Made by a program: the position numbers and the translations under genes
The notes under the pieces: generated by a model
Told to the model about the DNA's origin: nothing
Databases searched by the model: none
Seen by the model: only the letters and a program-made list of their open reading frames with translations
Source of the DNA: Ruditapes philippinarum
Lineage: Eukaryota
Reading direction: 5' to 3'
Length of the DNA stretch: 64,000 bases
Assembly: GCF_026571515.1 (NCBI RefSeq)
Contig: NW_026857783.1
Location: 50,878-114,877, forward strand
In this document: positions 1 to 64,000 of the stretch, piece by piece
Position numbering within the stretch: the stretch's first letter is position 1
Layout of the letters: each line of letters opens with the position of its first letter

Positions 1-1566
1 TAGATATAAATATGACATCTAAAATTTAAATGCGTCACGTATAAAAATTTTGTTGTTTTCTTTTAACAAAAAAATAAACTTAAACGCCGGAATCGAGAAA
101 TAACTGCATTGTACTATAATAACACAAACTTTGAAACCAATAATATTATTTACAATTCCATGATATCACCCAAAGTAAACAAACAAACAATGTAAAGTAA
201 AATTTGTTACAAACCAGAAAATAATGTATCTTATCTAAATTTGATAGCACGATTTAAAATCAGACCGATTCAACCTTACAATGATTTACTCACATCATCT
301 TGCATCTCTGCCTTACTTCAAAGGAAAACCCATACGTTTAGGTACTTCGAAAATATGTTAAATTGTCGTATCCAGTGTATGAAGTTTTAATTTGGCATCG
401 CCTTTGTCAAATAGTATAAATCACTTCCTGACTTTAAGAAATCGGTTCCAGTAAAACGATTGCTATCAAAACACATAACAATAGTGTCTTTATATAACTT
501 AGGTGATTTTTCTTTTTTATAAACGTTCATAGTTTTGTTAATTTCTTGGTTATATTCCAAATATATGAGAGTGCATATAGAAGCTTTATCCAAACTTACG
601 CAAAGATTAAAAACAACACATGCGAGTAATTGTATGGACTTTGAATATTTGTGCAGATTTTAACTGTAAACAAAATTACTTTCTTTACTCTCTTATTTTT
701 TCTAACTTTTTGTCTAAAGGCAAATATGTTGAAATCGCTAATGGTTTTCGGCACTTAGACAAATTTGTCATGTAGCCTTTAGTTTAATCACAAAAATAAA
801 TTCAATTTAATGTAATTTGTTGTTTTCATTGCATGCGAAGGATCCCCCATATACAAGATTTTAAAATGCATAAAAATAATATTTTATTGCCTAAAACATA
901 ATAAATGTCTAACAGAAAATGCATCCAGAGCGGCCAGAAAGTAAGCAAGGTAAAACTGCCAAACACGTTTTAGCACAATATTCAAACGGAAAGAAAAATC
1001 GCTTGAAACACACTATTGATCAAGAATAGATCGACACAAAATTAATATCGTGGGAACCAAATGAAAAAAAAATCACTAGTTATTTTGAAAATTAATTCTG
1101 ATAATTATTTAAATTGTTTTTTTTTATTTTCAGAAAAAGTTCAATCACATTTATAGTTCAAAAAACCTGTATATATTTCAGGAACGCGGTTTTAAAATAA
1201 AATGCATCTAAATTGACATTACCTGGTAATTTATGACAAATGATTATAAAGTGGTTCGAAAATAAAGCAGAATGCCTACTCTATCTGCATCAGTATACGT
1301 ATTTCATTAAACATATTTTAATGCCTGTATTAAAAGGATATTGGTTATAACTACCTGTAATAAATGTTTCTTTGAAAATAGTTTACGGAAGTTTACATTT
1401 GCTTAAACAACTCAAATATAAAATATCTCACGGTGATTTAGATTTATATCAGTCAAAATTGCTACCTGTAGGGAATAAGTTGTTATGCCCCGCTATATAA
1501 AGGCCGGGGCATATAGTGTTACCCTGTTGCGTCATTCCGTCATTCTGTCATTCCGTCATCATCAGT

Positions 1567-2700
1567 TTCCGTTCATTGTCTTAGTAACGGTTGCACACAA
1601 TCAACTTAAATTTTACATATGGATATGTTATGAGAAAATACAGGTCAAGTTAAAATTTGGTCATGGTTCAATGATCTTTGGCAGAGTTATGCCCTTTTTA
1701 CTTTGAAAATATTATTAAAATTTCAGTTGCCGTTCATTATCTCCCCAACAGTACAACACATTCAACTCAAACTTGACATATGGATATATTATGAAAAAAT
1801 ACAAATCAAGTTCGAATTTAGTCATGGTTTGATGATTTTTTTTACAGAATTATGCCCCTTTTACTTTGAAAAATGAAAATAGTATGGAATTTTTAGGGTT
1901 TTTTTTCAGTTTCCATTCGTTATCTCCCCAATAGTGTTACATATTCAACTCAAATTTGACATATGGATACGCCAAAGGAATGGGCAGGTCAATTCGAATT
2001 TGGCCATGGTTCAATGAGTTATGCTCCTTTCACTTTGAAAATAATATGAAATTTTCAATTCTGTTCATTATCTCCCCAATAGTGTTACATATTCAAATCA
2101 AATTTGACATATGAATATGTCAAAGAAATGTGCAGGCCAAGTTAAAATTTGGTCATTGTTCAATGATTTTTGGCTGAGTTATGTCCCTTTTACTTTGAAA
2201 AAAATATGAAATTTTCAGTTTCCATTCATTATCTCCTCTAGGGTATTGCACATTCAACTCAAATTTGACATATGGATACGTCAAAGAAATGCAGAGGTCA
2301 AGTTTGAATTTTGTTATGGTTCAATGATTTTTGGCAGAGCTATGCCCCTTTAACTTTGAAAAAAGGAAATTTTCAGGTCCCATTCATTATCTTCCCAACA
2401 TATTCAACTCAAATTAAAGATATGGATATGTTATAAGAATGCATTGGTCAATTTCGAATTTGGTCTTGGTTTGATGATAGCTGACAGAGTTATCCCTCTT
2501 GAACTTTGAAAAAAAAATCAGAAATTTTAAGTTTCCGTTCATTATCTCCCAATGGTTGTACACATTAAACTCAAATTTGACATATATATACATCTTAGGA
2601 ATAAGCAGTTCAAGTTTGAATAATTTTAGACAAACTTATCTTTGTTGAATGTTGGAAAAATTTTGAATTTTCAGTTTCAGCACTCATACTTTTGTGGAAC
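1567..2700. repeat. Tandem satellite array, ~160-bp unit, about 7 copies
   Basis: Unit beginning 'tttccgttcattatctccccaa...ttatgcccctttt actttgaaaa' recurs at 1567, 1727, 1908, 2058, 2218, 2376 and 2531 (periods 150-181 bp). A short hairpin (tgccccg...cggggca, 1486-1511) and an 8-bp 'gtcattcc' triplet precede it at 1485-1566. ORF 1485-1706 lies in the array and is spurious. Confidence 0.85.
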
Positions 2701-4308
2701 TGTATGCGGCCATTATTTTGGCTACAAATATTCAATATGATTTTACAAAAGGTTAAGATTGAATAATTTCAGTGCCTTTACATTGTATAAAAATGGTTTG
2801 TGTTTACATTGAATAGTTTTAAGGGGTTTGAACTTAAAATGAAAAAAAAAAACATAAACAACTTTGGAACTAAATATTATAACATCTGAAGTTTTGGCTG
2901 CATGCGGGGGGCATCCGTGGCATGATGACACATTTCTAGTAAATAAATATTTTGTAGATAATTAAAAATCACAAACATGCAATGTGTATAATACCGCACA
3001 TATACTTTAAAAATCTAAATTGTTAAGTCTTTTTTGACAAACTTGTTTAATAGCAAAGTGAAATATCAAATATCTTAATCATCCAGTACTTTAAGTTATT
3101 TGTCAGCCATATTAAAGAGCGGTCTCATTGTTGCCCAGGCTACCCAATTAATGCTTTGTTAATAAATCGCGTTTCCTTATAGGCATGATGTCAGATAATA
3201 TAATTGAAGCGTCTGTTGCAATAGTGAAGTGTGTGTTGTCAGACTTGTTCAACAAGAAGCTTATATTATAACAAACAAAGATGAAATCAAATACACATTG
3301 CATGAACAGAACGTATAATTATACCAGGAGATATTAGTGTACCAATCATGTCAAGTTCCCTGGACTAGATGTACAATACATTTCTGTTTGATAGTAAACT
3401 GTTGCTGTTTTGAATTTAACATGCGACCGGCTTTCAAACAAATAGCTTTATATGAGAGACATACTTAATTTCTTTTAACATTTTCAAGAGAGTTTCATGT
3501 TTCTTTAAAGAGATTAATTTGTTACATTTTCCAAACGTTATAATAACTGTTGAATATAACATGTAGAAAAGAAAAGGAAAAATCATTATGGTTGCTTAGT
3601 TTGTGCAATGGATTGAAAAATAAAATGTTGTCTAACACGATTGTCAATCAAATAGAATATAGACAGTTGTATTGTTACATAATAAAACACCAGTTTGAAA
3701 GACGGGAAGGAAATCCTTACCTAAAACACATAAATAAGCCTAATCTGATCATGACAACAAAGATCCTGTCTTTATAAAATCAGTTACAGTTTAGTGACCG
3801 CTCGAAATACCAGATGCCAGTATACCTAATCACGTGATATCTATGGATACCAGATTACGTCATCAGAGATACAAAATACGTCATTGATTGTTCTGTCCAT
3901 TCCTTCAAGCATATATATCATTTGGACACGTCTTTGGTTTCGAAAAAAAAAATAAATCAGGGTAATAGATCAACTTAGTAAATCAGCAGTGTTGCAATTT
4001 TAATTATTAAGTACAGTTATACATATCAGTAAATTGCTTTTGAATGCTATGAAGGACATTTTTCGTCTGCAAACCTTTGCTCCTGAATCAGGAGTATAAT
4101 ATATACAAGACGTTTGGAAAATATTGATAAATCATTTTGACTGTTATAGAGTCATTAATTTCTTTCTAGTTTCCTATCGTAAATTTTCATTTTCTATTGT
4201 TTGATTGTTTTTATTTTGTTGCTTTTGTTTTTGTTGTTTCGTAAACAAGTTAAGTTTATCTGAACATTTGCATCCTAACAATTGCATAAACGATATAAAA
4301 CACTTGTG

Positions 4309-4437
4309 CTAGGGGGCGTGGACGGGAACTTGCACTTTCCAGTACCGTCCATGAACAGGCACAATCAAACCGAGCCTGCAACATTTTCAATTTTGCCGTG
4401 TTGGGCTTTCTTTAGGGATTCTGTATTTATCTATATT
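4309..4437 (-). mobile_element. Interspersed ~130-bp hairpin repeat (Helitron-3'-end-like, or SINE). Other copies at 19123-19262, 46640-46712 (rc), and 51040-51300 / 51335-51560 (rc, tandem pair)
   Basis: Near-identical 'ctagggggcgtggacgg[gt]aacttgcactttccagtaccgtccatgaacaggc.caatcaaaccgagcctgcaacattttcaattttgccgtgttgggctttctttagggattctgtatttatc' at 4309 and 19134. Read on the minus strand it ends in a hairpin (ggacgg..ccgtcc), then 7 nt, then CTAG. The divergent 51-kb copies keep both hairpins through compensatory changes (gaggga..tccctc; cagactc..gagtctg). Confidence 0.6.
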
Positions 4438-7188
4438 ATATTGTTATGAATAATATAATTTTGTAAACATTTTGTTTCAAATTTGGGGTTAAAGCTCATT
4501 TATTCCCATAAAATTAAGAAAGAGTAAAATGTCCAAGTAATGTACGATATGATTATTTTCAAAATGTTCTTGGTAAGTATTAAACATATGCTAAAATATA
4601 CTATTTCATTTAACGCTATATTTCATTTTTGTATAAATCAATGATATGATAAAACAACATACCTTGTCTTTAGGACGTCAACACTGTTCAACGTCCAGAG
4701 AATTGTTGCCAATGTGATTGTTACAAACTCCCCTTTCAAATTACATTCATGGTACTTATTCAGTAACGTAATCATCTACATCAAGTTACAAAAGCATGTC
4801 TCTGTTAAATATATTTTGCCTATTCTACGTTTTAAGTTAAAAGAAATGAATACTTTTTATTCTACTTATCATATATGTAAAAGATGAAATATGCGGGTGC
4901 ACCTAAGGTCGAACATGCTCCTAATTCCGACCAAAATATCATAATTCATTTAATATTTCATGTTTAACACAATTCACAAAAGCGACATCATTATAATAAC
5001 GTCACTTTGTCTCTCTTTCCACACGCAACATTTTGAATTTGTTGTTTGTTTTGATTTTGGGCATTCAAGGATATACTTCAATTTTTGGTAAGTCATTTTA
5101 TTTATTAGCTTAATTTTTACAAATTTTTACTAATAATATAAAATGTTGAATATTGATGCTTTAGTCAAATTCTTTTGAAATCAATGATGTAGACAAAAAT
5201 AAAAATCATGTGTGAAGCCCGTGTACATGTTTTAAGGTCGTATGACTGAATAACTGGCTGTGTTCGGAATTACATACTGCACTCACTGAATGTTCCAAAT
5301 TCCGAACAAAAGTTGATAGAGAATGATTCACCCCAGTGGACTCAACAACTACAGCAACTACTGTTGTTACAGCAGCTGTGACTCCTCCTACATCAGCTGG
5401 TAAATTATCGCCGTCAGATATTGTAAACGAATCTGTGCTTGATGAAATTCCTACAGCTTCAACTGATTTAGTCACCACTCCATCTAAGCCATCTACCCTC
5501 GTGTCTCTCTCAGTGGAGCCGACTGTTACATCAACATCATTCATGTTTACTGTGACACCTAACATTGAGACTGATTCTATTACAACACCATCTAAATCTT
5601 CAGATGAATGTGTTCCTAAAGCAACAGACGAATCTATGTCACAATTTAGCAAACATTTAATATTCCCAAAGACTGAAACAAAGAAACCAATAGCACGTAA
5701 AATGATAATGCCAAAAGCAACAGGGGAAAAGTACAGATAATGGTTGAACGAAAAAGCAGAAAAGAAAGAAAAGGGATTGAAAAAAAAACAAGAACGTCAG
5801 AGAGAATGATTACAAAATAAACTCAAGAGAGCCAAATAGCTGAAGGAAAAACAGATTGCACTCGAAAAGAAATGGAAGGATAGAGAAGAAGCGAAGAAAA
5901 AGCTGAGAGAACTGAAGGAGAAAAAGAAGCAAGAGACTAAACAGAACATAAAAGAAATTAAGGCATCCGATTCAGATGATAATATTGCAGTAAGTCCTAC
6001 AAGCTGTTTTAAGTGCAAAACACTTTATGAGGAATATATACAGTGCATAAATTGTTTCAGGCGCTGTTTTTCTTACTGTTGTTGCCGATGAACTTACAGA
6101 CTGCCCGGATGATCTTCCTTTCGAATGTAAATACTGTTAGTGTTGGTGCAACAACATATATTCTCCACATATAGAAAATTACTTGATGCAAACTGTAGTT
6201 ATAGTATTGTCGCTTAAAATATGCTATTGTTTGAATCTTTTTTTTTTGGTATTTGAAACTATATATTTTCCTTTGCGTTGACATTCAATACTTTTTTTGC
6301 AGAAATGAATATGATTAATAAAATTTCTGAACATTTAAAAAATACTTTGATGATTGACAAAACTTATTTCTAAGGTAGATTTATGCCAAAGTACAAAAAT
6401 GGTGTGTATTTGTTTACGAAACATATTTTATTCATATATTTATTTTTAAAAAGTTCCTCATGTTCGGAATAAGGAACACCAATGTTCGGAATTACAATCA
6501 TCGTTCGGTATTAGGGGCAGTAGGTAGATCTTTTGATCGGACGATAATGCTTTTATTTGTATTCGTTAGGGTTTTAAAACTGGCAGCATAATTACTAATC
6601 TATTAAAGTAACCCACTTTGATGTGACAGATTTTAATCCACAATTTTCTGATGTTCATTGTGGTAAAGAATTATGTTTTAATATTATTGGAAAGGATCTT
6701 ACTTGTAATGTAGATAATGCAGTTTTGCAAAACGATAACAATGAGGCCATTATTAAATCAACATGCCTTGGGATAAAAATCTGAAGGATGATTATATAAA
6801 TCAGTTTGATAATATCGATACAAATAATATTACAGAAGAAATGATTAAAATATTAAATGATAAGAATTATAATGATGAATGTATTAATTCCTTGACTGAA
6901 AAACTGTCAAGTATCATAACTAATGCTGCTAAAAGGTGTAATTTAATACAAGAAAAAAAAATTCACAGAAAAGAAAAAATGCAAACTTGACCAAAAATGG
7001 TTTGATAAAGATTGCTCGAAATTTAGAAAGGAATATTACCTAAGCAGAAATACCTATAGGAAAAATAAAACCGAAGGTAATAAAAACCTTATGATGATAA
7101 ACAGTAAAAGATATAAAACAAGAGCGATCAGTAATCACATGTGTCGCCGTCATGATAGGCAAAGTTTCATGTTGGGACACAATTTTGT

Positions 7189-7995
7189 GACAGACAGACA
7201 GACAGACAGACGGACAGTGCACAACTAGGACTTGGTACTGATCATTCCTGTAAAGTTTGGATAAAATTGCACCAGTAGTTTTTATGAGTAGTAGGTCCGG
7301 ACAAGCTTTTTGCGTATCTGAAAAAAACACCTTTTTATCAAAGGGCCATAACTCGGCAAAAATCATTCAACCCGGAAAACCCGTGCAATATGCGCAAGGA
7401 AACTTGAGCTGATCAAATCCTGTAAAGTTTCATTGAAATTGCATGAAGTGGTATAAGAGAAGTAGTCCGGACAAACTTTAAAAATAAAAATTATTTAAAG
7501 GCCATAACTCTGACAAAAATCATTGGAACCGGAAAATGCTGACAATATGCACAACTAGACTTGGTACTGATCATTCCTGTAAAGTTTGGATGGAATTGCA
7601 CCAGTAGTTTATGAGAAGTAGTCCGGAACAAACTTTTGTGTATCTGGCAACACACAGAAAAAGAAACCTTTTAATCAAAGGCCATAACTCGGCCAAAAAA
7701 TCATTCAAACCGGAAAAACCCGTGCAATATACGGCGCAAGGACTTGAGCTACAGATCAATCCTGTCAAGTTTCATTGAAATTGCATTAGTGGTATAAGAG
7801 AAGTAGTCCCGGACAAACTTTAAAATTAAAAATTATTTAAAGGGCCATTAAAACTCTGACAAAAATCATTGAACCGGAAATGCTGACAATATGCACAACT
7901 AGACTTGGTACTGATCATTCCTGTAAAGTTTTGGATGAAATTGCAACCAGTAGTTTATGAGGAGTAGTCCGGACAAGTTTTGTGACGGACGCACG

Positions 7996-8042
<47 letters not shown>
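7189..8042. repeat. Tandem array (~340-bp unit with ~170-bp sub-repeat, 2.3 copies, 7218-7984) bracketed by (GACA)n microsatellites (7189-7217 and 7985-8042)
   Basis: Units start 'gcacaactag(g)acttggtactgatcattcctgtaaagtttgg' at 7218, 7549 and 7893. There are (gaca)7 on the left and (gaca/gacg)14 on the right. ORF 7982-8338 starts inside the microsatellite (DRQTDRQTD...). ORFs 7040-7366 and 7571-7768 are spurious. Confidence 0.85.
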
Positions 8043-8044
<2 letters not shown>

Positions 8045-8092
8045 GAAGTGATCCCTATATGTCGCCACTACTCCGTAGAGGCGACACAAAAA
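8043..8092 (+). mobile_element. Hairpin-bearing tail following the microsatellite (pearl/HINE/Helentron-type 3' region)
   Basis: 'gtgatccctatatGTCGCCactactccgtagaGGCGACacaaaaag' contains a 6-bp stem hairpin. The same architecture (tandem core, then tetranucleotide microsatellite, then hairpin tail) recurs at 25651-26138, 54151-55389 and as a solo tail at 48600-48700. Confidence 0.5.
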
Positions 8093-8094
8093 GA

Positions 8095-9420
8095 ATTTAA
8101 TAAAAAGTTTAAGAGTTTCAATGACAATGTCATAAAAAAACTGAGAGGATTAAAGCATAGTGATCCTAAATCTTATTGGAGTTTATTAAATACATATTCT
8201 TCTGATAAAAAAGTGATAATAAATAAAATAACTAATGAGGTTTTCCATGAGCATTTCAGTAATTTGAATGCAGATATTTTAAGAAATGAAAATGACGTAG
8301 ATAATTTAACAACTTACCAATGTTTAATGAGGCACTGAATTCGCAATTTACTGAGCAAGAAATAGATAAGGCTATAAAGGCGCTTAAGAATAATAAAAGT
8401 CCATCTATATTTGATAATATTCATTAATGAGTATCTCAAAAAAACTCCTGATAATCTGCTGGCTGTACTTACGCTATTTTTTTTAACATTATATAGACTC
8501 GGGTATCTTTCCGGATGTGTGGAGCAAGGGAGTTATCTTACCATTGTATAAAAATAAGGGGATATTAATGATCTGGATAATTACAGGGGCATAACAATAC
8601 TCAGTTGCTTTGGAAAACTTTTCACTTCGGTACTTAATAACAGATTAAATGACTTCTTGAAATCAAACAACATTCTATGTGAAGACCAAAGCAGGTTTTC
8701 AGGAAAGCATTATAGTACTGTTGATCACTCATATTTTCATTTAAAACTTTCTAGTGGACGTTAATCTAGCACATGGAAAAAAGTTGTATTGTACATTTTG
8801 TAGATTTATCGCAAGGCCTTTGATTCTGTTAATCGCACTGGCCATGTGGCATAAATTATTAAGTTACAAAATTGATCGGGAAAGCTTTTAAAATAATACT
8901 CAATATGTATGACAAAGCAAGTCATGTGTTAGTTCGAATAATTTACAATTTCAGATTTTTCACTAGTCATACTGGGAGTAAGACAAGGTGAAAACTTATC
9001 TCCAATATTGTTTTCTCTTTTCTTGAATGATCTAACTAATTTTTATAGTTTGATAAATATGAAGGTTTGCAGTTTCTAAAAGAACATATAAATGATAATG
9101 TTAAGTAATGATGAAATGGAAGTTTTATCTTAAACTGTATTTACTATTGTATGCGGATGACACTGTAATATTGTCAGAGAGCTCTCAGCAGCTTCAGTTA
9201 GCATTAAACGCTATGTTCTGACTACTGCAAGCTTTCGAATCTTGAAGTAAATTCAAATAAAACCAAAGTTATTTTATTTTGGAAAAACCAAGAGAGGTTT
9301 GCGTAATATGCCTAACTTTCACTATGAGGGGACTGTCCTTGAAATTGTTGAGCATTTCTCATTTTTAGGGTTCAAATTTTCATTTAATTAGTAAACTTCA
9401 GCAGAACTAAAACATTCCTT
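8095..9420 (+). pseudogene. Decayed non-LTR retrotransposon (LINE) ORF2 / reverse-transcriptase fragment
   Basis: Three-frame translation gives RT motifs broken by stops and frameshifts: 'FTEQEIDKAIKALKNNKSPS', 'YRGITILSCLGKLFTSVLNNRLNDFLKSNNILCEDQSRF', 'FVDLSQGL...', 'NLSPILFSLFLNDL', 'LYADDTVILSESSQQLQLALNAMF', 'FLGFKF'. Confidence 0.75.
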
Positions 9421-10606
9421 ATTGGATCAAGCCCGTTAAAGCAATGTTTTTCTGTAATTAGGAAATCTTAGGATACTTTTTTTTTACCAATAGATATGCA
9501 ATTACACTTTGTTTGATACAATGATAGCACCCATTTTTTTTATGGGTTGTGAAGTTTCGGGGGTGTTGAAGATGTGAGTGTTGTGGATGAATTTCAAATT
9601 TAAAATACCTAAAGGATAATTCATATGTACAGGTTAAACTTTTTCATCGATTGTTGGTGGCTTGGCTTTGTTTTCTTTTTGTCTCCAATGCTATGATTTA
9701 TGGGAGTTGGGTATTACCCCATTTCAACAACAAATTAAAAGTAGAGTTCTCAATTACTGGGGTAAATAGTTAATTCTAAACATGATAAGATAGTCAGCAT
9801 TCTATATAGAACAACTTCATAATTTATATACTCTGAAATAATATTAATCAGATTGGGGTCTGTTTTGTTCGAAATAATTTAAATAATCTTTTTTTGGATT
9901 GTCGCATTTTTGGATAAATTATCAAAATGTGGATCTCCTGCTTCATTCAAGAAATACTGTCAACTTAAGATTGCGTGATCATTTTATGCAAAATTGGAGA
10001 GTACAATTAATAATTCCTCTCAGTAAAATGTTAAATTACAGGATTTATAAAACAGGATTTTTGTTTTGAACCATACCTCAGCAAGTTAACCTATGAATTT
10101 AGCTTTAATTCTCTTTAAATTTAGAAGTCATGAATCACAAACTTCCATTGAAAAGGGAAAGGTTTATGATATTCCAAGAGAACTTAGAACTTGTAAAACA
10201 CTATGCTACCAGGTAACTCTTTTTAGGCGACCGAAATTCCATTATTCTTTTTGAATGTTCACATTTAGTCAATACAAGAAAGCTGTATCTTGAAAAAAAT
10301 GATTAACTATGAACGTCCAAGTACTTTTAAAAATTTGAAAAATTAATGAACCATAGTAATAAAGATATCCTTTTAGGAAAACTGCCATCATTTTGCAAAA
10401 TTATTAAGTTATTATTTAAATAAAGTTAGCTTTTTAGAATTATGTATTTTTTTTCTCTTTGTTTTTTTTCTCGCAATGATTTTTGATTTTTCTCTCTCAG
10501 TCCTCCATTATCAGTGGCAATTATTACAGTAATTTTATTACATCATGGAGTTGTATGACCATTTATAATTTGCCATTTTGTAGTATTTTGTTTTTACATA
10601 TTATTT

Positions 10607-13158
10607 CACGCCCGTTTAACTCACAACGAGTGAAAAATGTCCATCGGTTAAAATGTTGTGAGCAACTGCCGTTCCTCGTTGTGAGCACCCATCTTTGACG
10701 TGTGACACGATAAACAAGGTGAGTTTTTCATATTTTTTTAAGATTACAGACATTTATATAAAATATCGGAATGCAGTTAGCTAGCGATGTGTTTTTCGAG
10801 TATGCACATGTAAAGATATTGCCTGTTGGTCGACAATTTGATGGAAATATCGTGCGACTCAGTCACTCGGGGTAGCTGGAAAACTGGAGATATCTTCTCT
10901 CCGGACCAAATTTAACATCGAAAAACGTCGATTCTGGTGACGTTTTGTGCATTCTAACCTTAAACAGATGCCCACAAGTCTTCAGCGTAAATTATAATCT
11001 GAAAGTCTTCATAGAAACGAAGATATACCCCTTTTTGCTTTAATCCTCGTTGTAGCACCATAACCTCGTTGTGAGCAAGACAAGCGCAGTGCGTGTATGG
11101 TTTCAATATGTATTTCAGATGGTGAAAAATATAATTTTCAATCTACCAAAGCAATTTAAACGTTTTTGCACAGCAGCATTTCCTTGCAAAGACGTTGTGC
11201 ATACCCCAAAGGGAGTATTTATATTAGTTTTGAACTGTCCGTCTGTCAGTCCGTCAATCTGTCCGAAAACTAAACATTGGCCATAACTTCCTTATTAGTA
11301 AACGGATTTGATTCATATTTGAACACAACATTCCTTAGCACAAGACCTTCCTTTACGACCTGTATTTTTTACCTTGGCCCCTGAATGGCCTTACTTGAAG
11401 GTCAAATTGTCCCAAAACTTAAAAATTTGGTCATAACTTCCTTATTAGCATACGGATTCTACTCATATTTTGAAACAACACCCCTTTAGGCAAGACCTTC
11501 AAACTGATCTGTTTTTTTACCTTGTACCCTGAATGACCTTCTAGAACATCCAAAAACTTTAACATTGGTCATAACTTCTTAATAAGTAAGTGGAATTAGT
11601 TCATATTTGGACACAATGCCCCTTTGGACAAGACCTTGTTGAATTCGTGAAGTTGAAATTGTGAATTCATGAAGTTGAAATCGTGAATTCATGAAGTTGA
11701 AATCGTGAATTCATGAAGTTGGAATCGTGAATTCGTGAAGTTGAAGTCGTGAATTCATGAAGCTGAATCATGAATTCGTGAATTCCGTATTTTGAAAACG
11801 GTAATGCACGAAGTTTAAATTGTGAATTCATGAAGATGAAATAGGAAATTCATGAACTTGAAATGTCCCCACCGGTCTTTCGTAATACACACACATGTGT
11901 TTATCCTGAGCTGAAGACTGACCAAGTTATGTAAAACAAGAACTATCACGGTAAGTTGACAATGCCCCTGAAGTGCTGCTTTGTCCTTTGATTTATGGAC
12001 CAGATAGATTATTTGTTTTTGGACAATTAGATCTTCAATGTGAAGGTCATTCAAGGTCAAGGTGAAATAAATATAGGTCAGTTGGAAGGTCTTGTCCAAA
12101 GGGGCATTGTGTCCAAATATGAACTAATTCCACTTACTTATAAAGAAGTTATGACCAATGTGAATTAATTCCACTTACTTATAAAGAAGTTATGACCAAT
12201 GTTAAAGTTTTTGGATGTTCTAGAAGGTCATTCAGGGTACAAGGTAAAAAAAACCAGATCAGTTTGAAGGTCTTGCCTAAAGGGGTGTTGTTTCAAAATA
12301 TGAGTAGAATCCGTATGCTAATAAGGAAGTTATGACCAATTTTTAAGTTTTGGGACAATTTGACCTTCAAGGTAAAGGCCATTCAGGGGCCAAGGTAAAA
12401 AAATACAGGTCCGTAGGAAGGTCTTGTGCTAAGGGATGTTGTGTTCAAATATGAATCAAATCCGTTTACTAATAAGGAAGTTATGGCCAATGTTTAGTTT
12501 TTCGGACAGATTGACGGACTTACAGACGGACAGTTCAAAACTAATATGCCTCCCTTTGGGGTATGCACAACGTCTTGCAAGAAAACGCTGCTGTGCAAAA
12601 ACGTTTAAATTGCTTTGGTAGATTGAAAATTATATTTTCACCATCTGAATTACATATTGAAACCATACACGCACTGCGCTTGTCTTGCTCACAACGAGGT
12701 TATGGTGCTCACAACGAGGATTAAAGCAAAAAGGGGTATATCTTCGTTTCTATGAAGACTTTCAGATTATAAGTTACGCTGAAGACTTGTGGGCATCTGT
12801 TTTAGGTTAGAATGCACAAAACGTCACCAGAATCGACGTTTTCAATGTTAAATTAGGTCCAAAGAGAAGTTGTCTCCAGTTTTCCAGCTACCTCGAGTGA
12901 CTGCGTCGCACGGTATTTCCATCAAATTGTCCACCAACAGGCAATATCTTTACATGTGCATACTCGGAAAACACATCGCTAGCTAACTGCATTCCGATAT
13001 TTTTATATAAATGTCTGTAATCTTAAAAAATTATAAAAAAACTCACGTTGTTTATCGTGTCACACGTCAAAGATGGGTGCTCACAACGAGGAACGGAAGT
13101 TGCTCACAACATTTTAACCGATGGACATTTTTCACTCGTTGTGAGTAAAACGGGCGTG
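10607..13158. mobile_element. Large foldback (FB-like) element: ~1.03/1.07-kb inverted arms (10607-11637; 12088-13158) around a 450-bp spacer holding a 22-bp minisatellite
   Basis: The arms are near-identical reverse complements from 'cacgcccgtttaactcacaacgagtgaaaaatgtccatcgg' to its rc 'ccgatggacatttttcactcgttgtgagtaaaacgggcgtg'. Each arm has 3 copies of a ~150-bp subrepeat ('ggccataacttccttattag..'), a (gaca)-like tract and many 'ctcacaacgag' mini-palindromes. The spacer 11641-11866 is (gtgaattcatgaagttgaaatc)n with EcoRI sites. ORFs 10483-10698, 11071-11286, 11815-12099 and 12436-12621 are spurious. Confidence 0.9.
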
Positions 13159-15059
13159 TTATTTGCCATTTTGTATTATTTTGTATGTATGTACTGTTTT
13201 ATGTTGTCACATGCCCATATGGGCCCTGACGTATTCAAATAAACCTTTAAACCTTGAATTGAAGAGTTGTCTCTCTTTACTTTTAAGTGCTCATAATTCC
13301 GACCGAGATAAAACGCGGCTTAAGTGTTCGGTAATAGGTGCACCCGCTCTAACATCTTATAGTAAACTTAAAAATTTAAGCACATTTCTTCTTTTTCTTT
13401 CGAAGGCGTCCTACAATTTTCAACCACTGGAATTTCGCAAAAATGTAAACGCTTTTAGCTGAGTTAGATGATTATATGACTATTAGCATAGTTGCTACTT
13501 TCATATATTAATTATTCAAGTTTTAATGCATATATTCATATAATGAATAGTTATTTTACTGAAAGCAACGCTATACTATCGTTAAAAGGCGTGTCTAAGA
13601 AGAAGCAAGCCATGGCGTTAACCTATCTTCAATAATAAATCAATTAGTTGAATATGTTTTATAATGTTACATTTTAAAAACAAATTTCCGGCTCCGTTGA
13701 AAACAACTTTAACACTTTAAAATCTTGCAAAAAAATTCAAAGCGATTAAAGCATTAAGCATCGTGCACTATCAACAGAAAATGCTGTTTTATCTTATTTT
13801 TTTTAATTGAAAATCCGTCGTGCGTTTTTGTACCTGATCTCATTAACATCAATTACTCTACTTAAAAACAAAAGCACATTAAATCAATCAGTAAAAGTGT
13901 AAGGGAAGTTAAAGTAAAAATAAACAAGAATTTATAGGAAACAAATTCACTGCAAAAACATTACATCTTTACGTAAATTAAAGAAGCATGTGCTTTGTAG
14001 TTTTGTCATTTTCGTCTGTACTTTCATTTGTTTCAAACTCATTTCAAAAACATTTACCATTAACTGTTAACTGCAATTATATGAAAAATAAATAATTTGT
14101 CTAAAATATACACATTGTATTCATTTTATGATAGCGAAAAAATAATATTGAAAAATAATGGATATTGAATTTTCAATCAATGATTGATATTCTTTAAACA
14201 GGTAGTGTAAATTATCACCATTTTTCTGGGTTTTTTTTACGTTGTCAACCTATTGCCTTTTGTTTTGTTTACAAGGCTTGCCTCGCTGCGATATAGGTGT
14301 AGGTGTGAGTTGTAATGTAATATATTTGAGGGAAATGCTTTACTTAACGATTCTATCGTTTGCTGCTAGTAATCTTTACGTTTTGATATAATTACCCTTA
14401 AATTTATTTTGGTAAGCCACCATCAAACTAATTCGAAATTATTTGTGCTCTAGAATTATTACAATAGATGAAGTGCGTCGTGGTAAACTGAATAATTAGT
14501 TAATTAGTATGCTATCGTATTCTAATTAATTTATCTCTATACCCAATCACGTAAAATATCACACTTATCAATTAGATTGATAGATCAATTTAGCTTCAAC
14601 ATAAACATGTACAGTTACATGGTAGATAACATTTTAATGCATCAACAAAACATTGGACTATAAAAAGCTCATGTCAATCAAAGTTATATGTTTTCAACAA
14701 AAACACACAAAAAGAGTTAGGAAAACGTATTTTCCCAACGTGGTTTTTGTTTGATATAGGAAGATAGGCAATAAAGAATGATATCATCGCCCAAGAAATG
14801 ATAATGTTAAGCAGTGATACGTCTGTTATTTCTAAAGTTGCACATTCGGTTTATACATAACAGATTATGTAGAGTTCAGCACTCCTCTTCCCATCGGCTC
14901 AATTAGAGTAAAATGTAAGGTAATTGAAGAAAACAAACAACTGCTTAAACAACTTGTTTGTAATGTAATTTAATAATTACAAAGAGTATTTGTTCTAACA
15001 TATGTTTTTTTGTTTTATCTATGTAAGAACTTTGTTCTTAATTATCTAGAAATGAACGC

Positions 15060-15780
15060 TTGTGACGAATCACCACGAACGTCATGACAATATGAGCCGC
15101 GTCATGACAAAACCAACATAATGGGTTTGCGACCAGCATAGATCCAGACCATCCTAAAACAATTATTTCGTAAATTTGGTAATTGTTTAAAGGAACATTA
15201 TGCCTCAGAAATGATTTTATTTCTATTTCTCTAATCCTTTATTTTTGGTGTTCTGTTTAGTGTTTCTTCAAATGTACTCGTAGGCATATTACTGGACTGT
15301 CTTTTACTACTGCTGCTTTTTGGCAATTACTATTATTTTAATTTTAGTGACTTAGTATTTGGTATGGAAGTCAAAATACTACTTTGTTATCATTTTGCTA
15401 CTTTTATGACAAATAATTTCACTTTCATTGTACTTCTACAGTGAAATGCATCTATATGCTTTTAAACCGTTACTAGTATTTAATCCTTACAAAACTAGTG
15501 TTTACCCTTTCTAAAGAATGGAAAGTATATTCCTTTCTAAGGCAAAATGTGTCTTTAATAAAACAGAAATAAACGACACGATATACACTTTAATCTTTAG
15601 TAAACTCTCCAAAATAGATATAATTAAGCAGATGATTTTTAAATAACAGATGCTGTAAGATGCAATAAATCTTCGTTTGATTTCTAAACGAACGCGTGGT
15701 ATAGTAATTATACTGTCTGACAACAAATCAAAGGGCTGCAAGTACTATTCTCTTCTACTAAAATTACAAATATTTTCGGG
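15060..15780. repeat. Paralogous block A: the uninterrupted copy of the sequence at 27040-27235 + 29010-29420
   Basis: Long near-identical stretches, e.g. 'ggtatggaagtcaa[a/c]atacta', 'gaaatgcatctatatgcttttaaaccgttactagtatttaa', 'aaacgaacgcgtggt[a/g]tagtaattatactgtctgac'. Copy B is split by ~1.77 kb of LINE sequence. Confidence 0.85.
15093..15150. mobile_element. Hairpin-MITE family, truncated copy (left arm only)
   Basis: 'gagccgcgtcatgacaaaaccaacataatgggtttgcgaccagcatagatccagacc' matches the left arm of the full copies at 29715-29931 and 61083-61289. Confidence 0.7.
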
Positions 15781-16139
15781 GTAAGAGTTTAAAGCAGCAT
15801 ACTTCTAGATTCCTGCTAATTCATGCGTTAGTCAATAGTCATACTATAGAAATATGTTGATGAATTCTGCAAGATCAGTTTTTATCGCAGATAACTTGTA
15901 AAATCATAATTTGAATGTTTTAATCCTTTTATCTTTTTTTTTAATTCTTAGTACATTTTCCTCATGCTTGATTTTCTTGAAATATTTTTCGCTCATATGG
16001 AGGCATGCAGCTTTAAACCAAGGCCCGGTATATGCCATGTTGTACACTTCAATAAAACTTGCATATTTATGGATGTATCTTGGACTTTTTTCCGATGAAA
16101 ATGATACTTATATCGGTCAAACGAATTAGATTGATCCCA

Positions 16140-16640
16140 TGTATTTTCTAACTTTAATTTCGTAGGATCATCTACGAGCAAACATAAGAATGTCACTGAG
16201 CCATCGTATTTTCAGCACCTACTGTACAATCGACCATCCAACACACAAAGGGTTCTCTCGATTTTAAATAATGTATTGAAGAGTGTTGAAAATATTTAGA
16301 GGATATTTATGGTGGCTGATTTGTGCCATTCGTTTTTCGCCTGTGTCTCCGCTAAGCGAAAGTTAAAATTGCGGGGGAGCGGAGCGAAAACATGCTAATA
16401 AGCGGGCGCGGGGGAGATAAAAACATTACCGAGCATAAAGCAACTAATGTGATGTAGATATTCAAAAAGCTATATCAATAAATAAATACCATTGAAATCA
16501 ACCAAAAGGTACTACTTGCAAATATTATTCATAATAAAACTTCTAAGTATTTTGGATAATTGAACTTTGGAAGCATCAGTGTCAACAATATCATCTAAAA
16601 TAATACTATACATGTATATATATAATTTATGGTCAAGAAC
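16140..16640. repeat. Paralogous block A': copy of 30890-31740
   Basis: 'gtcactgagccat(t)cgtattt', 'ggatatttatggtggctgatttgtgccattcgttttt(t)cgcctg', 'aaagcaactaatgtgatgtagatattcaaaaagctatatcaataaataaatacc' are shared. Copy B carries an extra ~295 bp at 31200-31495 flanked by a duplicated 'aat[ac]aa[gt]cg' motif. Confidence 0.8.
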
Positions 16641-17663
16641 AGTGTTTAAAAAGACATCATAAGTAGCGGTAAACAAAATGATTCGATGATATTAACGACA
16701 AAAAAAAGGTATCAAATACCAGTAAGGTTAACTGGCGGTTAATTAATTTATTAAACAGCAGTTTCAAATCAGAGATGAGGTGGAAAGGTTGTTACAGAAA
16801 AAAGAATAGTAATTTTATCCCCTGTTAAGAAATCTGTTCACGATTTTGAACTTGCTAACTTGATGCAATATGAACACACAAAAATTGCTGTGACTCTATA
16901 TTCAGAGAAAATCATTTTTTTTCAGTGCCTGGTGTTTATCTTTTCATTTTCTCTTTCAAGAGTAGCTTTCTACTCTACTTTTTTAGGTTAAAATAATTTT
17001 ATACAGTGGCAAATATGTATCACACAAATCTAATAACAACCATTTTTTGAATTTGCAATGACATCTAAATTGGAAAGGTGAACACAATATAATATACCTA
17101 CATTTTAAATATTTTTAAAAGATACCATTTACAATATTCTACGTAATTGCGGTTTATTTTAGTATAATCCATACTGAAATGCTTTCATGGTCATTAAAAA
17201 TGTTTTTTTTTAAAACAATTTCTACTGATATGTAGATGCTCAGTTAGCTTAATTAAACAAACACGCCTAAAATCAACGAAAAGGTATTACTTACAGATAG
17301 TAGTCATAGTAACTTCTTAGCCTTTGGAGGCATCAGTGTCAATAATCTTTTACTGAAATGATACTTTATGGCATTTAGAAATATTTTAGGATAACTATTA
17401 CATTTTTTTACGATCAAGCACAACATATAAATGTCATCATTAGGTGACTGTAACAGTAAACAAAATATACGGTGATAATCAACAAAGAAATATGGTATCA
17501 AATTCCAAAAGAAAGTTCAGGACAAGGTTGACTACCGGTTAATTAGATATATAGATAAATTAAAAATGCGATATCAAATCGAAGATGAGGTGGTTTGTTT
17601 TAGACTGTATAAATATGAAATCTCACATACTTATATTTTACTTAAAACTTTGCGTTTAACAAA

Positions 17664-19058
17664 ATGGAAGTTTTACAGCTATTCTTTTATTTTAGGTGTG
17701 TTCTCATAGTGAAAGGACTTAACAACATGCTTACTAATGAATCGTTATCAAATTACAACAATTCAGATCTAGTGTCTACTTTGATAGCAGAACAAAGTCG
17801 AATCTGCCCTTATATTGCTTTGTGTCATGCATCAAACAGCTCTTCTTTTCAATTTGATAGATCTATGAGCAAATTACCGTGCTGCAAGGCATGTTCGTGT
17901 CAGGACACTTGTGTTCAAGAAGGTTCTTGTTGCCCGGATTATTTCAATGCAGAAGGTATAGATTTTAAGGAAAACCAGACATCACATGATAATAATAAAA
18001 AACCTGTTAGTGCCAGTGCTAACACGACGTTAACACATACACAAGAATGTGTTAAAGTACAACATGGTCGAATACAAAATCAAGACGGTTACATGATGGT
18101 AGCATCATGTCCACCCAACTTTGACGACATTGAAGTAAAAAGGAAGTGTGAAATGAAGATACATCATAGCAACCCCTTCGACATAATTGACAACGTCCCA
18201 GTAACATACGAAGATCAAAGACAAACATATAAAAATCAATACTGCGGACAATGTAACTTGCAAGAAGATGTATTTCCTACATTTTGGCATGTAACGCTCG
18301 TGTGTGATATACATTACTTTTCTTTCAAGTCCATTTCCGCGGTTAATCAATTTGAATTCATAGAGGCCGTTCTATTTACAATGCCTGGGAAGTGTAACGT
18401 AGTCTTTGAGTATGAAACTACAAATATCAGCTTAAATGCAGAACTTCGACAGTGTACATACGACACAATGATCGATAACTGCATCAAAGAACATTCGAAC
18501 ACCTTTCTTCAAACAATGTGCAAGAACTATTTCTGGACTATTACGGTGCAAGTCATTTCTGAAAGAAAAATATACAAAAACTATGCATGCCTGCTCTGTA
18601 ATGAAATAAGCTTCAGGGATAGATGTACAGTAAACCAAGAACTCAAACCAGTTGTTATTCAATTTACATCTATTTTGAACATCACTCGGAAACCATCAAC
18701 TTTCGTCGATACTTCGAAAGATGAACAACATATTATCAATCGTTATTTTCCAAACACAGACGGGGAAATTCGCTGCAAAAAAGGATTCGCACATGATATT
18801 AGAAAGGTATTGAAAATAAAAAAAGTTGTATCGAGTATGTCTTTGTACCCATTGCTTTATTCAACAAACACTTTTGTTATGATTATGAAAATACCCGGAA
18901 CTCCATTAAAGTATGCTATTTTACGTGGCGTCCTGAGTCAGGCTTATTGTTTTTCTCGTTTAGGGCACACGCTTTTTATTACTTGGGGACCTTACGCCGC
19001 TTTTCATGGAATGGCACGGAAGTGTCACATTGAAGGTTCCATGATAACCACCGTATGA
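17664..19058 (+). CDS. Uninterrupted 464-codon ORF for a cysteine-rich (27 Cys) protein with N-terminal hydrophobic leader and a somatomedin-B-like motif (CCKACSCQDTCVQEGSCCPDYF). Probably a large exon or single-exon gene for a secreted/extracellular domain
   Basis: It is the longest ORF in the window, and 1.4 kb without a stop is very unlikely by chance at ~66% AT. The C-x-C-x3-C-x5-CC-x-D-Y spacing matches the SMB domain pattern, with N-glycosylation sequons and a hydrophobic C-terminal stretch. Antisense ORFs 18105-18350 and 18432-18662 are spurious. True start and possible splice exits (e.g. AAAG|GTATTG near 18806) are unresolved. Confidence 0.5.
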   Translation: MEVLQLFFYFRCVLIVKGLNNMLTNESLSNYNNSDLVSTLIAEQSRICPYIALCHASNSSSFQFDRSMSKLPCCKACSCQDTCVQEGSCCPDYFNAEGIDFKENQTSHDNNKKPVSASANTTLTHTQECVKVQHGRIQNQDGYMMVASCPPNFDDIEVKRKCEMKIHHSNPFDIIDNVPVTYEDQRQTYKNQYCGQCNLQEDVFPTFWHVTLVCDIHYFSFKSISAVNQFEFIEAVLFTMPGKCNVVFEYETTNISLNAELRQCTYDTMIDNCIKEHSNTFLQTMCKNYFWTITVQVISERKIYKNYACLLCNEISFRDRCTVNQELKPVVIQFTSILNITRKPSTFVDTSKDEQHIINRYFPNTDGEIRCKKGFAHDIRKVLKIKKVVSSMSLYPLLYSTNTFVMIMKIPGTPLKYAILRGVLSQAYCFSRLGHTLFITWGPYAAFHGMARKCHIEGSMITTV

Positions 19059-19122
19059 ACACATCTGCGGATGTTTCTAAATTTAAAATTTTACTATTTC
19101 ATGTTTAAATGTTGAATTCTGC

Positions 19123-19262
19123 TTAAGCCGCTGCTAGGGGGCGTGGACGGTAACTTGCACTTTCCAGTACCGTCCATGAACAGGCTCAATCAAACCGAGC
19201 CTGCAACATTTTCAATTTTGCCGTGTTGGGCTTTCTTTAGGGATTCTGTATTTATCTATTTT
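19123..19262 (-). mobile_element. Second full copy of the hairpin + CTAG interspersed repeat
   Basis: About 95% identical to 4309-4437, with a few extra 5' bases ('gcttaagccgctg') shared with the rc copy at 46700-46712. Confidence 0.6.
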
Positions 19263-22083
19263 ATTAAAGAAAGTGCAACGACTGCGTGTGCACACGTGAT
19301 ACTCTACGTAAATGCATGATTTTGTCTCTGCTAATGTATACGTGCGTGCGTACTACTTTTTATGCATGCAAGAATATAGTTCATTTCATGACTTAGAAAA
19401 ATCATATATAGAAAATTATTCTTTTAATGTAATAATGCAATATTTTTTATCATTTTTCTTGTCTCATATACAACATTTTACAATAATTCTAATGGTATAC
19501 CAAAACAGTATACACTGTTGGGCTTTTCAAATTACTGATTATCCCATTAAACTATTATGATTACTGGTATATACCTTAGATGCATTGTTTTTAATGTAAC
19601 AAAATGCTAATAGGCCTGTTTTCCGACTTTCCAAACGCGATTCAAAACAATAAACGGACATTTACTTCAACATTTTACCCGTTCCTGTTAAATAAAGAGG
19701 TCATGATACACATTTGTCTTTTCAATACTAAGTTTATTTGACGGCACCTCGGCCATTATAAGTGATAAAGTTGTTTGTCTACTACTCCATTTCTATTCAG
19801 TATAGTACTCAACAATATATAATAACAGCAGTAAGCAGTCAATGGTATATTAGGTATTATGCATTTTTTAAAACTTATTCCAATTAGTTTGGGAACTTTG
19901 AACCTCTACGTAAACAAATCTTGTTAAAACACCGACACAGCAAATAACAACAAAAAAAACAAACATTGTATCATAGATGAAACTGATCAACGTTTACGGT
20001 AAACACGTAACCTATTGATCATGCATAAAATGCAAGTCTTATTCTTATAGATTAAGCGTCATTGAAATTGATAAAATGTAATATTAAGCTAGCATTAGTG
20101 TAATGGTTGGGTTATATATTTATCCACAACTGACTTTTTAATTGTAGGATGTATGCCGACAACTTTTCATAATTTTTCTTCTTTTCAAGATAGTATATGA
20201 CACTTTTTTTCAAGTATTGGGAAATTTCACCATCCAATTTAAATTGTTAATTTTCAGTGCCACTACCCCTTTTGCACATTTGTAAGGAATTATTTTTGGA
20301 TATGAAATAATTTTGTTTCTGGTAGAAATTACCTATGTTTTTGCTTTTATTTGGGGCCGATACTATTTTAAAAAAGTGATTTTAAGTAACAAGTGACCAT
20401 TTTTCTTTACATCTTTTGTCATCTTGAAAAACAAATCCATGCGCATAAAAGAGGCCCCCTTTTCACAGGCTCAAAAATGGCACATCTTTTCTAACAACTA
20501 AAACAATTTTTTAAATGTAGGTAATCTAATAAGACTTAAATCAAAAGCATCTTCAGATATATTGCAAATAGTCTTGTAAAGTGTCAAAAATAGAAACCAA
20601 GAAGAACTTTCTCCATTAGTAAAAGGTCAGAAATTATGTCATAAATTGCATAAAACGTTAATCTATAGTATATAATAATAATATGCATGAGATTTTATAA
20701 ATATTTTTGTGTGAAACGCACTGTATTTGAAGACAATTTAATGAAAGTGTATAAAACTATATATTCTGGTGCCAGTTGTGAAAAAACTTTTGAGTTTTGA
20801 AAAAGGATACAAATATGAAAGAAATTAGTCAATATATTTTGGATGGTAAAAAATCTTCCATAAATAGCAAAATAATACTTTATTATGGAATATTTTAATA
20901 TGTTTGTATACAATAAACTATATGTGTTTTATGACACAGACATTTTTTCTAAGAACTCGTTTTAGAAACTACTGCAAGATTATTGAAACATCATAATTTG
21001 AATGTAAAAATATTTCATTAGGTAAAGCTTATTTATTGTACCAATTAAATAAAATAAAAATAATAAACCTCTCAATTATTTGATTCAATATTGATATCAA
21101 AGTTTAACCCGTCAAATATATGTAAAAAGCTGAATATCAATGAAAGCAAAGTTATTTACTAGATTCTGTCAAATATGATACTAATGTCGTTGAAAAAAGT
21201 ACTCACTGTGGCATATAATGGAAAAAAGACGTTTAAAAATGTCTAGCTTGTCATCAAATTAAAAGAAAGAAAGGCAGTGTTTAACATTGTCCTAAATTTA
21301 TTTATCGGTTGTTTTTATATATTTTTTTCTTTTCTTATCTTGAATTCTGAAATACTATACCCATAAGATATGTAAAATTATATTTTACTTCAAGGCAATA
21401 AGGTATGCTATAAAAGACATTTCATACCACATTAGAAATTTCTTCCTTACCTAGATACACAATCCAAATCAATAAAAACATTGTGCGTCCTACTGCAATA
21501 ACATTGCCATCATATGTGTAATAATGTGTTCCGATTATACACGATTTCTCTTTGTTCCTATTACAGATTGTAAAAGTAAATAAAATTATTCAAAATATCT
21601 TAAACATTTAAGTTAATAACGTATAAAGTTAATCAGGAAGAGATATGCAAGGTTGGCGTAAATGATATCTGTAAAATCATAAATACTAGTAAAATGTGTG
21701 CGTTATTCAAAACGTGATATAAATTTTGATTAAGATTGTAAATTCAATTCTTATTTAGCTTTTTGAAGAGATCTTGAATACTCGTTTATCATTGACATAA
21801 CTGATAAGGGCGATAAATCATGCATCGGAAGAGCATTTCAAAAAAGATCAAGTTGGACTGTGGGAGAGATTCAGAATAAATATAATTCAGAAACTAATTA
21901 AGCAGTGTTATCACCAATGTGGTTTATAAAACACATTAAATTTTAATATGTTTTTTCTTGTTTTTTCCTTTTTTGTCATTTTTTCAGTTTTGTTTACAAA
22001 AATAGTTAATTACAACTTTTTACTTACTCCTTTCTACGAAAGCCTAATAATATCAAATAAAACAAAAAATAAAAATGCAAAGG

Positions 22084-23668
22084 AGTTATAACGCGTCTAA
22101 AGGCGTTATTATGCGAATCAAAAGGCAAAATTACGCGAAACAAAAGGTGTGATAACGCGAAAAAAAGCGTAACAACGGGAATAAAGGCGAAGTAACACGA
22201 ATATAGGCGTTATAACGCGAATCAAAAGGCATGCTTACGCGAATCAATGCGTAATAACGCGAATAATTGCATAGTAACAAATAAAGGCGTTATAACGCAA
22301 ATCAAAATGTGTATTAATGCGAATAAAAGCGTTATATCGCGACTCAAAAGGCGTAATAACGCGAATGAAAAGGCAAAGTAACGCGAATAAAAGCGTAATT
22401 ACGCAAATAAAGGTGTAAGTATGCGAAAAAGGACGGAGTTACGCGAATAAATGAGTAGTATCGCGAATAAGGGAGTTGTAAGGCGAACCAAAAGACGCAA
22501 TAACGCAAATTAAAACGCATTATAACGCCAATTTAATACCGTATTTATACTAATCAAATGGTCCAATAACGTGAGAAAGGAAGAACAATATTGATCTGAT
22601 TTTTTTGCTCAAGATATAAACTACTGTATAATAACATAATATACATTAATAATAAATATTATTCTATTTGCACAGTAATAATGTAAACTATTTGTCATAC
22701 ACTAATGAAGACTATGTGAGATTTGTCAATATAATGTGACATGGTGACTCATGGGTCCATTAGGCTCGAAATAAATACAGTTACTCTAAATTCACATGTA
22801 TCACATCATTGATTTTACACATGTCACTATTTTATATGTGGGTCATAATTATGTTATTATCTACGGATATGTCCTGTATAATAACCTAATAACCTGTAGT
22901 ATCTTCTCATTATGTGGTTGTCGCTCCTAATACAGTTAAAGGTAATAGGCTATAGGTAAGGAATTGGAAGAAACGTTAGGTATAAGTAAGTCACATAAGG
23001 AATGAAATTGTATCTTAATTATTGAAATGGTGATAATGTTTCGGTTAATTCAGTTAAAATCATAAGTCATAGGGGCCATTGTTTTCTTTGTCTTTGTAGA
23101 AAAGTATCGACTAGTTGGCTTTGAAGAAATGTATCTAATAGTTGGGTGATAGTTAATCACTTATTTGGTAAAAGTCTTTCCTAATAAGAGATTAATAATC
23201 AGACTGTGGTATTAGGACGTATCCGTGAAGAATTGAAAATAAAACGCAAATCTTGATCAATTCACTTAGATCAGCATTGTTCTTTCTTTTTTACATTACC
23301 AGGCAACTTATAATAATTTATATGGTATTGAATAAGTGTTATAACGCCTTTCGTTTTGCGTTATTTCGCATTATTTCGGTTCGCGTTATAACGATTTTAT
23401 GTTCGCGTTATAACGGCTTTGGTTTCGTGTTATAACGCCTTTTAATTCGCGTTATAGCGTCTTTTTTTTTTGCGTTATTTAGCCTTTTGATTCGCGTAAG
23501 TACGCCTTTCGATCAACGTTATAACGCTTTTGTATGCGTTATAACGCGTTAATACACCTTTTGATGCACGTTATTACGCTTTTTTGGTTCTCGTTAATAC
23601 ACCTTTTTTGCGTAACTACACCTTACGCCCTTATTTCGCGTTATTACTCCTATTTGCGTTATAACGTC
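22084..23668. repeat. Foldback-like structure: two inverted arrays of a ~15-bp minisatellite (22084-22540 forward; 23337-23668 reverse) around an ~800-bp spacer
   Basis: The forward arm is (aaaggcgttataacgcgaatc)n-like. The reverse arm is 'gcgttataacgcctttcgttttgcgttatttcgc...'. ORFs 23253-23435 and 23534-23941 are translations of the repeat. Confidence 0.85.
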
Positions 23669-23972
23669 ATGTGTCCTTTATACTTCATCCTTGCCGACGG
23701 GATATGTGTACCGCTATTCGCAAAACTACATAATGTGCATTACCTTATTTTACTGCAGGCAGATGTTGTATCTGCGTCGGGGAATTTCCACGACGAAGAA
23801 ATAGAAGTTGCTCTTCTAACAAGTGGGCTTGATAATATATTAAGTGAACAATTAGGTGATGCACTTTTAAAGTTCTCTATTTGGAAGGACGAGAATTCGC
23901 CTTTGAAGCGCCAGTTTTTTTGTAGTTATTACTGTAGCTGAAAATTGTGATAATGGAAGTTTTATAAACATT

Positions 23973-24716
23973 TTGAAATTTACACATGATATTATAAGAC
24001 ACAGTCATTATATCAATAAAGATATACAAGTATTGTTCAGCTTTAACTCTAAAGTAAGTTTAGAAGCTAACAGATTTAAACTGTCATTGAGTGGATTTCT
24101 AAGTCCTCTTCTAATTTCACGTACCAGTAAGCAGGTAAACATTAGTGACGAAATGGTAATGCCGTTATACATTTCACCATCATTTCTTTGCTTTAGGTTT
24201 ATGCTTAACATAAACGAAATAATAGAAGACTTTGGTTCATTAAGGTCATTTTACCTAAAAATGAAGGTGTCTAAAGTGAATTTTCAAGTTTCAAAAAATG
24301 GCGATTACTTCATGTGTTTACAAGAAGGCTTACAAAATGCCATCAGTGCAATGGATATATTTTCAAGAACTAACTCCTCAAATTATAAATTCATCTCAAA
24401 AACATCAGGAAAAATCCGAAATGATATATCACCAAAAGAAAGTAAAGAGAGAAGTGCAACTAATGATATCGATAAATCTCTAGTAGCAACTATTGCGACA
24501 GTTGCTATTGTTGCTTTTATTTTTATAATCAGACGTGTACTGAAACGACGTATGGCTGGACAAGTTGATACAAATCTTGTTGAATTTGCTAATGGTAGAA
24601 GTACTCAATGCACGGAATCGTTTGGTCTACCTTTGAGTGGGGAAAATGAGACTGCATTTAATGGTGGAGACTCGGCAGGAGCAGTGGTTAGACATGTAGA
24701 TGAAGAAAGACAATAA
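23973..24716 (+). CDS. Possible terminal exon encoding a membrane-proximal segment, one TM helix (LVATIATVAIVAFIFII), a basic stop-transfer (RRVLKRRM) and a ~60-aa cytoplasmic tail
   Basis: 247-codon ORF. A good acceptor (tttctttgctttag|g) lies near 24195 inside it. Whether it belongs with 17664-19058 (~5 kb upstream, same strand) cannot be decided from sequence. Confidence 0.3.
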   Translation: MKFTHDIIRHSHYINKDIQVLFSFNSKVSLEANRFKLSLSGFLSPLLISRTSKQVNISDEMVMPLYISPSFLCFRFMLNINEIIEDFGSLRSFYLKMKVSKVNFQVSKNGDYFMCLQEGLQNAISAMDIFSRTNSSNYKFISKTSGKIRNDISPKESKERSATNDIDKSLVATIATVAIVAFIFIIRRVLKRRMAGQVDTNLVEFANGRSTQCTESFGLPLSGENETAFNGGDSAGAVVRHVDEERQ

Positions 24717-25650
24717 GGAATGGTTGGATGATAAAGGCGCTGTTTCTTTAAGCAACACCACGAAAAATGTAGGTTAACAAGAAAACTAGACATTCTTCAC
24801 TCACATGTTTTGTAACTCATGATTATCTTGGACAGTCTCAATCAAACCGAGCTTGCAACATTCCTCATTTGTCATTTTGTTGTTTAATTTTTCTGTGTTA
24901 CACGCACATCATGTATGACAATGTTCATAAGTCTAGCATTTTTTCAAGAGTGATCTCCCCTTTAGTTTAAGAACTTCGCTTTTAAAAATGTTATATCTGG
25001 TGAGAACCAGGGATGCTTAAAGATTAACCATCAGAGTGTCTGTCCATCTGTCTGTCTGTTCTTTCCTAAACATTTTTTCATGAGATCACTTTTAAAGAAT
25101 TTGGAACCTTTCCAACATATTTATTTAAAATAGAGAAAAATTGAAACATTTGTTAAACATATTCATCCTGAAAAATTGTTATCTTTTGATAATTTGTTGT
25201 ATAAACATAATTTCCTTACTGGACAGCAATAATTAATACATTTCTATGATACAAACTATGAACTTAAATTTTTTTGAACGTCAAATTATTTAATTTTCAG
25301 TATTTTTTGTTGTAATTGACTTTAACCTGGTTATTAATATATATTGGATATCTTCATACTTGGACAAAACAACAGTGGCTCTTGTTATGATAAAATCTGT
25401 CAATAAAATTACTTACAAGTTTAAAAGTATGTCTGTGCTATATAATTCCAGAATCTCAAACCATTGAGAACAAAAGCTGTCCGTAAGACAGCGCGCTCGA
25501 CTTTTTTATTGCTTGCCAATAAAAAAAGTTTTTGCAGTAAAAGGCAATACAAGAATCTCTGTATTTTTAAAGTGAACAATGGCCATGAGCATTAAGATAT
25601 TTAGTGAAGAATTATTTTACTGAATTGTGTGATGTGAAATAGCATTAAAA

Positions 25651-26060
25651 GTTTCAAAGCAATATCTCAAAGGGTTAAGGCAATAAGTGGATTTTACCCA
25701 TATTCAATGTATTTTCTAAGTCAAAAAGGGGCATAATTCTGTCAAAAACCTTGACAGAGTTATGTCCTCTTGTCTGTTGATGAAGGTCGTGATGGTAAAC
25801 AAGTATGGTCAGTTTCAAAGCAATACCTCCAATGGTTTTGAAATAAAGTGAGGTGGTACAAAAAACTTAACCAAGCTCAATACACTTTCTAAGTCAAAAA
25901 AGGGCCATAATTCTGTCAAAAACCTTGACAGAGTTATGTACTCTTGTCTGTAGATGGAGGTTATGATGGTGAACAAGTATGGTAAGTTTCAAAGCCATAC
26001 TTGTAATACTTCTGAAATAAAGTGGGGTGGTACGAAAAACTTAACCAAGGTGTGACGCCA

Positions 26061-26091
<31 letters not shown>

Positions 26092-26138
26092 GGCGAGTAG
26101 GATAGCTCCCCTTTTCATAGAAAAGTCGAGCTAAAAAC
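25651..26138 (+). mobile_element. Pearl/HINE-type element: ~170-bp tandem core x2.5 (25651-26054), then (GACGCC)6 microsatellite (26055-26091), then hairpin tail ending 'gagctaaaaac'
   Basis: Core units 'tttcaaagc.ata...gtcaaaaaggggcataattctgtcaaaaaccttgacagagttatg..'. The tail 'agctcccctttt..aaaagtcgagctaaaaac' ends like 55351-55389 ('..ctcaggtgagcttaaaaac'). Confidence 0.7.
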
Positions 26139-26865
26139 ATGTAAAATCTTACGGGTAACTGTCATCATCATTATCATCATTTGTATCATCTTGTGATGGC
26201 ATCTGGATGTTTAGCTTTTTACAGATATTGTGTCACACAGCACATGCAATGACTACCCTTTAATAGACGTAGGACAATAGTTAAATGTAAAAAAAATCCC
26301 AAAAAGTCTGTCTTTGGTTTATCCTTACCTGATTTTTGAATTACAAAATTAACATAACTCATGACAGTTTTAAGTATTTTTCTTTTACAGTAACTAGATA
26401 AATATGTTCTTAATTTTTAGGTTTATAGTTGGTTGACATGCAATTTTAGTAACTACGGTTATATTGCTTACAACTGTTCATATACCATCATACTTAATGC
26501 AAAACATCAAATTCATTGTTAAAATTAAAAGATGCCCTTTCTTTGGGTGATTTTTTTTCTGCAAATAATAGTATTAATGTAAAGATAATTACTTTTGAGA
26601 AGGTATAAATTTAAGCATTTTGACTGGTATTTGTAGGGACCTTATTTACAGCATGTTGGTGATAGTTCTTAAATTCTAAATCTTGATCAATGGCCTATAA
26701 TTTTATGGTCAAAGTTATATAGACATTTTATATATTATATATTGATATTTTTTAAAGCTGTTTGTATATATAATGGAGGGTTTTATTGCCAAGAACCATT
26801 TATGTATGGGTTCATAACATTTCAACATTTTTACATCCAATATTTTTACAACCAATCCAGACCAT

Positions 26866-27027
26866 GCGTCCGCGAAGTCTGATCAGAATCCATGCCGTTC
26901 GCTTACAAACCCTATTACAAGTAGAGAAACTGATGGCGAACAGCATGGATCCTGATCAGACTGCGCGGATGCGTTGGCTGGGCACCCATTATGTTGGTTT
27001 TGTCATGGCGCGGCTCATATGTCGTAA
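26866..27027. mobile_element. Hairpin-MITE family copy (left arm truncated)
   Basis: Right arm '...ggatcctgatcagactgcgcggatgcgttggctgggcacccattatgttggttttgtcatggcgcggctca' is complete. ORF 26786-27049 is spurious. Confidence 0.75.
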
Positions 27028-27234
27028 TTTGATAAAGGCGTGTCCGTGAAGCATATTCTTAAACATTTATTTCGTAAATTAAGTAACTGTTTGAAGGCAT
27101 ATTATGCCTCAGAAATGATTTTATATCTATTTCTCTAATCCTTTATTTTTGGTGTTCTGTTTAATGTTTCTTAACAAGTACTCGTAGGCCAATTGCTGGA
27201 TGCTGCCTTTTGGCAATTAGTATTATTTTAATTT

Positions 27235-29010
27235 TAGTTCAAAGTTCAAATTTTATTTACAAATCAGCATTTTGTTTTTGCCAATACATACAAAACATAT
27301 ACATACATAGATCTTGAAATATAGCACACATAACTACAAGATACATATATAAACATTTCAAATATCAGTATTAAATTAACAAATAACAAAGTAGTGTTAA
27401 TAATATATCATTAATTTCGTCTATTTATCATTTGTTCCATGGTATTAGATCGTAAATCAAAAGCTTTTTCCAAGTACTTACTTATCAGTAATAATCTATG
27501 TTTATTATTAGATGACTTGATATAATAAAACTTATTCAGTGTGGGAAAAGATGCATTACGAATAAAAAGTTTTCTTAATTCTGAATAAAATGGACAACAA
27601 AGCAGGAAATGATATTCTGATTCTATCATGTTTCGACTACAAAGTTTACATATTCTCTCATTTCTGTTTAAACCTATATATCTGCCAGTTTCAATTTCTA
27701 GAGAATGGAAACCAAGTCTGAAACATGTCAAACGTTTTCTTAACTTGTCATTTTGTATCAATTTAGATATTCCTCAAAACAAAAATTTGATTTGAAATTT
27801 CTAAAATAAAAGAGTTTTGGCATGTTATTTATTTGCTCATGCCAATTTTGTATAATTGATCTCTAAGGCGTTGTTTAAAAATTAAGCTAAAATCAGAAAT
27901 AACATTATAGTTATGTAACAAATATGAAAATCCTAACTCATTAATAATAGTATGAGCTTGCCTAGCTCAGCATTTATTAACACATTGATCTAAATACATG
28001 CTATATATAGGCGAATGCTGATTATTAACAATTTTATTCCAAATCTTTAATGATCTTTCTTTACACAAAATTGACAAAGGAAATTTACCAAGTTCTCCAT
28101 AGACAGCACAATTAGGAGTTTGTTTTTAACACCAAGTACATACTTATAAAATTTTATTTTCAGTTTATCAATATCTTTATATTTATAAATTCCCCATACA
28201 TCTGAACCATATAACAGAATTGGAGTTATCAGACTATCAAAAAGGTGCAGTTTAGTTTTAACATCTAGCTTTATCTTGTCAAAAATACCCAATAGACTGT
28301 TATATGCTCTAAGGCCTTGCTCTGCAAGAGTCTTAGTTGCTTCAGAAAAGCTACCCGTATAAGAAAATTTTACACCTAAATATGAAAAATTATCAACAAT
28401 ATCTACAAACTGACCGTCAATATTTATACTAAAATTATGTACAGATTTTCTTCTTTCAAAAACACAAACTTTAGTTTTATTAACATTAATTTTAAGCCCC
28501 TATTTTGACGAATAACTATATACATTATCAACTTGAGCTTGCAAGCTCTCTGGACTTGTAGTGAAAAGCACGATATCGTCTGCAAAAAGTAGCAAATATT
28601 TAGACAAGAATTCAAGGTCACTATTCGACATTTTGTTAAGATCTATACATTTTTCAATATCATAAAAAAAGAATAAATAGCAGGGGAGATAATGGCTCTC
28701 CTTGCTTTAACCCAAGAGTTACGTCGAAAAATACTGACATATTCATAAAAGCATTAATTTTTACACATGACACTACTAAGACAAATATATTGCCTTTAAC
28801 ATATTTATCATTTTACAACTAATACCAGTATCTAACAGCTTAATCCATAACGCATCTCTTATAACTGTGTCAAAAGCCTTTTCATAATCAATGAAAATAC
28901 AATAGAGTTTAGAATTTTTGCTAAAACTTTCTGAATTATGGAATGAAGAATAAAAATAGCATCAGAGGTTGATCTCGAATCTCTAAAACCAAGCTGAATA
29001 TATAGTGATA
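27235..29010 (-). mobile_element. 5'-truncated CR1/L2-like LINE fragment (RT plus C-terminal zinc-knuckle), inserted into paralogous block B
   Basis: Minus-strand ORFs give RT motifs: 'SRSTSDAIFILHSIIQKVLAK' (28859-29080), 'LFDSLITPILLYGSDVWG' (28047-28292), and the tail 'LTCFRLGFHSLEIETGRYIGLNRNERICKLCSRNMIESEYHFLLCCPFYSELRKLF' (27411-27761). The 3' end on plus coordinates (27250-27330) carries an (atacata)-type microsatellite, as CR1-like elements do. The flanks 27040-27235 and 29010-29420 are contiguous in block A. Confidence 0.85.
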
Positions 29011-29714
29011 AAGTATTTGGTATGGAAGTCAACATACTATTTTGTTTACATTTTGCTACTTTTATGACAATTAATAACACTTAAAGTGTTACTTCTGCAG
29101 GTGAAATGCATATAACATGCTCTAAAACCGTTACTAGTATTTAAACATAACAAAACTCGTTTTTACTATTCTAAAGAATGAAAAATGTATTCCTTTCTGA
29201 GGCAAAAAGTGCCTTTAATAAAACAGAAATGAACGATACGATATACACTTTAATCTTTAATAAACTCTCCAAAATAGATAAAATTAAGCAGATGATTTAC
29301 TGTAAGATGCTATAAATCTTCGTTTGATTTCCAAACGAACGCGTGGTGTAGTAATTATACTGTCTGACCTCAAATCATAGGGCTGCAAGTATTTTTCTCT
29401 TCTACTTCACTTTAAATAACAAATATTTTAACTTTGTTGGTTTGCCGTGAAACCAAACAAACAAATTCAAATAATGTGATTTGTTCAATTAGTGATTACC
29501 TTCTTTATTTGTGAGAAGAAGCGCTCAATGAGTACGTTACCAGATGTGAGTATGGTGATCAGTGAATATTGTTCACAGGTTGAGTAGTTTGCATATGATG
29601 AGTATTATTCACTTTTTAACATTGTTTATGATGCAAAAAATGTTCAATCCATCATGTATATGTGGTGACGTTAAGTCACGGAAAGACAAGTGTTCAGTGA
29701 GCTTTTTCGTGAAA

Positions 29715-29931
29715 TGAGCTGCGTCATGACAAAACCAACATAGTGCGTTTGCGACCAGCATGGATCCAGACAAGCCTGCGCATCCACGCAGTCCGATCAG
29801 GATCCAAGCTGTTCGCTATCAGTCTCTCTACATGTAATGGGGTTGGTAAACGAACAGCATGGATCTTGATCAGACTGCGGGATCCATGCTGGTCGCAAAC
29901 GCACTATGTTGGTTTTGTCGTGACGCGGCTG
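29715..29931. mobile_element. Hairpin MITE, complete copy
   Basis: 'tgagctgcgtcatgacaaaaccaacatagtgcgtttgcgaccagcatggatccagac...' folds back on its rc '...ggatccatgctggtcgcaaacgcactatgttggttttgtcgtgacgcggctga', with arms ~100 bp. Both flanks read 'gaaatg'. ORF 29743-29967 is spurious. Confidence 0.85.
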
Positions 29932-30154
29932 AAATGCAGTTGTTTGTTGCAGCAGATACAGAAATAATGGCATTGCAGCAGAAACAACAAGTTCTTAACG
30001 CTGAGTATTGGAACTTGAAACTTGTAAACTTGTAGTCAGACAGCGTTTACAACTGCACGACAGCGTCAGAGTTGATCTTTGATGTTTGTTTATAATGAAT
30101 ATCACATTAATTTTCAACAGATTAGTTTAAATTTTAAAAGCTAAAAAGTTGATC

Positions 30155-30675
30155 TCTCCAGTACTGTGGCATAGAGGTGACATTGTCAATTTTATTTTAT
30201 CTCGTGGCCACGACTTATTATCTTGAGGCCTCAAGATATTATATCGTGACCACGACTTATTATCTCATGGCCACGACTTATTATCTCAAAATATTATCTC
30301 GTGGCCACGAGTTACTATCTTGTGGCCACGAGATAGTAAGTCGTGGTCACAAGATAATAAGTCGTGGCCACAATATAATAAGTCATGGCTACGAGATAAT
30401 TATGTCGTGGCCACGAGATAATAAGTCGTGGCCATAAGATAATAACTCGTGGCCACGAGATAATATCTTGAGGCCACAAGATAATAAGTCGTGGCCTCAA
30501 GATAATTACTCGTGGCCACAAGATAATAAGTCGTGGCCACGAGATAATAACTCGTGGCCACTAGATTATAAGTCGTGGCCACGAGATAATATCTGGAGGC
30601 CACAAGATAATAAGTCGTGGCCACGAGATAAAATATAACTGCAAATGTCACCTCTATGCCACCGTACTCCAGGGG
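30155..30675. mobile_element. Palindromic-minisatellite foldback/MITE: ~30-bp TIRs around a self-complementary array of 22-bp units
   Basis: TIRs are 'tctccagtactgtggcatagaggtgacatt' and 'aatgtcacctctatgccaccgtactccagg'. Inside, (tcgtggccacgacttattatc)n switches to its rc (gtcgtggccacgagataataa)n at a symmetry centre near 30335-30345, so the whole ~520 bp is one long hairpin. ORFs 30177-30693 on both strands (LVATTYYLVA..) are spurious. Confidence 0.85.
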
Positions 30676-32029
30676 CTCTCTTTTTACTGTCATTTCGTAA
30701 GTATTTTTGTATCTTTACGCGTACCTTTAAACTTCATAAAATCATAAGTGTATTCCACAAAACGTTTACTTTAGTTTTTTCTTAAATTTACGTTAAAATA
30801 GTTCGTAATCTTCAATGCAGGTTTTAAGAATTATTCAATAAGTGGCATTTTTGAAATATTTGATAAAATAAACTGTTCTATTAGACAATCAAACTTTATC
30901 AAACTAAACTTTAATATCGTAAGGTCATCTACGGACACCGAAGAATGTCACTGAGCCATTCGTATTTTTAGCGCCTGCTGTACCATCGGCCATCCATTAC
31001 ACAATGGGTTCTCTCGATTTCAAATAATGTATGCATAGAGTGGTAAAAAGAACCAATAGCTTTTATATTTTGAAAATATTTAGGGGATATTTATGGTGGC
31101 TGATTTGTGCCATTCGTTTTTTCGCCTGCGTTTCCGCCATGGAAAAGTAAAAATGGCGGGGCGCGGAGCGAAAACACGCTAATCAATCGGAACATCCTTG
31201 GCTATTATCTATAAATAACCTCAGAAACAATACGGATTGAAAGTAGTTCTACCACGTATAATAATGTACTGTTTGCTTTTGTGTCTATGAATTCACTTAT
31301 TTTAGGTGGACTTCTAATACATATTTTGAAAATCAATTTGTCAATAACTCCCATCATTAAAATAATATTTGTTTACATGCGTAGGTAAGACCAAAATACC
31401 GCATCCGTTCTTTGTATTAATTCATACCATTGTGTTCGAGGTCCTTAATCGAAGAATGACGAAAAGGGCCGAAAATTTGCGATTTCACTTAAATAAGTGC
31501 GCACGCGGGGGAGATTAAAACATTCACCGTCGCCTCACGGAGCGAAAAGCAACTAATGTGATGTAGATATTCAAAAAGCTATATCAATAAATAAATACCC
31601 TTGAAATCAACTAAAAAGTACTACCTGCAAATATTGTTTATAGTTAACTTTTTAGTATTTGGAAAAATTGAACTTTTGGAAGCATCAGTGATCATTGTCA
31701 ACAATCTCATCTAAAATAATACTATATATATATATATATATATATCCAGAATACGAACCAAATACAACGATCCGTTAGCGGCGCATTTTTATACGAACGA
31801 CCACACAGTAAATGATTTTTCAATAATGGGGCTTGAAAAGCTATACGGGAATGAACAATACAGAAAAACAATAGAAAATTTGTGGAAAAATAAATTAAGA
31901 ACCTATAGACCGTATGGAGTTAATACAAAAGAATAACGCGGCAGACGGCAACCAACGCCACGGCGGGCGTCGTTCATTGACGTTACGTCACTTCCATTGT
32001 TTTGTTTTGATATATTTGTATATAGGGTT

Positions 32030-32160
32030 AACGCACGTTTTTCCGTGTTATAACGTCTGCAGAGTCCCGAGGAACGGTTGGTGCCCGAGCCCGGTAGGGC
32101 GAGGGCTCCAACAGTTCCGAGGGACTCTGCAGACTTTATAACACGAAATAAACGTGCGTT
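32030..32160. other. GC-rich ~130-bp near-perfect hairpin (nested inverted repeats)
   Basis: 'cgtgttataacgtctgcagagtcccgagg' pairs with 'cgagggactctgcagactttataacacg', and the inner 'ggaacggttgg' with 'ccaacagttcc'. Both-strand ORFs 31903-32220 reflect the palindrome. Candidate small MITE or structured RNA precursor. Confidence 0.5.
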
Positions 32161-33394
32161 GACGCTATTATAGCATAAAATTTTCAAACAGATTCGTGAT
32201 GTATAGTTTATACAAAACACAATTGCATTAAATTCTTGTGCTTGGACGGTATTTATCCAATTCTATGTTTTACGTATGCGTTTCATTTTTCCGGGGCCAA
32301 CAACTTGGAAAATTCTCGGAACCGAACGAAATTTTGAATTTTAATTTATTTAACAAAGCTTGGCCTTTGGAGATTTATTATCTCAAGAAAAAAACGTTAC
32401 ATTACTCTACCCTCTACCCAAGACAAAACATGACCCTCAGAAATTCTTAGAGTGATTTCAGATTGACGGTAGAAAAAAGATCAGTGACATCAGAATCGGT
32501 TATTTTTTTCAAGCAAACCAGTTTATAACAAAATCAGGCACTAAGCATTATTCTCTCAAAGAAATATAATGAGCATTTATCAACATTAACATAAATAAAA
32601 AACATATTCTCATATCAATTTTGTGTTATCTAGTTTTGTAAGTTAATCGGAGTGTTAAACTGAATGACAGGTAGATTCTTCTGTATTTGTTTACATTGAC
32701 AACTGTCCGTTTCTTAGAAAGGGCGACAACCAAGATTTAGCACCGATGTCTATACGCCGTTTTTCCGGCATAGTTACTGGAATATGCAACTGAGGCCCTC
32801 GAATCAATAAATTTCAATTTAACAAGAGCGCATGGCTCTTCGGCAAACAGGCCAAATCGTCATTTTTTGTTTGTTTGTTTACTGGGCCCTGTATGTATTG
32901 CGCATAGGTGAAACCGGGCTATATAACAAGAGCGCGTGACTATGTTAACACATGGTTTTGGTCCCGTTATAACATGGGCAAAAGAGGGAAAAATAGCCGA
33001 TTTTATGCTATAATGTGAAATAAATGCTGCTGAAGAAGGCCGCAAGGCCGAAAGCTACGGCAATTTTAAATTAGCGTTTTTGCTTATATACGGCAAGTTA
33101 GAGATTTTACTTGTTTCTGAAAGTACTATTTCTCAAGGATGAACATAGTATAGTTTATATTATAGTCTATATAAGTATGAATTCCTTTTTTACAATTGTG
33201 TATTTTTATTTTGAATAACCAACCATATCTATTATCATCTTTCAATGCAACAAAATAAAAAATGTATATTACAGAACTTTAATTGCTTATTTACAACAGA
33301 AAAAACATACATAAATACAAATAATCAATCCTGATATGGCTATTAAAAATGGAAATAAATTTGTTAACTTTCCTAAAAAATATCTAAAAAATGG

Positions 33395-33520
33395 GAGTGA
33401 AACATCCATATATTTGACAAATTAGGGGTGAAACGTCTAGGTGCGAACCGTCTTGGGAGTGAAACGTCTCAATAGTGAAATGTCTTGGGAGTGAAACGTC
33501 TCACATTCCTTATTCACGCA
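33395..33520. repeat. Minisatellite (gggagtgaaacgtct-like, ~20-25-bp period, ~5 copies)
   Basis: ggagtgaaacatcc, gggtgaaacgtcta, gggagtgaaacgtctc, agtgaaatgtct, gggagtgaaacgtctc. Confidence 0.7.
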
Positions 33521-33521
33521 C

Positions 33522-34055
33522 ATTCTAAGGCAAACTCCTCACAGCGGTTACGTCACGCTTTGCTACTTTAACCACTGCCACGACTGAAATCACGTGATGA
33601 TAGTTGTATCATGTGACAAAAACATGGCGGCCAGTTTCAGAACGCCAGGGATCCCATATCAAACTGGCAGATTTATAATTACATCCTTTCCAGACAAAAT
33701 AAGTTCAAGACACACAATTTGTTATCACTTTAAAACAAGTGCCGGATCAAATCTTTTTGTGCAATCGTTCAATAACTGTTTATATTCTGCCATTGTTTAC
33801 TATGCATACGGTGTCACAGTGAAAATATCTTTCGTTATGTTTACAAAATAATTTTTATACGTATATTTTTTTACTTTCTTGTACATTAAGCATAACTATT
33901 TAACGAAAGAAAACTAAAATGTTATAAAGTATTCTATTTTAAAATTAAAAGTGAAAAAAATATATCCGGCTATATTCGACCGAATTTACTTGTGGTGACA
34001 GTGGTTACTGTACAGATCAGGGGAAGTAACCGCTGCGAGGAGTTTGATTCTAAGG
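33522..34055. mobile_element. 516-bp non-autonomous DNA transposon (MITE), 33531-34046, with 21-bp TIRs and a perfect 9-bp target-site duplication 'attctaagg'
   Basis: Left TIR 33531-33551 'caaactcctcacagcggttac'. Right TIR 34026-34046 'gtaaccgctgcgaggagtttg' (1 mismatch). Direct repeats 'attctaagg' at 33522-33530 and 34047-34055. Internal ORF 33594-33851 has no recognisable domain. Confidence 0.85.
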
Positions 34056-34367
34056 CTCTTGTCTGATACGCATCGGGAACCAGTCGGTTGAAAACAAATT
34101 GGTTCTCTTTTAAAAATTTATCGACTGCTGGCGTAGTAACATTAAAAATGTGTTTAGCAAGAATATATGTAATTTTGTAAAAGAAGGATTGAAATTCTAG
34201 TAGTTAATTGGTCAGTAAGTTTTAAAGTAGAAAGGGTAATTGTGTTTCCCTGAATATCATGACAAAGTATTGGACCTATTTTGCCTAATGTAGTCGAGAT
34301 GTGTTAAAACCAAATCATAATTCCATTGGGTCACTCGCTTGCGCTAGACGCCCCAAAACGGATAACA

Positions 34368-34698
34368 ATGCAAAAATCGAGTGTCTATGTTGCATTGCTC
34401 AGTGTTTCTATTTTGCTTATTGGAAGCGGAATTTTAGTGTATCTACTGTCAAATAAGAATAACACATGCCAATGTAATATTCCAGACAGGTGTTTTATTA
34501 ATGCGACGACAAATTCCCTTGAGCAGACGACAAATTCTCGTGATCAGACAACAAATTCTCAGAATCTCACGTTACCTACTTTCACGACGAATTTTCAAAA
34601 AATCACTTCTGCTGTAACTACGCCGAAGGAATCAGTGCATGTTGGAACAAGTTTGGCGACAACTTCGTCTCCACTTAACACAACAACAGAAATACCAG
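34368..34698 (+). CDS. C-type lectin gene, exon 1: short cytoplasmic N-terminus, signal-anchor TM (VYVALLSVSILLIGSGILVYLL) and a Thr/Ser/Asn-rich stalk
   Basis: ATG at 34368 inside ORF 34326-34739. Weak donor CCAG|GTTTGA gives phase 1, which joins exactly to exon 2. The stalk has three (Q)TTNS(R/Q) repeats. Confidence 0.6.
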
Positions 34699-35190
34699 GT
34701 TTGAAGTTTAGCATTTTATTATTCCATAGATTAATTTAAAAAGTCAGCACGGCTATAGATCTGTTGCATAAAGTATTATAATTCCTCGCATCCCAACTCC
34801 AAACAGTGGTTTTATTTAGCGATAAAATCACTGTTTTGGATGTATAATTTCTTTAACACTAGAACGGTACATATATAGTTAAATATAATCGTAAATCTTG
34901 CACTGGTAATGTTAAACCTAGTCGGATTTTTCTATTTCATGTCTACATTATTTTAATTCAACCAGATGTTTTTGGTTATTTTGAGTCTATTAATATGGCT
35001 CAGTAACTAACAATAATAATCTAATTTGTAATAGGGGCCTTTCTTAATAAATATAGTAAATATTTATAAGTACGTATTTTACAAGCTGAAACATGACGTA
35101 AGTTTAATGTTAAACGTCATTTTTATGCAAATAAAGGGTCTTATACTTAAAAAGAAAGTGTCGTCTGCATACATTATATTCTCATTATAG

Positions 35191-35270
35191 ATTGTCCTGA
35201 TAACTGGATTTCATATGAAAAGTCATGTTTTTTCATCAGTAACCAATCGGCGAGCTGGATAGATGCTATG
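35191..35270 (+). CDS. C-type lectin gene, exon 2: start of the CTLD (DCPDNWISYEKSCFFISNQSASWIDAM)
   Basis: Acceptor ttatag|AT, donor ATG|GTAAGTG, phase 1 in and phase 0 out. It carries the canonical CPxxW..Y...CY.FS....W..A motif. Confidence 0.8.
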
Positions 35271-38200
35271 GTAAGTGAAACAATGTGATCATTTTCAAAT
35301 TAAAGCTGCATGCCTCCAGATTCATGCTAATTTTCATGAAAATTGTGAGAAAGTATTTCGTACAAATATTGCAATCGGCACTTATAATTCAAGCAAATTA
35401 CCAGAAAGGTCAAAATATGCAAAAATAGCCCTTACTGCGTTAAACGCAGTAGAAATATAGTAATAAATACTGCAAACTTTGTCTTTAAACGGACGAAACA
35501 TTTAAACTGAAACACAAATCTTGACTCTTTTTACCTTTCATAAAGCAGCGCGCCTCCAGATTCATGTTAATTTTCACGAAATGTTGGACATGTATTTAAA
35601 AAGTAAAATATTGTGAAGTGATCAAAGAAAGTAATTTACACATTACAAACAGCTTTTTGAATCCACGCAAATTATCAAAAAGTGGTCAACATGTGCAAAC
35701 ACAGCCCTTACTGCGTTAGTAACGCTGTAAATATATGGTGATAAAATACTGCAAAATCAGTCTTAAACCGCACATTACATGTCAAATACAACTTGTTACT
35801 GGAATGTTTTTACCTCTTAAAATTCTAGTATATTTTCTTCATTATTGGTTATCTTGAAATATTTTGGCTAATCTGGAGGCGTGCAGCTTTAAAATCTTAG
35901 TACATTTTTATTATGTTTGCATGTTTTGATATATTTTGGCTCTTCTCAAGACATGCAGCTTTAATATAATATAGTCATTATAATAACAGATCAGTGGGTC
36001 ATTAAAGGTTAAAGAGCATGCTTTAAAGACTGTCTGTCTTTTGTGAGCTATAAAAAAGGGTAAATAATTCCTTTCCTCCCATGGTATTTATGTCTTCCCT
36101 GTAATAAGAGTTATAAGCAGTTACATGAAAATCATTGATGCAAAAAAATCATTGATGCAAAGCATCAAATGCGACGCCAAGAAATATTTGATCAAGACTT
36201 GCACCTAAATACTTAACAGAGGAGGTGTACTTTATATTGATCATAACCATTACATGTGACCTGGAGGATAGGACCCTGTTTAAAGATGCGTCAAATATAA
36301 CCAATCACTAAAATTCTCATGCCAAAAGAGAAAATTTCTTCAGATTTATTTTACCAGATACAAGGATAACTGAGTCATTATCATATAATAAAATATTGCT
36401 TAGGGTTACAGAAATACCATTGACAAATATTAGACATAAAAGAGGACCTAAAATAAACCTCCTTGGAGACACCATAGGTACTCGGAGATCTAAGTGCCTT
36501 TATACTGCTGTGAATGGGACCCAAAGGTAAATAACCATTCGCAAATTAAAGAATACATGGTTGATCATTATAATGAAGGGAAATGTTCCTTCTATTTTGT
36601 ACAAGAAGGAAATAATTTTATTAAAATGATAAAAACCATGTTATCTTCAACACATCAAATACTTTTTGAAATTTATTTCAAACAAGTACTATCGTTTGTT
36701 AAATGCTAGTACGAGAAGATAATCTATTTCAGACTTCTCTTGCAGAGCTGTATAACCGTGGAATTAATTACTACGCGATGTTTCATGTTTTCTTTTTAAA
36801 AACAGGTTTTAAATCTAAGGAGTCAATTTGAATATTTCAGTCCACTTTTACCCAACTTATCTGCATTTCTTCTACAACAGTACATACATGTACTGCATGG
36901 AATATCTTCTAAAACTTCCACAGATAAATACCTATATATAAATGGCATATCTCCTAATCTATTACTATCGTGGTCTGAAGTTTAAACTTCACTTTGAACA
37001 CTCCTTCTTTCTTCTTTTAAGATACATGTATGTATGTTTTTGAAGTGTTTCATTTTTCTTTTCTTTTCTTTTTTAAAAAATAATTTACTAACTGTAGGGA
37101 AACCTCTTTAAAATTTGCATTATTCACAAGAAATGGTATTTTTACTTTCCTTGCTATTTAGGAGTACTTTGAAAGGCGGAAGTCTTTGAAGTCTAAAGTA
37201 TTCCTTTTACACTTAAATGTTGATTCTTGTTTTAGTATGATATGACAATGCCTGGGTAGAATCTAATCTTATCAAGCTGTTTATTGGAAGGACTGAGGAT
37301 GTGCTTGTATAACACCCTATGGCAAATTACACCATAAACATTTTGGAAAGTCATAAATTACATAAACTACTAGCAAAACTGTTTAAGATACACACGGCTC
37401 ATCAAATTATTTTATGATTTCTAGAAAGAAACAGAATCTTTTTTATCCTACCATTAACATATATAGCATATATGTCCTAGTCAGTCTCAGTTTGAGAATT
37501 AAGGATTATCAAATATTGTAATTTAAAAAAATAAAGAAACAACTATTAATTATTAGAAAAGAACAGATCATCCTTTTATTTGTAAATAGTACATCATTAT
37601 ATTCCATAGACCATACAATTTCCAAGCAAATAATGATCATACTATTTGTCTCTAAAAATATCGTAAACTATTTGTACTTTATTCATAAAAAGAGTAGATC
37701 AACAAATTCGTAAAATCAGTTAAAATATTTACTACTGTCCATTTAGTATTTCAAATTATTTACCTGGTTATTATAATAACACCAATAAAATATTTCTATT
37801 TCTATCATTTTCAACATAAATCTTATAATGAGGTTAAATTGATAGAAATTATTAATTTTACAAAGTACAAAAAGTAAAAATAATAAATTAATTATTAAAT
37901 TTATAAAATGCTATTTAAAACATTCCTTAATTAAACGGCCACATTCGCTGCCGCAGCAGCGAGTATTTGTGGGTGTGACTAATCAGTGATGTAAAACTGT
38001 TAGGTCTGTTATAAACCCTGAACTATAAATAGCATGCAGTGTTAACCTGGAACAAAAACAGCTGATTTTACACAGGAGAGGTTTAATGGATGTTTTAATA
38101 TAATTTTTGAAGTCATTTTTTCTTCTTTTTTTTTCACTGGAATGCTGTATGTTTTCATCAAGTCAGACAATTATATCAAAATCCAAAAGATGTGCCTTAC

Positions 38201-40435
38201 ATAGGGCATATTTTTTAGGAAAAACCTGCTAAAAATGTTCTTGACAGGAATTTAAAATATTTTTAAACTGTTATGTATAAAAAATTTTGTGCATATGCAA
38301 CATTTAGTTTGATTAACATTTGTGAAATGTAATTTTTGACTACAAGATATTTACAACAAAATATAGTGTAAATGAAATATACCTGGAAGTTACTTTTACT
38401 GTTTTCGTGAAGTTAAAACCATTCAAATACAAATTAAATCAGTACTTTGAAATTTAGAAAACAAATCATAGCTTAATGGATTATTGTAAATTTGTTGGAT
38501 TTGATAAAGCAAGTCATTAAAAGTTATTGTTTTTTTCTTATTATTCAGCATTCCAATTTGTCGTCTGCTCAAAATCTCCCTCCTTGAAATATACATCGTC
38601 TGCTACAAATCTCTCTCCCTGAAATAAACACAGCCACGTGCTTCTGTTTACTACTGAAGGTTCATGATCTGTAATGATCACATGGCTCCTCCCAGGGAAA
38701 TTCAAATTTCAAATTTGACAACCAGTATTTTTTCCAGAAATACACTTAACAAAGTTATAGTTTGAATAATTTGGGCAATCTTTCAAAAATATCTATGCCT
38801 ACAAACATGCCAAGTGTTGTTTTAATGCATTTGGTAATTAATCTTAAATCTTTGAAAAAGGGTCCCTGAAGTGAAGCATGCATAAAATTAATAAGAAACC
38901 TGCCCTAGCGCCATCTGCTGGCTTTTATAGTCCAGTTGGGCCTTTAAATTAAAGGTAATGCTATACAAACTGAAAGATTGTCCAATACATAAATGGTCTA
39001 CTGCACTAGGAGTGAACTTCAAAGTGCACTTAATGTACACATTGAAGTGCACTAGAAGTGCACATGTAGTGCACACCAAGTGCACTTGGTGTAACCTTTG
39101 GTGTTAACTCAACTGTACCTTAGATTGACAGAAAAGAACTAACAATTTAGTAAACATGGGTTACTTCCCCTTAAAATAGAGAAAACCAGCTGAGACCTTA
39201 AAGTACACCCTAAACAGCAAAATAATAAAATGTTGCAGGCTCAGTTTGATTAAAAGTAATGGTAAAAAGAATTCATAAAAAGTTAGAAGGCCATGTGACA
39301 ACAGTAGAATTACATTGCAGAAAACCAGATAGCTTTCAACATCCGGATACTGGTACACTTTGTAAAAACAATCATTATGTGCAATAGATAAACGTGATAT
39401 GGATTAAATTCAATAGAATAATCGTTTTCAACAGTTCCATTGCGAATCCTTATACTCATTTGAATATGAACGTTCTTCTTGCAGAAAAATTCTAACCGTA
39501 TATAGAACGAAACAATAAACAATGCATAATTAACAAAAATGATTAAACAGTGTAATCTATAAAATAAAAACAAAACAACTTAACCTGAGTTAAATAACAA
39601 AATTGAATACATCATATAGGCCACAACGATATTCGGAATCCGGCTTTAACTATTCGCGACAAGCTGTAAAACTGAGTCTGTCATTTTATGAAAAAAAATA
39701 TCCAAATGCATATGCTTTTTACATAAAGTTATTAAATACAAATATAACACCATATTTGTTTAATTGATTTTTCAAAATCAAAATGAAACTAATTAAGACA
39801 ACATGCCATTAACTGCTAATAATAACAGCTCCTACCATGTGCAAAAAAAAAAACGCAAACAAAAAACAAACAAAAAACATTCCATAAGAAACGACGCCGC
39901 TCACCGGCGTCGCCAATAAGCAGAACACAACTTCCAGTTCCGGTCGTTCACGTTTCACGATAATTATCAATTTTCCCGAAATGGAAATCTAATTGATTCC
40001 AATCTATTTCCCTGCCATTGGATTCTTTGCGATGTCATGATTTCGGATGGTTTATTATACTTGATTGATAAATAATTAAAATAGCGTAAATTAGTAAATT
40101 TTGTATAAGAGCTGGCTTTTAGGCTTTGCAAAATTCATATTAACTAGCTAGAAGAGCAGGTTTGAAGTGTCTGCTCGTATAGCGAGCATAGCGGTAACAA
40201 AAGTAGCGTCCAAACTTTGATGGTTTTGAAAAAATTGGCCGGAAGTTCACTTCACTTTGGACAGAAGCTCTTCTATCTGGAGATCCATTTTTACAAATCT
40301 TAAGGAAATAAAAATTAAGCTTTCACATTTTGATTCTTAGCGAGTGGAGGTCTTTGTAAAAAAATACACGTACTTAAAGTGTATTGTTTTCAGAGATTTA
40401 CCTTATTCGTATGATTTAAAACATGTTTGTTCCAG

Positions 40436-40541
40436 ATCCGATGTCAAAAACTGAACGGTCATCTTGTAGAAATTACATCTGCTGACGAAGATCAGTTTCT
40501 GAAATACCATATTGAAACACTTGACAGACAAAATAGTAGAG
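40436..40541 (+). CDS. C-type lectin gene, exon 3: CTLD middle (IRCQKLNGHLVEITSADEDQFLKYHIETLDRQNSR)
   Basis: Acceptor tgtttgttccag|ATC at phase 0. Canonical 'C...GA.L..I.S..E..FL' motif. Donor AGAG|GTAAAA gives phase 1. Confidence 0.8.
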
Positions 40542-41879
40542 GTAAAAATTATTTATATGCCACATTGGTTTTAGTAAATTTTAATATGATCAAAGAGCGG
40601 CTGCAATATATACATTGCGAAGCCAGTGATTATTTTTTAACTTTGATATGAGATTTAAGGATTTTCTACTTTCGGCACTTTCTATGGAAGCACCGGAAGG
40701 GACGTGCATCATACGCTTAAATCTACGCGAACGCTGTGCTAACAGAGTAATTCAAGTTTATATCGTTTATTGCCTAGTTAGACTTGAATTACTTACCATA
40801 AATATTGTTGCATATGTTGTCATCGCTCATATTATGAGTAATATACACGAAATTGTTTTTTTTTTAAATTCAATCGATAAAATCTAGTATTTTAAATGTG
40901 AACTCGAAAAAAGAATAAATTATTATAATTGAGTATTATAAATGATCAAAAAGGCGTAAATGATAGGCTTTTACAGAGAGATCTGTAAAGCCAAACTAAA
41001 TAAAGAATAATATCAAAGTGTACAATGCATGTGTTTGTTACGTCAAAATCGAGTTCATTTCTTCCATTTATGTACTCATCTCTATAAGGCGTTTATTTAC
41101 AGCACGATATTTTTATAAATAAAAGGAGGTTTTAATTTGAAAAGCCTTTTAATATGATTATTACAAACTATATATGATGTCACAGCATTATTGCATAACC
41201 GCTTACGGCCGGAAAGAATATGCGGGAGGGGGCGTTAAGGGAAAAAAACACATACGGACTAGCAAAAATAGACTTACTCCGAAATAAGAACATTTTGGTG
41301 TTTTCCCAGCTAATCCGTAGGTACAAACACAATTTTACAGTAACAGTCTCGAAAATAAGTTAATCTATTGTGAATGGTAGTTTAACACGGGGGATGAGCT
41401 GGTACACGTTGGAGTTCTTATGATAACTTGTCAGGGGTTCTTGTGATAACTGTCACGGGGTTCGTCGGAAAATTTTTGTAAATACTACAAAACACCCGTC
41501 AAAATGCTTAATTTCATCTTTAATATGCGAGTGGTAAATTAAACTTTAATAATTAAGGTCTCTTGTCATCTTGTATGTGTCAAAAACTAATTCATAGTCC
41601 TTTTACATCGCCTCCAGTTTAAAATCTGGTAGTTTTTAGTAAAATTTCCTAACTATTTGCCAATTTGAATGTAATGAGTATGCATCCTTGCCATACATAA
41701 TTACCTAATTATAATGCAAAATTGCATACATAAAGCCCCGACTAACACATTTATGCCCGATTTTTCAAATGTCCTGGAGTTCTTGTGATAACTCTGAAGC
41801 TGTCCTAAAGTTCATTTCTTGCGCTAAATCAGGGCGCGTTTTAGCGTTTGTTATAAAAATGTTGAATATATTAAATTTC

Positions 41880-42020
41880 AAAAGTTACCAAATTTAAAAA
41901 GTAACCCAATTTCAATAGTTACCACATTTCAAAGGTAACCAAATCTGAATAGTAACCAAAATTAATAAGTTCATTTCAACAATTACAAAGCTCAAATAGT
42001 AACCAAATCCTGGTAATATT
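41880..42020. repeat. ~20-bp minisatellite (agt[t]accaaattt[c]aa, ~7 copies) ending 4 bp before the kringle exon acceptor
   Basis: aaaagttaccaaatttaaa / aagtaacccaatttcaat / agttaccacatttcaaa / ggtaaccaaatctgaat / agtaaccaaaattaat ... / agtaaccaaatcctggtaatatttcag|. Confidence 0.7.
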
Positions 42021-42024
42021 TCAG

Positions 42025-42276
42025 AATGCTTCAGTGCCTATTCAAAACAATATAGTGGCACTACAACTACGACGTACGACGGACACACGTGCCAGCGATG
42101 GGATTCACAAACTCCCCACACACATACACGAACTCAACCCATCAGGTTTCCAGAGAGATCTGTGACAGATGCTGCCAACTATTGTAGAGATCCCGACGGC
42201 TTAGGGTTACCATGGTGTTACACAACAGACCCCAAAATTAGGTGGCAGTATTGTGGCATTTACGAGTGTCCGGGTG
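42025..42276 (+). CDS. Complete kringle-domain exon (phase 1-1) inside the last CTLD intron
   Basis: With one base carried in it translates, with no stops, to 'ECFSAYSKQYSGTTTTTYDGHTCQRWDSQTPHTHTRTQPIRFPERSVTDAANYCRDPDGLGLPWCYTTDPKIRWQYCGIYECPG'. That is the kringle signature with all 6 Cys (CQ.W, NYCR[DN]PD, PWCYT, W.YC). Acceptor tttcag|AA, donor GGTG|GTAAGT. Confidence 0.7.
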
Positions 42277-42950
42277 GTAAGTGGCTGTTAGATAATATTC
42301 TCTAACAAATGAAATTGAGACAGTGAAACTTGGAAGAAAAACCCAAGAGAAATAAATGTTACATGAACTCGAACTTGACGTCATTCTAATATAGTTTATA
42401 CGCTATAATCATTTTAACTTTACATAGTATCGCAGAAATTTTTCTGCGCGGCAATATTTTGTCACAATTTTCTGCAATTATATCGCAAAAAGTTCAAAAG
42501 TTTCAATTGAAAAAAATATGTACCATCGAAATCGTCAAACATTTATTTCTCATTCTTGTGTACAAAAGATCTTTATTAAATGCATCTCGTACTCTATCTA
42601 GTTTCGTTTTCAATTTCAGGATTTAAAAAAGGTCATTTAAACTCCTTTTTGTATTTGATGTAAAAAAAACTGTCAAAATGTCCGAAAAAGGTGGTGTGAA
42701 GTAAGGAGGTCATTGTACATTGTTGAGATCATAAAATATATATACACAGTTGCAAAACCTATATCAGACTCGAGTTGCGTCTCGTCCAATGTAGGTTTAA
42801 CAGCTGTGTAATCATCCAATAGAATTCAGTATTGTACTCAACACTATAAATTTACGTCATGATATTATGTCTAATATCGTACAAGAACGCATCATACATG
42901 AAGGCATGATACCTTTTTATCAATCTTTAAAAACGTTTGTTTCCTTCCAG

Positions 42951-43159
42951 GGAACTACTGGGCCGGAATGGTCATGCTGGAAGATGTCTGGAAATGGATC
43001 CACACGGAGACTGAACTTGATCAAGGTTACACTAACTGGTATCATGACCTAAACTGGGAATATTGCGGGTCATTGATTTCGGAGGTAAACTATCAATGGA
43101 AGAGAAGCGAATGTACACATACGGCAATGTACATTTGCGAACAGACGAAATATACATAA
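42951..43159 (+). CDS. C-type lectin gene, terminal exon: CTLD C-terminal half (..NYWAGMVMLEDVWKWIHTETELDQGYTNWYHDLNWEYCGSLISEVNYQWKRSECTHTAMYICEQTKYT*)
   Basis: Strong acceptor ttccttccag|GG at phase 1. It contains WIGL-like, W.W.DG-like, 'NW....EYC' and 'W....C....YICE' CTLD hallmarks and ends at TAA 43157-43159. The overlapping ORF 42867-43052 is the wrong frame. Confidence 0.8.
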
Positions 43160-43864
43160 GATAGTTGTCGTCTGTTTATGATGAACTCTTTGTGAAATCA
43201 GACATTGAATGAACGCAGAACAATTCAATTCTATTCTTGATTCATTGAAACAACATTACAGCTAACTGCTGCCACCGTTCTTTGCCGTAAAATGGTACTA
43301 TTTTACAACACACAATAATTCATGATCATTTGATATATTTTGTACAAACATGAGTATAATATTTGCTGTATTTGCATATGCATGAAGTTAAAAACAGCAT
43401 GAAATCTCCAGTTCAAATAGGGATAATAGAGTTAGATTTAATTTATGTCTTGATAATATTTAAAGAGACTTCGAGTATTTAAAAAAAATCTTCGTGATTT
43501 GATTTTGCAAAACTAGAAATCTCTAGAAACTCTTCAGAAAATGTGTGATGACATATTCTGTTTAAAATTCAAAAGTAGTGTAACTGTAAATGTTGATTTT
43601 TCTAGCGTCATCATATTTTACTTTTGGGCATACATGGCCTGATGTTGACCTACATTAATGTAATAGCAAAACTGTATTTTTGATAAGTTTATTTATACTC
43701 ACTCTTCGTCTAAATTTAGTTGAGTTCTTTGCTTATGATTTTCATGTTGGAGGGCTGAAAAAGAGAATCTCAACTTAGCATAGGAAAACTTTGCTACATG
43801 TTCTCTATCAAGAATTTGGAGAGTCATAATTTTGTCAAAGTTCAGAAATTAATACTTTTAAGGG

Positions 43865-44110
43865 AAAGGATGTTTAAGCTCAGTCGGTAAAGCCTCGAAA
43901 CGGCTTTCCGAGGGCCCCGGGTTTGAGTCTCGGTCTCGGTCAGGGAACGTGTTACATTATCGCGTTTTCCGGTAAGGCCAACATTTTTTTATTAAATGTT
44001 TTACGGGACATTTTTTTAAAAAATTGGGTCGGGGGGGGGGGGTAAAATAAAAATAAAATTCAATATTTTGATCAGTCGACCACAAAATAAAAATAAAATG
44101 ACAAATGAGG
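43865..44110 (+). mobile_element. tRNA-derived SINE-like element with A/B-box-like head, A/T-rich body and (G)12 tract
   Basis: 'aagctcagtcggtaaagc' resembles the tRNA D-arm/box A and 'gggtttgagtctcgg' the T-arm/box B. The body recurs inverted at 45730-45880 and 48990-49060. It is not a tRNA gene (no cloverleaf). Confidence 0.55.
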
Positions 44111-45729
44111 TGAAAATTTTTTATTTTCGAACATTTTTTTTAACACTCCAAAAACAGATTTTTTATCCATAAAATCAATGATTTTATAGTTTTGAAATAT
44201 TTTTGACATGATTTTTAACAAAATAGTTGAAAAAAATGTTTTAAGTCACTTTTGCTTTTGTTTTATGTAAATATTTAATGCTGATCTAGAATTTGTATTA
44301 GTTTGTCTTTTCGCATTACCAAATTCAATGTTTAGTCCCTTCATTTCAAGAGTATCCAAACAAGGTTGTATTGCCACTCTCAAGCTTTACAATACTGAAA
44401 CAAGCTTGCAACCTGATTATAGTGATAGAACAACCAACCTATTATAAGCTTACTGATAGTTTCCTCATGGTAATCCAAATTAAGTTCCTGACAGGATTCT
44501 TATCAACAACATCACACAGGGAGAGTGATTTGAGGTCAGAAACCTTAACCATTCACTAAGGTACAACATAATATTGTACAATGTCAGTTTCACAAGGTAA
44601 ATTAAATCAACAACTTTAGATTATCTTTAAGAGAGTAAGTTATGTATGTGCAAAAAGTTTGCAATTTCTGAAAATTATTCATAGTTCAAATGATTAGTAA
44701 AATGAAAGTCATTGACAGTAAATAGATAATCAAATGGCATACATTGTTACAAAATCAGGGTTTTCTGTAGAGAATTTATTACAGGCAATTTTTTACAGAA
44801 ATGTCAAAGAGGACTTATGCTCATAATCTTACATTGCAAAAAAAGGCCAATTTTCTCAATATTGATCTAGTAAAAAACACATAACTACTGCCTTTAGTCT
44901 ACTGGTCAATGGTCATGATATAATATAAACTTAATAAATGTTATAGATGACTGTGTTCAATTATAAACAAGCCTTGTATTTCAACAAGACAACAACAACA
45001 AAATCTGTCCACCAAAGAAGTTTCAATAATTTATTATTTTGGTATTATAAATTAATCAATTGTTTTCAAAGATTCATAATAAAGATTTTTTATTATCAAT
45101 TTACTAACAATAAATGTTAGATTCTACAATGTAAGTAGAACTCGTACGAGTTGAATTTCGATTACTCAATTTTCTCGATATGTCAAAGTAAAATGCAAGT
45201 CCAGATTTTCCACCTTATTTTTTTTATAAAAACCTATACATGAGTCTAAATTTTAATGTGTCAAAGTTTTCTCATGTTCCGTGGTAAATCGAGTAAATAT
45301 TTCATTCTGACACCTTAGTCGATCAACGACTTTGATCCCGTGCCCATTTAATTTTTTACAACTGTTCTGAAAGTGTAGATGATTCAAATCAACTTATGCA
45401 ATGGATGTTACTTCCCAGTCGTGCTTTCAAACAGCTTTGCAGGCTATCATGTGTGATAAAATGCTCTAATATTTATTCCTCAAATTGCCATAGTTGTAAT
45501 GAAAGCGAACTTTCATGACCCCGCGACCTTTCATGACCCGGTGTCGCGTGATATTCACACGGGTTAATTTATTACAAGCTTGTTAAGTTATTGCCCTTCC
45601 CTTTTGTTACGCCTTTTGTAACATTTTGTAAACATCAAAGCGATTAACTTGTCATTTGTTTTAAGCAAGTTCCTTTGCTTTACCAAGATTCTACAGTTAA
45701 GTACCGAGTAACTTTTAATTTTGACAGAA

Positions 45730-48700
45730 GTGGGTAAGAGAGGTCGGCGGACAAAATGAAAATAAAAGTTCTTAAATGAACTTTTATTTTTATTTGATTT
45801 TCTCTAAAAATACGGTCGGCGGTCCCGTAAAACATTTTATAAAAAAATGTTGGCCTTATTTATGGGGAGAGAGGTAGGTGATTTTTATTCAGGTCCATAC
45901 TACAAGTAGTTTAGTTCCTAAAAGATGTTTTGTGCTTTACTTGTAAGCAATATGATCCGGTTTTTAGTCATATATTTCTTCAGAATCTGCACTGCAGATT
46001 TATCTCTATATTGTCTCATAAAACTGCAGATTATACAGTTTGAAAATTTGAATCGAGAGACCAATGCATTTTCTCCCATTCCAACAATATCTAAGCATGA
46101 CTAGAAAAAGTAAATCTACAAAACGTTAGTCCTTTGTGTTTAGAAACATTAATTTAATTAAACAACCAGTTTAACCTATTTTCCTGTTCGTCAAATGCGT
46201 TAGAAAAAATAAACAATGTTACAGTATAGACCAAGCGACTTTGATCCAATTTTGTTACAGTATATACCCAGATTTCGGTTACAGATTAGATACTTGCCAA
46301 ATTTCAAACAAAGTTCGTGTATCCATTATTTTTATGAAATAAACCATACTTTTCCAATTAATATATTCTTAAAATGTTGTATCACATTTGTTCTTCAGCA
46401 GAAAAGTTATAGTTTGCTATTTACCTTACTTAAAGTACTTATATTCAGATTTAGACTTTTTGCAGAATAAGTAATGTCCTAAGGACAACAACAGTAACGT
46501 TTATCAAATTGTATAGAGAGAAGAAATGTTATTGCTTCATTCCATTACACATTATAATAATGCTTATTAGTAATAAAATAGCGAGAAAAAAAGAATCCTT
46601 AACATGCAGAAGTCCAACATGGAAAACATGAAAATATTACAGGCTCAATTTGATTAAACCTGTTCATGGACGGTAGTGGTAACTGCAAGCTATCGTCCAC
46701 GACTCAGAGCACCGGCTTAAGCCTAGGTCACAAATAAGAAAATGCCGCCGGGCGGCGTCTGTTTCTCCAAAAAATCATAATATCGGCCAGCGTCCGTCCG
46801 GCGGCAGTGACTATCGGACGGCAACAACTGAAAATTTTGCTCATCGGGCGGGCGCCTTCGAGTTTTAAGTAATACTTAAAAGCTAACGGCGGCCGGACGA
46901 CAATTTTTGGGTCACTGAGTATAAAATATTATCGAGCGGACATCGCTCGGTCGCCGGGCGGCGACCGGGCGATGATTTTTTGATCGGGCGATTTTTTGTT
47001 CTACTAAAACACCGTCCGATTTAAAAGGCGTCCGGGCGGACATCGGCCGGGCTCCGCCCGGTGCCTGAATAGTGACAAGTAGTCAAACTATTATCGCTCG
47101 GTACCTGGACGATTCATGTACAGGCACCGGGCGGTCATCGTTTTGTCATCCGGCGACCGGGCTGCTTGTGTTTGTTGTAATTTCAGCTTGAAGAAGTTGT
47201 AATTGCCTCAAAATATATTTGTGAATTTCTTTTGAATACTAGTAAACATGAATTTTTTCTTCAATGTCCATGCGAATGTCTGATTGATTTTTGCCTTCTA
47301 CTTGCCGTTGGTGACTCGGTGTCAACAACACGGACCATCGCCTTGGCCTTCCCCTTGGCTTTGGCAGCTGACTTCTTTGCTGGCATAATTACAACTGGCT
47401 GATTTATAAAGGATGTCGTCATTGTCGCCCGGCGCCCGCGAGACAACCGTCCGATTCACTTTTAAATCGCACAGGCGCCGTACGGACATCGCCCGATCCG
47501 TTCAATTCTTTCTGGCAAAAAAATCGCCCGACGACTGTTTCATTCATGACCACGCAAGGTATCAGATTTAAAATCGCTTTGCGTCCACGACATCAAAAAA
47601 TCTGCCGATTTTATAAAAATCGTTTAATCGGACGGCGCCCGTTTTATTTGTGACCTAGGCATAAAGCAGAATTCACATTGGTAAACTTTAGATTTTTGAA
47701 CATATGTGGATGTGTTTATATGACGGTTATCATGGAACCTTTAATGTGACACGTTATTGCAATTCCATTTCAGGTTAAAATTGCGTGTGCCCTTAACGAG
47801 AATACATTGGGTGAAACTAAATAAATTGGAGTTTGTGAAGTATGCATACCACAGGTAAGCTGTCAAAAGACACAATTAAAAAGCAGGCAACTAAGGGTGA
47901 TTAAACAGTATTCAAGTGAGAAATACTGCAACCTTAAAACTTATTTTAAGTTGGAATGAATTTCCATCTACAATAATGTATTTTGTAAGTAAAGGGTTTG
48001 TTACTTTTGGTTTTCTTGGATTTTAAGTTTCAACGACACGGAGGTCATGTGAAAACATTCCGTCTTCAGTGTAAAGAAAGACCCCAGATACCCCTTCGTA
48101 AAACATTTCAGACACGAGCGGGTACAAGACTAGAACCACCGATCTTCCGTAAACTAGCTTGATAGATTCATCCAACGTCATGACGGGATTTTAATCACAG
48201 CAGTAAAGGAAAGCTGATTTGAAGTCGACGATTTTATCTCGGCTCTGTCACTATTATTTACCTCCACCAGGCTATATGGAAAAGATATTGTAATTGTCTG
48301 ACCTTATTTTTTACTCTATATCTTTCAATATTATTTTCTTTTTCAGAGACATGAAAACTTCTATACAGGATGTCTGAAATAAAAAAAATAATAAAAAAAT
48401 GACAAAATAATCTTCACTTCAACAAAGAAGCATTCGAAATGACGCAAGGGTCATGGTTTGTTTTGAATGCTTTTTGGTTCGAGATGAGGAGTTTTAACAA
48501 CATTGTCTTTTTAAAATCTATATTTTGGGTTTTCGTATCCCAGATTGCAACAGAAACCATTTGAACAACTTTGGTAGAAATTCATGTAAATTTCATAAAA
48601 TTTAGTCAAGTAGTTACTGAGCGGATGAGATTGGACAGACATGTGTTCGACAGACGGACGAATAGGCATCTGGCAAATAATCTCACCAGTTGAGTTTCTA

Positions 48701-49060
48701 GAGATTTAAAAGTTCATACATTTTACTTAGCATATATTTAGTAAATATCGAGGTCTAAGCTGTAACCGAAATCTGGTAATATACTGTAACAACATCGGAT
48801 AAAAGTCGCTAGGTCTAAGCTGTTATAGAACCAATATAAAGATGAATCTGCGTGGCAGGTTCTAAGGAAACATATGACAAGATACCGGATCCTGTTCCTA
48901 ACGAGCGAAGCACAAAAATCTTTTAGAAACTAAACTACTTGTAGTATGGACCGGAATAAAAATCACCTACCTGTCTTCCCCACAAATAATGCTCCGTCTT
49001 GAAAATTGTATACTGTAACCCGAAAGCGCGATACTGTAACACGTTCCCTACGGTGAGGAT
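45730..49060. repeat. Large inverted-repeat structure: arms ~45730-46300 and ~48744-49060 in mirrored block order, flanking ~2.4 kb that contains the GC-rich TIR element
   Basis: The left arm has blocks SINE-tail (45730-45880), X (45850-45930) and Y (46215-46300). The right arm has Y' (48744-48830, 'ctgtaaccgaaatctggtaatatactgtaaca'), X' (48890-48975, 'aaactacttgtagtatggacc') and SINE-part' (48990-49060). The order is reversed, as expected for TIRs or two inverted copies of a ~570-bp element. Confidence 0.55.
46722..47659. mobile_element. ~940-bp GC-rich TIR element (TIR 'cctaggtcacaaataa..' / '..ttatttgtgacctagg') packed with (c)cgggcgg / tcggacgg motifs
   Basis: The termini are reverse complements over ~18-25 bp and further out ('gcttaagcctaggtcac' vs rc 'gctttatgcctaggtcac'). 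Internal GC is far above the genome background. The minus ORF 47261-47446 (lysine-rich 'PAKKSAAKAKGKAKA') is short and unsupported. Confidence 0.7.
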
Positions 49061-49149
49061 GTACATTGAAAAACAGTATTTATAACATGTCTGGTTCAAG
49101 AAGAAATAGTCGTAATAAACTTATATCATATAGATTTTTTAACAAGGTT

Positions 49150-49525
49150 ATGAAACAGAAATGTATGTCTCTACAAGTAATATTCCTGCTAAACACAGAT
49201 CCGCTCTGGCTAAATTCAGATGCGGTGTTGCGCCTATACGTTTAGAAACGGGGCGATATGAAAATATGTCTGTTAATGCTAGACTGTCCTATTTGTAAAA
49301 ATGCAGTTGAAACGGAAAACCATGTCTTATTAGAATGTTCTACATATGAAACAATAAGAAGGAGTTTATATGAAGAAGCTGTTAAAATTAATCATAACTT
49401 TCACGGATGGAATGATGATCACAAATTTGAATTTGTTCTATCTTATCACGATATTGTAAGAGAAAGTGTCAAAGCCTGTTTCTCAATATTAAATATGAGA
49501 TCGAACCTTCTGTACAGTTAGTTTT
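49150..49525 (+). pseudogene. LINE (CR1/L2-like) ORF2 C-terminal fragment, frameshifted
   Basis: 'RSALAKFRCGVAPIRLETGRYENMS' then, after a +1 shift, 'CPICKNAVETENHVLLECSTYETIRRSLY', the conserved C..C..E.E.H.LL.C..Y...R tail also seen at 27411-27761 (-) and 51579-51788 (-). Confidence 0.75.
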
Positions 49526-49689
49526 TATAATAGACAGTTACTTTTAATTGTACAGGTATATTTGCTTGGTTTTTTAACATGTTATTTTTTGTATTTTATA
49601 ATTTTTGCTCTTTTTAAGCCAATGGCCAAGTAATATCTGATGATACCCATGTACCCTGAAACATTCGTGTTCTTCAGTAATCATATCCT

Positions 49690-50445
49690 ATACATTCATT
49701 TTCTTACTTAGTCACGCCCCTTACAATTATTTTCATGGTCATGCCATGTAGATCTATTTTTCTTACTTTTCATAGACTGTACATCCATATTCTTACACGG
49801 TCACCTTCTTTACAAAGATGTACTTGGTCACGTCCTGTACATCTATGTTCTTACTTGTAATATCCTATACATTTATGTTCTTACATTGCCACGTCCCTTA
49901 CAAACATGCGCTTGGTCACGTCCTGTACATATATATTCTTACCTGTAATGTCCTATACATTTATGTTCTTACATGGCCACGTCCCTTACAAACATGTACT
50001 TGGTCACGTCCTGTACATCTATGTTCTTACTTGTAATATCCTATACATTTATGTTCTTACATTGCCATGTCCCTTACAAACATGCGCTTGGTCACGTCCT
50101 GTACATCTATGTTCTTACTTGTAATATCCAATACATTTATGTTCTTACATTGCCATGTCCCTTACAAACATGCGCTTGGTCACGTCCTGTACATCTATGT
50201 TCTTACTTGTAATATCCTATACATTTATGTTCTTACATTGCCATGTCCCTTACAAACATGCGCTTGGTCACGTCAAGTACATTTATATTCTTACTTGTAA
50301 TATCCAATACATTTATGTTCTTACATGGTCACGTCTCTTACAAGCATGTACTTGGTCACGTCCTGTACACATATATATTCTAACCTGTAATGTCCTATAC
50401 ATTTATGTTCTTACAGGGTCACGACTCTTAAAAACATATAATATA
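49690..50445. repeat. 88-bp satellite (~8.5 copies), with an extra diverged ~1.3 copies at 51950-52065
   Basis: Unit 'cacgtcccttacaaacatg[ct][ga]cttggtcacgtcctgtacatctatgttcttacttgtaatatcctatacatttatgttcttacattgc'. ORFs 49818-50592, five overlapping, are spurious. Confidence 0.9.
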
Positions 50446-51039
50446 TTCATACTTAATTTTTGTCTCATTCGTATATACATTTTTATACATATTTACACAT
50501 ATTCACATAAAATCTGCATACGACCATTCTATTTAAGAATTTCAAGAGACATTATATCAATGATAAACATATTCAAGACCTATTACAGTTAGACTAAAAT
50601 CAAATAGTTAAATTACAATGTATTTAAACAAAATATTAAAAGTAAGGTAACCATCGCTAATCGAAAAATGAAAACTGCTAAGAAATTGAAAATTGTAAAT
50701 CGGAGCCCTAACGCGCCTATAAAAACGTTTTAAAAGATCGATTATCATCCAAGATAAGATCTTGCATGGCCTGATTAGCGAGGATTACCTTAACCTTGGT
50801 AAAATACATTATCATGTTTAAAGCAAATATAATGGCATTATTTACAAGAGAATAAAAGACGACGTTGTAGAATGTTAAAACATGTTTTGGCACAATAACG
50901 TATCATTTCAGTTTTAGTGAACAGAAAAATTAATTGTTCATTTTTAGACATTTGTACAAATACATTATCTACCGTTTTGGCTTCATCAAATAATGATTTT
51001 CGCAAGTCATCGTACACAAAGCAATCAAGAATGACATTA

Positions 51040-51560
51040 CTGTCACAGAACTGGCATTTTCATTTCAATACATCTAAATTCTGGAAACAAAGTGATCCCT
51101 CGGAAACATTAATTACAACAAATTAACATAAGAATTTCAGACTCGGTTTGATTGAGTCTGTACATGAGGGATAATGTATAAGTGCAACATCCCTCACACC
51201 CCCTAGCACCGGCTGAGCGGTACTCAATTCTCAACACTTTATAGTGTTGGCATCAATGACCCCGAAGGACCAGAAAATATAACAACACTGAACTTTTTAC
51301 GGCTGCCACACGGCACTTGACACCTGCTGTTGTGAAGTACAAAATTCTGGAAACAAAGTGATCCCTCGGAAGCATTAATTACAACAAAATAACATAAGAA
51401 TTGCAGACTCGGTTTGATTGAGTCTGTACATGAGGGATAATGTATAAGTGCAACATCCCTCACGCCCCCTAGCACTGGCTGAGCGGTACTCAGTTCTCAA
51501 CACTTTATAGTGTTGGCATCAATGACCCCGAAGGACCAGAAAATATAACAACACTGTAGT
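51040..51560 (+). mobile_element. Tandem pair of ~290-bp elements whose 3' ends are hairpin + 7 nt + CTAG (Helitron-terminus-like), diverged relatives of the 4309/19134 repeat
   Basis: '..cagactcggtttgattgagtctgtacatgagggataatgtataagtgcaacatccctcaca(c)cccctagcac[ct]ggctgagcggtactc..' at 51131-51240 and 51391-51500. ORF 51239-51475 is spurious. Confidence 0.55.
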
Positions 51561-51578
51561 GAAGTACGGGGCAACTTT

Positions 51579-51790
51579 TTAAAAGTTGCCTTCGTAAAAA
51601 AAGCCTTCGCAACGCCCAGTTTCTATGCGTAAAGGCGCAACACCACAACGAAACTTGCTAAATGCAGTGCGATGACAAGGAGGCATAATGAGTTTACAAA
51701 ATAATTCTGTCTCATATTTTGTTTTAAACAGTCGATATGTACGCAACTTATTGCCACCACGACCAGAAGGACCGGTGACACTATTCAAAG
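51579..51790 (-). pseudogene. LINE ORF2 C-terminal fragment
   Basis: 'RTAFSKFRCGVAPLRIETGRCEG' matches the same conserved tail as 27600-27700 (-) and 49190-49260 (+). Confidence 0.65.
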
Positions 51791-54150
51791 ACTAGAGCAA
51801 GTTTAAAACAAAATTTTCTTGCAATATAGTTGTAATAATATTCACTATAGTATGTTTTGGAATGGAAATTCTTATATCACTATATTGGCGTGCATTACAA
51901 TTTTTTAACATATCATTAACATAGCAAGACCAGTTCTTACATGATCTACATGTACTTGGTCACGTCCTGCACATATATATTCTAACCTGTTATGTCCTAT
52001 ACATTTATGTTCTTACATGGCCAGTCCTTTCAAACATGTACTTGGTCACGTCCTGTATGTTCTTTTTACACTTAAAAGAAAAAGTTTTTATATGTATAAA
52101 ATTATGCTTATAAAAATTTTTCAAACATCAAAGAAAATGTAAAATATTAAATGCAAATATTTGTGCACATTATATGTAATCATTAAAATCTATACATTCA
52201 TTTCGTACTGAAAGTTTGACTTATACTTTATAGAAAATAAATTTTTGATTTACCTCCCTTTTTTACATGAAATGTTAAATTCGGTAATATTTTTATATAT
52301 TATGCTTCTTGGAACTTACATATTGATAAATCTTAATTGGAGCATCATATTGATGATATAAAACCATAAAAATATTGTGTAACAGGAAGGATCTTTAACA
52401 AAATCATTGCAAAAAGTCTTTTAAAATTACATTATTCTAAGCATGTTACAACCGAGGTATCTCGTCTTATTGGAAACGTAGAGCAGGATTTTTGACAATT
52501 TATTTAATACATATTATATACCTCACCAATTTTTACAAACTTACTTGATCTGAAATATTTATCTAGTTATATCTACCGCCCATGCATTTTGGTAAAAATA
52601 GAGTTTAAGACAATTTATTGAACACACCATATATATCTGACCAATATCTACATGGTTATTTGATCTTGAATATATCATTTACTCAATCTGCTGGCAAATA
52701 TGGCAGATCGGTCTCTTTTTTTATCTTAAGTTTCAGAAATCTAACCGAAAGATTTCTCTCCATCACCAGCATATATTATCTTTATTAGCAACTAGTTGAT
52801 TAAGCCTTTTCATGCAACATCCCCTGAACACGCCAATTTTAAATCAATGAGTAGCTTAATTGGTGGAAATAATCATTTTAACTGCATATTATATTTTATA
52901 AAAAGAGATTTTTTTTCCAATGAAAAATATAAAATATCGTGCGCTTCATCACCATAACATTTTATTTTTGACGCATTCTTGTTAGTTTCTATAAATGTGA
53001 TAGTCTTATGTGATGTGTGACACGAAAAAAAGTCAAGATATTTGTATTTGATAAAGGAAGCAATTAAATCAAGTTATGTTTTAAATCATATAATTATAAT
53101 ACTTTTTTCGTAATCTTACGTATGTTATTAATCTTATAATGCAATATAAACTACCTTGAAATTTCTGGCAAAATGAAAAAATAAAACACTTACATCTTTT
53201 TAAACATGTATTTCTTTTTTCAAAGCATATTTACATATAACAAACATACAATAAAACTATAAAAAATGTCATTTAATATGTATCATAAAAGGGTGGTTGC
53301 TATACTTTTCCGTATAGTAATTTATCAAGTATGCTTCTGTATTAATTCGATATGGTGAAAAGATTACATAATTTAGTTTCGATAAAAGTGCGAATACTTG
53401 GAAGGTTTGTAATAGAAAAATTAAACGTATCTTTAAAGAAATAGAGTCCTACGGAAAAACCCCTTTTATTTTAATATGGGTTTTAAAACTGTTTTATTTT
53501 CCCTTTTAAAAAATTTAAATTTTTCTGAAGTAAATAAAAATTTTTTATCTAAAGATAAAACTCAAAAATAGGGTTTTTCACCCTTAACAAAAAAAAATAA
53601 GACAAATTTTTGTGAATTAAACTTGACAATGTTTTTAAAAAAAAGACCGTTTTCCTAACTTAAAAATTATGCAAACCTTAAAAGAAAAATAACACAAAAA
53701 AGAAAAAAATAGTGAATTTGAAAAAAAAATTGGAAAAAAGGAAAAATTCCCGAATTTGAAAAAGTTTCCATTTTCCCCTAAATTTAAAACCTTTAGTATT
53801 TTTAAAAAAATGGGGGCAAAACAAATAAATTGGAAAAATACAGTGGAAACTTAAATTTCAGAAATAAATTTATTATTACCCTTTAAACTTAATTTTGATG
53901 CGCGCTTTTTATTAGACACTTTAATTGTGGTAATGAAATATCCAAAAATAAAATGTTAAACTCTTTAAAACTGGCAAATTCTCTACAGGGGCGAGGTGAA
54001 CAATTTCTGAGTTGACCAGTTTAAATATCAACTATACCTTATACATATGTATACATTTAATTAGACAGTCTGTGTCGCAGCGTTTTAGGAAACTCAAAAT
54101 GTGAAACATTTTATTCAGGCCCATACAAAGAGAGTTATAAAACATATAAA

Positions 54151-55389
54151 CAAGGGGGCCATGATGGCCCTAGATCACTCACCTGACCCATTGAACTCGT
54201 CCAAACAATTACCTAGACAAGCATTCTGACCAAGTTTCATAACAGTTGAGTCAAAAATGTGACCACTAGAGTGTTAACTAGGATTATCCATATCTGTGTT
54301 GCCTAGTTTTTTACCCAGGTGACCTATATTCGAACTTGACCTAGAAATCATCAAAACAAACTTTCAGACCAATTTACAGGATATTGGGATCAAAACAGTA
54401 GCCACTTGAGTGTTAACAAGATTTTTCTATTTTTAGCTCCAGAGCCCTAGTTTTTCATCCGAGATGACCAATGTTCGAACTCTTCCTTGCAATTACCTAG
54501 ACAAGCAACCTGACCAAGTTTAATGACACTCGAGTCAAAAATCTGACCGCTAGAGTGTTTACAAGGTTTGTCTATTTTTAGCCCTGGTGACCTAGTTTTT
54601 CATCCGAGATGACCAATGTTCGAAATCATCCGTACTATCACTTAGACAAGCATCCTGGCCAAGTTTGATGTTGATTGAGGCACAAATGTGACCGCTAAAG
54701 TGTTAACAATGTTTTTTTTTCTATTTTTAGCTCTGGTGACCTAGCTTTTCATCCTAGATGATCCATGTTGAAATCATTTGAGCTATCAACAAGATAAGCA
54801 TCCTGAGTAAGTTTGATGATGACTGAGGCAAAAATGTGACCGCTAGATTGTTAACAAGGTTTTTAGTCTTTTAGCTCCGGTGACCTAGTTTTTCTAGACA
54901 GCAAGCTGACAAAGTTTGATGATGATTGATGCAAAAATGTGACCGCTTGAGTGTTAACAAAGTTTTTCTATTTTTAGCTCCTGTGGTCTAGTTTTTCATC
55001 CGAGATGACCCTCGTTCTTGCTCATTCAAGCTATCACCTAGACGCACTCCTGTGACCTAGTTTTTCATCCGAGATAACCCATGTTCGAACTCATTCGAGC
55101 TGTCAACTAGATAAGCATCTTGAGCAAGTTTGATGATTATTGACGCAAAAATGACCGCCCGGGTTTTAGCAAGGTTTTTCTAGTTTTAGCTCCGGTGACC
55201 TTGTTTTTCATCCGAGATGACCCTCGTTCGTACTCATTCGAGCTATCAACTAAATAAGCATCCTGAGTAAGTTTTATGATGATTGAGACAAAAATGTGAC
55301 CGCTAGAGTGTTAACAAACAAGTGTGGACGGACGACGGACAGACGACCCTAAAAGCTCACCCTGAGCAAGCTCAGGTGAGCTTAAAAAC
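54151..55389 (+). mobile_element. 1.2-kb tandem-repeat element (pearl/HINE/Helentron-associated type): 5' palindromic head, ~8 units of ~135-150 bp, (GGAC)n-like tract, hairpin tail '..agctcaccctgagcaagctcaggtgagcttaaaaac'. The insertion is proven by an empty paralogous site
   Basis: The flanks 53330-54150 and 55390-55700 are collinear with 63040-64000, where 'acatataaa|gaaaac|tatttaacc' (63763-63786) is uninterrupted. Here it reads 'acatataaa[CAAGGGGGCCATGATGGCCC....CAGGTGAGCTT]aaaaactatttaacc'. The repeated core motif is 'ctagtttttcatccgagatgacc'. Confidence 0.85.
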
Positions 55390-57832
55390 TATTTAACCAA
55401 TACTTAAGGTATAACAAAAGTTATTGTGATTGAACAGAAATGAAAGAGTGGTTATGAAGAAGATACTAAGTATTTCCAATGTTGTTAATCAAAATTTGCC
55501 AACATATTTAAAGTTTGTACTTCAACCATAACTGATATCGAATGTATACATGTATATAGGCCTATACGAAATATAACTGGAAAACAGCCAAATTCTGATA
55601 CTCTTTGAAAACGGCGTCACTACTGACTATCATTTTCATTACCTTTTTGATAGTTCTTTAGTTTTTGCCATAAATGATTTGTACTTCTATCAAGATACAT
55701 AACATACATGCTGGTTTTCTTAAAATTTATAATTGATGTTTTAAGAAGACGAATTGGTTGAAAAGGGTATCCGAAATACCATGATATATCCGTCACTCGT
55801 AACATAATAAAATATGCATTTCATTTCAATTCTTCAGTTAAAATTTATTAGTTGTACAGTTCAGTCAAATAATGAGTCATTTTTAAATCAATATTACTAT
55901 TAATGGCATGTTCATGTCTGCTAATCGGTCAAGTTTGTTTGATATTTTGTCCTTAACTTTTCGCACCATGTAGGGTACCTTATCTATGTTATATTCTTAA
56001 GGGAACATTCGACCGAAGTAAGTAGATTTTTACACTTAGGAATTTTATGAATAGTAACTAAAGAATTTCTTAAAAAAAACTTATGGAAATCTAATGAATA
56101 TTTTAAGGAAAACCTTAAAAAGTAAGAGAATGTTTTCCCTAAGGAGCTGATCTACTGATTTCTTACATCCAGCGTGGCGTTGTTTACAAGCTGATTTTCT
56201 ATCAGATCAGATCTATTGACACAGACCATTTAACAAACACGACTGTTTTGTGTGTTATTCAGACTATAGCTATACCTTAAATATAGTTTAAATGTTTTCG
56301 TAGAAACACCTGGTTTAACAGCTTGCCTTTTCCTTCTTTTTTTTCCTTTTCCAAATGTATATATAAATGCAAGGTCATAACCACTGATTTATAATCGAAC
56401 AGTTGTAATATTTGTAAAGTGTATTGTATTATAAAAAGAATAGGAAAGGTGAGCATTCTTGAAAATGAATATGCTTTTTAAAAGATTTTAAACTGGATTT
56501 AATGTTTTATCTTTAAATGCCAAGTTTGACAGATATTAAATTGAAAAGTATCGTATTTCGACTCTTGTTCATTATTATTTTTCTTTTGCTAAATTGAACG
56601 TGTAATATCATATTATTAATATTTTAAAATTAGATGGCTACAGAAGCAGGAACACCCAGTTATCAGGATAAAGAACTACGGCAGGTAATGTGCAATTCTT
56701 CTCAATTTTCTCGTAAATTTAAGAATAATGTTGTTTTATTTCGAAGTTCTAGAAATAAGTTAAAAAAGCGATTAAAGTTTAAATATAAAAGAGTCAAGAA
56801 TCACAAAAGGAATCATAACTCTTGTAAAATTGCCTGTTGAACTATAGACATTATGATCATATGATCAAAAGTTAAAAAACTGTATTCAGTTATAACTCGA
56901 GAGCAATGTTTGTCGTACAGTACTATTTAGAAAATACAATACAAATTAAATTTCATCTAATTATAAGAAGTTAAAAATGACGTTGGACAAAACAATATGA
57001 AAGGGTTTCAAACTATGATAATATCATATGAATATAAGGCACATACAAAATTTATCCATGTAATGTTGATAACATTCTGACCTCAGGTTGCCTGATTTCG
57101 TTACGTGCCAACATTCGTTGTCCATTCTTCCGAGGAAGCTGCAATAAAAACACTTCATACACAACACAAAAGTCTTGACGAATGCAAATGTTATGTCATC
57201 ATTTCCATTTCACAACATTAACTTGTTTATTCTTTTGTTCATTTTGTAAATCAAGTTTCGTTTCGTTCAAAGCCTTGATAATGGCCGTGTTGTCATTACG
57301 GTATTTCAGGTAAAATATCTGGAAATTGTTATTCCGACATATGCTTGAATATATTATGTATTTGATCGGTTAAAGTCGTTTTTTATAAAAAAAAAACTTT
57401 GTTGCTTGGAATATAAATGAAAACCTAATAAATTAAATATCGTCAAAATTTTGATTGTTAATTTTTAATTACTTTGCAGAAAAAAGTTTTGGGGGGTCAC
57501 AGACTTATGACTGAAGCAATATTCCAAAATCAGAAAAACGATCAATTGAAATAAGTTTTTTTATCTGGCAGTAACAAGGAAAGGGTTAAAACTCTAATTT
57601 TAGGACAAAAGGAAAGTACGAGTTATACCATAAATAATTCATTGTACAACTTAATTTGCATCTCTTTTGAATTTGGAGGTTTGTTCTGGACATCCATCGT
57701 GTGCTTGTATATATTCTGTTTCGTAATTATTTCATTCACCTTTTGTTTTGCAACATCTATTGATGTAACGCAATTTAAAATGAGCGCTCTTATTTTCAGA
57801 ATGAGAGGGTAGAGAAAGGACAGAACAGGTTC

Positions 57833-58198
57833 TTGCGTCACAGAAACTTCATTTTTCAACGAATCGACATCGCGTTAGTTCTTGCTAATTGCTATCAGAT
57901 AAGAACCATTGTCTCAGAACCCAACAAACATGAATATTACAAGATACCATTGGGGTTTGCGATAGGCTCAATATGTTCACAGATTTTGTTTACGATACTG
58001 ATGGTCATTACTTGGCAATCAGATAAAAGGTCAATCGACTCTCAAGGCAATATAAAAAAGGCTGAAAGTTTGATAGGCAAGGTCTCGCAATTCATTGCCA
58101 TGCTTTTAGTTCTATTTATTGTCATTTCAAACATTGTTGTTGTAGAATTTGGGGCTATGACCAGCAATAATAAAGGAAATAAAACTGACTCAAGTTGA
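57833..58198 (+). CDS. Possible exon/ORF encoding two hydrophobic helices (IPLGFAIGSICSQILFTILMVITW; VSQFIAMLLVLFIVISNIVVVEF)
   Basis: 121-codon ORF with TM-like segments. There is no recognisable family and it overlaps the antisense ORF 57623-57859. Weak. Confidence 0.15.
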   Translation: MRHRNFIFQRIDIALVLANCYQIRTIVSEPNKHEYYKIPLGFAIGSICSQILFTILMVITWQSDKRSIDSQGNIKKAESLIGKVSQFIAMLLVLFIVISNIVVVEFGAMTSNNKGNKTDSS

Positions 58199-61082
58199 GA
58201 TCTTACTTTTTGCAAAAAATAGTATCGTTGTTGTGGAGATGATTTTAATCAGAATGAAATGAAAATGTACTGACAAGAGGGATAAAAAGATATAAGATAG
58301 CAAAAAAAAATCAAATTATGAACTTGAACTTTTTTTAAGACATTTATAATATTTTTCTGAGAAATAGTGGTTGAAATAGTGTTAAAGATTTTTCTACTCA
58401 GCAGGCTCATTACATTATATCATCAGTTCCCGAATTTTGCAATATTTACCCCCCTTGCACAAGCGACAGCCATTTTGGGGTCAATATTTGATTAAATATT
58501 ATTGACAAAATATGAAGAAAAATAACCAAACACACAACTGATTTAGGTGAACTGTGAAATTCTTTTATATGAAGGCAAATATTATTATACTAGCACCTAT
58601 ATATAAAATATTTTTATCAATTTGCATGAGGATAATAAAATTATGAGATTTTAATTTTTTTTAGGCATAAATATATCATGAATGACCTTCAAAATGGCGG
58701 TCAGTGGAGGTAATAATTACTATGTGAAAAGCATCTATAATTAATAAGTAGTTATTCTGGATGTATACGTCATGTATATAAATGTGTTTAAAATGATAAT
58801 TCACCAATGTAGCATAACTGTTAATCTAAAATAAAAGATAAAATTATTGTCCGTTTTGATTCTTTTTAGTTGACATTTTGGATTCGTTCGATTCATTATG
58901 ACAAATTAAGACGAAAATAATTCAAACATTTGAAAACATTTGTTTTACTTTGTAAGCACATGCATACCGTTAAACCTAATGCATTTGTATTAAGCTTTTT
59001 TTATTAAATGAATCTTCGGATTTATTTGGAAAGTATGGAATCAATATAAATGTCCGTCCAGGTTGAAAATAAAGACATACTTATTATCATTTTATTGACA
59101 AGTTATGTTTATATTGTTCCGGTTTCAAAAATCTGGAGAAAAACATATTTCATCACAAAACACCTGAAACTTTTGTAAAAGATATTGTTTCCTCATGTTC
59201 AACTAAATTTACCCCGCTCCACCCTACCTTCATGTGCGGTGTCCAAGTGGGTGTATGTTGTCCCGTTTTAGTCAATTATCGCTGAGAGGCGGTTGTGCTC
59301 CATGAACATGTTTTTCCTTTGTTGACCTCCGCTCTTATGTTTTAACAATCTCTTTTTCAGTCAGACAGTTTATCTCAACATGAAAATTGTCTTTCTTTAA
59401 TTCTAAAGCAGAACAGCAGTTTCACTTCATAGATATCATTTTAAATTTGACATAAACCTTACGACAAATCAAGCACACAGATAAATCCTCATCAATCATT
59501 TCAACGCGGAGATTTCTGTATGGTCTTAATCTTTTCATTTTGAATTATGGGTGAATAAGTATATTACAATTAGAATGTCTCCATAAAATATTTGTTAACA
59601 AAAGAACACATGTCAATGTTTGTGGTTAAATCTATTGTTATTCAAATAAAAGGGTCAGAGTAGGGATCTATCAATTAAATGGTCAGTTTTATTTTAGTTT
59701 CTTTTATTAAGAGATAAATAAACTGAAAGTACATATCTGAAGTTTTTAGTCAAGAACCTAAACCCGTGTTCATTAAAAAAATCTTGATCATATGATTTTA
59801 TTTTTATTGCCTTATTGAGATAAACGTGACCGTATTATGGAACATAAACAAAATGTAACAAAACAAAGCTGACTTGCAAAGAAACGACCTTTTTCTGGGT
59901 TAAAATTAAGGAAAAACAATACAAATACATCATTAGATAGATCAAAATAAGGATAAATGTCAGGATCAAGATCTATAATTGTATAAACTGTTAATGCGAC
60001 ATTAAGTCAATCTAAATAGCATCACTATAATGGCATTACTCAAATTTATGGGATTACTGCCATCTAAATGTAAATGGTAGGGGAATAACTGCCATCTAAG
60101 TGTACACGTCAAAGTAAAAATAACTTACGATTTTGCCATGCTTAAATCCTATAGTCTAGTTCAAATCGATAACCCACGTGATTTACAGATATTTCTATAA
60201 ATATCATTTGCAATGTATCGATAACGTTCAATTGATAAAAAGAGTAGGACAGTTTTTTTTTATATTTCTGACAATTGTTATATTTCATCCTAAACAATTG
60301 TTTCTCATTATTGGTCAATGGCCATTATAATAGTCAATATTTTTGAAATATACCTATTGACAATTTAGTTCAACTCGACAACGAAAAGTAAACATACTGT
60401 CACTTGAAATACCCATATTTTGTAAGGTAATAATTCTAATTTTATTCTAAAATTTCATAAACATATCATTTCAAGCCCACGATGGTATCTAGCTTATATT
60501 AAATACTTAATATAATGATGAGGATAAATAATAGAAAATATTTGAGTTTCTTTAAACTAATCCTTATCTTGATCAGGCCTTAACTCTTTGTGAGCACGAG
60601 GCCTGGTTAATCATGTGCAAACACAAACACAAATTAAATAAAATTAAAAAAAGAAAACTTTATACAAACAATCTATTTACAGACATAGTGTCGCTGTTTC
60701 TCGACTGACCTTCTGTTTGATTACAAAATACTGAACCCTTAAATGTGCATTGAAATAACTGACAAAAGAAAACACTTCCTGCCAAGACATTCGATAAAAA
60801 GTTGTAGTCCTAAAGCATTTCTTAATCAAGTAAACCTTACAAGAAATAAAAAATACCTGGCGACGGTGTACAGGTTTTATAGTGCTTTTTTTCTGTGAAT
60901 TTTGGTATTAAAAAGATTTTTAACGCCAGGTATATTCTGCTCAACAACTTTATTTCAAACCGCAACAAAATTGTTTCTTTGAGGGAAAAAAAGTAAAATA
61001 TTTAGTTCGAAGAAGATAATCATTCTAAATATACCAAATCATCAGAATAACGCCATTTGCTTGTTTCAACGAAAATAACATT

Positions 61083-61289
61083 TGAGCCGCGTCATGACAA
61101 AACCAACATAGTGTGTTTGCGACCAGCATGGATCCAGACCAGCCTGCGCATCCGCGCAGTCTGATCAGGATCCATGCTGTTCGCTATCATTTTCTACTTG
61201 TAAAAGGGTTAATAAGCGAACAGCATGGATTCTGATGGGATCCATGCTGGTCACAACGCACTATGTTTGTTTTGTCGTGACGCGGCTCA
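61083..61289. mobile_element. Hairpin MITE, complete copy
   Basis: 'tgagccgcgtcatgacaaaaccaacatagtgtgtttgcgaccagcatggatccagaccagcctgcgcatccgcgcagtctgatcaggatccatgctgttcgc' plus its rc arm, ending 'cgtgacgcggctca'. Same family as 29715-29931. Confidence 0.85.
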
Positions 61290-64000
61290 TTTATTTATGG
61301 ATTGTATGCAATGTAAAAACTGATTAATTATTAGATAGTAAATTGTTACTTTGTTGCACATTAGACATTGAACATGTTCAAATGAATTATTTTCAAGCAG
61401 ACGATTTAATCATGATTAAGAACAAATTTGCGATTTTATTAAGGAAAGTGCTCAAGTATCGAATAAATATGCTGTTTCAAAGTCCGTATATGGTCATAAA
61501 ACGAATAAATGATTTACCGAATCGGATGCAATTTCCTTGAAATGTTTATCAATCAATCAATCAATATTTTTTATTTCCCTTAAGATATGCAATATAGATA
61601 CATGACAACATGAGGTAAATAGAAAAATAAGAATAAATCGCGGCACTTATCAAATCAAATATCCACATGAAAGCAAATGCGGAAAAATAATTTATAATGA
61701 CTAGTAAATTTAAATAATGTCATTATCAAAAACAATGAAAAATAAAGATAAATCTTACATAAGAAGGGGGAAAAAGAAAATGAAAAAGACAATATATCTA
61801 GGGGCCAATAATTAATTACCTGTAAAGTTAAATGGAGGCCACGTTTAACTGAGCGGCAAATCACACAGTGATTGAACTAAAAATGCAAGCTATGAGTACA
61901 TCTATTACCCAGGAGGATGTTTGTCATATTTGTTTCGTAGCTTAATGTTTTACAACTAATTACAGTCTGGTTAGCATATTTAAAAAGTAATAAGAGTGGA
62001 GCTAAGAGGGCGGTGACATGTTTTTCTTCAAATACATACTTGGCGGTGTCAACACAGGCCAAAAATGATGTACGAAGTGACCTTCCTTCATCAATAAGCT
62101 TAAAAAGGACCATATGACCTTTTTAGTTTTGGATCACGGTAAATCTTGAACTTACTGATTTACTACGCTGCATTACTTAAAAAGTTCATAATACCACTTT
62201 TATTTTTTAAATGGTAGACCAGCTTAAACAAGTGTTGTGTGGGGCGTATACATTTATCTCAATTTTCATTTAAACATATTTGAGGTTAAGTTTTTTTACT
62301 AAGTTTATTAACATTTTGTTTTCTTACCAATTTTAAAACGTATAAATCCACATGCAATTTAACAATAAAAGTTACTTAGGCCTCATTCAAACCCTTTTGA
62401 AAATATCATTTTCTAAACCCTTAGCCTACCTTTAGTTAGCTCTGCTTTTAAACCGGAACAGTACATTAAAATTGTAAGGGATTTCAGGGATTAAAACATA
62501 AAATTTGAGTTGCCGAAATAATGGATTCTTCTCAGACTGTACGGATATGCTAGCAAGCCTAGCTCTATCCTGGTATCAAACGCAATGTATTCAGCAAATA
62601 CTTATTCAGTTCAAACTAATCAGATTTAATGATCAATAACGGTTTATTTGCTTTTTTGAAAATATGTATAAACATCTGGCTTAATACAAATGAACTATGT
62701 TATTTCTTCTAAGCTTTACAACTTATGTTTATATACAGATAAATTGTAATATGCATTTTGATTTAAATACAGTGTTAATAGGAAATGAACACCGAGGGTT
62801 CTATAAAATGTTTGTCATTAATAGACTTCCGTAGTCTTTCATTTTGACAATTTTATCTATACATTCTAAATTTATTCACTTTTATTGTAGATAAAGCTCC
62901 TACAAGTAAAAGCTGGTGATTAGCATTAAAGGGAAAGGTTTAATAAAGACCAAATGAACGACGATGTTTGCAATTTCCGAACCCCATGTTCTGGTCGTCA
63001 TAAGTCACTGCGTAATTTTTCAAGTATTTTTACAGTATTAATCTGATTTTTAAAGGATTACATAATTTAGTTTTGATAAAAGTGCGAATACTTGGAAGGT
63101 TTTTAATAGAAAATTATATTAAACGTAACTTTGAAGAGTCTTATATTTTGCAAAAACCCTAGTTTGCTTTGTTTCGTCCTTACAATATCTAATATGGGTT
63201 TTACTCTGTTTTATTTCTTTTAAATTTAGTGTTTTCTAAATGAGTAAATATAACGACGATAAAACACAAAAATAGGTTGAGACGGTTAACAAAAACAATA
63301 TAGACAATTCTGTGAATTAGCTTGACAATGTTTTAAAATAGACCTGTTTCCTAGAGTTACAAATGATGCAAACCTTCCTAGAAAATAACACAAAAAGAAC
63401 AGAATATGTGAATTTGAAAGAATTGAACAAGGAAAATTCTGATAGAAATGTTTCCATTTCATAGTTTAAAACCTCAGTATTCAGTGAGGCAAAACGCATG
63501 TAGATCTTGATTTTCAAAAATAGATTTATATACTTTATCTCATTGATGTGCGCTTCTTACTAAATACTTTAACAGTTGTAATGAAATATCCAAAAATAAA
63601 ATGTTAAACTCTTTAAAACTGGCAAATTCTTTACAGGGGCGAGGTGAACAATTTCTGAGTTGACCAGTTTATATCTTAACTATACCTTATACATTTATAT
63701 ACATCGGTGTCGCTGCGTTTTAGGAAACTTTTTATTCAGTTCAAACAAAGAGAGTTATTAGAACATATAAAGAAAACTATTTAACCAATACTAAAGGTGC
63801 TAAAATAGTTATTTTGATTGAAAAGAAATGAAAGATTTGCGATCAAGAAGATATTTAGTATTTCCTATGTTGTTAATCAAAATTTACCAACATAATTAAA
63901 GTTTGTACTTCAACCATAACTGATATCAAATCTATCAAATTTTGATACTCATTAAAAACGGCCTCCATGACTATCATTTTCATGACCTTTGTGACAGTCC

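Follow-up and report, generated by a model that had tools for sequence, protein, structure and literature searches.

A probable non-autonomous foldback-like element with HINE-type inner modules in a Ruditapes philippinarum contig

Results

Location and general structure of the element

In the window, by which we mean the whole 64-kb stretch of DNA analysed, positions 10607-13158 are a 2.55-kb non-coding relic of a mobile element, in which two long inverted arms enclose an asymmetric centre of 448 bp. Its terminal sequence has a counterpart in the metagenome contig MOXH01001544.1 (hereafter L003), an unrelated contig that was found by a DNA pattern scan of metagenomes. The main parts are listed below.

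10607..13158, no strand: whole foldback-like element, 2552 bp; limits set by the end of arm complementarity and the end of L003 homology (TT|CACGCCCG)
10607..11637, + strand: left arm, 1031 nt (blastn, MAFFT)
11640..11864, + strand: central 22-bp minisatellite, ~10 units, the last ones degenerate; unit GTGAATTCATGAAGTTGAAATC
11865..12014, no strand: central unique or decayed-repeat segment, with no motif copy and no inverted symmetry
12086..13158, - strand: right arm, 1073 nt (blastn, MAFFT), with an extra 41-bp tandem duplication at 12116-12202

When stop-to-stop translations were concatenated and searched against 5.8 billion proteins, no homologue turned up for the arms (709 aa) or for the set made up of centre, repeats and near flanks (877 aa); the element therefore has no coding capacity. 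No transposase remnant was found in the ORF translations of the arms, centre and near flanks, and Rfam and tRNA scans recovered no RNA family and no tRNA in the element. The sole match of these scans was a sub-threshold one to mir-3145 (E = 0.47), which lies inside the 22-bp array.

The element adjoins a decayed LINE, a context that is defined by an RVT_1 match only. A resemblance of the left flank to the C-terminal region of another LINE-like ORF of the window was unsupported by BLASTP. The exact product of a neighbouring 464-aa ORF is not on record; homologues of this ORF sit on contigs of 1.4 and 3 kb, which stop short of the element. A relative with 92% nucleotide identity was noted in the metagenome contig L001.

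Inverted arms and centre

Comparisons with blastn gave 95.3% identity over 1011 columns between 10607-11607 and 13158-12157 and 100% between 11582-11637 and 12141-12086. In a global MAFFT alignment of 10607-11637 with the reverse complement of 12086-13158, the arms were 96.3% identical, with 38 mismatches in 1024 aligned columns; of the 12 indel events, one is the 41-bp duplication of the right arm, absent from the left. On the outside, the two arms break off at an identical nucleotide of one shared terminal sequence. The original prediction had described almost perfect inverted arms; the inversion is real, while near-perfection is not, the arms being ~3-4% apart with indels in addition, and the right arm begins at 12086 rather than 12088. 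A recent origin or ongoing gene conversion had also been proposed, and against a very recent origin or ongoing homogenisation of whole arms stands the identity of 96.3% with 12 indel events. Judging from an arm divergence of 3-4%, current mobility is doubtful.

Could the palindrome result from reads of a direct array, two alleles or paralogues that were joined chimerically or in inverted orientation? Palindromes are a known product of long-read libraries and assembly errors. Such artefactual palindromes are usually near-perfect and have no structured spacer, whereas here the arms differ at 38 aligned positions besides the indels, the long centre is asymmetric, and on both sides the element meets unique flanking sequence exactly at its conserved terminus. 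We consider an assembly artefact highly improbable.

The arms are modular. The ~150-bp subrepeats of which they were said to be built exist, as tandem arrays confined to the inner 370-490 nt of each arm, and the outer ~630 nt of each is unique sequence.

11266..11637, + strand: left array of ~150-bp satellite-like repeats, ~2.6 units (repeat analysis)
12015..12502, - strand: right array of ~150-bp repeats, ~3.3 units (repeat analysis)

The right array overruns the paired arm by 71 nt into the centre, with weaker similarity continuing to ~11940. Mirrored repeat units are 99-100% identical as against 79-87% between neighbouring units; therefore, the arm was copied as a whole. With arms of such length relative to the element, a short non-coding middle and tandem repeats in the inner arm, the element is classed as a non-autonomous foldback-like composite transposon, new as a family and of an already known structural class.

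The 22-bp array of the centre, which had been predicted, was confirmed by TRF (11640-11782, 6.5 copies at 90%, followed by a degenerate stretch to 11864). It begins abruptly within a 150-bp unit of the left arm and was found nowhere else in the 64-kb window.

Terminal module and the 11-nt motif

Each arm begins with a stretch of unique sequence, terminal module X, that carries a hairpin close to the tip and a tandem pair of an 11-nt motif, CTCACAACGAG, further in.

10607..11097, + strand: left terminal module X, unique sequence; 79% identity to L003 2218-2705 (blastn and alignment)
10620..10685, + strand: left terminal hairpin; CTCACAACGAG (10620-10630) pairs with CTCGTTGTGAG (10675-10685), stem 13 nt from the end
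11047..11075, - strand: left internal motif tandem pair; first copy minus one base, second exact at 11065-11075
12667..13158, - strand: right terminal module X, mirror copy (arm alignment, L003 homology)
12688..12718, + strand: right internal motif tandem pair, both copies exact
13080..13145, - strand: right terminal hairpin, mirror; stem ends 13 nt from the right end, DNA fold z -2.4

The motif has seven exact copies in the window, always inside the arms; with one mismatch allowed, there are eight matches against 0.47 expected, again confined to the arms. Each arm has a degenerate and a partial copy besides. The motif stands four times in each arm, as an inverted pair near the tip and the tandem pair. 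DNA folding gives the left terminal hairpin an 11-bp stem (z -2.2); a partial copy, TGTTGTGAG, lies between the paired copies at 10653-10661, and the internal copies extend to the 14-mer context TGCTCACAACGAGG. The arms had been described as ending in clusters of mini-palindromes; the motif is not palindromic alone, and the hairpin arises by the pairing of oppositely oriented copies.

The terminus CACGCCCGTTTAACTCACAACGAGTG and the next ~490 nt recur in L003 at 79% identity, and this homology ends exactly at the element terminus. Perfect conservation is seen in the opening 26 nt, in the block with hairpin and motif, in a donor-like block of 20 nt and in the motif pair, the perfect runs measuring 26, 42 (using the right arm) and 2 x 20 nt against the 79% background. 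By permutation, a longest run of >= 41 has P = 0.003, and >= 3 runs of >= 26 have P = 0.0003. The internal motif pair is perfectly conserved in L003, and the terminal 11-bp stem is kept there despite a different loop sequence (z -3.75). The 5' junction of L003 reads ..GGTT|element.

The terminal module might also be read as a small HINE in its own right that finishes near 11097, its 3' subterminal inverted repeat (subTIR) being the internal motif pair and a palindrome coming after it. This reading found no support: the region after the motif pair has no significant hairpin (z 0.3 and -0.5), and weak L003 homology continues past ~11097.

Other copies sharing the termini had been asked for as a check on the original prediction, and this was answered weakly: blastn found no second copy within the 64-kb window, and one related end, that of L003, is present elsewhere, on a contig too short to tell a foldback from a single end. 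Scans of viral genomes with three patterns gave 0 matches; those of prokaryotic genomes gave nothing related and one chance match, L005, in a Rhodoblastus MAG. The metagenome match L004 (56% GC) was likewise dismissed as a chance match, and a literature search for the motif strings returned unrelated primer matches only.

HINE-type module of the inner arm

Between the terminal module and the ~150-bp arrays, both arms contain the remnants of a palindrome and of a GTCY microsatellite.

11201..11227, + strand: left remnant of a HINE-type 5' palindrome, ATACCCC aaa GGGAGTAT ttATATTAG
11237..11265, + strand: left GTCY microsatellite remnant, 29 nt (read from the sequence)
12503..12531, - strand: right GTCY microsatellite remnant, 29 nt (read from the sequence)
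12541..12564, - strand: right remnant of the HINE-type 5' palindrome, mirror (arm alignment)

The left palindrome remnant belongs to the same module type as L003 2790-2830 (TATACCCCGACATA..TATGTCGAGGGGTATATAG), a local alignment of the two scoring 48 against a shuffle mean of 26 +/- 4.6, and the elements that lie at 1478 and 8090 in the window have the same type at their 5' ends. In L003 too, a HINE-type palindrome and a GTCY microsatellite come after the terminal module. GTCY microsatellites close the left flank of Cg_HINE elements (PMC7492417), and in both arms, the GTCY remnant is directly followed by the ~150-bp units. The window contains at least four canonical HINE-like elements. To judge by this order of parts, the inner arm module is of the HINE type (non-autonomous Helentron), the type that fills the host genome. 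The "GACA-type tracts" of the original prediction are present as the 29-nt GTCY remnant of each arm; it had missed both the HINE-type module and the conservation of the terminal module in another organism. A derivation of the central 22-bp array from an amplified 3' palindrome of the right-arm HINE module was rejected, the match to a candidate 3' subTIR being too weak.

Flanks and target site

Two sets of direct repeats flank the element.

10568..10591, + strand: left copy of a 24-nt flanking direct repeat, ATTTGCCATTTTGTAGTATTTTGT (host DNA)
10601..10606, + strand: left copy of the candidate 6-bp target-site duplication TTATTT (perfect direct repeat)
13159..13164, + strand: right copy of the candidate 6-bp target-site duplication TTATTT (perfect direct repeat)
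13161..13184, + strand: right copy of the 24-nt flanking direct repeat (host DNA)

The junctions read ..TTATTT|element|TTATTT.., which is compatible with a TT target, although a perfect 6-mer is unlikely by chance: the probability is ~0.0006 for random site pairs and 0.003 in T-rich contexts. This is one instance only, the surrounding DNA is T-rich and locally repetitive, and the flanks share the 24-nt repeat in another register. The copies of the latter match at 23/24 positions and probably go back to a small tandem repeat that the target already had before the insertion. A target duplication of 24-41 bp was rejected, as the 24-nt copies are not equidistant from the ends and similarity drops to 9/15 beside the left end.

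These flanks bear on the original assignment to the classical FB/Mutator foldback family. Long inverted arms with internal tandem repeats, a capacity to form hairpins and a non-coding centre are shared with FB (the Drosophila foldback) and Mutator-type foldbacks, also known from non-coding copies, and the modular foldback layout that had been claimed stands. Unlike the element, FB has arms of short tandem repeats almost to the tips and 9-bp duplications. Here the 9 nt immediately to the left of the element (ATATTATTT) and the 9 nt immediately to its right (TTATTTGCC) agree at 4/9 positions, the comparison at 8 bp gives 3/8, and the match is perfect only at 6 bp (and trivially at 2 bp), so that no 8-10-bp duplication is present; moreover, each arm consists of unique sequence over its outer 630 nt, and the ORFs of the present copy hold no transposase remnant. 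Membership in this family can hardly be maintained.

Alternatively, two independent copies of the same family might have inserted tail-to-tail a few hundred bp apart and lost their inner (3') parts, the foldback never having been a mobile unit. HINE-type elements are very dense in the window, nested or recombined loci are reported in oysters, and an arm difference of 3-4% is compatible with two family members. The arms, however, carry the same ordered array of unit-specific repeats with nearly identical mirrored units, the centre has neither an inverted pair of 3' ends nor a copy of the motif, and an identical 6-bp sequence brackets both outer ends; we regard such a history as very unlikely.

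A more serious competitor, unlikely as we hold it to be, is a symmetric HINE derivative moved by rolling circle, in which the 3' module was replaced by an inverted 5' module and which inserted between T and T with no duplication. The terminal module would then be a long left flank, the 11-nt motif the 5' subTIR with its nearby complement as the IR, and the mirrored hairpin, which ends 13 nt from the 3' end, would act as a terminator. The inner module fits the succession of palindrome (subTIR plus IR), GTCY microsatellite and ~150-170-bp repeats (PMC7492417, PMC4067079), canonical HINE-like elements are at hand in the window, T residues of the + strand border the present element on either side and its L003 counterpart at the 5' end, and a hairpin lies 13 nt short of the 3' end. 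The described HINEs, however, have 11-15-nt subTIRs, the 5' one 2-4 nt from the tip and its IR 1-22 nt away (PMC7492417, PMC4067079), whereas the candidate here is 13 nt from the tip and its perfect complement 44 nt away, with a partial one at 22 nt. In addition, HINEs have distinct 5' and 3' modules, whereas these ends mirror each other over 1 kb; the centre holds no separate 3' module or motif copy, the 3' end simply mirroring the 5' end; and TTATTT contains an A, for which a plain T-run target is inadequate.

Discussion

We suggest that 10607-13158 is one non-autonomous foldback-like transposable element that arrived as a single unit and is now an ageing relic, a reading to which we give slightly better than even chances; counting against it, no more than one full copy is seen. 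The outer ~490-nt module would carry the cis-acting sites, that is, the four motifs per arm (11 nt, 14 nt internally), with the hairpin-capable inverted pair 13 nt from the tip and the tandem pair ~440-470 nt in, and the inner arm, with its 5' palindrome remnant, GTCY microsatellite and ~150-bp satellite-like repeats, would be HINE-type cargo. The second arm would have arisen when ~1 kb of one end, its repeat array already diversified, was copied inverted onto the other end, probably by a template switch in repair or replication of the element; such inverted copying would therefore place the same recognition sites at both ends. An autonomous relative would supply, in trans, the enzyme that binds the motifs and mobilises the unit, and insertion of the unit into T-rich DNA beside the decayed LINE would have produced the 6-bp duplication. 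If the element arrived as a single unit with a 6-bp duplication, the empty site should read ...CATATTATTTGCCATTTTG..., with one TTATTT.

What kind of enzyme this was is a closely balanced question. The candidates for the mobilising superfamily are a cut-and-paste type with a 6-bp duplication and a Helentron-type, and we lean only slightly towards cut-and-paste over Helentron-type rolling-circle movement because of the TTATTT duplication that the insertion seems to have left. The + strand T residues (at the left end in the window and at the L003 end), the end hairpins and the HINE-type cargo fit a Helentron-type element equally well. A Helentron-type element may even have turned into a symmetric foldback, with the mirrored 5' subTIR/IR hairpin working as a rolling-circle terminator; we consider this improbable. 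If it were true, it would provide a direct structural bridge from HINE or 'pearl' elements to foldback or MITE-like elements, and one kind of end would suffice for Helentron mobilisation.

Among the systems compared with the element, the foldback-like Tetris of Drosophila virilis has the same architecture of flanking, tandem-repeat and non-coding middle domains (PMC4079207). Both are non-autonomous. In both, the long arms, which reach 1.7 kb in Tetris, start on the outside with a unique flanking domain and continue into satellite-like tandem repeats (~150-220 bp), the middle is variable and non-coding, and structurally complete copies are few (PMC4079207). Compared by description, Tetris differs in its 8-10-bp duplications, with an assignment to Mutator (PMC4079207), against a flanking repeat of 6 bp here, and in that the repeat module of our element is preceded by the HINE-type palindrome and the GTCY microsatellite.

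With HINE, Cg_HINE, DINE-1 and 'pearl' elements (PMC7492417, PMC4067079), our element shares the left-flank layout, found here in the inner arm, the T-rich target, candidate 11-nt subterminal inverted repeats at both ends and a hairpin near the end. HINEs, in contrast, are asymmetric, with a left flank of 50-100 bp and a right flank of 60 bp that has its own palindrome (PMC7492417, PMC4067079), whereas the present element has 1-kb mirror arms with an extra outer terminal module of ~490 nt, its motif begins 13 nt inside the tip, and its flanks show a candidate 6-bp duplication.

Galileo, a foldback-like element of the P superfamily (cited in PMC4079207), likewise has long arms with internal repeats, which hold secondary transposase-binding sites. 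By analogy, the repeated 11/14-nt motif could be a secondary binding site of this kind. Unlike our element, Galileo has 7-bp duplications and coding copies, the comparison being one of descriptions rather than of sequences.

If our reading is right, a foldback-like element has been built here from a conserved end module and a Helentron-type module of microsatellite plus satellite repeats. It would be a likely molluscan example of foldback architecture arising repeatedly from different transposon lineages and further evidence that foldback-like elements carry and spread satellite-like repeats. With one copy in hand, this is mainly a well-characterised annotation rather than a discovery. The 1-kb inverted repeat could also form hairpins, undergo rearrangement or give rise to hairpin RNA, and a gene-like ORF lies 4.5 kb downstream of it.

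Structure of the element

Repeat finding and self-BLAST confirmed a foldback structure of 2552 bp at 10607-13158, in which 10607-11637 and 12086-13158 are reverse complements of each other; the architecture described in the original prediction is correct and the finding real. Over 1024 aligned columns, a global alignment of the arms showed 96.3% identity, with 38 mismatches; of its 12 indel events, the largest is a 41-bp tandem duplication present only in the right arm (12116-12202). A block of 12 mismatched columns at 11353-11364 probably represents one small indel event, so that the true substitution divergence of the arms would be nearer 3%. Could the structure be a palindromic assembly artifact? 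Artifacts of this kind are usually near-perfect, whereas the arms diverge by 3-4%, differ by indels and enclose an asymmetric spacer, which argues against this explanation.

Features of each arm, from the tip inwards
Arm terminus: CACGCCCGTTT(A/T)ACTCACAACGAGTG
11-nt motif: CTCACAACGAG, four copies per arm
Short palindrome remnant in the inner arm: ATACCCC..GGGAGTAT..ATATTAG
GTCY microsatellite remnant in the inner arm: 29 nt, between the palindrome remnant and the ~150-bp repeats
~150-bp satellite-like repeats, innermost part of the arm: 2.6 units on the left, about 3.3 units on the right

The arms had been described as built from subrepeats, which applies on the inner side only, to between one-third and one-half of each; unique sequence amounts to ~630 nt per arm in total. 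The outermost copy of the 11-nt motif lies 13 nt from the arm tip, a perfect inverted copy is found 44 nt farther in with a partial copy between them, and a tandem pair with the context TGCTCACAACGAGG occurs ~440-470 nt inside the tip. The motif is found only in the arms: with at most one mismatch, it has eight matches against 0.47 expected, seven of them exact and every one of these in the arms; none was found in the element centre with up to two mismatches. The outer two copies pair as an 11-bp stem in the DNA fold (z = -2.2 and -2.4).

The centre (11638-12085, 448 bp) is asymmetric. It begins with a 22-bp minisatellite of ~10 units (11640-11864), the first 6.5 of which are 90% alike and the remainder degenerate; within the window this array is unique to the element centre. 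The following ~150-nt segment grades into extra decayed ~150-bp units of the right-hand array. Mirror-image repeat units of the two arms are 99-100% identical, compared with 79-87% for neighbours within one arm, which indicates that the inverted duplication postdates the diversification of the repeat array. Judging by these identities, the whole arm was copied, with no independent growth of the two arrays.

The element has no coding or RNA potential: no stop-to-stop frame (longest 97 codons) in the arms, the centre or the adjoining flanks had a homologue, and tRNA and Rfam searches of the element gave no match above noise. An RNA-family search of the window likewise yielded no matches.

Target site and origin

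The six bases before and the six bases after the element are both TTATTT. A 6-bp flank match occurs with a frequency of ~0.0006 for random pairs of window sites and ~0.003 if both flanks are T-rich. Longer duplications fail at 7 bp (3/7 matches), 8 bp (3/8) and 9 bp (4/9), the last being the length expected of FB elements. The host flanks also carry a 24-nt direct repeat (10568-10591 and 13161-13184, 23/24 identical) in a register other than that of TTATTT. Since the two copies lie at unequal distances from the element (15 nt on the left, 2 nt on the right) and their similarity decays beside it, the T-rich target probably contained them as a small tandem repeat (period about 35 bp) before the element inserted.

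These data raise the question of whether the 2552 bp have a single origin. At each end, the outer boundary coincides with the same nucleotide of a conserved transposon terminus, and the same 6-mer brackets both. This argues for insertion as a single unit, or for remodelling in place of one inserted element; the same two features speak against an inverted segmental duplication of host sequence. The centre contains neither a second kind of end, nor inverted 3' modules, nor host-like DNA, which argues against two independent tail-to-tail insertions, although a later deletion could have removed such parts.

A related terminus in a metagenome contig

Public metagenome contigs were scanned with the terminal hairpin pattern, and a related element end was found in contig MOXH01001544.1 (L003). 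Another metagenome match and a single prokaryotic-genome match, which have only the motif in common with the element, were attributed to chance. Positions 2218-2705 of L003 match the terminal module (the outer ~490 nt) of both arms at 79% identity, and the homology starts at exactly the same terminal nucleotide, with TT in front of it as at the left end of the element. The module is not evenly conserved: identity is complete over the first 26 nt, over both internal copies of the motif pair and, in comparison with the right arm, over a 42-nt block covering the inner half of the hairpin. In permutations placing 106 mismatches at random, a run of at least 41 nt had P = 0.003 and three runs of at least 26 nt had P = 0.0003, and the hairpin stem is retained in L003 despite a different loop (z = -3.75). 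The motif blocks behave like constrained cis-acting sites.

Past the terminal module, L003 continues with ~85 poorly alignable bases, then an intact palindrome of the type found in HINEs (non-autonomous Helentrons), TATACCCCGACATA..TATGTCGAGGGGTATATAG, and lastly a GTCC microsatellite, after which the contig ends; this inner stretch aligned to the window with a score of 48, compared with 26 +/- 4.6 after shuffling. Because L003 shares both the terminal module and the HINE-type module, their combination is inherited as a unit within a transposon family rather than being an accident of one locus. The contig probably derives from a different organism, given its G+C content of 40.5% against 32% for the window.

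A 20-nt block at 10711-10730, TAAACAAGGTGAGTTTTTCA, mirrored in the right arm and present at about 2322-2341 of L003, contains a consensus splice-donor-like AAG/GTGAGT. The left arm matches L003 perfectly here and the right arm has one change (G to C); the block could be a leader exon/intron boundary handed down from an autonomous ancestor. Three further features lie outside the element end, in L003 1-2215: at 1-670 a coding remnant that is transposon-like and frameshifted, at 1255-1635 repeats of ~223 bp that contain CCCCTCCCG palindromes, and at about 1680-1720 a tract of (GA)n(GT)n.

Classification and mode of transposition

On balance, we regard the element as a non-autonomous foldback-like element in the general sense. 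It shares its structural class with Tetris (flanking domain, tandem-repeat domain and non-coding middle domain), and such elements are considered to arise repeatedly from different superfamilies through transposase loss and inverted-repeat elongation (PMC4079207). The Drosophila FB/Mutator family, to which the foldback architecture had been compared, does not include it, since the element lacks the 9-bp duplication and has unique sequence at its arm tips. It is a new family of a known kind, not a new kind of system, and its main interest is as a foldback-like example with Helentron-type satellite repeats.

Which enzyme mobilized it? The perfect 6-bp duplication, the symmetric ends and the subterminal motifs repeated in both orientations fit a cut-and-paste enzyme, which we slightly prefer. 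A Helentron-type rolling-circle element deprived of its original 3' module is a less likely candidate: T residues occupy the + strand at both ends, the 11-nt subterminal inverted repeat has its complement nearby, the hairpin lies 13 nt short of the 3' end, and the arms carry HINE-type cargo. The microsatellite and repeats of the published HINE definition are present, but its distinct 3' module is not; the geometry of the subTIR and the behaviour at the target site point neither for nor against it. The small probability left by the foldback-like and Helentron-type readings is shared by two insertions, an artifact and true FB membership.

Surrounding features of the window

The window is dense in short arrays of 145-175-bp repeats adjoining GACA/GTCY-type microsatellites, a repeat content that points to a bivalve mollusc as the probable source.

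Transposon and coding features of the window
1478-2935, 7140-8090, 25461-26140 and 54100-55400: four canonical HINE-like elements, as read by eye rather than by library comparison
8558-9076 (and about 8040-10450), + strand: decayed non-LTR retrotransposon (RVT_1, E = 6e-8)
17664-19058: 464-aa cysteine-rich ORF with DUF8401 (PF28443) homologues

The four HINE-like elements are among these arrays. Each starts with a short 5' palindrome (subTIR and IR) and a microsatellite (GTCATTCC, GTCT, GACGCC or GTCY), continues with tandem repeats of 145-175 bp and closes with a 3' subTIR and its palindrome, the whole being flanked by Ts. This order of parts is the complete one reported for oyster Cg_HINE (PMC7492417) and for DINE-1/HINE (PMC4067079). 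The copy at 7140-8090 splits a LINE-like reading frame. The retrotransposon remnant is broken by frameshifts and stops, and the foldback-like element lies just 3' of it and 4.5 kb upstream of the 464-aa ORF. Homologues of this ORF were found on metagenome contigs only (L001 and L002), with 88% amino-acid and 92% nucleotide identity to the JGI contig and 48% to ENA contigs; its exact product had no record in the gene-position index.

A second inverted structure (22079-23584) sets ~21-bp units (AAAGGCGTTATAACGCGAATA) at 22079-22532 against reverse-complement arrays at ~23338-23584, with ~800 bp between arms that are 72-84% complementary; because its arms are short tandem repeats, it resembles the classical FB architecture more than the 2552-bp element does. 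Two adjoining 21-bp arrays occupy 30197-30631, TTATCTCGTGGCCACGACTTA and TCGTGGCCACGAGATAATAAG (the latter ~16 copies), with a palindromic core TCGTGGCCACGA in the unit. Further repeats are an 88-bp x 8.5 tandem array with 87% matches at 49683-50437 and, at 51076-51556, a 266-bp x 1.8 repeat with 97% matches. The ORF at 57833-58198 clearly encodes a Ninjurin domain (PF04923, E = 8e-12) and is probably an exon of a host gene.

Follow-up and report, generated by a model that had tools for sequence, protein, structure and literature searches.

A two-exon gene for a DUF8401-type single-pass membrane protein in Ruditapes philippinarum, probably disrupted in the assembled copy

Homology and codon-level comparisons identify two long ORFs on the forward strand of a 64,000-nucleotide stretch of Ruditapes philippinarum contig NW_026857783.1 (the window, from whose first letter all positions are counted) as genuine coding sequence and as both exons of a single gene in an AT-rich animal genome, the product of which is predicted to be a single-pass, cysteine-rich type-I membrane protein. 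Joining 17664-18806, 20148-20160 and 23666-24716 restores the order of parts seen in single-pass DUF8401 proteins, with three repairs needed for read-through. Because an insertion, a 2-nt loss and an extra T break exon 2, the copy in the window is most likely a recent pseudogene or null allele, that is, a probable pseudogene or disrupted allele within a known, uncharacterised family. The ancestral product would have been a type-I membrane glycoprotein of ~735 aa, with a signal peptide, a degenerate somatomedin-B (SMB) disulfide knot, a cysteine-rich DUF8401 domain of ~300 aa, a short C..CRxxxCPxxxxxxxxxCxP module straddling the exon junction, ~250 aa of juxtamembrane domain, a single TM helix and a cytoplasmic tail of 61 aa in which motifs are conserved.

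The ORF at 17664-19058 (+) had been singled out from its letters as far longer than chance allows, and its coding nature is borne out by homology; at the window's base composition (stop probability per codon 0.076), 464 open codons would arise with P ~1e-16, and the next-longest ORFs in the 64 kb are of 247 and 148 aa. However, its last 84 codons are intron rather than exon, and it contains 26 Cys, not the 27 first counted, of which 24 lie in the true exon. Exon 1 (17664-18806, +) has 381 codons, starts with ATG, encodes the leader, the SMB-like motif and DUF8401, and ends in phase 0 at DIRK / GTATTG, all homologues diverging past D[IVA]RK. Its N-terminus is only leader-like, with an Arg in the hydrophobic core. 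There are 250 relatives of exon 1 at E<=1e-3, including P0001 (88% identity) and P0002 and P0003 (both 48%); these three carry PF28443, and the precomputed assignment of this family extends to P0061, P0014 and P0016. The window protein can thus be placed in PF28443 (DUF8401) indirectly, via P0001, which is 88% identical across the same 313 residues. A family assignment, judged in the sequence-only reading not to be confidently possible by eye, can accordingly be made, and is to an ectodomain family shared with SMB-bearing class-B GPCRs.

The SMB-like motif CCKACSCQDTCVQEGSCCPDYF (17880-17945, +) has the core CxCx3Cx5CCxDY, the spacing of which is identical to that of the vitronectin SMB core, CQCDELCSYYQSCCTDY. 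The proposed match to SMB cysteine spacing stands in part: the CxCx3Cx5CC core is exact, and its position is homologous to the SMB domain of relatives, but the score against Pfam PF01033 (E 0.005, 17.5 bits, profile positions 15-34 of 40) lies below the 23.1-bit cut-off. The upstream Cys spacing is unlike the canonical eight-Cys pattern, and the last canonical SMB Cys is absent, with no Cys within 38 residues past CCPDY. At the aligned position, the PF01033 cut-off is passed by P0012 (47 bits), P0049 (31.8), P0108 (25.8), P0060 (23.6) and P0147 (23.5). The PDB matches of the family profile are weak and are to SMB-domain chains only, namely the SMB domains (PF01033) of vitronectin, ENPP1, SUSD2 and EndoU.

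Intron 1 (18807-20147, +) is in phase 0, with donor GTATTG at 18807 and acceptor ttaattgtAG at 20146-20147. Nucleotides 1-439 of contig L004 are 89% identical to the end of this intron (window 19708-20147), the donor and acceptor context recurs in L006, and the boundary sites are common to L004 and L006. Exon 2 begins with 13 nt at 20148-20160 (+), GATGTATGCCGAC, encoding D V C R R..., which align to L004 440-452 immediately past the L004 acceptor and are severed from the remainder of the exon. The CRRxxCPLYF motif begun there resumes at 23666; P0024 and P0025 have a matching motif. The remainder (23666-24716, +; stop at 24714-24716) encodes the Cys motif, the juxtamembrane domain of ~250 aa, the TM helix and the tail. 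An internal acceptor at ~24195 had been proposed as the start of this exon; the string ctttgctttag/G exists there, but lies inside conserved coding sequence and does not serve as a splice site, and the exon begins at 20148.

The ORF at 23973-24716 (+), of 247 codons in a frame open already from 23907, does have the single TM, basic stop-transfer and tail attributed to it. Homologues covering exon 2 are P0152 and P0153 (83% identity), P0154 (53%) and P0164 and P0165 (40%). A hydropathy scan places the single TM helix, LVATIATVAIVAFIFII, at 24480-24530 (+); it is kept in all exon-2 homologues, P0061, L007 and L008. It is followed by the stop-transfer RRVLKRR and by a 61-aa tail (24531-24713, +) with conserved RRxLKRR..GQxDTNxVEF and SGENETxFNGxDSA motifs. 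The window's stop codon is shared by P0152-P0154; in P0164/P0165 the tail is shorter.

Divergent paralogues drop from 64-73% identity in exons to 41-48% in flanks (exon 1 against L001, 64% versus 47-48%; the exon 2 remainder against L003, 73% versus 41-47%). The test for purifying selection put forward with the sequence-only reading gave dN/dS values of 0.25-0.44 over both exons (0.25-0.41 for exon 1; 0.38-0.44 for exon 2), which indicate that the family is under purifying selection.

The linkage of the two ORFs in one gene, and the type-I membrane protein that they would make together, are supported by relatives in which the gene is intact. Contigs L003-L008, from metagenomes and genomes, have an unbroken exon 2, and L006-L008 additionally have an exon 1 homologue upstream on the same strand; P0061 (on L005; ENA ERZ25073285, 754 codons) is a single ORF of 740-754 aa spanning both parts, with a single TM. 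In BLASTP and hhalign comparisons with P0024 and P0025, both from bivalves, the alignment is continuous over the reconstructed junction. Scans of metagenome contigs with alignments of both exons gave no matches. The single-pass PF28443 members (P0061, L006, L007 and L008) have the same order of parts as the window gene, sharing the leader, a CSCxxxCxxxxxCCPD motif, DUF8401, the C..CRxxxCP module, an S.S..CYR..L..NEI juxtamembrane motif, a single TM and a short basic tail that contains TN. The phase-0 intron of L006, L007 and L008 is placed as in the window gene, whereas P0061 is intronless. These members are 21-58% identical to the window copy, and are intact where it is interrupted and frameshifted. 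The juxtamembrane domain gives a weak colinear match with a full-length HMM on L008 (E 1.7e-11) and by BLASTP to P0061, and nowhere else; an AF2 model of this domain in P0153 had a pLDDT of 43, too low for its fold to be tested.

The first lesion in the window copy is an insertion of 3505 bp (20161-23665), 13 nt into exon 2, which is not in L004, L003 or L006, where the exon runs without interruption; L004 1-452 corresponds to window 19708-20160 and L004 455-1632 to window 23666-24852. The left 1.9 kb of the insertion is AT-rich, and the right 1.6 kb is a foldback element (22075-23665) in which a ~22-bp unit, AAAGGCGTTATAACGCGAAT, forms inverted arrays at 22075-22615 and 23250-23665. The foldback, placed earlier at 22084-23668, is real, but it is not merely intronic as then proposed: it forms the right end of the insertion that splits exon 2, its right arm terminating exactly at the breakpoint. 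No target-site duplication or terminal inverted repeats were found for the whole 3.5-kb insertion. The second lesion is the loss of 2 nt (GT), relative to L004, at the 5' junction of 23666-24716, and the third is one extra T in a T7 run (23915-23921, +), a +1 frameshift by which exon 2 is divided between ORFs 23534-23941 and 23907-24716. The run is 6 T long in L004 and reads TTCTTT in L003, and P0153 and P0154 continue through as one ORF. Spliced from 18806 to 20148, the gene would meet a stop inside the insertion. The full protein is not producible from the gene as assembled, and its expression from this copy would probably be lost.

Exon 1 is wholly intact, and the window lineage has 12 amino-acid changes, where its two closest sequences have 10 and 9; this lack of excess implies either that any inactivation is recent or that some of the lesions are assembly errors. 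On a rival reading the locus is an undamaged, working gene: both the extra T and the missing GT would be assembly errors, and the insertion would be a haplotype-specific or assembly artefact or else be spliced out, e.g. through the AG at 23757-23758. The unaccelerated lineage and undamaged exon 1 are in its favour, as is the location of the +1 frameshift in a homopolymer, a 7-versus-6 T difference being an error typical of long reads; the insertion might be specific to one haplotype. A strong polypyrimidine-AG is also present at 23740-23758, in phase with exon 1. However, protein conservation spans this AG, which is not conserved (L006 has CTGCAAGCG at that place), and we rejected it as a true splice site; its use would remove 32 conserved residues, three of them conserved Cys, and would lead to a stop at 23939-23941, the T7 frameshift remaining. 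With three independent lesions in one exon, we consider an intact gene unlikely, and continue to regard a recent pseudogene or null allele as the best account.

Considerably less probable is that exon 1 functions alone, as a secreted, truncated cysteine-rich ectodomain encoded either by the 464-aa read-through ORF or by exon 1 plus a few residues. Exon 1 is intact, and an open read-through of 84 codons (18807-19058, +) has a chance P of ~0.001-0.005. This extension is assigned to intron read-through because it is not conserved among homologues: L002 reaches a stop 17 codons in, and immediate divergence is seen in P0002, P0003 and P0005. It is also partly dispersed repeat, overlapping one at 19006-19266.

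By sequence comparison, the ectodomain of the window gene shares homology with the extracellular N-terminal part of a group of bivalve and echinoderm class-B (7tm_2, PF00002; secretin/adhesion/Methuselah-like) GPCRs. Long relatives of exon 1 with SMB and 7tm_2 come from Mactra, Ylistrum, Potamilus, Mytilus, Patiria, Antedon, Diadema, Amphiura and Elysia. The receptors of Mactra antiquata (KAL4223471.1, P0024), Ylistrum balloti (XP_060069087.1, P0025) and the echinoderm Patiria miniata (XP_038066764.1 / A0A914ATF5, P0108) have the SMB-like motif, DUF8401 and the C..CRxxxCP module in common with the window gene. The ectodomain aligns to class-B GPCRs over ~400 residues at ~25% identity (E 1e-28, pairwise), and a similar length of extracellular sequence precedes the first TM. 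Whereas the receptors run on into a full 7tm_2 domain, in the window gene a single TM is followed by a conserved stop; in hhalign comparisons of the exon-2 family with GPCR relatives, the first 36 residues match and nothing further. No GPS or GAIN Pfam match was found in the window protein parts, P0153, P0154, P0061 or the scanned 7TM relatives. An N-terminal SMB-type cysteine knot on 7TM receptors has been described in an amphioxus expansion of SMB/Kringle adhesion GPCRs (PMC2246102), and Nematostella NvX and planarian PARF1 are 7TM receptors with an SMB-type knot on a class-B-type ectodomain (PMC3261222); we liken these to the window gene by their descriptions only, and they differ from it in being 7TM proteins.

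The distant relatives that share the ectodomain are thus 7tm_2 receptors, in which TM1 lies at about the distance from DUF8401 seen for the TM here, and the locus could on these grounds be the N-terminal part of a class-B GPCR gene with its 7TM exons overlooked or farther downstream. Searches of the six-frame window with 151 relatives (tblastn), with a full-length HMM and with a second HMM, of the 7TM part only and built from 13 relatives (best E 0.9), gave no 7TM exons above noise, while a positive control with spiked 40-aa pieces of held-out GPCRs gave 14 (versus 16 listed) at E<=1e-3; nor did the 10 kb lying downstream in L005, L007 and L008 yield a 7TM match. The stop after the TM and the tail are conserved in P0152-P0154, and P0164/P0165, P0061, L007 and L008 likewise end soon after a single TM. 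BLAST to Mytilus P0117 had hinted that the single TM corresponds to GPCR TM1/ICL1, but the similarity is not significant (TM1 HMM, 2.7 bits, a score equalled or exceeded by 20 of 300 block shuffles). We regard a 7TM gene as highly improbable, and the single-pass gene model as the appropriate one.

Although the surroundings are full of repeats and retrotransposon fragments, it is scarcely credible that the long ORF arose by chance or is what remains of a decayed transposon ORF, given its length, dN/dS values below 0.45 and the presence of annotated GPCR ectodomains among its cellular relatives; no transposase, RT or integrase domain was matched by Pfam in the gene products, the relatives are all cellular ectodomain proteins, and homology rules out the degraded transposon that the sequence-only reading had named as an alternative for 17664-19058.

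The likely role of the family would be in extracellular ligand or matrix recognition, with signal output via the short cytoplasmic tail, or with the protein acting as a decoy or co-receptor beside 7TM paralogues. We suggest, tentatively and as a possibility that we hold to be rather doubtful, that the single-pass DUF8401 proteins are an undescribed receptor class, which either arose from SMB-bearing class-B GPCRs via loss of TM2-7 or represents the ancestral form before 7TM fusion, and whose members act as decoys or co-receptors for the 7TM paralogues. We found no studies of any DUF8401 family member in the literature.

The overall results correct the gene model of a locus which an automatic annotation would be likely to split or overlook and provide, if the assembly is right, a clean case of gene inactivation by mobile DNA in the form of a foldback-bearing insertion. 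Nothing here would surprise a specialist; the family is ordinary and poorly studied. The occurrence of DUF8401, a Pfam domain of unknown function, both on single-pass proteins with a conserved tail and on 7TM class-B receptors is a small but usable clue to the way in which the ectodomains of invertebrate receptors are moved from one signalling chassis to another. If the proposed receptor class is real, single-pass proteins in bivalves and other marine invertebrates would keep a ligand-binding ectodomain, and the window would hold one member caught just after a foldback-associated insertion inactivated it.

The window is AT-rich (~32% G+C), with long ORFs scarce and dispersed repeats and retrotransposon fragments abundant, and is accordingly nuclear DNA of an animal. 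Both ORFs described in the sequence-only reading, 17664-19058 (464 codons) and 23973-24716, are present, and at a per-codon stop probability of 0.076, given the window's composition, the chance of 464 open codons is ~1e-16; the first ORF encodes 26 cysteines, rather than the 27 claimed. A word-indexed search with exon 1 returned three relatives, all on metagenome contigs (P0001 at 88%, P0002 and P0003 at 48%), each with a precomputed Pfam assignment to PF28443 (DUF8401), and at the same search's exhaustive counterpart with HMMER the number of relatives (E<=1e-3) rose to 250. Homologues extending as far as the end of exon 1 all lose similarity once past D[IVA]RK; since the window has AAG/GTATTG at 18806/18807, exon 1 comprises 381 codons, 17664-18806 (+), and ends in phase 0. 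The last 84 codons of the ORF are intron read-through; they show no conservation in the homologous contig L002 and are partly a dispersed repeat. Exon 1 is 64% identical to the divergent paralogue on contig L001, versus 47-48% for both flanks; dN/dS for the exon is 0.25-0.28 against L001 and 0.41 against L002. Modelled with AlphaFold, exon 1 reaches a mean pLDDT of 72.9, with a core above 80, and no structural neighbours of the model were found in the PDB.

The stop-to-stop frame 23907-24713 has homologues (P0152-P0154) with 83%, 82% and 53% identity and an identical stop position. On three homologous contigs with an uninterrupted exon 2 (L003, L004 and L006), a polypyrimidine-AG acceptor is directly followed by codons for (D/N)xC(R/Q)(R/L)xxCPLYFxxxDGxCxPLF, and the equivalent acceptor, with the first 13 nt of exon 2 (GATGTATGCCGAC), lies at 20136-20160 in the window. 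Exon 2 is 73% identical to L003, versus 41-47% for the flanks, with dN/dS values of 0.38-0.44. The boundaries first proposed are wrong, exon 1 ending at 18806 and exon 2 beginning at 20148; the acceptor suggested at ~24195 is not a splice site, the sequence there being conserved at the protein level. An AG at 23758 was likewise rejected, as the protein sequence around it is also conserved and L006 reads CAA for the CAG of the window.

Three independent results tie the two exons together. On L006 the end of exon 1 (...CKKGYVYDNKK/gtattt) and, 1.7 kb downstream, exon 2 are on one strand, a layout shared by L007 and L008 with introns of ~7.3 and ~3.2 kb; P0061, a homologous protein encoded on contig L005, has both parts within one uninterrupted ORF; and BLASTP alignments to receptors of Mactra and Ylistrum are unbroken across the exon junction (e.g. 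RCKKGFAHDIRKDVCRRVMCPLYFILADGICVPL versus KCQPSSVLDYYSGECRQMVCPNGFILNGYNCLPL). The proposal that the two ORFs belong to one gene for a type-I membrane protein is borne out.

In the window, exon 2 carries three lesions, i.e. an insertion, a 2-nt loss and a +1 frameshift. L004 aligns with the window in two blocks, its positions 1-452 with 19708-20160 and 455-1632 with 23666-24852; after 13 nt of exon 2 the window has a 3505-bp block that is absent from relatives, and the exon resumes at 23666 without 2 nt (GT). P0153 and P0154 each have one ORF across the region of two overlapping window ORFs (23534-23941 and 23907-24716), and the T-run at 23915-23921 is T7 in the window versus T6 in L004 and TTCTTT in L003, giving the +1 frameshift. 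All three are counted as lesions because neither splicing route reads through: joining 18806 to 20148 as assembled gives DVCR, then insertion sequence, then a stop, and splicing via the AG at 23758 gives translation that stops after CSYYCS because of the T7 run. Joining 17664-18806, 20148-20160 (plus GT) and 23666-24716 (minus one T) reconstructs a 735-aa protein with 11 sequons. An assembly error could account for the homopolymer change. The window lineage has 12 private amino-acid changes, and the two sequences nearest to it have 10 and 9; as this is no excess, the lesions, if real, are recent. The window copy is probably dead.

The foldback (22075-23665), consisting of oppositely oriented arrays around a ~630 bp loop with its own 27-bp tandem repeat (23088-23145), had been suggested to be intronic; instead its right arm (23250-23665) terminates exactly at the right breakpoint of the insertion, inside exon 2, which suggests that the foldback element caused the break. 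Its repeat unit, AAAGGCGTTATAACGCGAAT, includes a perfect 12-bp palindrome, GCGTTATAACGC. The remaining 1.9 kb, on the left side of the insertion (20161-22074), is ~27% G+C and has an A-rich stretch next to the foldback. It lacks an ORF of at least 80 aa, a partner repeat or further copy within the window, and any recognisable target-site duplication; it may come from a second element or belong to a composite one.

The dispersed repeat in intron 1 (19006-19266), which is short and SINE- or MITE-like, recurs at 4307-4439 (97.7% identity to the intron 1 copy), 39172-39251, 46571-46722, 47683-47768, 51135-51214 and 51401-51480, and a 34-nt piece of it is found at 24829-24862, just 3' of the gene. 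Some 1 kb beyond the gene lies a 174-bp tandem repeat (25713-26049; 1.9 copies, 89% match), followed by a (GACGCC)6 microsatellite (26054-26090). The end of ORF 27411-27761 (-) resembles a non-LTR retrotransposon ORF2 C terminus (CKLC...EYHFLLCCPFY, a zinc-knuckle-like motif), and a similar fragment is present downstream of the homologous gene on L005 (15379-15915). The 137-aa product of an ORF at 34326-34739 (+) has a TM segment at its N terminus, a CxC motif and a mucin-like stretch rich in Thr and Ser; the ORF may represent the first exon of a further gene for a membrane protein. Overlapping low-complexity Thr/Ser/Val-rich ORFs on both strands at 5206-5740, and an ORF at 7982-8338 that starts in an (ACAG)n-type microsatellite (TDRQTDRQ), look like simple-sequence artefacts.

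The somatomedin-B (SMB)-like motif reported previously was located at 17880-17945 (CCKACSCQDTCVQEGSCCPDYF). The sole Pfam match for exon 1 is a partial, sub-threshold SMB hit, which covers positions 15-34 of the 40 in the profile (17.5 bits versus a cut-off of 23.1). At the aligned position, several distant relatives score above the SMB cut-off, and a profile of 106 family members gave five weak matches to PDB sequences, all SMB-domain proteins (SUSD2, EndoU, vitronectin twice and ENPP1) that align at the CSC..C..CCPD columns; the motif is thus a degenerate SMB knot. Long relatives (850-1250 aa), from bivalves (Mactra, Ylistrum, Potamilus, Mytilus), echinoderms (Patiria, Antedon, Diadema, Amphiura), the sea slug Elysia and an amphipod, have an SMB domain, then ~600 extracellular residues, then the class-B GPCR domain 7tm_2; they are annotated as uncharacterised or 'GPCR family 2', one from Elysia being named 'GPCR Mth'. 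By description, adhesion/Methuselah-like receptors bearing SMB domains are known from amphioxus (PMC2246102) and from Nematostella and planarians (PMC3261222). Where no family could be assigned by eye, the gene is now a member of a known, uncharacterised one (DUF8401, SMB-type class-B receptor ectodomains). Two further observations concern individual relatives. P0117 (Mytilus trossulus XP_063412610.1; annotated, 775 aa) has TM1-3 and TM7-like segments without a 7tm_2 Pfam match, and appears to be a receptor with some 7TM exons missing from its gene model. The C-terminal 30 residues of P0098, a predicted protein, gave short tblastn matches at 15073-15156 (+) and 61063-61155 (+) (~55% identity; E 3e-4 and 2e-5), which probably reflect a repeat fragment incorporated into that protein and not family exons.

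The reconstructed protein has one TM helix (24480-24530), then RRVLKRR and a 61-aa tail. The arrangement of one TM, a short basic tail and a stop is also seen in P0152-P0154, P0164/P0165, P0061 and the genes on L007 and L008; in P0152-P0154 the stop coincides with that of the window, and the others end earlier. Conserved cytoplasmic motifs are R.xLKRR..GQxDTNxVEF and, in closer copies, SGENETxFNGxDSA. A six-frame search of the window with a 7TM-only HMM built from 13 relatives found no 7TM region (best E 0.9); in a held-out control the HMM gave 14 pieces at E<=1e-3, versus 16 listed. In L005, L007 and L008, the 10 kb downstream likewise gave no 7TM signal. The 121-aa ORF at 57833-58198 (+) encodes two or three hydrophobic segments; its match to the family's 7TM model is not significant (E 19). 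A test for homology of the single TM to receptor TM1 gave 2.7 bits, a score equalled by 20 of 300 block shuffles and thus not significant.

As proposed, the protein would enter the secretory pathway and display a heavily disulfide-bonded, N-glycosylated ectodomain anchored in the membrane by a single helix. The activity of the ectodomain would most likely be ligand or matrix recognition, because a family of class-B receptors uses this ectodomain, with output via the conserved short tail; alternatively, the protein may compete or cooperate with 7TM paralogues. The single-pass form may represent a receptor class not yet described, one that either derives from the 7TM form or is ancestral to it.

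Follow-up and report, generated by a model that had tools for sequence, protein, structure and literature searches.

A 5'-truncated LINE whose sequence places it in the RTE-X clade very probably entered, by target-primed reverse transcription, copy B of a non-coding segment that already existed in two copies (A and B) in the window, i.e., the 64,000-nucleotide stretch of Ruditapes philippinarum contig NW_026857783.1 analyzed here. The RTE superfamily is common in bivalves. Such an insertion is an ordinary event for a repeat-rich mollusc genome and matters little beyond annotation; the pair of sites, one empty and one filled, provides a clean case of relative dating in a repeat-rich bivalve genome.

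To compare the two blocks, we aligned 13-19 kb of the window with 25-34 kb by BLASTN, repeated at higher sensitivity, and obtained four collinear matches on the same strand (E-values 1e-57 to 1e-137; Table 1). The first-pass annotation had described a duplicated block, and the two copies are indeed collinear and homologous over the segments of Table 1. It had placed the start of the homology in A at 15060; the actual start is 15151, and 15096-15150 is the end of a MITE. The segments are non-coding and differ by 11.3% substitutions (K2P 0.123 over 1069 aligned sites), which is the divergence it had proposed to compute. At the point where B is split, copy A is unbroken and reads ...TTTTAATTTTAGTGACTTAGTATTTGG.... 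Copy B reads ...TTTTAATTTTAGT / TCAAAGTTCAAA... across the left junction (27238/27239) and ...GCTGAATAT A / TAGTGATAAAGTATTTGG... across the right one (29002/29003), leaving an insert of 1764 bp at 27239-29002. The interruption of B and the continuity of A were thus called correctly, with split coordinates (27235 and 29010) that were right to within a few bases. TAGT occurs twice in B, on either side of the insert, and once in A. A match of 4 bp has a probability of about 0.006 by chance, and the target-site duplication is short, 2-4 bp, with two bases that are ambiguous with the tail of the element.

Table 1. Features of the duplicated block, the LINE insert, and neighboring elements (positions in the window)
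Feature	Positions	Strand	Remarks
Block copy A, segment 1, unbroken	15151-15776	+	Empty site TAGT at 15345-15348
Block copy A, segment 2	16150-16624	+	BLASTN to B
Block copy B, segment 1	27055-29429 (27055-27238 + 29003-29429)	+	LINE between halves; p = 0.10-0.11 to A
Block copy B, segment 2	30907-31740 (30907-31183 + about 31495-31740)	+	Indel of ~310 bp between halves
A/B match 1	A 15151-15348 = B 27055-27238	same strand	83% identity
A/B match 2	A 15345-15776 = B 29003-29429	same strand	84% identity
A/B match 3	A 16150-16399 = B 30907-31183	same strand	78% identity
A/B match 4	A 16397-16624 = B 31492-31740	same strand	82% identity
Target-site duplication, left copy TAGT	27235-27238	+	Single in A
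Target-site duplication, right copy TAGT	29003-29006	+	Preceded by one untemplated base (A, 29002)
LINE copy classed as RTE-X, 5'-truncated, degenerate	27239-29001	-	ORF2 residues ~609-1141, 3' UTR, tail
3' tandem-repeat tail TTGAAC-T-TTGA(AC)	27239-27249	-	Last AC (27237-27238) shared with target, microhomology
3' box remnant, mutated	27252-27284	-	Two-stem structure then AAUAAA in the family; comparison with relatives
Family 3' anchor sequence			...GATTTGCAAATAAAATTTGAAC; LINE family of the insert
ORF2 stop codon TAA	27411-27413	-	Translation
C-terminal Cys/His motif CKLCSRNMIESEYHFLLCC (CX2CX9HX4C)	27594-27650	-	Weak Pfam zf-RVT, E = 0.039
RT core motifs, broken by frameshifts and stops	28458-28990	-	Translation, Pfam
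RT motif GFRDSRSTSD	28916-28990	-	RT core
RT motif IFIDYEKAFDTV	28863-28898	-	RT core
RT motif GLKQGEPLSPLLF (motif 4)	28663-28713	-	RT core
RT motif LLLFADDIVLF	28557-28595	-	RT core
RT motif GLKINVNKTK	28458-28499	-	RT core
Frameshifts vs L001, 1-bp deletions	near 28920, 28128, 27856, 27761	-	Alignment to L001
2-bp lesions vs L001	insertion near 28778; deletion near 28664	-	Alignment to L001
Nonsense changes vs L001	TGG>TAG near 28501; TGG>TGA near 27958	-	Alignment to L001
In-frame deletion vs L001, 9 bp	near 27980	-	Alignment to L001
MITE	29714-29930		~50-bp TIRs; flanks GAAAT/GAAAT
Palindromic foldback-like array, 21-bp units	30160-30668		Repeat search
Indel, 308-311 bp	31184-31494		In copy B, segment 2; bracketed by aligned sequence

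The insert encodes on its minus strand a reverse transcriptase (RT) and a C-terminal zinc-knuckle, as first annotated. The RT matches Pfam RVT_1 with E = 6.9e-25 in the frame-corrected protein, from position 41 of the 205 of the profile, and the CX2CX9HX4C motif recurs in every full-length relative as well as in the curated consensus of RTE-X. The protein portion corresponds to the C-terminal 47% of ORF2, with the RT from motif 2 onward; together with the 3' UTR, this amounts to about a third of a complete element. A protein search identified an independent copy in a 1998-bp contig of a JGI metagenome (sample 3300049158; hereafter L001), whose ORF is 90% identical to the insert. At the DNA level, L001 matches the window from 29001 down to 27227 with 95.6% identity including gaps and 97.6% at aligned sites. 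Toward 5' it has 192 bp more of RT sequence, exactly where the window resumes block sequence. Because L001 continues into the RT at this boundary, the 5' truncation of the insert, proposed from the window alone, is proven. The 3' end of L001 reads ...AAATAAAATTTGAAC TTGAAC TTGAAC, i.e., (TTGAAC)3 in all, and is followed by an unrelated flank, therefore the tail of the family is (TTGAAC)n. The insert has only two TTGAAC units, at the left junction (TTGAAC-T-TTGAAC, 27237-27249), where a microsatellite tail had been reported. Compared with L001, at least five indels shift its reading frame, a further 9 bp are deleted in frame, and two TGG codons have become stops. The copy in the window is a dead fragment.

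Regions dense in repeats misassemble readily, and one might suspect that a collapse or a chimeric join placed a LINE fragment in copy B. The junctions are however clean to the base, they come with a target-site duplication and a 3' tail typical of the family, and the 5' end of the insert coincides with the loss of homology to L001. We therefore regard an assembly artefact as exceedingly improbable, and treat the interruption of B as a genuine insertion.

The age of the insertion relative to the block can be read from two distances. The LINE differs from L001 by a K2P of 0.024 over 1754 sites; the 0.123 separating A and B corresponds to about 6% per copy since their split. Since the block is thus far more diverged than the LINE and the empty site is exact, the data support the order already suggested by the first-pass annotation, in which the duplication of the block came first and the LINE later. 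The value of 0.024 needs to be read with the origin of L001 in mind. Only one host locus is common to the window and to the sample of L001: a contig of that sample (L053) matches the host ORF region with 92.4% identity (7.6% difference, dS ~0.12). Hence, L001 probably comes from a related species or a divergent haplotype, unless the L053 locus of the sample is a paralogue, and 0.024 is then an uncalibrated upper bound on the age of the insert. The reverse order would have the LINE present before the duplication and subsequently deleted from copy A. Nothing in particular speaks for this, beyond the general fact that short repeats can mediate deletions and that the insert lies between two TAGTs. 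Yet copy A retains exactly one TAGT without a single base out of place, we know of no process that removes a LINE so precisely, and the LINE is at most 2.4% from its independent copy, against about 6% of change in each block copy since the split. We give this scenario almost no credence, and retain an insertion that postdates the duplication. If the L053 locus is orthologous and the sample comes from another species, the split of the species would be far older than this particular RTE-X family. In that case, 2.4% for the LINE against 7.6% for the host locus would suggest that the family moved horizontally between bivalves or has a very conserved master that is still active, either of which we consider unlikely.

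The insert had been labeled CR1/L2-like, which the comparison of RT sequences does not bear out. Judged by its sequence, it belongs to the RTE-X clade of non-LTR retrotransposons, in the RTE superfamily, a label that rests on sequences classified in one paper (Martelossi et al. 2023, PMC10294476). In BLASTP searches against the labeled sequences of this study, the RT of the insert is 69% identical (E = 5e-93) to A.marissinica_170_LINE, which visibly falls in the group of the insert in the RT alignment of the study and is given as superfamily RTE, clade RTE-X in its Table S7. The identity is 40-45% to three other RTE-X sequences, 34-35% to RTE/BovB, 29-30% to two CR1 sequences labeled by RTclass1, 29% to L2A, and 27% to Proto2. 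The conceptual protein also aligns with residues 609-1137 of the curated S.grandis_24 RTE-X ORF2 (55% identity over 532 aa, 569 bits), a protein with Exo_endo_phos (E = 1.5e-10) and RVT_1 and no other domain; the C-terminal motif of the curated RTE-X consensus, CKMCNQNMIESEYHFLLCC, is like that of the insert. We built a neighbor-joining tree from 180 RT columns and counted support over 200 bootstraps as root-independent bipartitions. The insert grouped with its two closest RTE-X sequences in 198 replicates and with all four labeled RTE-X sequences in 170, and the RTE superfamily was separated from CR1 plus L2A in 195. Motif 4 of the RT tells the same story: in the insert it is GLKQGEPLSPLLF and a long loop separates it from FADD, which is also the RTE-X arrangement, whereas the CR1/L2 comparators have GVPQGS(I/V)LGPLLF and a short loop. 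With protein identities of only 55-69% and a tail unit of its own, the insert represents a family distinct from the labeled RTE-X sequences.

Some features could nevertheless be taken to favor a LINE of the CR1/L2 group (Jockey superfamily). The element ends in short tandem repeats after a stem-loop and AATAAA, the architecture of UnaL2 and ZfL3 (PMC4758252), and the endonuclease of its relatives weakly matches Pfam Exo_endo_phos_2 (E = 2.5e-5 for P0027 and 3.4e-4 for L002). Against this, the RT is 29-30% identical to CR1 and L2A when it reaches 69% with RTE-X, none of the 200 bootstraps placed the insert with CR1 and without RTE-X, motif 4 and its long loop are of the RTE-X type, and the curated consensus sharing the C-terminus and the 3' box of the insert is labeled RTE-X. 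A CR1/L2 membership is thus very unlikely. The tandem-repeat tail does not discriminate between the two assignments, because RTE-X relatives carry the same 3' feature.

The relatives of the LINE were found in clams (Mercenaria, Archivesica, Solen) or in clam-associated metagenomes. The search for further copies of the insert's own family returned only relatives with at most 69% amino acid identity, and no full-length copy. The longer relatives begin with an AP-endonuclease domain, marked by GDLNSRT and SDHCPI, and have no RNase H. Among them, L002 is a near-complete element of at least 5.5 kb, with a coiled-coil ORF1 of 614 aa, an ORF2 split in two, and a 290-nt 3' UTR ending in a (TTGTA)4 tail. 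Its ORF1 has no Pfam match, and the PDB matches are coiled-coil-like only, with nothing diagnostic. Searching PDB with the ORF2 sequence of a relative gave only L1 ORF2p and R2, with similar E-values, which is not discriminating.

The 3' ends of these elements share a conserved box, ...(T)GGCCAAAGGCA-loop-TGCCGATTTGCCAATAAA, found in nine related elements and in the curated RTE-X consensus. It is directly followed by two to four short tandem units, and the unit varies by subfamily (TTGAAC, TTGTA, TGAA, CTTGAAA, GTTGAA); none of these ten sequences ends in poly(A). When the boxes are folded singly, the predicted two-stem structure is intact in eight of nine and destroyed in the copy of the window. 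In the alignment, 87.5% of the cells are paired, compared with 14-57% when the partners are slid. The covariation score of 0.283 (0.192 +/- 0.037 in shuffled alignments, 9 of 500 shuffles reaching it) comes from 10 sequences and gives modest support, and in two pairs of the outer stem both partners have changed in a compensatory way (GC/UA/AU and CG/UA). Neither the window nor three related loci matched a LINE 3' element of Rfam. A stem-loop, an AATAAA-like hexamer, and tandem repeats follow one another in the same way in the L2/CR1-type LINEs UnaL2 and ZfL3 (PMC4758252), which explains the initial CR1/L2 guess. This likeness concerns the working mode of the element and not its family membership. 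Whether the box amounts to an undescribed module of bivalve RTE-X elements for recognition by the RT is a separate idea that we hold with little confidence; if true, the stem-loop, the AAUAAA, and the variable tail could be used to find SINE partners.

The locus carries all the hallmarks of target-primed reverse transcription: the insert has the tail of the family at its 3' end, is truncated at its 5' end, and lies between duplicated target bases, and the site is empty in A. From established LINE biology, the endonuclease of the element would have nicked a T-rich target, TTTTAATTTTA/GT on the + strand. Priming from tandem repeats at the 3' ends of stringent LINEs is also covered in further literature. 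Here, the (UUGAAC)n tail of the LINE RNA would have annealed through the 2-nt AC/GT microhomology, with the 3' box acting as the putative RNA element recognized by the RT. Reverse transcription would then have ended within the RT-coding region, after about 1.76 kb, and the cDNA would have been joined with one untemplated base, the A at 29002, producing the duplication of 2-4 bp (TAGT). As ORF1, the endonuclease, and RT motifs 0-1 are absent, the copy was dead on arrival. The frameshifts (at least five), the two nonsense codons, and the mutations that destroyed the 3' stem-loop were gained later.

The rest of the block is less regular than its two homologous segments. In its middle, A and B have unrelated sequence (A 15777-16149, B 29430-30906). 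Once the MITE and the palindromic array are taken out of B, 751 bp remain there to compare with the 373 bp of A, and the local score is 24, compared with 23.1 +/- 2.9 for shuffles. The middle of A contains a repeat also present at 35717-35964. The element at 29714-29930 is short, non-coding, and present in several copies, with TIRs and flanking direct repeats, as expected for a MITE; its sequence at 29717-29930 is 72.65% self-complementary over 234 aligned positions. Further copies lie at 61080-61290 (flanks ATTT/ATTT) and 26855-27022, with a partial one at 15096-15150. The window is AT-rich (67.8% A+T) and dense in repeats, and contains no tRNA or Rfam RNA genes.

The first-pass annotation had counted the MITE, the array, and a 295-bp indel at 31200-31495 as additional insertions into one paralog. 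All three are present. However, the alignment gives no basis for counting the MITE and the array as indels, because the middle in which they lie has no counterpart in A, and the indel is slightly larger and starts earlier than described (Table 1). It alone is bracketed by the alignment of A and B, and may be a gain in B or a loss from A; it shows only a 3-bp repeat (AAT), and its sequence has no second copy within the window.

The insertion had also been described as nested. This is unproven, because nothing shows that the block is a mobile element. The two blocks may alternatively belong to an unclassified dispersed repeat, or a composite of repeats, with two copies or more, in which case the LINE would be a transposable element within another one and the 12% would date members of a family. 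This is a possibility that we take seriously without favoring it. The homology starts at the same sharp point in A and B, beside different sequence: on the side of B, 32 bp separate the block from a complete MITE (26855-27022), a configuration that differs from the MITE end found next to A. The two homologous segments enclose unrelated cores, a third, diverged partial copy covers the distal ~150 bp of segment 2 (17222-17368), and the window is saturated with repeats. Conversely, there are just two substantial copies in 64 kb, 12 kb apart and with the same orientation and segment order; the block has no TIRs, tRNA head, coding capacity, or tail; and its strings were unmatched in curated bivalve TE libraries. 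A 23-mer common to A and B also had 0 hits in metagenome contigs, which says little, as coverage of the host is thin there and even an orthologue was missing. The strings of the MITE and of the foldback array were likewise absent from the curated bivalve TE libraries. We also considered a tandem gene duplication as the origin of the block, and rejected it since no paralogue of the host ORFs was found downstream of block B.

For annotation, one lesson is that a LINE cannot be called CR1/L2 from its tandem-repeat tail and its Cys/His motif at the C-terminus, since both are also present in bivalve RTE-X elements. The conserved 3' box could help to define the 3' ends of RTE-X elements in molluscs and to search for dependent SINEs. 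Among known systems, the bivalve RTE-X elements (PMC10294476; RepBase RTEX-n_CGi) resemble the insert in RT sequence (69% and 55% identity), its relatives share their ORF2 layout (APE, RT, and C-terminal CX2C...H...C, with ORF1 upstream), and the 3' box is the same (GGCCAAAGGC...GCCGAT..GCC..AAATAAA), without poly(A). The insert differs from them by its TTGAAC tail unit, by a protein identity of 55-69%, and by its dead, truncated state. UnaL2, ZfL2, and ZfL3, "stringent" LINEs of the L2/CR1 type, have a comparable 3' stem-loop, hexamer, and tandem repeats that prime reverse transcription (PMC4758252), but their RT belongs to a different superfamily, and the 3' box of the insert has no Rfam match and only a putative role in RT recognition. 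RTE/BovB elements belong to the same superfamily in the published scheme and share APE and RT, tandem-repeat tails, and frequent 5' truncation. Their RT is however only 34-35% identical to that of the insert, whose relatives are longer (at least 5.5 kb for L002), with an ORF1 of 614 aa and a Cys/His domain at the C-terminus.

Two contigs of the JGI metagenome sample 3300049158, designated L001 and L053, match the window. The first carries an independent copy of the 5'-truncated RTE-X element (the LINE) and matches it at 97.6% (window 27227-29001), whereas L053 matches the host ORF region (window 17578-18875) at 92.4%, with a dS of about 0.12. The LINE is more alike between the two sources than the host locus. 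L053 may be a paralogue; alternatively, the difference may reflect recent shared activity or horizontal transfer. The window holds a second, much older reverse transcriptase (RT) remnant, which has 27-38% identity to RTE-X comparators, the top match being RTE-X A.kagoshimensis_48 (all features in the table).

The host ORF begins with a segment resembling a signal peptide and has only three homologues among 5.8 billion proteins, all of them with the Pfam domain PF28443 (DUF8401). It is probably an exon of a secreted or membrane protein with a lineage-restricted distribution. A third, partial copy of segment 2 of the duplicated block lies upstream of the ORF, at a distance of about 300 bp.

The window is also rich in other repeats. 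Members of one MITE family, about 215 bp long with TIRs of ~50 bp (GAGCCGCGTCATGACAAAACCAACATAGTG...), occur within the 64 kb as three complete copies and a solo end; the family had no match in the curated bivalve libraries searched. The foldback-like element ends in inverted termini of ~27 bp (AGTAC[T/G]GTGGCATAGAGGTGACATT) and shows no clear TSD. The arms of the large palindrome are about 95% complementary, contain satellite-like units of ~150 bp, and flank a spacer of about 450 bp with a 22-bp tandem repeat (11640-11864). Near the right end, a further pair of homologous segments overlaps a satellite-like array of ~145-bp units (54206-55317).

Features of the window and of the full-length RTE-X relative at locus L002
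Feature	Position	Strand	Description
RT remnant	8466-9565	+	much older than the LINE
Large palindrome	10607-13158		arms about 1 kb: 10607-11637, 12086-13158
MITE copies	26855-27022, 29714-29930, 61080-61290, 15096-15150
Partial copy, block segment 2	17222-17368		distal ~150 bp; diverged, 72-81%
Cys-rich ORF	17664-19058	+	464 aa
RTE-X 3' box	27252-27284		window copy
Foldback-like element	30160-30668		inverted arrays of 21-bp unit (TCGTGGCCACGAGATAATAAG)
Minisatellite	49683-50437		88-bp unit, 8.5 copies, 87% identity
Tandem duplication	51076-51556		266 bp, 97% identity
Homologous segment pair	53317-55654, 63012-63998		72-88% identity
ORF1	L002 2855-4699		614 aa

The bivalve relatives of the LINE share a conserved 3' box, found at the 3' ends of L001 and of the related loci L002, L005, L007, L008, L015, L016, L024, and L030. 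It adopts a two-stem fold with compensatory changes, matches no Rfam family, and is followed by AATAAA and then by a tandem-repeat tail particular to each subfamily. ORF1 of the L002 element encodes a coiled-coil together with a segment, 'MRDNLLFFNFPEQ', that resembles an RRM; this ORF1 had no match in Pfam or PDB. In the protein search, four proteins (P0030, P0057, P0066, and P0082) with 39-52% identity to the LINE ORF2 are deposited as 'reverse transcriptase family protein' from Candidatus Thiodiazotropha MAGs; most likely, they are LINEs of the lucinid clam hosts contaminating the symbiont bins. The curated S. grandis RTE-X consensus includes the end of an ORF1 homologous to that of L002.

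Follow-up and report, generated by a model that had tools for sequence, protein, structure and literature searches.

The window, a 64-kb stretch of the Ruditapes philippinarum genome (contig NW_026857783.1, positions 50,878 to 114,877), carries a repeat structure at positions 30156-30672, in AT-rich surroundings (about 32% GC) with many other interspersed repeats. Two opposed arrays of a short tandem repeat are enclosed there by a pair of inverted ends, and the same 6-mer directly adjoins the structure on both sides. Its parts are listed below in window coordinates; the arrays and the pivot were delimited unit by unit (unit table).

30156-30161, unstranded: left target-site duplication CTCCAG, the 6-mer that directly adjoins both ends
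30162-30184, plus strand: left terminal inverted repeat (TIR) TACTGTGGCATAGAGGTGACATT, with the tip TACTG, a mutated TACGG; 22/23 matches to the right TIR
30185-30201, plus strand: left AT-rich linker, which separates the TIR from the first repeat unit; TIR and linker together match the right end at 35/40 positions
30202-30319, plus strand: left arm array, period 21 in Tandem Repeats Finder (TRF)
30320-30331, unstranded: pivot unit TTGTGGCCACGA, the palindromic core where the spacers change orientation
30332-30626, minus strand: right arm array; its 14 cores run from 30341 to 30615 and have spacers of the GATAATAAG type
30627-30643, minus strand: right AT-rich linker, mirror of the left linker
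30644-30666, minus strand: right TIR AATGTCACCTCTATGCCACCGTA, with the tip CCGTA, which is TACGG on the other strand; 22/23 matches to the left TIR
30667-30672, unstranded: right target-site duplication CTCCAG, the same 6-mer as on the left

Ends, arrays and folding of the element

The 29-mer at the end of the structure occurs exactly twice, in inverted orientation and with 0 and 3 mismatches (0 expected by chance), and the ends are present as one copy within the 64-kb window. An earlier note on this DNA had taken the pair for 30-bp TIRs. The inverted pair is real, but it resolves into the 6-bp direct duplication CTCCAG and, inside it, a true TIR of 23 bp, TACKGTGGCATAGAGGTGACATT (TACTGTGGCATAGAGGTGACATT compared with TACGGTGGCATAGAGGTGACATT). 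A flanking direct repeat was found at n=6 only, and n=4, 5, 7, 8 and 9 fail. CTCCAG is considered a target-site duplication rather than part of the TIR because the bases outside TAYGG are unrelated in all relatives described below; being intact, it demonstrates a discrete insertion at this site. The element proper thus spans 505 bp. It has the structural features of a MITE, i.e. a length below about 800 bp, TIRs, a target-site duplication and no coding content, its only ORFs being encoded by the repeats themselves (e.g. YYLVATT.., SWPRDNK..).

The array has a period of 21 bp according to TRF, and not of 22 bp as had been proposed, with 4.3 copies at 30197-30287 and 15.8 copies at 30299-30631 (75-81% matches across 30197-30631, 81% for 30299-30631). 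Each 21-bp unit consists of the 12-bp palindrome TCGTGGCCACGA and a 9-bp AT-rich spacer. The presence of a palindrome in each unit, already described in the earlier note, is confirmed by 13 occurrences of TCGTGGCCACGA with at most one mismatch, all of them within the element in the 64-kb window, against a chance expectation of 0.01. Unit by unit, the array parses into 20 cores: five with a spacer of the CTTATTATC type, the pivot, and 14 with a spacer of the GATAATAAG type. The cores of the left arm begin at 30202, 30223, 30244, 30265 and 30299, with a core-less partial unit of 13 bp at 30286-30298. The reversal of orientation is therefore genuine, and it lies at the pivot core (centre 30325/30326), between a preceding L-type spacer GTTACTATC and a following R-type spacer GATAGTAAG, rather than at about 30340. 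At this pivot the two arrays meet head-to-head, without a middle domain, and the units of each arm point away from that arm's own end.

The arms are unequal in length, with 164 bp on the left (5 units and the partial one) and 341 bp on the right (14 units). A higher-order duplication of 126 bp (6 units) is evident in the right arm, where identity at a lag of 126 is 0.87 compared to 0.78-0.83 at other multiples of 21. CpG transitions account for 14 of the 24 core substitutions. We read the window copy as one that decayed mainly through CpG transitions and was altered by array expansion.

Folded as single-stranded DNA, the region 30130-30700 yields -202.5 kcal/mol (z = -33). The self-complementary fold of roughly 520 bp that had been noted is thus present, but it is not perfect, given the unequal arms and a best gapless pairing, between 30142-30287 and 30541-30686, of 146 nt at 86%. 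In the fold of lowest energy, which is branched, 30142-30290 and 30541-30686 form an outer stem, while surplus units of the right arm fold on themselves. Because the core itself is palindromic, an array of the 21-bp unit in one orientation already matches its own reverse complement with 75% identity, so that part of the hairpin signal would exist without any orientation switch; the right arm by itself folds at -77.9 kcal/mol (z = -14.8). The unequal and imperfect arms argue against easy cruciform extrusion. A microRNA or other structured RNA gene was considered and rejected: the top match in an Rfam scan, MIR6217, reached 72 bits against a gathering threshold of 110, and all matches were below threshold. 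As they fell on both strands and on many unrelated hairpin families, they appear to be generic hairpin matches.

Duplicated segments and other repeats in the window

The element lies in the second of two segments, A (15151-16624) and B (27055-31740), which represent a non-coding duplication, 78-84% identical in blocks and with stops in all frames. Segment A contains no copy of the element, as the earlier note had stated, but the element's flanks (B 29429-30907, against A 15776-16150) could be aligned neither to A nor to any other part of the 64-kb window, which leaves no empty site at base level. Insertion or expansion after the duplication, which had also been put forward, is plausible since A is without the element and B has gained two other inserts not seen in A, but is not demonstrable in the absence of an alignable empty site. 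Segment B carries in addition a LINE-like insert at 27239-29002 (RT-like ORFs, minus strand) without counterpart in A, and a palindromic MITE at 29714-29930 that is absent from A. The latter, 230 bp upstream of the foldback element, is one of several copies of a self-complementary MITE-like repeat of about 215 bp, also found at 26863-27018, 61083-61287 and 15092-15155. Another MITE family, with ends AAAGCTGCATGCCTCCAGATTCATGC.. and ..CTGGAGGCATGCAGCTTTAA, occurs in the window at 15790-16016 and 35293-35964, and at 418-690 of L006, one of the loci described in the next section; one copy lies in a part of segment A that is unalignable to B, and another interrupts the foldback copy of L006.

Several further repeats were noted. 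A second foldback-like element at 22035-23690 consists of units of roughly 21 bp, AAAGGCGTTATAACGCGAATC, with the palindromic core CGTTATAACG, arrayed at 22080-22545 and in inverse orientation at 23320-23665, with some 780 bp of middle domain between the two arrays. Its left tip TACGAAAGCC resembles the tip TACGGAAGCC of locus L010; decay has affected the right tip, and a target-site duplication could not be resolved. The structure is possibly a further relic of the IS3EU type discussed below. The 2.55-kb inverted repeat at 10607-13158 has 1-kb arms that are 95% identical, termini CACGCCCGTTT.. and ..AAACGGGCGTG, flanks TTATTT/TTATTT, 150-bp repeats in its interior and a 22-bp array (TGAATTCATGAAGTTGAAATCG); it is another foldback-like element, larger and younger. 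Tandem repeats of 157/342 bp between (GACA)n microsatellites at 7189-8039 have a layout like that of the satellite-like arrays associated with oyster Helentrons. An 88-bp tandem repeat (8.5 copies) and a 266-bp repeat (1.8 copies, 97% matches) are found at 49683-50437 and 51076-51556, respectively, and the 266-bp repeat family also interrupts the foldback copy of locus L007. Finally, 17664-19058 contains an ORF for a cysteine-rich protein of 464 aa, which has only three database relatives, all distant, whose precomputed Pfam annotation is DUF8401.

Related copies in other assemblies

The same ends and architecture were found in 13 contigs of unrelated marine metagenome or host assemblies. All 14 arrays, including that of the window, have a period of 21 bp and cores of the form CGT-N4-ACG, the array cores of the family being TCGTGGCCACGA, ACGTGCGCACGT, TCGTCGCGACGA or TCGTTCCCACGA. 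A metagenome scan with the 19-mer TIR core as query matched four contigs, all from metagenome Ga0224511, and the full architecture is present in three of these (L002, L004, L005), in the order 22-nt end, 21-bp units TTACGTGCGCACGCAATAGCT, palindromic loop, inverted array and inverted end. Because the arrays are often miscalled as ORFs, such spurious ORFs served as bait for further copies: they were used to query a protein collection, the contigs behind the matches were retrieved, and nine loci were kept as family members. The earlier note had made its reading depend on recurrence of the TIRs elsewhere, and these contigs and loci provide it.

The subfamily of the window element is carried by L006, L007 and L011, from JGI sample 3300049158, and all three are one-armed or interrupted. 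L001, likewise from this sample, is 92% identical at the DNA level to window 17578-18875, so that the sample holds a close relative (sister species) of the host. By the ORF-bait route, L008-L010 and L012-L016 were likewise obtained, here from marine and host assemblies in ENA, with more diverged subfamilies in L009, L010 and L012-L016; the cores of L016 have decayed to TCATTCCCTCAA. The full order of TIR, array, middle domain, inverted array and TIR is seen in L012 (1671 bp) and L010 (2135 bp). Some sister copies carry middle domains of 1-1.8 kb. Many are one-armed, which makes the canonical structure of the family uncertain. A middle domain shared by L006 and L011 after their arrays was considered and discarded, only about 25-36 bp being common and the rest of L006 being a different MITE.

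Many relatives feature a CCAAT/ATTGG motif at the inner array edge, often fitting the NF-Y-like consensus RRCCAATCAG (L006 at ~400, L011 at ~806, L012 at ~4870 and ~4922, L013 at ~4230, L014 at ~2880 and ~3185, and L015 at ~3280-3330). The window copy does not have this motif, which is possibly the promoter remnant of an autonomous element.

The ends of the family are well conserved. The 22-mer TACGGTGGCATAGAGGTGACAT forms the ends of the copies in L002, L004, L005, L006 and L011, the right TIR of the window element is 100% identical over 23 bp to the TIRs of L002 and L004, and its right-end TIR and linker closely resemble the TIR, linker and first core of L006 (by eye, with mismatches uncounted). 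The terminal sequence is TACGG or TATGG at 14 of the 15 termini tabulated, and additionally in L007, L009 and L010; the tips of the window element are TACTG on the left, one substitution from TACGG, and CCGTA on the right. Inverted ends of more than 30 bp are present in the window (35/40), L013 (40/40) and L012 (58/60, by hand count of the two 60-nt ends). The target-site duplications compare as follows.

Window element: CTCCAG/CTCCAG, perfect
L010: GTTTTA/GTTTTA, perfect; element of 2135 bp
L013: ATTTTC/ATTTTC, perfect; element of 490 bp with TIRs identical at 40/40 positions
L012: CCCTTC/TCCTTC, 5/6; element of 1671 bp
L014: TGAGGG/TGAGGG, perfect, beside a 6-bp deletion of the right tip
L005: GTTATC/GTTAAA, 4/6; old copy

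Among lengths of 4 to 9, n=6 alone gives a match in the window, L010 and L013. In L002 the left flank does not match the right flank.

Neither the TIR nor a two-core pattern matched any of the viral contigs scanned, and the TIR scan of bacterial and archaeal genomes was likewise without matches. The sole match of the two-core pattern in bacterial and archaeal genomes, in Planobispora siamensis, is an unrelated GC-rich local duplication. The 21-bp satellite CgiSat43 of C. gigas (TAATAATAGACCCACAGCATA) was also dismissed as a relative, its sequence being unrelated. No transposase or autonomous copy was found in the 64-kb window or in any retrieved locus. A transposase search of the middle domains and neighbouring ORFs of L010, L012 and L014 found none either, a weak RVT_1 fragment beside L014 being the sole match.

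Superfamily assignment and origin of the architecture

Non-autonomous DNA elements are classified in Repbase by the length of the target-site duplication and by terminal sequence (PMC4455052). IS3EU elements have TA..TA termini and duplications of usually 6 bp (Kojima 2023, PMC10045372), and fungal IS3EU elements also generate 6-bp duplications. GingerRoot elements have 5'-TA...TA-3' termini with mostly 6-bp duplications, and homologues occur in Crassostrea gigas, corals, fish and other marine animals (Cerbin et al. 2019, PMC6839031). TAYGG..CCRTA termini combined with 6-bp duplications have been published for IS3EU/GingerRoot (PMC10045372; Kojima 2025, PMC12730594). Both features are found here, and as the ends and duplications of the complete copies match the published signature, we read them as IS3EU/GingerRoot. 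The 505 bp at window 30162-30666 are thus very probably a non-autonomous DNA transposon of the cut-and-paste type, foldback in architecture and most likely of the IS3EU/GingerRoot superfamily. As no transposase was found, it is the termini and the length of the duplication that carry this assignment. The view of the locus as a mobile-element relic of the MITE/foldback kind is upheld by the TIRs, the target-site duplication and the recurring family, but the label of a new MITE/foldback family goes too far where the superfamily is concerned, since TACGG..CCGTA with 6-bp duplications is the IS3EU/GingerRoot signature.

Further likenesses to IS3EU/GingerRoot are TIRs exceeding 30 bp with linker, frequent single-TIR or truncated copies, and occurrence in oysters and other marine animals. 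Described members of this superfamily are mostly autonomous or gene-carrying, with a length of 4-13 kb in GingerRoot and simple TIRs of 100-150 bp, whereas the window element is 505 bp long and non-coding, and has arms made of tandem 21-bp units with palindromic cores. No description of foldback or subterminal-array IS3EU elements was found in the literature searched. The MITE-like and Helentron elements of bivalves (pearl, CvA/CvE/CvG, Helentron-N) are likewise short and non-autonomous with a tandem-repeat core, and are scattered in non-coding DNA of marine bivalves (PMC7492417, PMC11136912). However, bivalve Helentron-type elements have monomers of about 160 bp and Helitron-type ends without TIR or target-site duplication, unlike the window element with its 21-bp units in two opposed arrays, its TIRs and its 6-bp duplication.

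The closest architectural parallels are with Drosophila FB and Tetris, which have inverted arms of short tandem repeats, unequal or variable in length, an optional middle domain and no ORF; arms of this type have the potential to seed satellite DNA. Galileo (P superfamily, PMC3573991) also has long, internally repetitive, Foldback-like TIRs on a non-Mutator backbone, indicating that foldback architecture arises convergently, and differs from the window element in superfamily and termini. With so similar an architecture, the element could be imagined as a classical Foldback (Drosophila FB, Tetris, Tm1; Mutator/Phantom-related) or Galileo member moved by a MULE- or P-type transposase. The duplications make this very improbable: they are 6 bp long in every resolvable copy, compared to 8-10 bp in Tetris, taken as Mutator-like, and 7-8 bp in Galileo and the P superfamily. 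Membership in FB/Tetris was rejected because the window, L010 and L013 show no match at n=7, 8 or 9, and membership in Galileo or the P superfamily because neither n=7 nor n=8 gives a match in any of these three intact copies. The termini are unrelated to those of Tetris and, as TAYGG..CCRTA, match IS3EU, and the Tetris paper itself notes independent evolution of foldback structure across lineages. It is less improbable, but still unlikely, that the element derives from another superfamily capable of 6-bp duplications, as an atypical hAT, Dada or Polinton-end derivative, for no transposase was found to decide the matter and duplications are 6 bp in Polinton, 6-7 bp in Dada and 5-8 bp in some hAT elements. 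The termini here are TA..TA, or TAYGG, and not AG..CT as in Polinton or YARNG as in hAT. Dada targets specific small-RNA genes, whereas the targets here are varied non-coding sequences (CTCCAG, GTTTTA, ATTTTC, CCCTTC, TGAGGG), and it is for IS3EU that exactly TAYGG..CCRTA with 6-bp duplications has been published.

Explanations that dispense with transposition fare no better. An immobile palindromic minisatellite, grown in place by expansion and a small inversion, would be in keeping with the higher-order duplication and slippage in the array and with the 75% self-complementarity of a one-orientation array. Such an origin is scarcely credible for a structure with specific 23-bp inverted ends outside the array, flanked by a perfect 6-bp direct repeat, and with ends and arrays that recur at unrelated sites in no fewer than six further assemblies, where each copy has a 6-bp duplication of its own. 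Assembly errors are also common in inverted repeats and minisatellites, and the locus could be imagined as an artefact in which a foldback read was chimeric or a repeat was collapsed or wrongly joined; the unit counts given here are exact only as assembled and could contain errors. Artefactual palindromes are near-identical, however, and the arms here are 80-86% identical, unequal, and differ by CpG-type substitutions. With TIRs and target-site duplication intact and the architecture recurring in independent assemblies, an artefact is very improbable.

As an IS3EU/GingerRoot-type element, the window copy would have been mobilised in trans by the integrase-like DDE transposase of an autonomous relative, which would recognise the TAYGG tip together with the conserved GG(K)GACAT box and would cut the target with a 6-bp stagger. 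It is tempting to speculate that the palindromic cores offer the transposase or a cofactor a series of subterminal sites for binding; with 21-bp phasing they lie two helical turns apart and thus face the same side of the helix. Every diverged subfamily retains CGT-N4-ACG and the 21-bp period, even though inserted copies lose their CpG-rich cores fast. An argument for palindrome binding from a TetR-like HTH was dropped, as the published remark concerns IS481EU and not IS3EU. After insertion, the window copy would have changed neutrally through CpG deamination, slippage or unequal exchange, and slippage or unequal exchange may account for the larger right arm and for the partial loss of one unit on the left.

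A wider reading, which we regard as possible but rather doubtful, is that the family represents a foldback-type IS3EU/GingerRoot lineage new to the literature and spread across marine invertebrates; that foldback architecture has arisen in it on a separate occasion, in a third superfamily of transposases besides Mutator/Phantom (FB) and P (Galileo); and that the CGT-N4-ACG cores are, in source copies, selected functional transposase-binding sites rather than incidental minisatellites.

An odd “perfect hairpin” has thus become a classifiable transposon insertion with defined ends and a footprint, and the boundaries available to annotators are corrected. Such elements mark spots where assembly, read mapping and possibly replication or recombination can fail, and are useful as presence/absence markers between closely related species. 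If the family-level reading is true, they would provide a compact non-autonomous substrate for IS3EU/GingerRoot, a little-studied integrase-related superfamily; TCGTGGCCACGA at every 21 bp would be a candidate protein-binding motif open to biochemistry; and the family would represent a further case of convergent foldback architecture.

Follow-up and report, generated by a model that had tools for sequence, protein, structure and literature searches.

A multi-copy MITE family with 9-bp target-site duplications and a candidate affiliation to AcademH

AcademH transposons of animals are flanked by target-site duplications (TSDs) of 9 or 10 bp (PMC7165386), and several families of oyster MITEs have been assigned to them. 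The oyster 'DNA9' MITEs were reclassified as AcademH-N (Kojima 2020, PMC7165386), DNA9-8_CGi (87 bp) becoming AcademH-N1_CGi and DNA9-2_CGi (578 bp) becoming AcademH-N2_CGi; AcademH-2N1_CVi, of 60-88 bp, and AcademH-7N1_CVi, of ~350 bp, belong to the same set (PMC7165386). Bivalves show a specific expansion of Academ, for which 100 families have been curated, compared with 39 for MULE (PMC10294476). The termini of most animal AcademH families are of the type 5'-CAATCT, and those of Crassostrea virginica (PMC7165386) and of Acropora open with CAATCT.

We retrieved two AcademH copies of Mya arenaria, on CP111015.1 (L130) and CP111012.1 (L131), via their DUF6589 transposases; both are apparently complete. 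These copies start with CAATCTGATTAAAATCA and CAATCTCATTAAAATCA, respectively, have CAATCT termini, and are bordered by 9-bp TSDs, GCCTGTAGA for the first and CAGTTAACC/CAGTTAAGC for the second. Between their termini, over 12.8-14.3 kb, they present a DUF6589 transposase and a DEAD/Helicase_C gene in opposite orientation.

The window, i.e. the whole 64-kb stretch of DNA that was analysed, has a GC content of 32% and many tandem arrays, with hardly any long ORF and without tRNAs, a composition that points to a eukaryotic genome. It contains a non-autonomous element of 516 bp with 35% GC, the features of which are given in Table 1 together with those of the related loci.

Table 1 Positions of the features of the window and of the related loci (L numbers denote loci outside the window).
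Feature	Sequence	Positions	Strand	Remarks
Left TSD, ATTCTAAGG	window	33522-33530		9-mer found only twice in the window, both times flanking the element
Left TIR, 21-nt core CAAACTCCTCACAGCGGTTAC	window	33531-33554	+	core at 33531-33551, pairing extends to 24 nt
Whole element, 516 bp	window	33531-34046	+	without recognisable coding capacity
Subfamily-specific internal segment, 168 bp	window	33617-33784	+	common to copies L134 and L135
Right TIR, CAAACTCCTCGCAGCGGTTAC on the minus strand	window	34023-34046	-	21-nt core at 34026-34046
Right TSD, ATTCTAAGG	window	34047-34055		abuts the right TIR
85-aa ORF inside the element	window	33594-33851
Galectin-like stretch, ORF residues 20-65	window	33651-33790
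Minisatellite, 16-nt unit GTGAAACGTCTCAAGA	window	33428-33503		4.8 copies; degenerate units back to about 33392
Downstream ORF	window	34368-34700	+	begins some 320 bp past the right end of the MITE
21-nt tandem repeat	window	34505-34560		inside the downstream ORF
CAATCTGATTAAAATCAG-like string	window	58239-58256	-	2 mismatches
CAATCTGATTAAAATCAG-like string	window	9838-9855	-	3 mismatches
Tandem-repeat arrays, 145-174-nt	window	2016-2585, 7189-8039, 11253-12515, 25713-26090, 54206-55111
Insertion at GTGGTGGCA	L012	313-1653		1341-bp composite
Insertion at GTGGTGGCA	L081	1625-1994		370-bp copy
Insertion at GTGGTGGCA	L134	710-799		90-bp mini
TIR-only minis	L053, L057, L071, L106, L110, L134	3695-3768, 193-268, 707-786, 4051-4128, 411-490, 710-799
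Subfamily B	L029, L012	548-916, 488-853		also in L116, L070 and L037
Other repeat, about 350-390 bp	L079, L104, L012, L040	1142-1487, 1105-1494, 1667-2056, 1795-2177		ends CATTCTATACATAGATGGTGACGTCAC...; inserted into family copies or adjoining them
AcademH of Mya arenaria	L130 (CP111015.1)	5290-18051
AcademH of Mya arenaria	L131 (CP111012.1)	8518-22776
CACTA-type Transposase_21/DUF1258 ORF, 861 aa	L047	952-3534	-	unrelated to the MITE
Mariner-type DDE fragment	L044	984-1574	+	unrelated to the MITE

The left and the right TIR differ at one of the 21 bases of the core. The pairing reaches 24 nt at 92% in a repeat search, and the outer ~55 nt of the element pair imperfectly at 79% in a self-BLAST, so that the imperfect TIRs extend over about 55-65 nt. 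When up to 3 mismatches were allowed, the TIR was found at two sites only in the 64 kb, shuffled sequences giving an expectation of 0 matches. Both occurrences of ATTCTAAGG touch a TIR, and a 9/9 match at these fixed positions has a chance of ~1e-5, as calculated from the base composition of the window. A direct-repeat search gives 10 nt, ATTCTAAGGC, the tenth base being the first base of the left TIR; since the flanks across the family set the boundary at CAAACT, the TSD of the window copy is 9 bp. The single-stranded fold of the element, with the termini paired, has a z value of -4.1. Self-BLAST revealed no further copy of the element within the 64-kb window, and an Rfam search of positions 32500-35000 matched nothing.

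Other copies were found in metagenomes. A scan with the TIR core AACTCCTCRCAGCGGTTAC as query found it in JGI metagenomes, on at least 120 contigs, those among the matches listed being all from Ga0224511 and Ga0224510, two samples with abundant bivalve host DNA. Many of the matches sit at contig ends, as expected because repeats break assemblies. The same scan gave 0 matches in viral contigs, and the 5 matches in prokaryotic genomes, isolated and bacterial, were set aside as chance. A literature search for the TIR string returned unrelated primers only, and the supplements of the bivalve transposable element paper (PMC10294476) held no matching sequence.

In the family loci, fuzzy matching gave 175 TIR ends forming about 48 inward-facing pairs. 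The dominant size class, of ~357 bp, comprises 31 copies with 91-98% identity to their own consensus, and a few longer forms bring the range to 162-1341 bp. Minis of 74-90 bp, with little beyond two fused TIRs, are each bordered by their own perfect 9-bp TSD (Table 1). The 'elements' of 731-1341 bp were considered as autonomous copies and rejected, being family copies with nested unrelated repeats. Subfamily B, present in at least 25 loci of the family set, agrees with the family in the left TIR and over the first ~71 nt, while its interior is unrelated and contains two GGCCGAGTWGTTMCGATTG repeats, and its right end, CAATCTCCAACGCAGTGATC, is more diverged. In variant C (L076, L056, L027 and others), the first 119 nt are 100% identical to the family and then give way to unique sequence, at least 422 bp long, that always ends at the contig edge; this variant could be the edge of an autonomous element. 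Apart from the MITEs, the loci contain another repeat of about 350-390 bp (Table 1), and a further repeat of ~430 bp is nested in L022 and L012.

The TSDs were tabulated for the 46 TIR pairs with sufficient flank. Thirty-three present a perfect 9-bp TSD and four a 9-bp TSD with one mismatch; the TSD is 10 bp long in three pairs (two perfect, one with one mismatch) and 8 bp long in none (0/46). Six pairs have no TSD, at least four of them being mis-pairings within nested copies. The TSDs of the family show no strong sequence consensus. An earlier note, made from the window, had proposed a MITE with a true 9-bp TSD on account of the identical 9-mers that flank the TIRs, and had named missing TSDs or variable flanks in other copies as the sign of a coincidental match. 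The 9/9 match of the window copy, the 9-mer of which occurs nowhere else in the window, and the 37 of 46 copies with 9 bp (33 perfect) uphold the proposal and refute coincidence; the exclusion of hAT, which needs 8 bp, is likewise upheld.

Therefore, the window element is a genuine non-autonomous cut-and-paste-type DNA transposon, the integration of which duplicates 9 bp and rarely 10. It has all the features of a MITE, namely TIRs at both ends, a constant TSD length, a small size, multiple copies and the lack of a transposase.

The window copy was compared with the 357-bp consensus of the metagenome family. Its positions 1-86 and 255-516 are 89.5% and 86% identical to this consensus, respectively, and its positions 87-254 (the subfamily-specific segment of Table 1) stand where the consensus has about 12 bp; this segment found no match in the 120 family loci examined. 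At the left end, 50 nt match the metagenome consensus at 100%, and three positions of the last ~70 nt deviate from it; the interior has ~86% identity. The ends are thus more conserved than the interior, which fits a constraint of recognition by the transposase. An exhaustive phmmer search with the 85-aa ORF of the element, which spans the subfamily-specific segment, led to a third JGI sample, Ga0499543, and to two members of the 516-bp subfamily in it. The first, L134, has 97.7% identity to the window copy and is split by a 90-bp mini element; the second, L135, of 510 bp, is 86% identical to the window copy over its full length and has a perfect 9-bp TSD, GATACATGT.

The sole large ORF of the window, of 464 aa, has its best match, at 88%, in the same sample Ga0499543, and no homologue of it was found at NCBI. 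Considering that this sample has both the 516-bp subfamily and the 88% homologue, its host is closely related to the source organism of the window. A DHRS1-like gene on the family-bearing contig L049 has 70% identity to Mya arenaria, 67% to Dreissena polymorpha and at most 57% to other named taxa, which indicates a bivalve as the metagenome host. Among annotated genomes, this host is nearest to Myida; that it is a shipworm or a pholad is only a guess.

Additionally, we found that copies of the family have inserted into other copies. Three independent nested insertions share an identical 9-bp target, GTGGTGGCA, which corresponds to positions 303-311 of the consensus in the family copies that they entered (Table 1), and they come from two different metagenome hosts. 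A fourth nested insertion, in L066, is into a TIR. In the window copy, the homologous site reads GTGGTGACA and is unoccupied. The three insertions suggest a self-directed insertion hotspot at GTGGTGGCA, in loci that were selected for containing TIRs and are hence subject to ascertainment bias.

Concerning the transposase that mobilises the family, AcademH is the best-fitting superfamily, an assignment to which we give about an even chance. The family shares with the oyster AcademH non-autonomous families a bivalve host, a high copy number, TSDs of 9 bp and sometimes 10 bp, 5'-CA...TG-3' termini opening with CAAWCT, and lengths that fall into classes near 80, 350 and 550 bp, the TIR-only minis being the parallel of AcademH-2N1_CVi and AcademH-N1_CGi (60-88 bp). 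The 9- or 10-bp TSDs typical of AcademH are the lengths seen in the pairs that have a TSD. The termini of the MITE are of the CAAACT type, starting with CAAACTCC, and several copies as well as the right end of subfamily B start with CAATCTCC, i.e. with CAATCT. In the same way, the Mya AcademH copies have 9-bp TSDs and CAATCT-type ends, and among annotated relatives it is Mya that stands closest to the metagenome host.

In contrast to these likenesses, the MITE TIR CAAACTCCTCACAGCGGTTAC bears no relation, past the first ~6 nt, to CAATCTGATTAAAATCAG, the TIR conserved in oyster and Mya AcademH, and the likeness to the termini of C. virginica, Acropora and Mya ends after 6-8 nt. Unlike the MITE, the Mya elements encode a transposase and a helicase, and they have no subterminal sequence in common with it. 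No autonomous copy carrying the MITE TIRs was recovered in the family loci or in the window, so that membership of AcademH is inferred, and a tblastn of AcademH transposase domains against the 120 family loci and the window gave nothing. AcademH contigs of other JGI samples (P0066, P0095, P0093, P0080) and of Mya present no likeness to the MITE past the first 6-8 terminal bases; in the available loci (the 120 loci, the window, the other JGI samples and Mya), no termini common to the MITE and a DUF6589 plus SF2-helicase element were found.

In the favoured reading, a transposase supplied in trans would bind the conserved terminal ~50 bp at both ends and excise the element. For reinsertion, the target would be cut in a staggered manner with an offset of 9 bp (occasionally 10), and gap repair would yield the flanking ATTCTAAGG copies. 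The mobilising enzyme would be an AcademH transposase, a DDE protein with DUF6589/PF20231, encoded alongside a superfamily II helicase, and one AcademH-like parent would have given rise to both the 516-bp and the 357-bp form through different internal deletions.

The main rival reading, unlikely but deserving consideration, takes the family for non-autonomous derivatives of Mutator-like elements (MULE or Rehavkus), moved by a MULE transposase. MULE TSDs measure 8-11 bp, a length of 9 bp being common to many groups of animals and protists, with TIRs down to 18-48 bp (PMC6446971), and MULEs occur in molluscs (PMC6446971; PMC10294476); the TSDs of the family, of 9 bp with a minor share of 10 bp, lie within this range. 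In common with Mutator-derived MITEs, the family is non-autonomous and multi-copy with a 9-bp TSD, but the TIRs of the former are typically long, often >100 bp, whereas those of the family start with CA and are short, 21-24 nt when perfect and about 55-65 nt when imperfect. Moreover, classical MULE termini begin with G, whereas those of the family read 5'-CA...TG-3'. No MULE transposase was noticed in the loci, as inspected without a MULE profile, and bivalves have fewer MULE than Academ families (PMC10294476).

It is more improbable that another superfamily or an undescribed lineage with 9-bp TSDs, the partner of which would be unrelated to the known Academ or MULE transposases, has mobilised the family. 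No partner was found, the TIR resembles AcademH over ~6 nt only, and L076, in which 119 bp at 100% adjoin 422 bp that are unique, could belong to the margin of an autonomous element of unknown kind. Against this, known superfamilies account for every observed feature, and the missing partner is explicable by the short metagenome contigs. A long shot is that the family is mobilised by a transposase lineage so far unconnected with 9-bp TSDs, either a new group or a divergent branch of Academ whose TIR is unrelated, and that this lineage strongly prefers GTGGTGGCA, a motif within the subterminal region of the element itself, which would lead to recurrent self-nesting.

The earlier note had pointed to Mutator-like elements or Merlin, and of the two only the Mutator-like reading stays in play. 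A Merlin- or hAT-derived MITE, with an 8-bp TSD extended by a chance base, is highly improbable if the sampled copies are representative: Merlin has been reported with 8-9-bp TSDs and short TIRs, but 8 bp was found in 0/46 pairs against 37/46 with 9 bp and 3/46 with 10 bp, the Merlin TSD is 8 bp as a rule (PMC10045372), and among molluscs Merlin is almost restricted to cephalopods (PMC10294476). That the TIRs and TSD arose by chance coincidence or as an assembly artefact, as the single copy in the 64-kb window might allow, has a negligible probability and was ruled out by more than 120 independent copies from three metagenomes, which agree in their ends and follow one TSD rule.

Returning to AcademH, the suggestion of the earlier note that the superfamily may be uncharacterised is not supported as worded, AcademH, absent from its list, being already home to the oyster 'DNA9' MITEs. 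The 516-bp MITE is an ordinary case: the family is new and not a new class, and MITEs with 9-bp TSDs from bivalves have already been tied to AcademH. It provides a well-documented MITE family for the annotation of bivalve genomes, probably of the Myida lineage, with a 357-bp consensus, a 516-bp subfamily, minis of 74-90 bp and a 9-bp TSD rule. If tied to AcademH, it would widen the known diversity of AcademH termini and strengthen the case for this superfamily, which has been little studied, as a driver of MITE expansion in bivalves; a TIR that differs from the conserved AcademH TIR is of modest specialist interest.

The 85-aa ORF of the element is not regarded as coding, considering that a Pfam search found no domain in it and that it is truncated in L135. 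The summed phmmer match of this ORF to the 12-domain galectin P0241 has E = 1.3e-12 over 10 repeats, and BLASTP with a single galectin domain gives 28% identity over 46 aa in the HFNPR region (pairwise E = 5e-5; Table 1), although Pfam detects no galectin domain in the ORF. The likeness may go back to the ancient capture of a gene fragment or be due to chance, and capture is treated as unproven. The start of the ORF (MAA..TPxxxY) was also compared with AcademH first exons, and the resemblance was not significant. Exact-protein look-ups of two window ORFs returned no record.

The contigs of the metagenome host also carry coding sequences of other transposons, namely a CACTA-type transposase on L047 and a mariner-type fragment on L044 (Table 1). 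The former, which is adjacent to a TIR, was considered as a partner of the MITE and rejected; it lies outside the MITE, which is truncated at 383 in this locus. In the window, two strings resemble the canonical AcademH terminus CAATCTGATTAAAATCAG; no inverted partner for either was found in the window, and they may be chance occurrences in AT-rich DNA or old solo ends.

The minisatellite beside which the earlier note had placed the element is a real array, located 18 bp upstream of the left TSD and hence outside the element. No sequence like it was found in the 120 family loci or in the flanks of other copies. On the other side, the downstream ORF encodes an N-terminus that is hydrophobic and resembles a signal anchor. 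A stretch rich in Thr, Ser and Asn, MQKSSVYVALLSVSILLIGSGILVYLL..., comes next, and the ORF ends at a GT that follows ...EIPG. This ORF is possibly a first exon, in which case the MITE would be in the 5' flank of the gene. A position upstream of such a putative first exon is the usual one from which MITEs can influence regulation; in other respects, the insertion is ordinary.

Finally, the window presents five arrays of 145-174-nt tandem repeats (Table 1), two of which, at 7189-8039 and 25713-26090, adjoin GACA or GACGCC microsatellites. We take these arrays to resemble the tandem-repeat-containing Helitron-like non-autonomous elements that are common in bivalves.

Follow-up and report, generated by a model that had tools for sequence, protein, structure and literature searches.

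[quoted passage not shown]

Introduction

[quoted passage not shown] The member described here lies in a 64-kb stretch of DNA from Ruditapes philippinarum (the whole of this stretch being referred to as the window). It is very probably an intact five-exon clam gene, whose nested kringle most likely goes back to one old insertion in venerids. The kringles of known proteins are, to our knowledge, arranged in tandem or placed between domains and are not found inside one, and exon shuffling usually puts class 1-1 modules between domains. An earlier note on this DNA was right in regarding a kringle within a CTLD as an unusual architecture.

Structure of the gene and its product

The five exons (Table 1) have lengths of 331, 80, 106, 252 and 209 nt and, by splice reconstruction, cumulative phases of 1, 0, 1, 1 and 0. 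AG acceptors and GT donors are present at the proposed exons, the borders of the kringle exon being ...tttcag/AATGCT...CGGGTG/gtaagt. The reading frame is open in the product of all five exons (325 aa) and also in that of the four exons which remain if the kringle is skipped (241 aa). RefSeq XP_060597098.1 (R. philippinarum, named "apolipoprotein(a)-like") is identical to the five-exon product over its full length; thus, the exon coordinates and compatible phases proposed in the earlier note were exact. The only Pfam matches of the 325-aa product are Kringle, Lectin_C and a sub-threshold match to UL45.

Table 1. Features of the kringle-CTLD gene, numbered from the first base of the window
Feature	Position (strand)	Details
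Exon 1: start codon, hydrophobic anchor, Ser/Thr/Asn-rich stalk	34368..34698 (+)	Residues 1-110 and first base of codon 111; ends in phase 1
Predicted signal-anchor/transmembrane segment VYVALLSVSILLIGSGILVYLL	34383..34448 (+)	Residues 6-27, a 22-residue hydrophobic stretch; read from the sequence
Tandem repeat, 21 nt x 2.7, in stalk coding region	34505..34560 (+)	Units TTNS[LR][ED]Q
Exon 2: CTLD β1 and start of α1 (DCPDNWISYEKSCFFISNQSASWIDAM)	35191..35270 (+)	80 nt; ends in phase 0
Exon 3: CTLD end of α1 to α2 (IRCQKLNGHLVEITSADEDQFLKYHIETLDRQNSR)	40436..40541 (+)	106 nt; ends in phase 1
Exon 4: whole kringle	42025..42276 (+)	Residues 173-256; 252 nt, symmetric phase 1-1
Exon 5: CTLD β2 (YWAGMVML, WIGL-type strand), shortened long-loop region, β3-β5, TAA stop	42951..43159 (+)	

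The CTLD and the point of insertion

The four-exon product, whose open frame had been correctly described in the earlier note, matches Pfam Lectin_C (PF00059; E=3.5e-13, 50.7 bits against a cut-off of 22.6) from position 2 to 107 of the 107-position profile, whereas the 325-aa product scores 31 bits against the same profile, in two stretches. The earlier note had suggested, as one option, an insertion in the long-loop region of the CTLD, which comprises residues ~267-293; the secondary-structure positions (α2 at 153-169, kringle at 173-256, β2 at 259-266) place it instead in the α2-β2 loop, directly before the WIGL-type strand. All six CTLD cysteines are present in the window protein (C112, C124, C140, C295, C311 and C319), and across the family C140 is near-invariant, C295, C311 and C319 are invariant, and W260 and G262 of the motif YWAGM are also conserved.

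A profile of the family from which the kringle had been deleted matches 233 PDB CTLD sequences; its alignment to solved CTLDs runs end to end and is gap-free at the point of deletion, and the CTLD is recognised as a single domain. An AF2 model, for which the input was a hand-assembled alignment of 48 sequences including kringle-only and CTLD-only homologues, has pLDDT values of ~90 in the N-terminal part of the CTLD, ~95 in the kringle and mostly 75-88 in the C-terminal part, with low confidence at residues 276-285. According to this model, the two halves would fold jointly into one CTLD, from which the kringle would project as a nested domain. In the kringle fold the first and last cysteines are disulfide-bonded; the ends of the insert therefore adjoin, so that the nested arrangement works.

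The Ca2+/sugar motifs EPN/QPD and WND are absent from the window protein, which has HDL and WKR at those positions. The corresponding motifs are EPS/EPL and WN/WK in the Mercenaria relatives, and EPS and WSD in P0019 (SRR22411491). Judged by these residues, the window product should be termed a CTLD protein rather than a lectin.

The kringle module

The product of exon 4 has the kringle fold: on its own it matches the whole of Pfam Kringle (PF00051; E=5e-23, 81.6 bits, cut-off 34.3, profile positions 1-79 of 79), with the motifs NYCRDPD and PWCYT and six cysteines (residues 174, 195, 226, 237, 249 and 254) that are invariant across the family alignment. The earlier description of an intact six-cysteine kringle with plausible splice sites thus holds, these being of consensus type, as does the description of its exon as phase 1-1 and frame-preserving, which agrees with the exon phases and the two open products. 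Sequence identity to the kringles of plasminogen and apo(a) is 42-49%. Lysine-binding kringles of the plasminogen K1/K2/K4 type have an anionic pair at positions 55/57, cationic residues at 35/71 and aromatic ones at 62/64/72. Of these positions, R35, D55, W62, Y64, R71 and W72 occur in every family member compared; at position 57, 8 of the 10 members have Glu, whereas the window protein and its paralogue P0003 have Leu. The kringle is also the most conserved region of the family alignment (mean pairwise identity 0.70, with 38 of 84 columns invariant), the CTLD halves being less conserved (0.58 and 0.51).

NG86 values of dN/dS lie between 0.20 and 0.29 in the kringle and between 0.15 and 0.29 in the CTLD halves, usable values being obtained from two within-genus pairs only, because cross-genus dS is near saturation. 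By this sequence comparison, the kringle exon is under purifying selection.

Relatives and conservation of the nested exon

At least 12 relatives, from R. philippinarum and Mercenaria mercenaria, match both PF00059 and PF00051, and in the alignment their kringles all fall at one position. The window gene and the Mercenaria genes P0008 and P0009 have the same exon sizes and phases (x/80/~100/252/~205 nt; 1, 0, 1, 1), which are found again in the split CTLD of Mercenaria P0010, including the 80-nt exon 2. Four loci from Mercenaria and Ruditapes share the exon order. Two Logan contigs without introns, L002 (at 97% identity to LOC132719211) and L003 (with a full 296-aa ORF), have the N-terminal part of the CTLD, the kringle and the C-terminal part in one contiguous stretch. 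The earlier note had suggested that related species be searched for orthologous CTLD genes with or without the exon; all relatives that could be detected have the exon, with its position and phase unchanged.

When the last exon was searched exhaustively with HMMER against 1.84 billion representatives, seven matches were obtained, the top four of which are members of the kringle-split family, the other three being one fragment and two multi-CTLD proteins. Word-indexed protein searches, which returned few matches, revealed no close kringle-less relative sharing 5-mers with the kringle-deleted CTLD; the nearest kringle-less CTLD found with the kringle-deleted CTLD and its profile was just 25-34% identical. 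Two candidates were rejected: P0053 as a kringle-less relative, being an ORF fragment of the last exon, and amphioxus P0043 as a nested member, its kringle and CTLD being in tandem.

The earlier note had seen the module merely as lying in the last intron and its use as uncertain, but it is an exon in the RefSeq model, is conserved, and is spliced into the cDNA of relatives. Within the family this exon serves as an ordinary coding exon, its inclusion in the window copy being read from the RefSeq (Gnomon) model and from the relatives.

Probable origin by exon shuffling

From the shared position, phase and length of the insert, parsimony suggests that the architecture most likely arose once. The donor would have been a class 1-1 single-exon kringle from a multi-kringle "plasminogen-like" gene, and its target a phase-1 intron already present in a three-exon CTLD of an ancestor of the venerid clams. 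Gene duplication would then have multiplied the arrangement, and in one paralogue the kringle exon itself would have been duplicated in tandem. Mercenaria P0010 has, upstream, a further CTLD of ordinary type, in which two introns, one of phase 0 and one of phase 1, lie at the two homologous positions (...RGLK/EQLHWLGL). The Mercenaria multi-kringle gene P0024 has one exon per kringle, the internal one being 255 nt long and of phase 1-1. Of the earlier suggestion of an exon-shuffling intermediate, the exon shuffling stands; the intermediate is replaced by a fixed old product that pre-dates the split between Ruditapes and Mercenaria.

The N-terminal region

In the AF2 model, residues 3-31 form a helix and the stalk (residues 33-101) is disordered. 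Paralogue P0003 lacks 16 aa at the tandem repeat of the stalk. The anchor of the window protein aligns with the TM segment of relatives, in which it is preceded by an N-terminal cytoplasmic tail of about 35-55 aa. In the window copy just 5 residues precede the anchor, and the sequence ahead of the ATG, which in relatives encodes a tail of ~35 aa with a conserved acidic-YxxL motif, has in-frame stops. A type II anchor is plausible, but the cytoplasmic tail of the relatives has been lost from this copy. Because so few residues precede the hydrophobic segment, this may alternatively be a cleaved signal peptide, and the protein may hence be secreted.

Alternative explanations

The kringle exon could be an optional cassette, such that the window gene makes both the 241-aa plain CTLD and the 325-aa kringle form in meaningful amounts. 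Such use is still conceivable, because the exon is symmetric and because the isoforms of a two-kringle paralogue differ by one kringle exon: of the RefSeq isoforms of LOC132719211, X2 has two kringles and 441 aa and X3 one kringle and 371 aa, the difference being the exact loss of one 84-aa kringle exon and a 14-aa insertion elsewhere; a cDNA contig of this gene bears one kringle. The skipped product of the window gene is, moreover, intact, has the better Lectin_C score and, at the deletion point, has the gap-free fit to solved CTLDs. However, the 241-aa form was not found in a collection of 15 billion proteins, neither the word-indexed nor the last-exon HMMER searches found a kringle-less protein close to the family, at least one kringle is kept in every annotated isoform or cDNA, the kringle is the part of the protein that has changed least, and its exon ends in a strong gtaagt donor. 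For the window gene, the cassette put forward in the earlier note is thus unsupported and is considered unlikely. Much less probable still is that the kringle exon is foreign to the gene, belonging to another gene, as had also been proposed, or having been joined to the CTLD exons by gene prediction only. The RefSeq name "apolipoprotein(a)-like" does show that naming was by the best BLAST match of the kringle alone, but tblastn found no other kringle or CTLD exon within the window, the nearest coding regions of the + strand lie before 24.7 kb and from 57.8 kb onwards, and the conserved exon order in four loci and the two contiguous cDNA contigs also speak against it. A second copy of the family in the window was likewise rejected, the tblastn matches being weak chance ones (E 0.5-8).

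The window gene might also be a recently derived, eroding copy in a rapidly duplicating family, its reading frame being intact only through youth. The stops that replace the relatives' tail (compare P0061), the Leu at pocket position 57, and the replacement of EPS and WN/WSD by HDL and WKR would fit such decay, as would other family models in this genome that are fragmentary or carry frameshifts (P0052; P0021, without the C-half; P0002 and P0007, both truncated). Against this, all five exons are open with consensus splice sites, the six cysteines of the kringle and the six of the CTLD are kept, and dN/dS against the cDNA of a paralogue is 0.26-0.29 in the three domain segments versus 0.69 in the stalk. 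P0003, which is 88% identical, has the same derived features; the derived form itself has therefore been duplicated and kept, and decay is regarded as doubtful. An intact but derived member of the family is favoured, from which the tail, Glu57 and the EPS/WN motifs have been lost; these losses could also be a sign of relaxed constraint.

Comparison with known proteins

The sequence suggests, with lower confidence, that the window protein probably acts at the cell surface as a receptor-like molecule and has two binding modules. Since the Ca2+/sugar motifs, the pocket Glu and the tail have been lost, this appears to be a derived copy, for which protein ligands are, again with lower confidence, more likely than sugars. 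From the type II receptors of CTLD groups II and V (asialoglycoprotein receptor, MGL, CD23, DC-SIGN, and NK receptors such as NKp80 and LLT1), the window copy differs in its whole kringle nested in the α2-β2 loop, in its short long-loop region and in its lack of the Ca2+/sugar motifs and of a cytoplasmic tail. With the kringle proteins (plasminogen, apolipoprotein(a), HGF and ROR1/2) it shares a canonical six-cysteine class 1-1 kringle and, as predicted from sequence, most positions of the lysine-binding site. In plasminogen and apolipoprotein(a), tandem kringles are followed by a trypsin-like protease domain, and plasminogen also has a PAN domain. As the window protein has no protease, PAN, Frizzled or kinase domain of the known kringle proteins, RefSeq naming as "apolipoprotein(a)-like" or "plasminogen-like" misleads.

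Tetranectin (CLEC3B) binds kringle 4 of plasminogen. That pairing occurs in trans, between two proteins, whereas in the window protein both folds are covalently nested in one chain; by analogy, an interaction in cis between kringle and CTLD is a speculative suggestion. Split PH domains, with a nested architecture, are found in PLC-gamma and syntrophin. There, as in the window protein, a whole domain sits in a surface loop of the host, which re-forms from two halves; however, those proteins act in intracellular signalling, whereas the clam modules are extracellular and disulfide-rich, and the insertion is exactly at a phase-1 intron. Amphioxus P0043 (Sushi-Kringle-CTLD) also combines kringle and CTLD in one extracellular protein, but with the kringle ahead of a complete CTLD. 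A survey of "mannose receptor" genes in R. philippinarum lists KR among the domains accompanying CLECT [PMC12321717]. The cited papers on bivalve CTLD multidomain proteins, this one included, do not describe a kringle within a CTLD, and the supplements of the RpMR paper give no accession linking the KR-containing protein to the kringle-split family. Literature searches found no publication on a kringle in Mercenaria or on the insertion of a kringle domain in a C-type lectin.

Significance

No major biological question is opened or settled by this locus. What it offers is a module placed inside a folded domain, at the intron that splits it, with a result that has been kept, duplicated and expressed in a clam family. 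The support is unusually complete: an empty phase-1 intron in a sister CTLD, single-exon phase 1-1 donor kringles, and a duplicated insert for which skipping has been annotated, thus making this a clean natural example of how a nested domain can originate. That a CTLD loop tolerates an insert of 84 residues may interest protein engineers, and misleading automatic names are corrected for a clam-specific family of lectin-like receptors.

It is a tentative and rather improbable further idea that the nested kringle is a regulated binding module, variable in copy number (0, 1 or 2) through skipping or duplication of its exon, which works together with the surrounding CTLD. If true, it would amount to a covalent, in-cis equivalent of the pairing between tetranectin and kringle 4, and venerid clams would have a class of diversified two-site surface receptors that has so far gone unrecognised.

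The gene and its products

The gene is real, intact and correctly delimited, and lies in AT-rich animal DNA (window G+C about 32%). [quoted passage not shown] Splicing with or without exon 4 gives an open product either way, of 325 or 241 amino acids, respectively. The suggested Pfam searches bore out both domains: Lectin_C matches the 241-aa form over the full profile (E 3.5e-13, 50.7 bits), and the 252-nt exon encodes a whole kringle, matching profile positions 1-79 of 79 (E 5e-23, 81.6 bits).

Along its whole length, the 325-aa product is identical to the Ruditapes philippinarum RefSeq protein XP_060597098.1, “apolipoprotein(a)-like”. Thus, the gene and its kringle-in-CTLD product are already publicly annotated, under a name that conceals the architecture. 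The 241-aa form was absent when about 15 billion proteins were searched, and no product of this gene with the kringle skipped is on record.

Elsewhere in the window, the ninjurin-like ORF probably represents one exon of a ninjurin-like gene lying downstream, the Cys-rich ORF and the ORFs downstream of it probably belong to one upstream membrane-protein gene, and the zf-RVT-type ORFs look like retroelement remnants.

Features of the window, with exon lengths in the Mercenaria mercenaria relatives P0008 and P0009
Feature	Position	Strand	Details
Cys-rich ORF	17664-19058	+	464 aa; signal-peptide-like start; Somatomedin_B match sub-threshold only
ORFs ending in TM-like segment, then basic stretch	23534-24716	+	downstream of 464-aa ORF
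Retroelement-like remnant	27411-29080	-	weak zf-RVT match, short ORFs typical of reverse-transcriptase tails (both remnants)
Tandemly repeated ORF-forming sequence, block 1	29743-30693
In-frame stops upstream of ATG	34128-34367
Exon 1	34368-34698		331 nt (P0008 403, P0009 409); ATG at 34368
Stalk-coding tandem repeat	34505-34560		21 nt x 2.7 (TTNSxxQ units)
Exon 2	35191-35270		80 nt (same in P0008, P0009)
Exon 3	40436-40541		106 nt (P0008 97, P0009 97)
Intronic tandem repeat	41873-41970		17/34 nt (AAATTTCAAAAGTAACC, ~5 copies), ~55 nt upstream of kringle exon acceptor
Exon 4 (kringle)	42025-42276		252 nt (same in P0008, P0009 and P0010)
Exon 5	42951-43159		209 nt (P0008 200, P0009 209)
Retroelement-like remnant	49258-49521	+
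Tandemly repeated ORF-forming sequence, block 2	49818-50592
Ninjurin-like exon	57833-58198	+	ORF; Ninjurin domain (PF04923), E 8e-12

Position of the kringle in the CTLD fold

A profile of the CTLD with the kringle deleted aligns end to end with solved CTLDs, gap-free at the deletion point; its matches include ASGR1 (1dv8, E 7.5e-19) and the multi-CTLD receptors PLA2R and DEC-205. In an AF2 model built from a 48-sequence alignment, pLDDT is about 90 for the CTLD half before the kringle (CTLD-N), about 95 for the kringle and mostly 75-88 for the half after it (CTLD-C), whereas the stalk is disordered and residues 276-285 are weak. DSSP on this model assigns residues 153-169 to alpha2, 173-256 to the kringle and 259-266 to beta2, so the kringle replaces the alpha2-beta2 loop; the long-loop insertion envisaged in the earlier note does not hold, as the long loop comes after beta2. 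Foldseek agrees with nesting, the CTLD alignments covering 214-223 columns for targets of 121-134 residues, and its kringle matches reach a TMt of up to 0.85.

In the kringle fold, the first and last cysteines are disulfide-bonded. The corresponding residues here, C174 and C254, lie within one or two positions of the ends of the exon; the termini of the insert are therefore adjacent, and because of this the loop can accommodate a kringle.

Family and conserved exon layout

The kringle is a genuine nested domain, shared by a small protein family of venerid clams. The 325-aa query matched the R. philippinarum paralogues P0002, P0003 (81% BLAST identity, full coverage), P0004, P0005, P0007 and P0015, and M. 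mercenaria P0008, P0009 (46-47% identity, 99% coverage) and P0010. Each of them carries both PF00059 and PF00051, and in all aligned relatives the kringle follows alpha2 (...DEDQFLK...NSR) directly ahead of the WIGL-type strand (NYWAGM). The exon is present at the same position in a related species, M. mercenaria; the earlier note had advised looking in related species. Amphioxus P0043 differs, in that its kringle stands ahead of a complete CTLD, i.e., in tandem rather than nested.

Exact splice reconstruction of the window gene, P0008 and P0009 showed common phases of 1, 0, 1 and 1. P0008 and P0009 stand in tandem on Mercenaria chromosome CM038771.1, separated by about 12 kb; the P0010 locus (L005, 38,775,805-38,795,969) lies on the same chromosome, roughly 6.4 Mb from the pair. 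Several R. philippinarum models among P0021, P0051, P0052, P0002 and P0007, many of them on small scaffolds, are damaged or truncated: P0021 stops right after the kringle, without CTLD-C, the kringle of P0052 is frameshifted, and in P0002 and P0007 the N-terminal part is missing. Such damage points to rapid birth-and-death turnover or to a fragmented assembly.

Transcripts and use of the kringle exon

Two uninterrupted cDNA-like Logan contigs, L002 (SRR12737788, 1352 nt, 97% identical to R. philippinarum LOC132719211) and L003 (SRR22411491, 1428 nt, with a full 296-aa ORF and UTRs), are continuous through CTLD-N, kringle and CTLD-C, at points that are interrupted in the genomic copies by introns of 0.5-5 kb. 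In relatives, splicing in vivo thus joins the kringle to both CTLD halves; the cDNA contigs found all belong to such relatives, and none was a transcript of the window copy itself.

Isoform X2 of LOC132719211 (P0004, 441 aa) has two nearly identical kringles and isoform X3 (P0062, 371 aa) the second only, the two being otherwise identical except for a 14-aa insertion; thus, kringle exons in this family can be duplicated and skipped. At least one kringle is retained in every known product of the family. The single kringle of L002, a cDNA of this locus, could reflect skipping, an allele, or repeat collapse in assembly. It resembles kringle 1 with the C-terminal CTG of kringle 2, and at nt ~510-540 of L002 an in-frame stop takes the place of the conserved CTLD-N Trp (FST*LDAM); a null allele, sequencing error, or assembly collapse of a duplicated exon could account for these oddities.

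Selection and conservation

Only two pairs had unsaturated dS for Nei-Gojobori estimates, P0008/P0009 and the window gene with L002. Their dN/dS values were, respectively, 0.20 and 0.29 for the kringle, 0.15 and 0.29 for CTLD-N, 0.19 and 0.26 for CTLD-C, and 0.28 and 0.69 for the anchor and stalk (residues 1-110). In a comparison of ten members, conservation is highest in the kringle (mean pairwise identity 0.70, 38/84 columns invariant), followed by CTLD-N (0.58, 11/62) and CTLD-C (0.51, 16/69). These comparisons indicate that both folds are under maintenance.

Origin of the nested kringle

Mercenaria P0010 holds, in one gene, an ordinary four-exon CTLD upstream of a kringle-split one. The ordinary CTLD has a phase-0 intron (between ...LEAQ and NYC) and a phase-1 intron (between ...RGLK and EQLHWLGL), homologous to the introns flanking exon 3 of the split CTLD; thus, a phase-1 intron before the WIGL strand occurs without a kringle. 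The multi-kringle gene P0024 of Mercenaria devotes one exon to each kringle, the internal one measuring 255 nt with phase 1-1, and so suitable donor exons exist. The simplest reading would be that a class 1-1 kringle exon was inserted once into a pre-existing intradomain phase-1 intron of a CTLD gene, before Ruditapes and Mercenaria split.

In word-indexed searches with the kringle-deleted CTLD, no close kringle-less relatives came up: apart from family members, the matches were only very remote CTLDs at 25-34% identity, such as that of Mya arenaria P0054, which is encoded by one exon. When the last exon served as query for an exhaustive HMMER scan over 1.84 billion representatives, there were seven matches, of which the best four were family members, one a fragment and two multi-CTLD proteins. 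From such searches, the family appears narrow.

N-terminal region and likely function

The relatives have an N-terminal tail (M[ED]ET..[DE]Y.[LV]L), then a hydrophobic anchor, membrane-proximal Cys residues and a Ser/Thr-rich stalk, the same layout as in type II lectin-like receptors. The tail motif combines an acidic stretch with YxxL and is similar to endocytic or hemITAM-like signals. Both the window copy and P0003 begin just ahead of the anchor. The window copy is without the cytoplasmic tail of about 35 aa, and in-frame stops lie upstream of its ATG; P0061 (XP_060590989.1), a closely related paralogue of full length, retains the tail and has an almost identical TM segment. Stalk length seems to differ among paralogues via repeat gain and loss: at the stalk repeat of the window copy P0003 is 16 aa shorter, and the Ser/Thr repeat stalk of P0021 is enormously expanded.

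At the positions occupied in relatives by EPS and WN/WSD, the window CTLD reads HDL and WKR. Its long loop is also short, and these features make Ca2+-dependent sugar binding by this copy unlikely. Its kringle keeps the lysine-binding-site residues R35, D55, W62, Y64, R71 and W72; position 57 is Leu, and Glu in eight other members. The example of tetranectin shows that a CTLD can bind a kringle (PMC13466976); that such pairing may be relevant here is speculation.

Standing of the architecture

A paper on 13 “mannose receptor” genes of R. philippinarum counts KR among the domains found alongside CLECT (PMC12321717); that paper does not describe a kringle nested in a CTLD, and kringles go unmentioned in a survey of bivalve CTL genes (PMC10140915). 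Within the literature searched, the nested architecture is undescribed. It already stands in automatic annotation, and probably came about when a kringle exon entered a phase-1 intron inside the CTLD.
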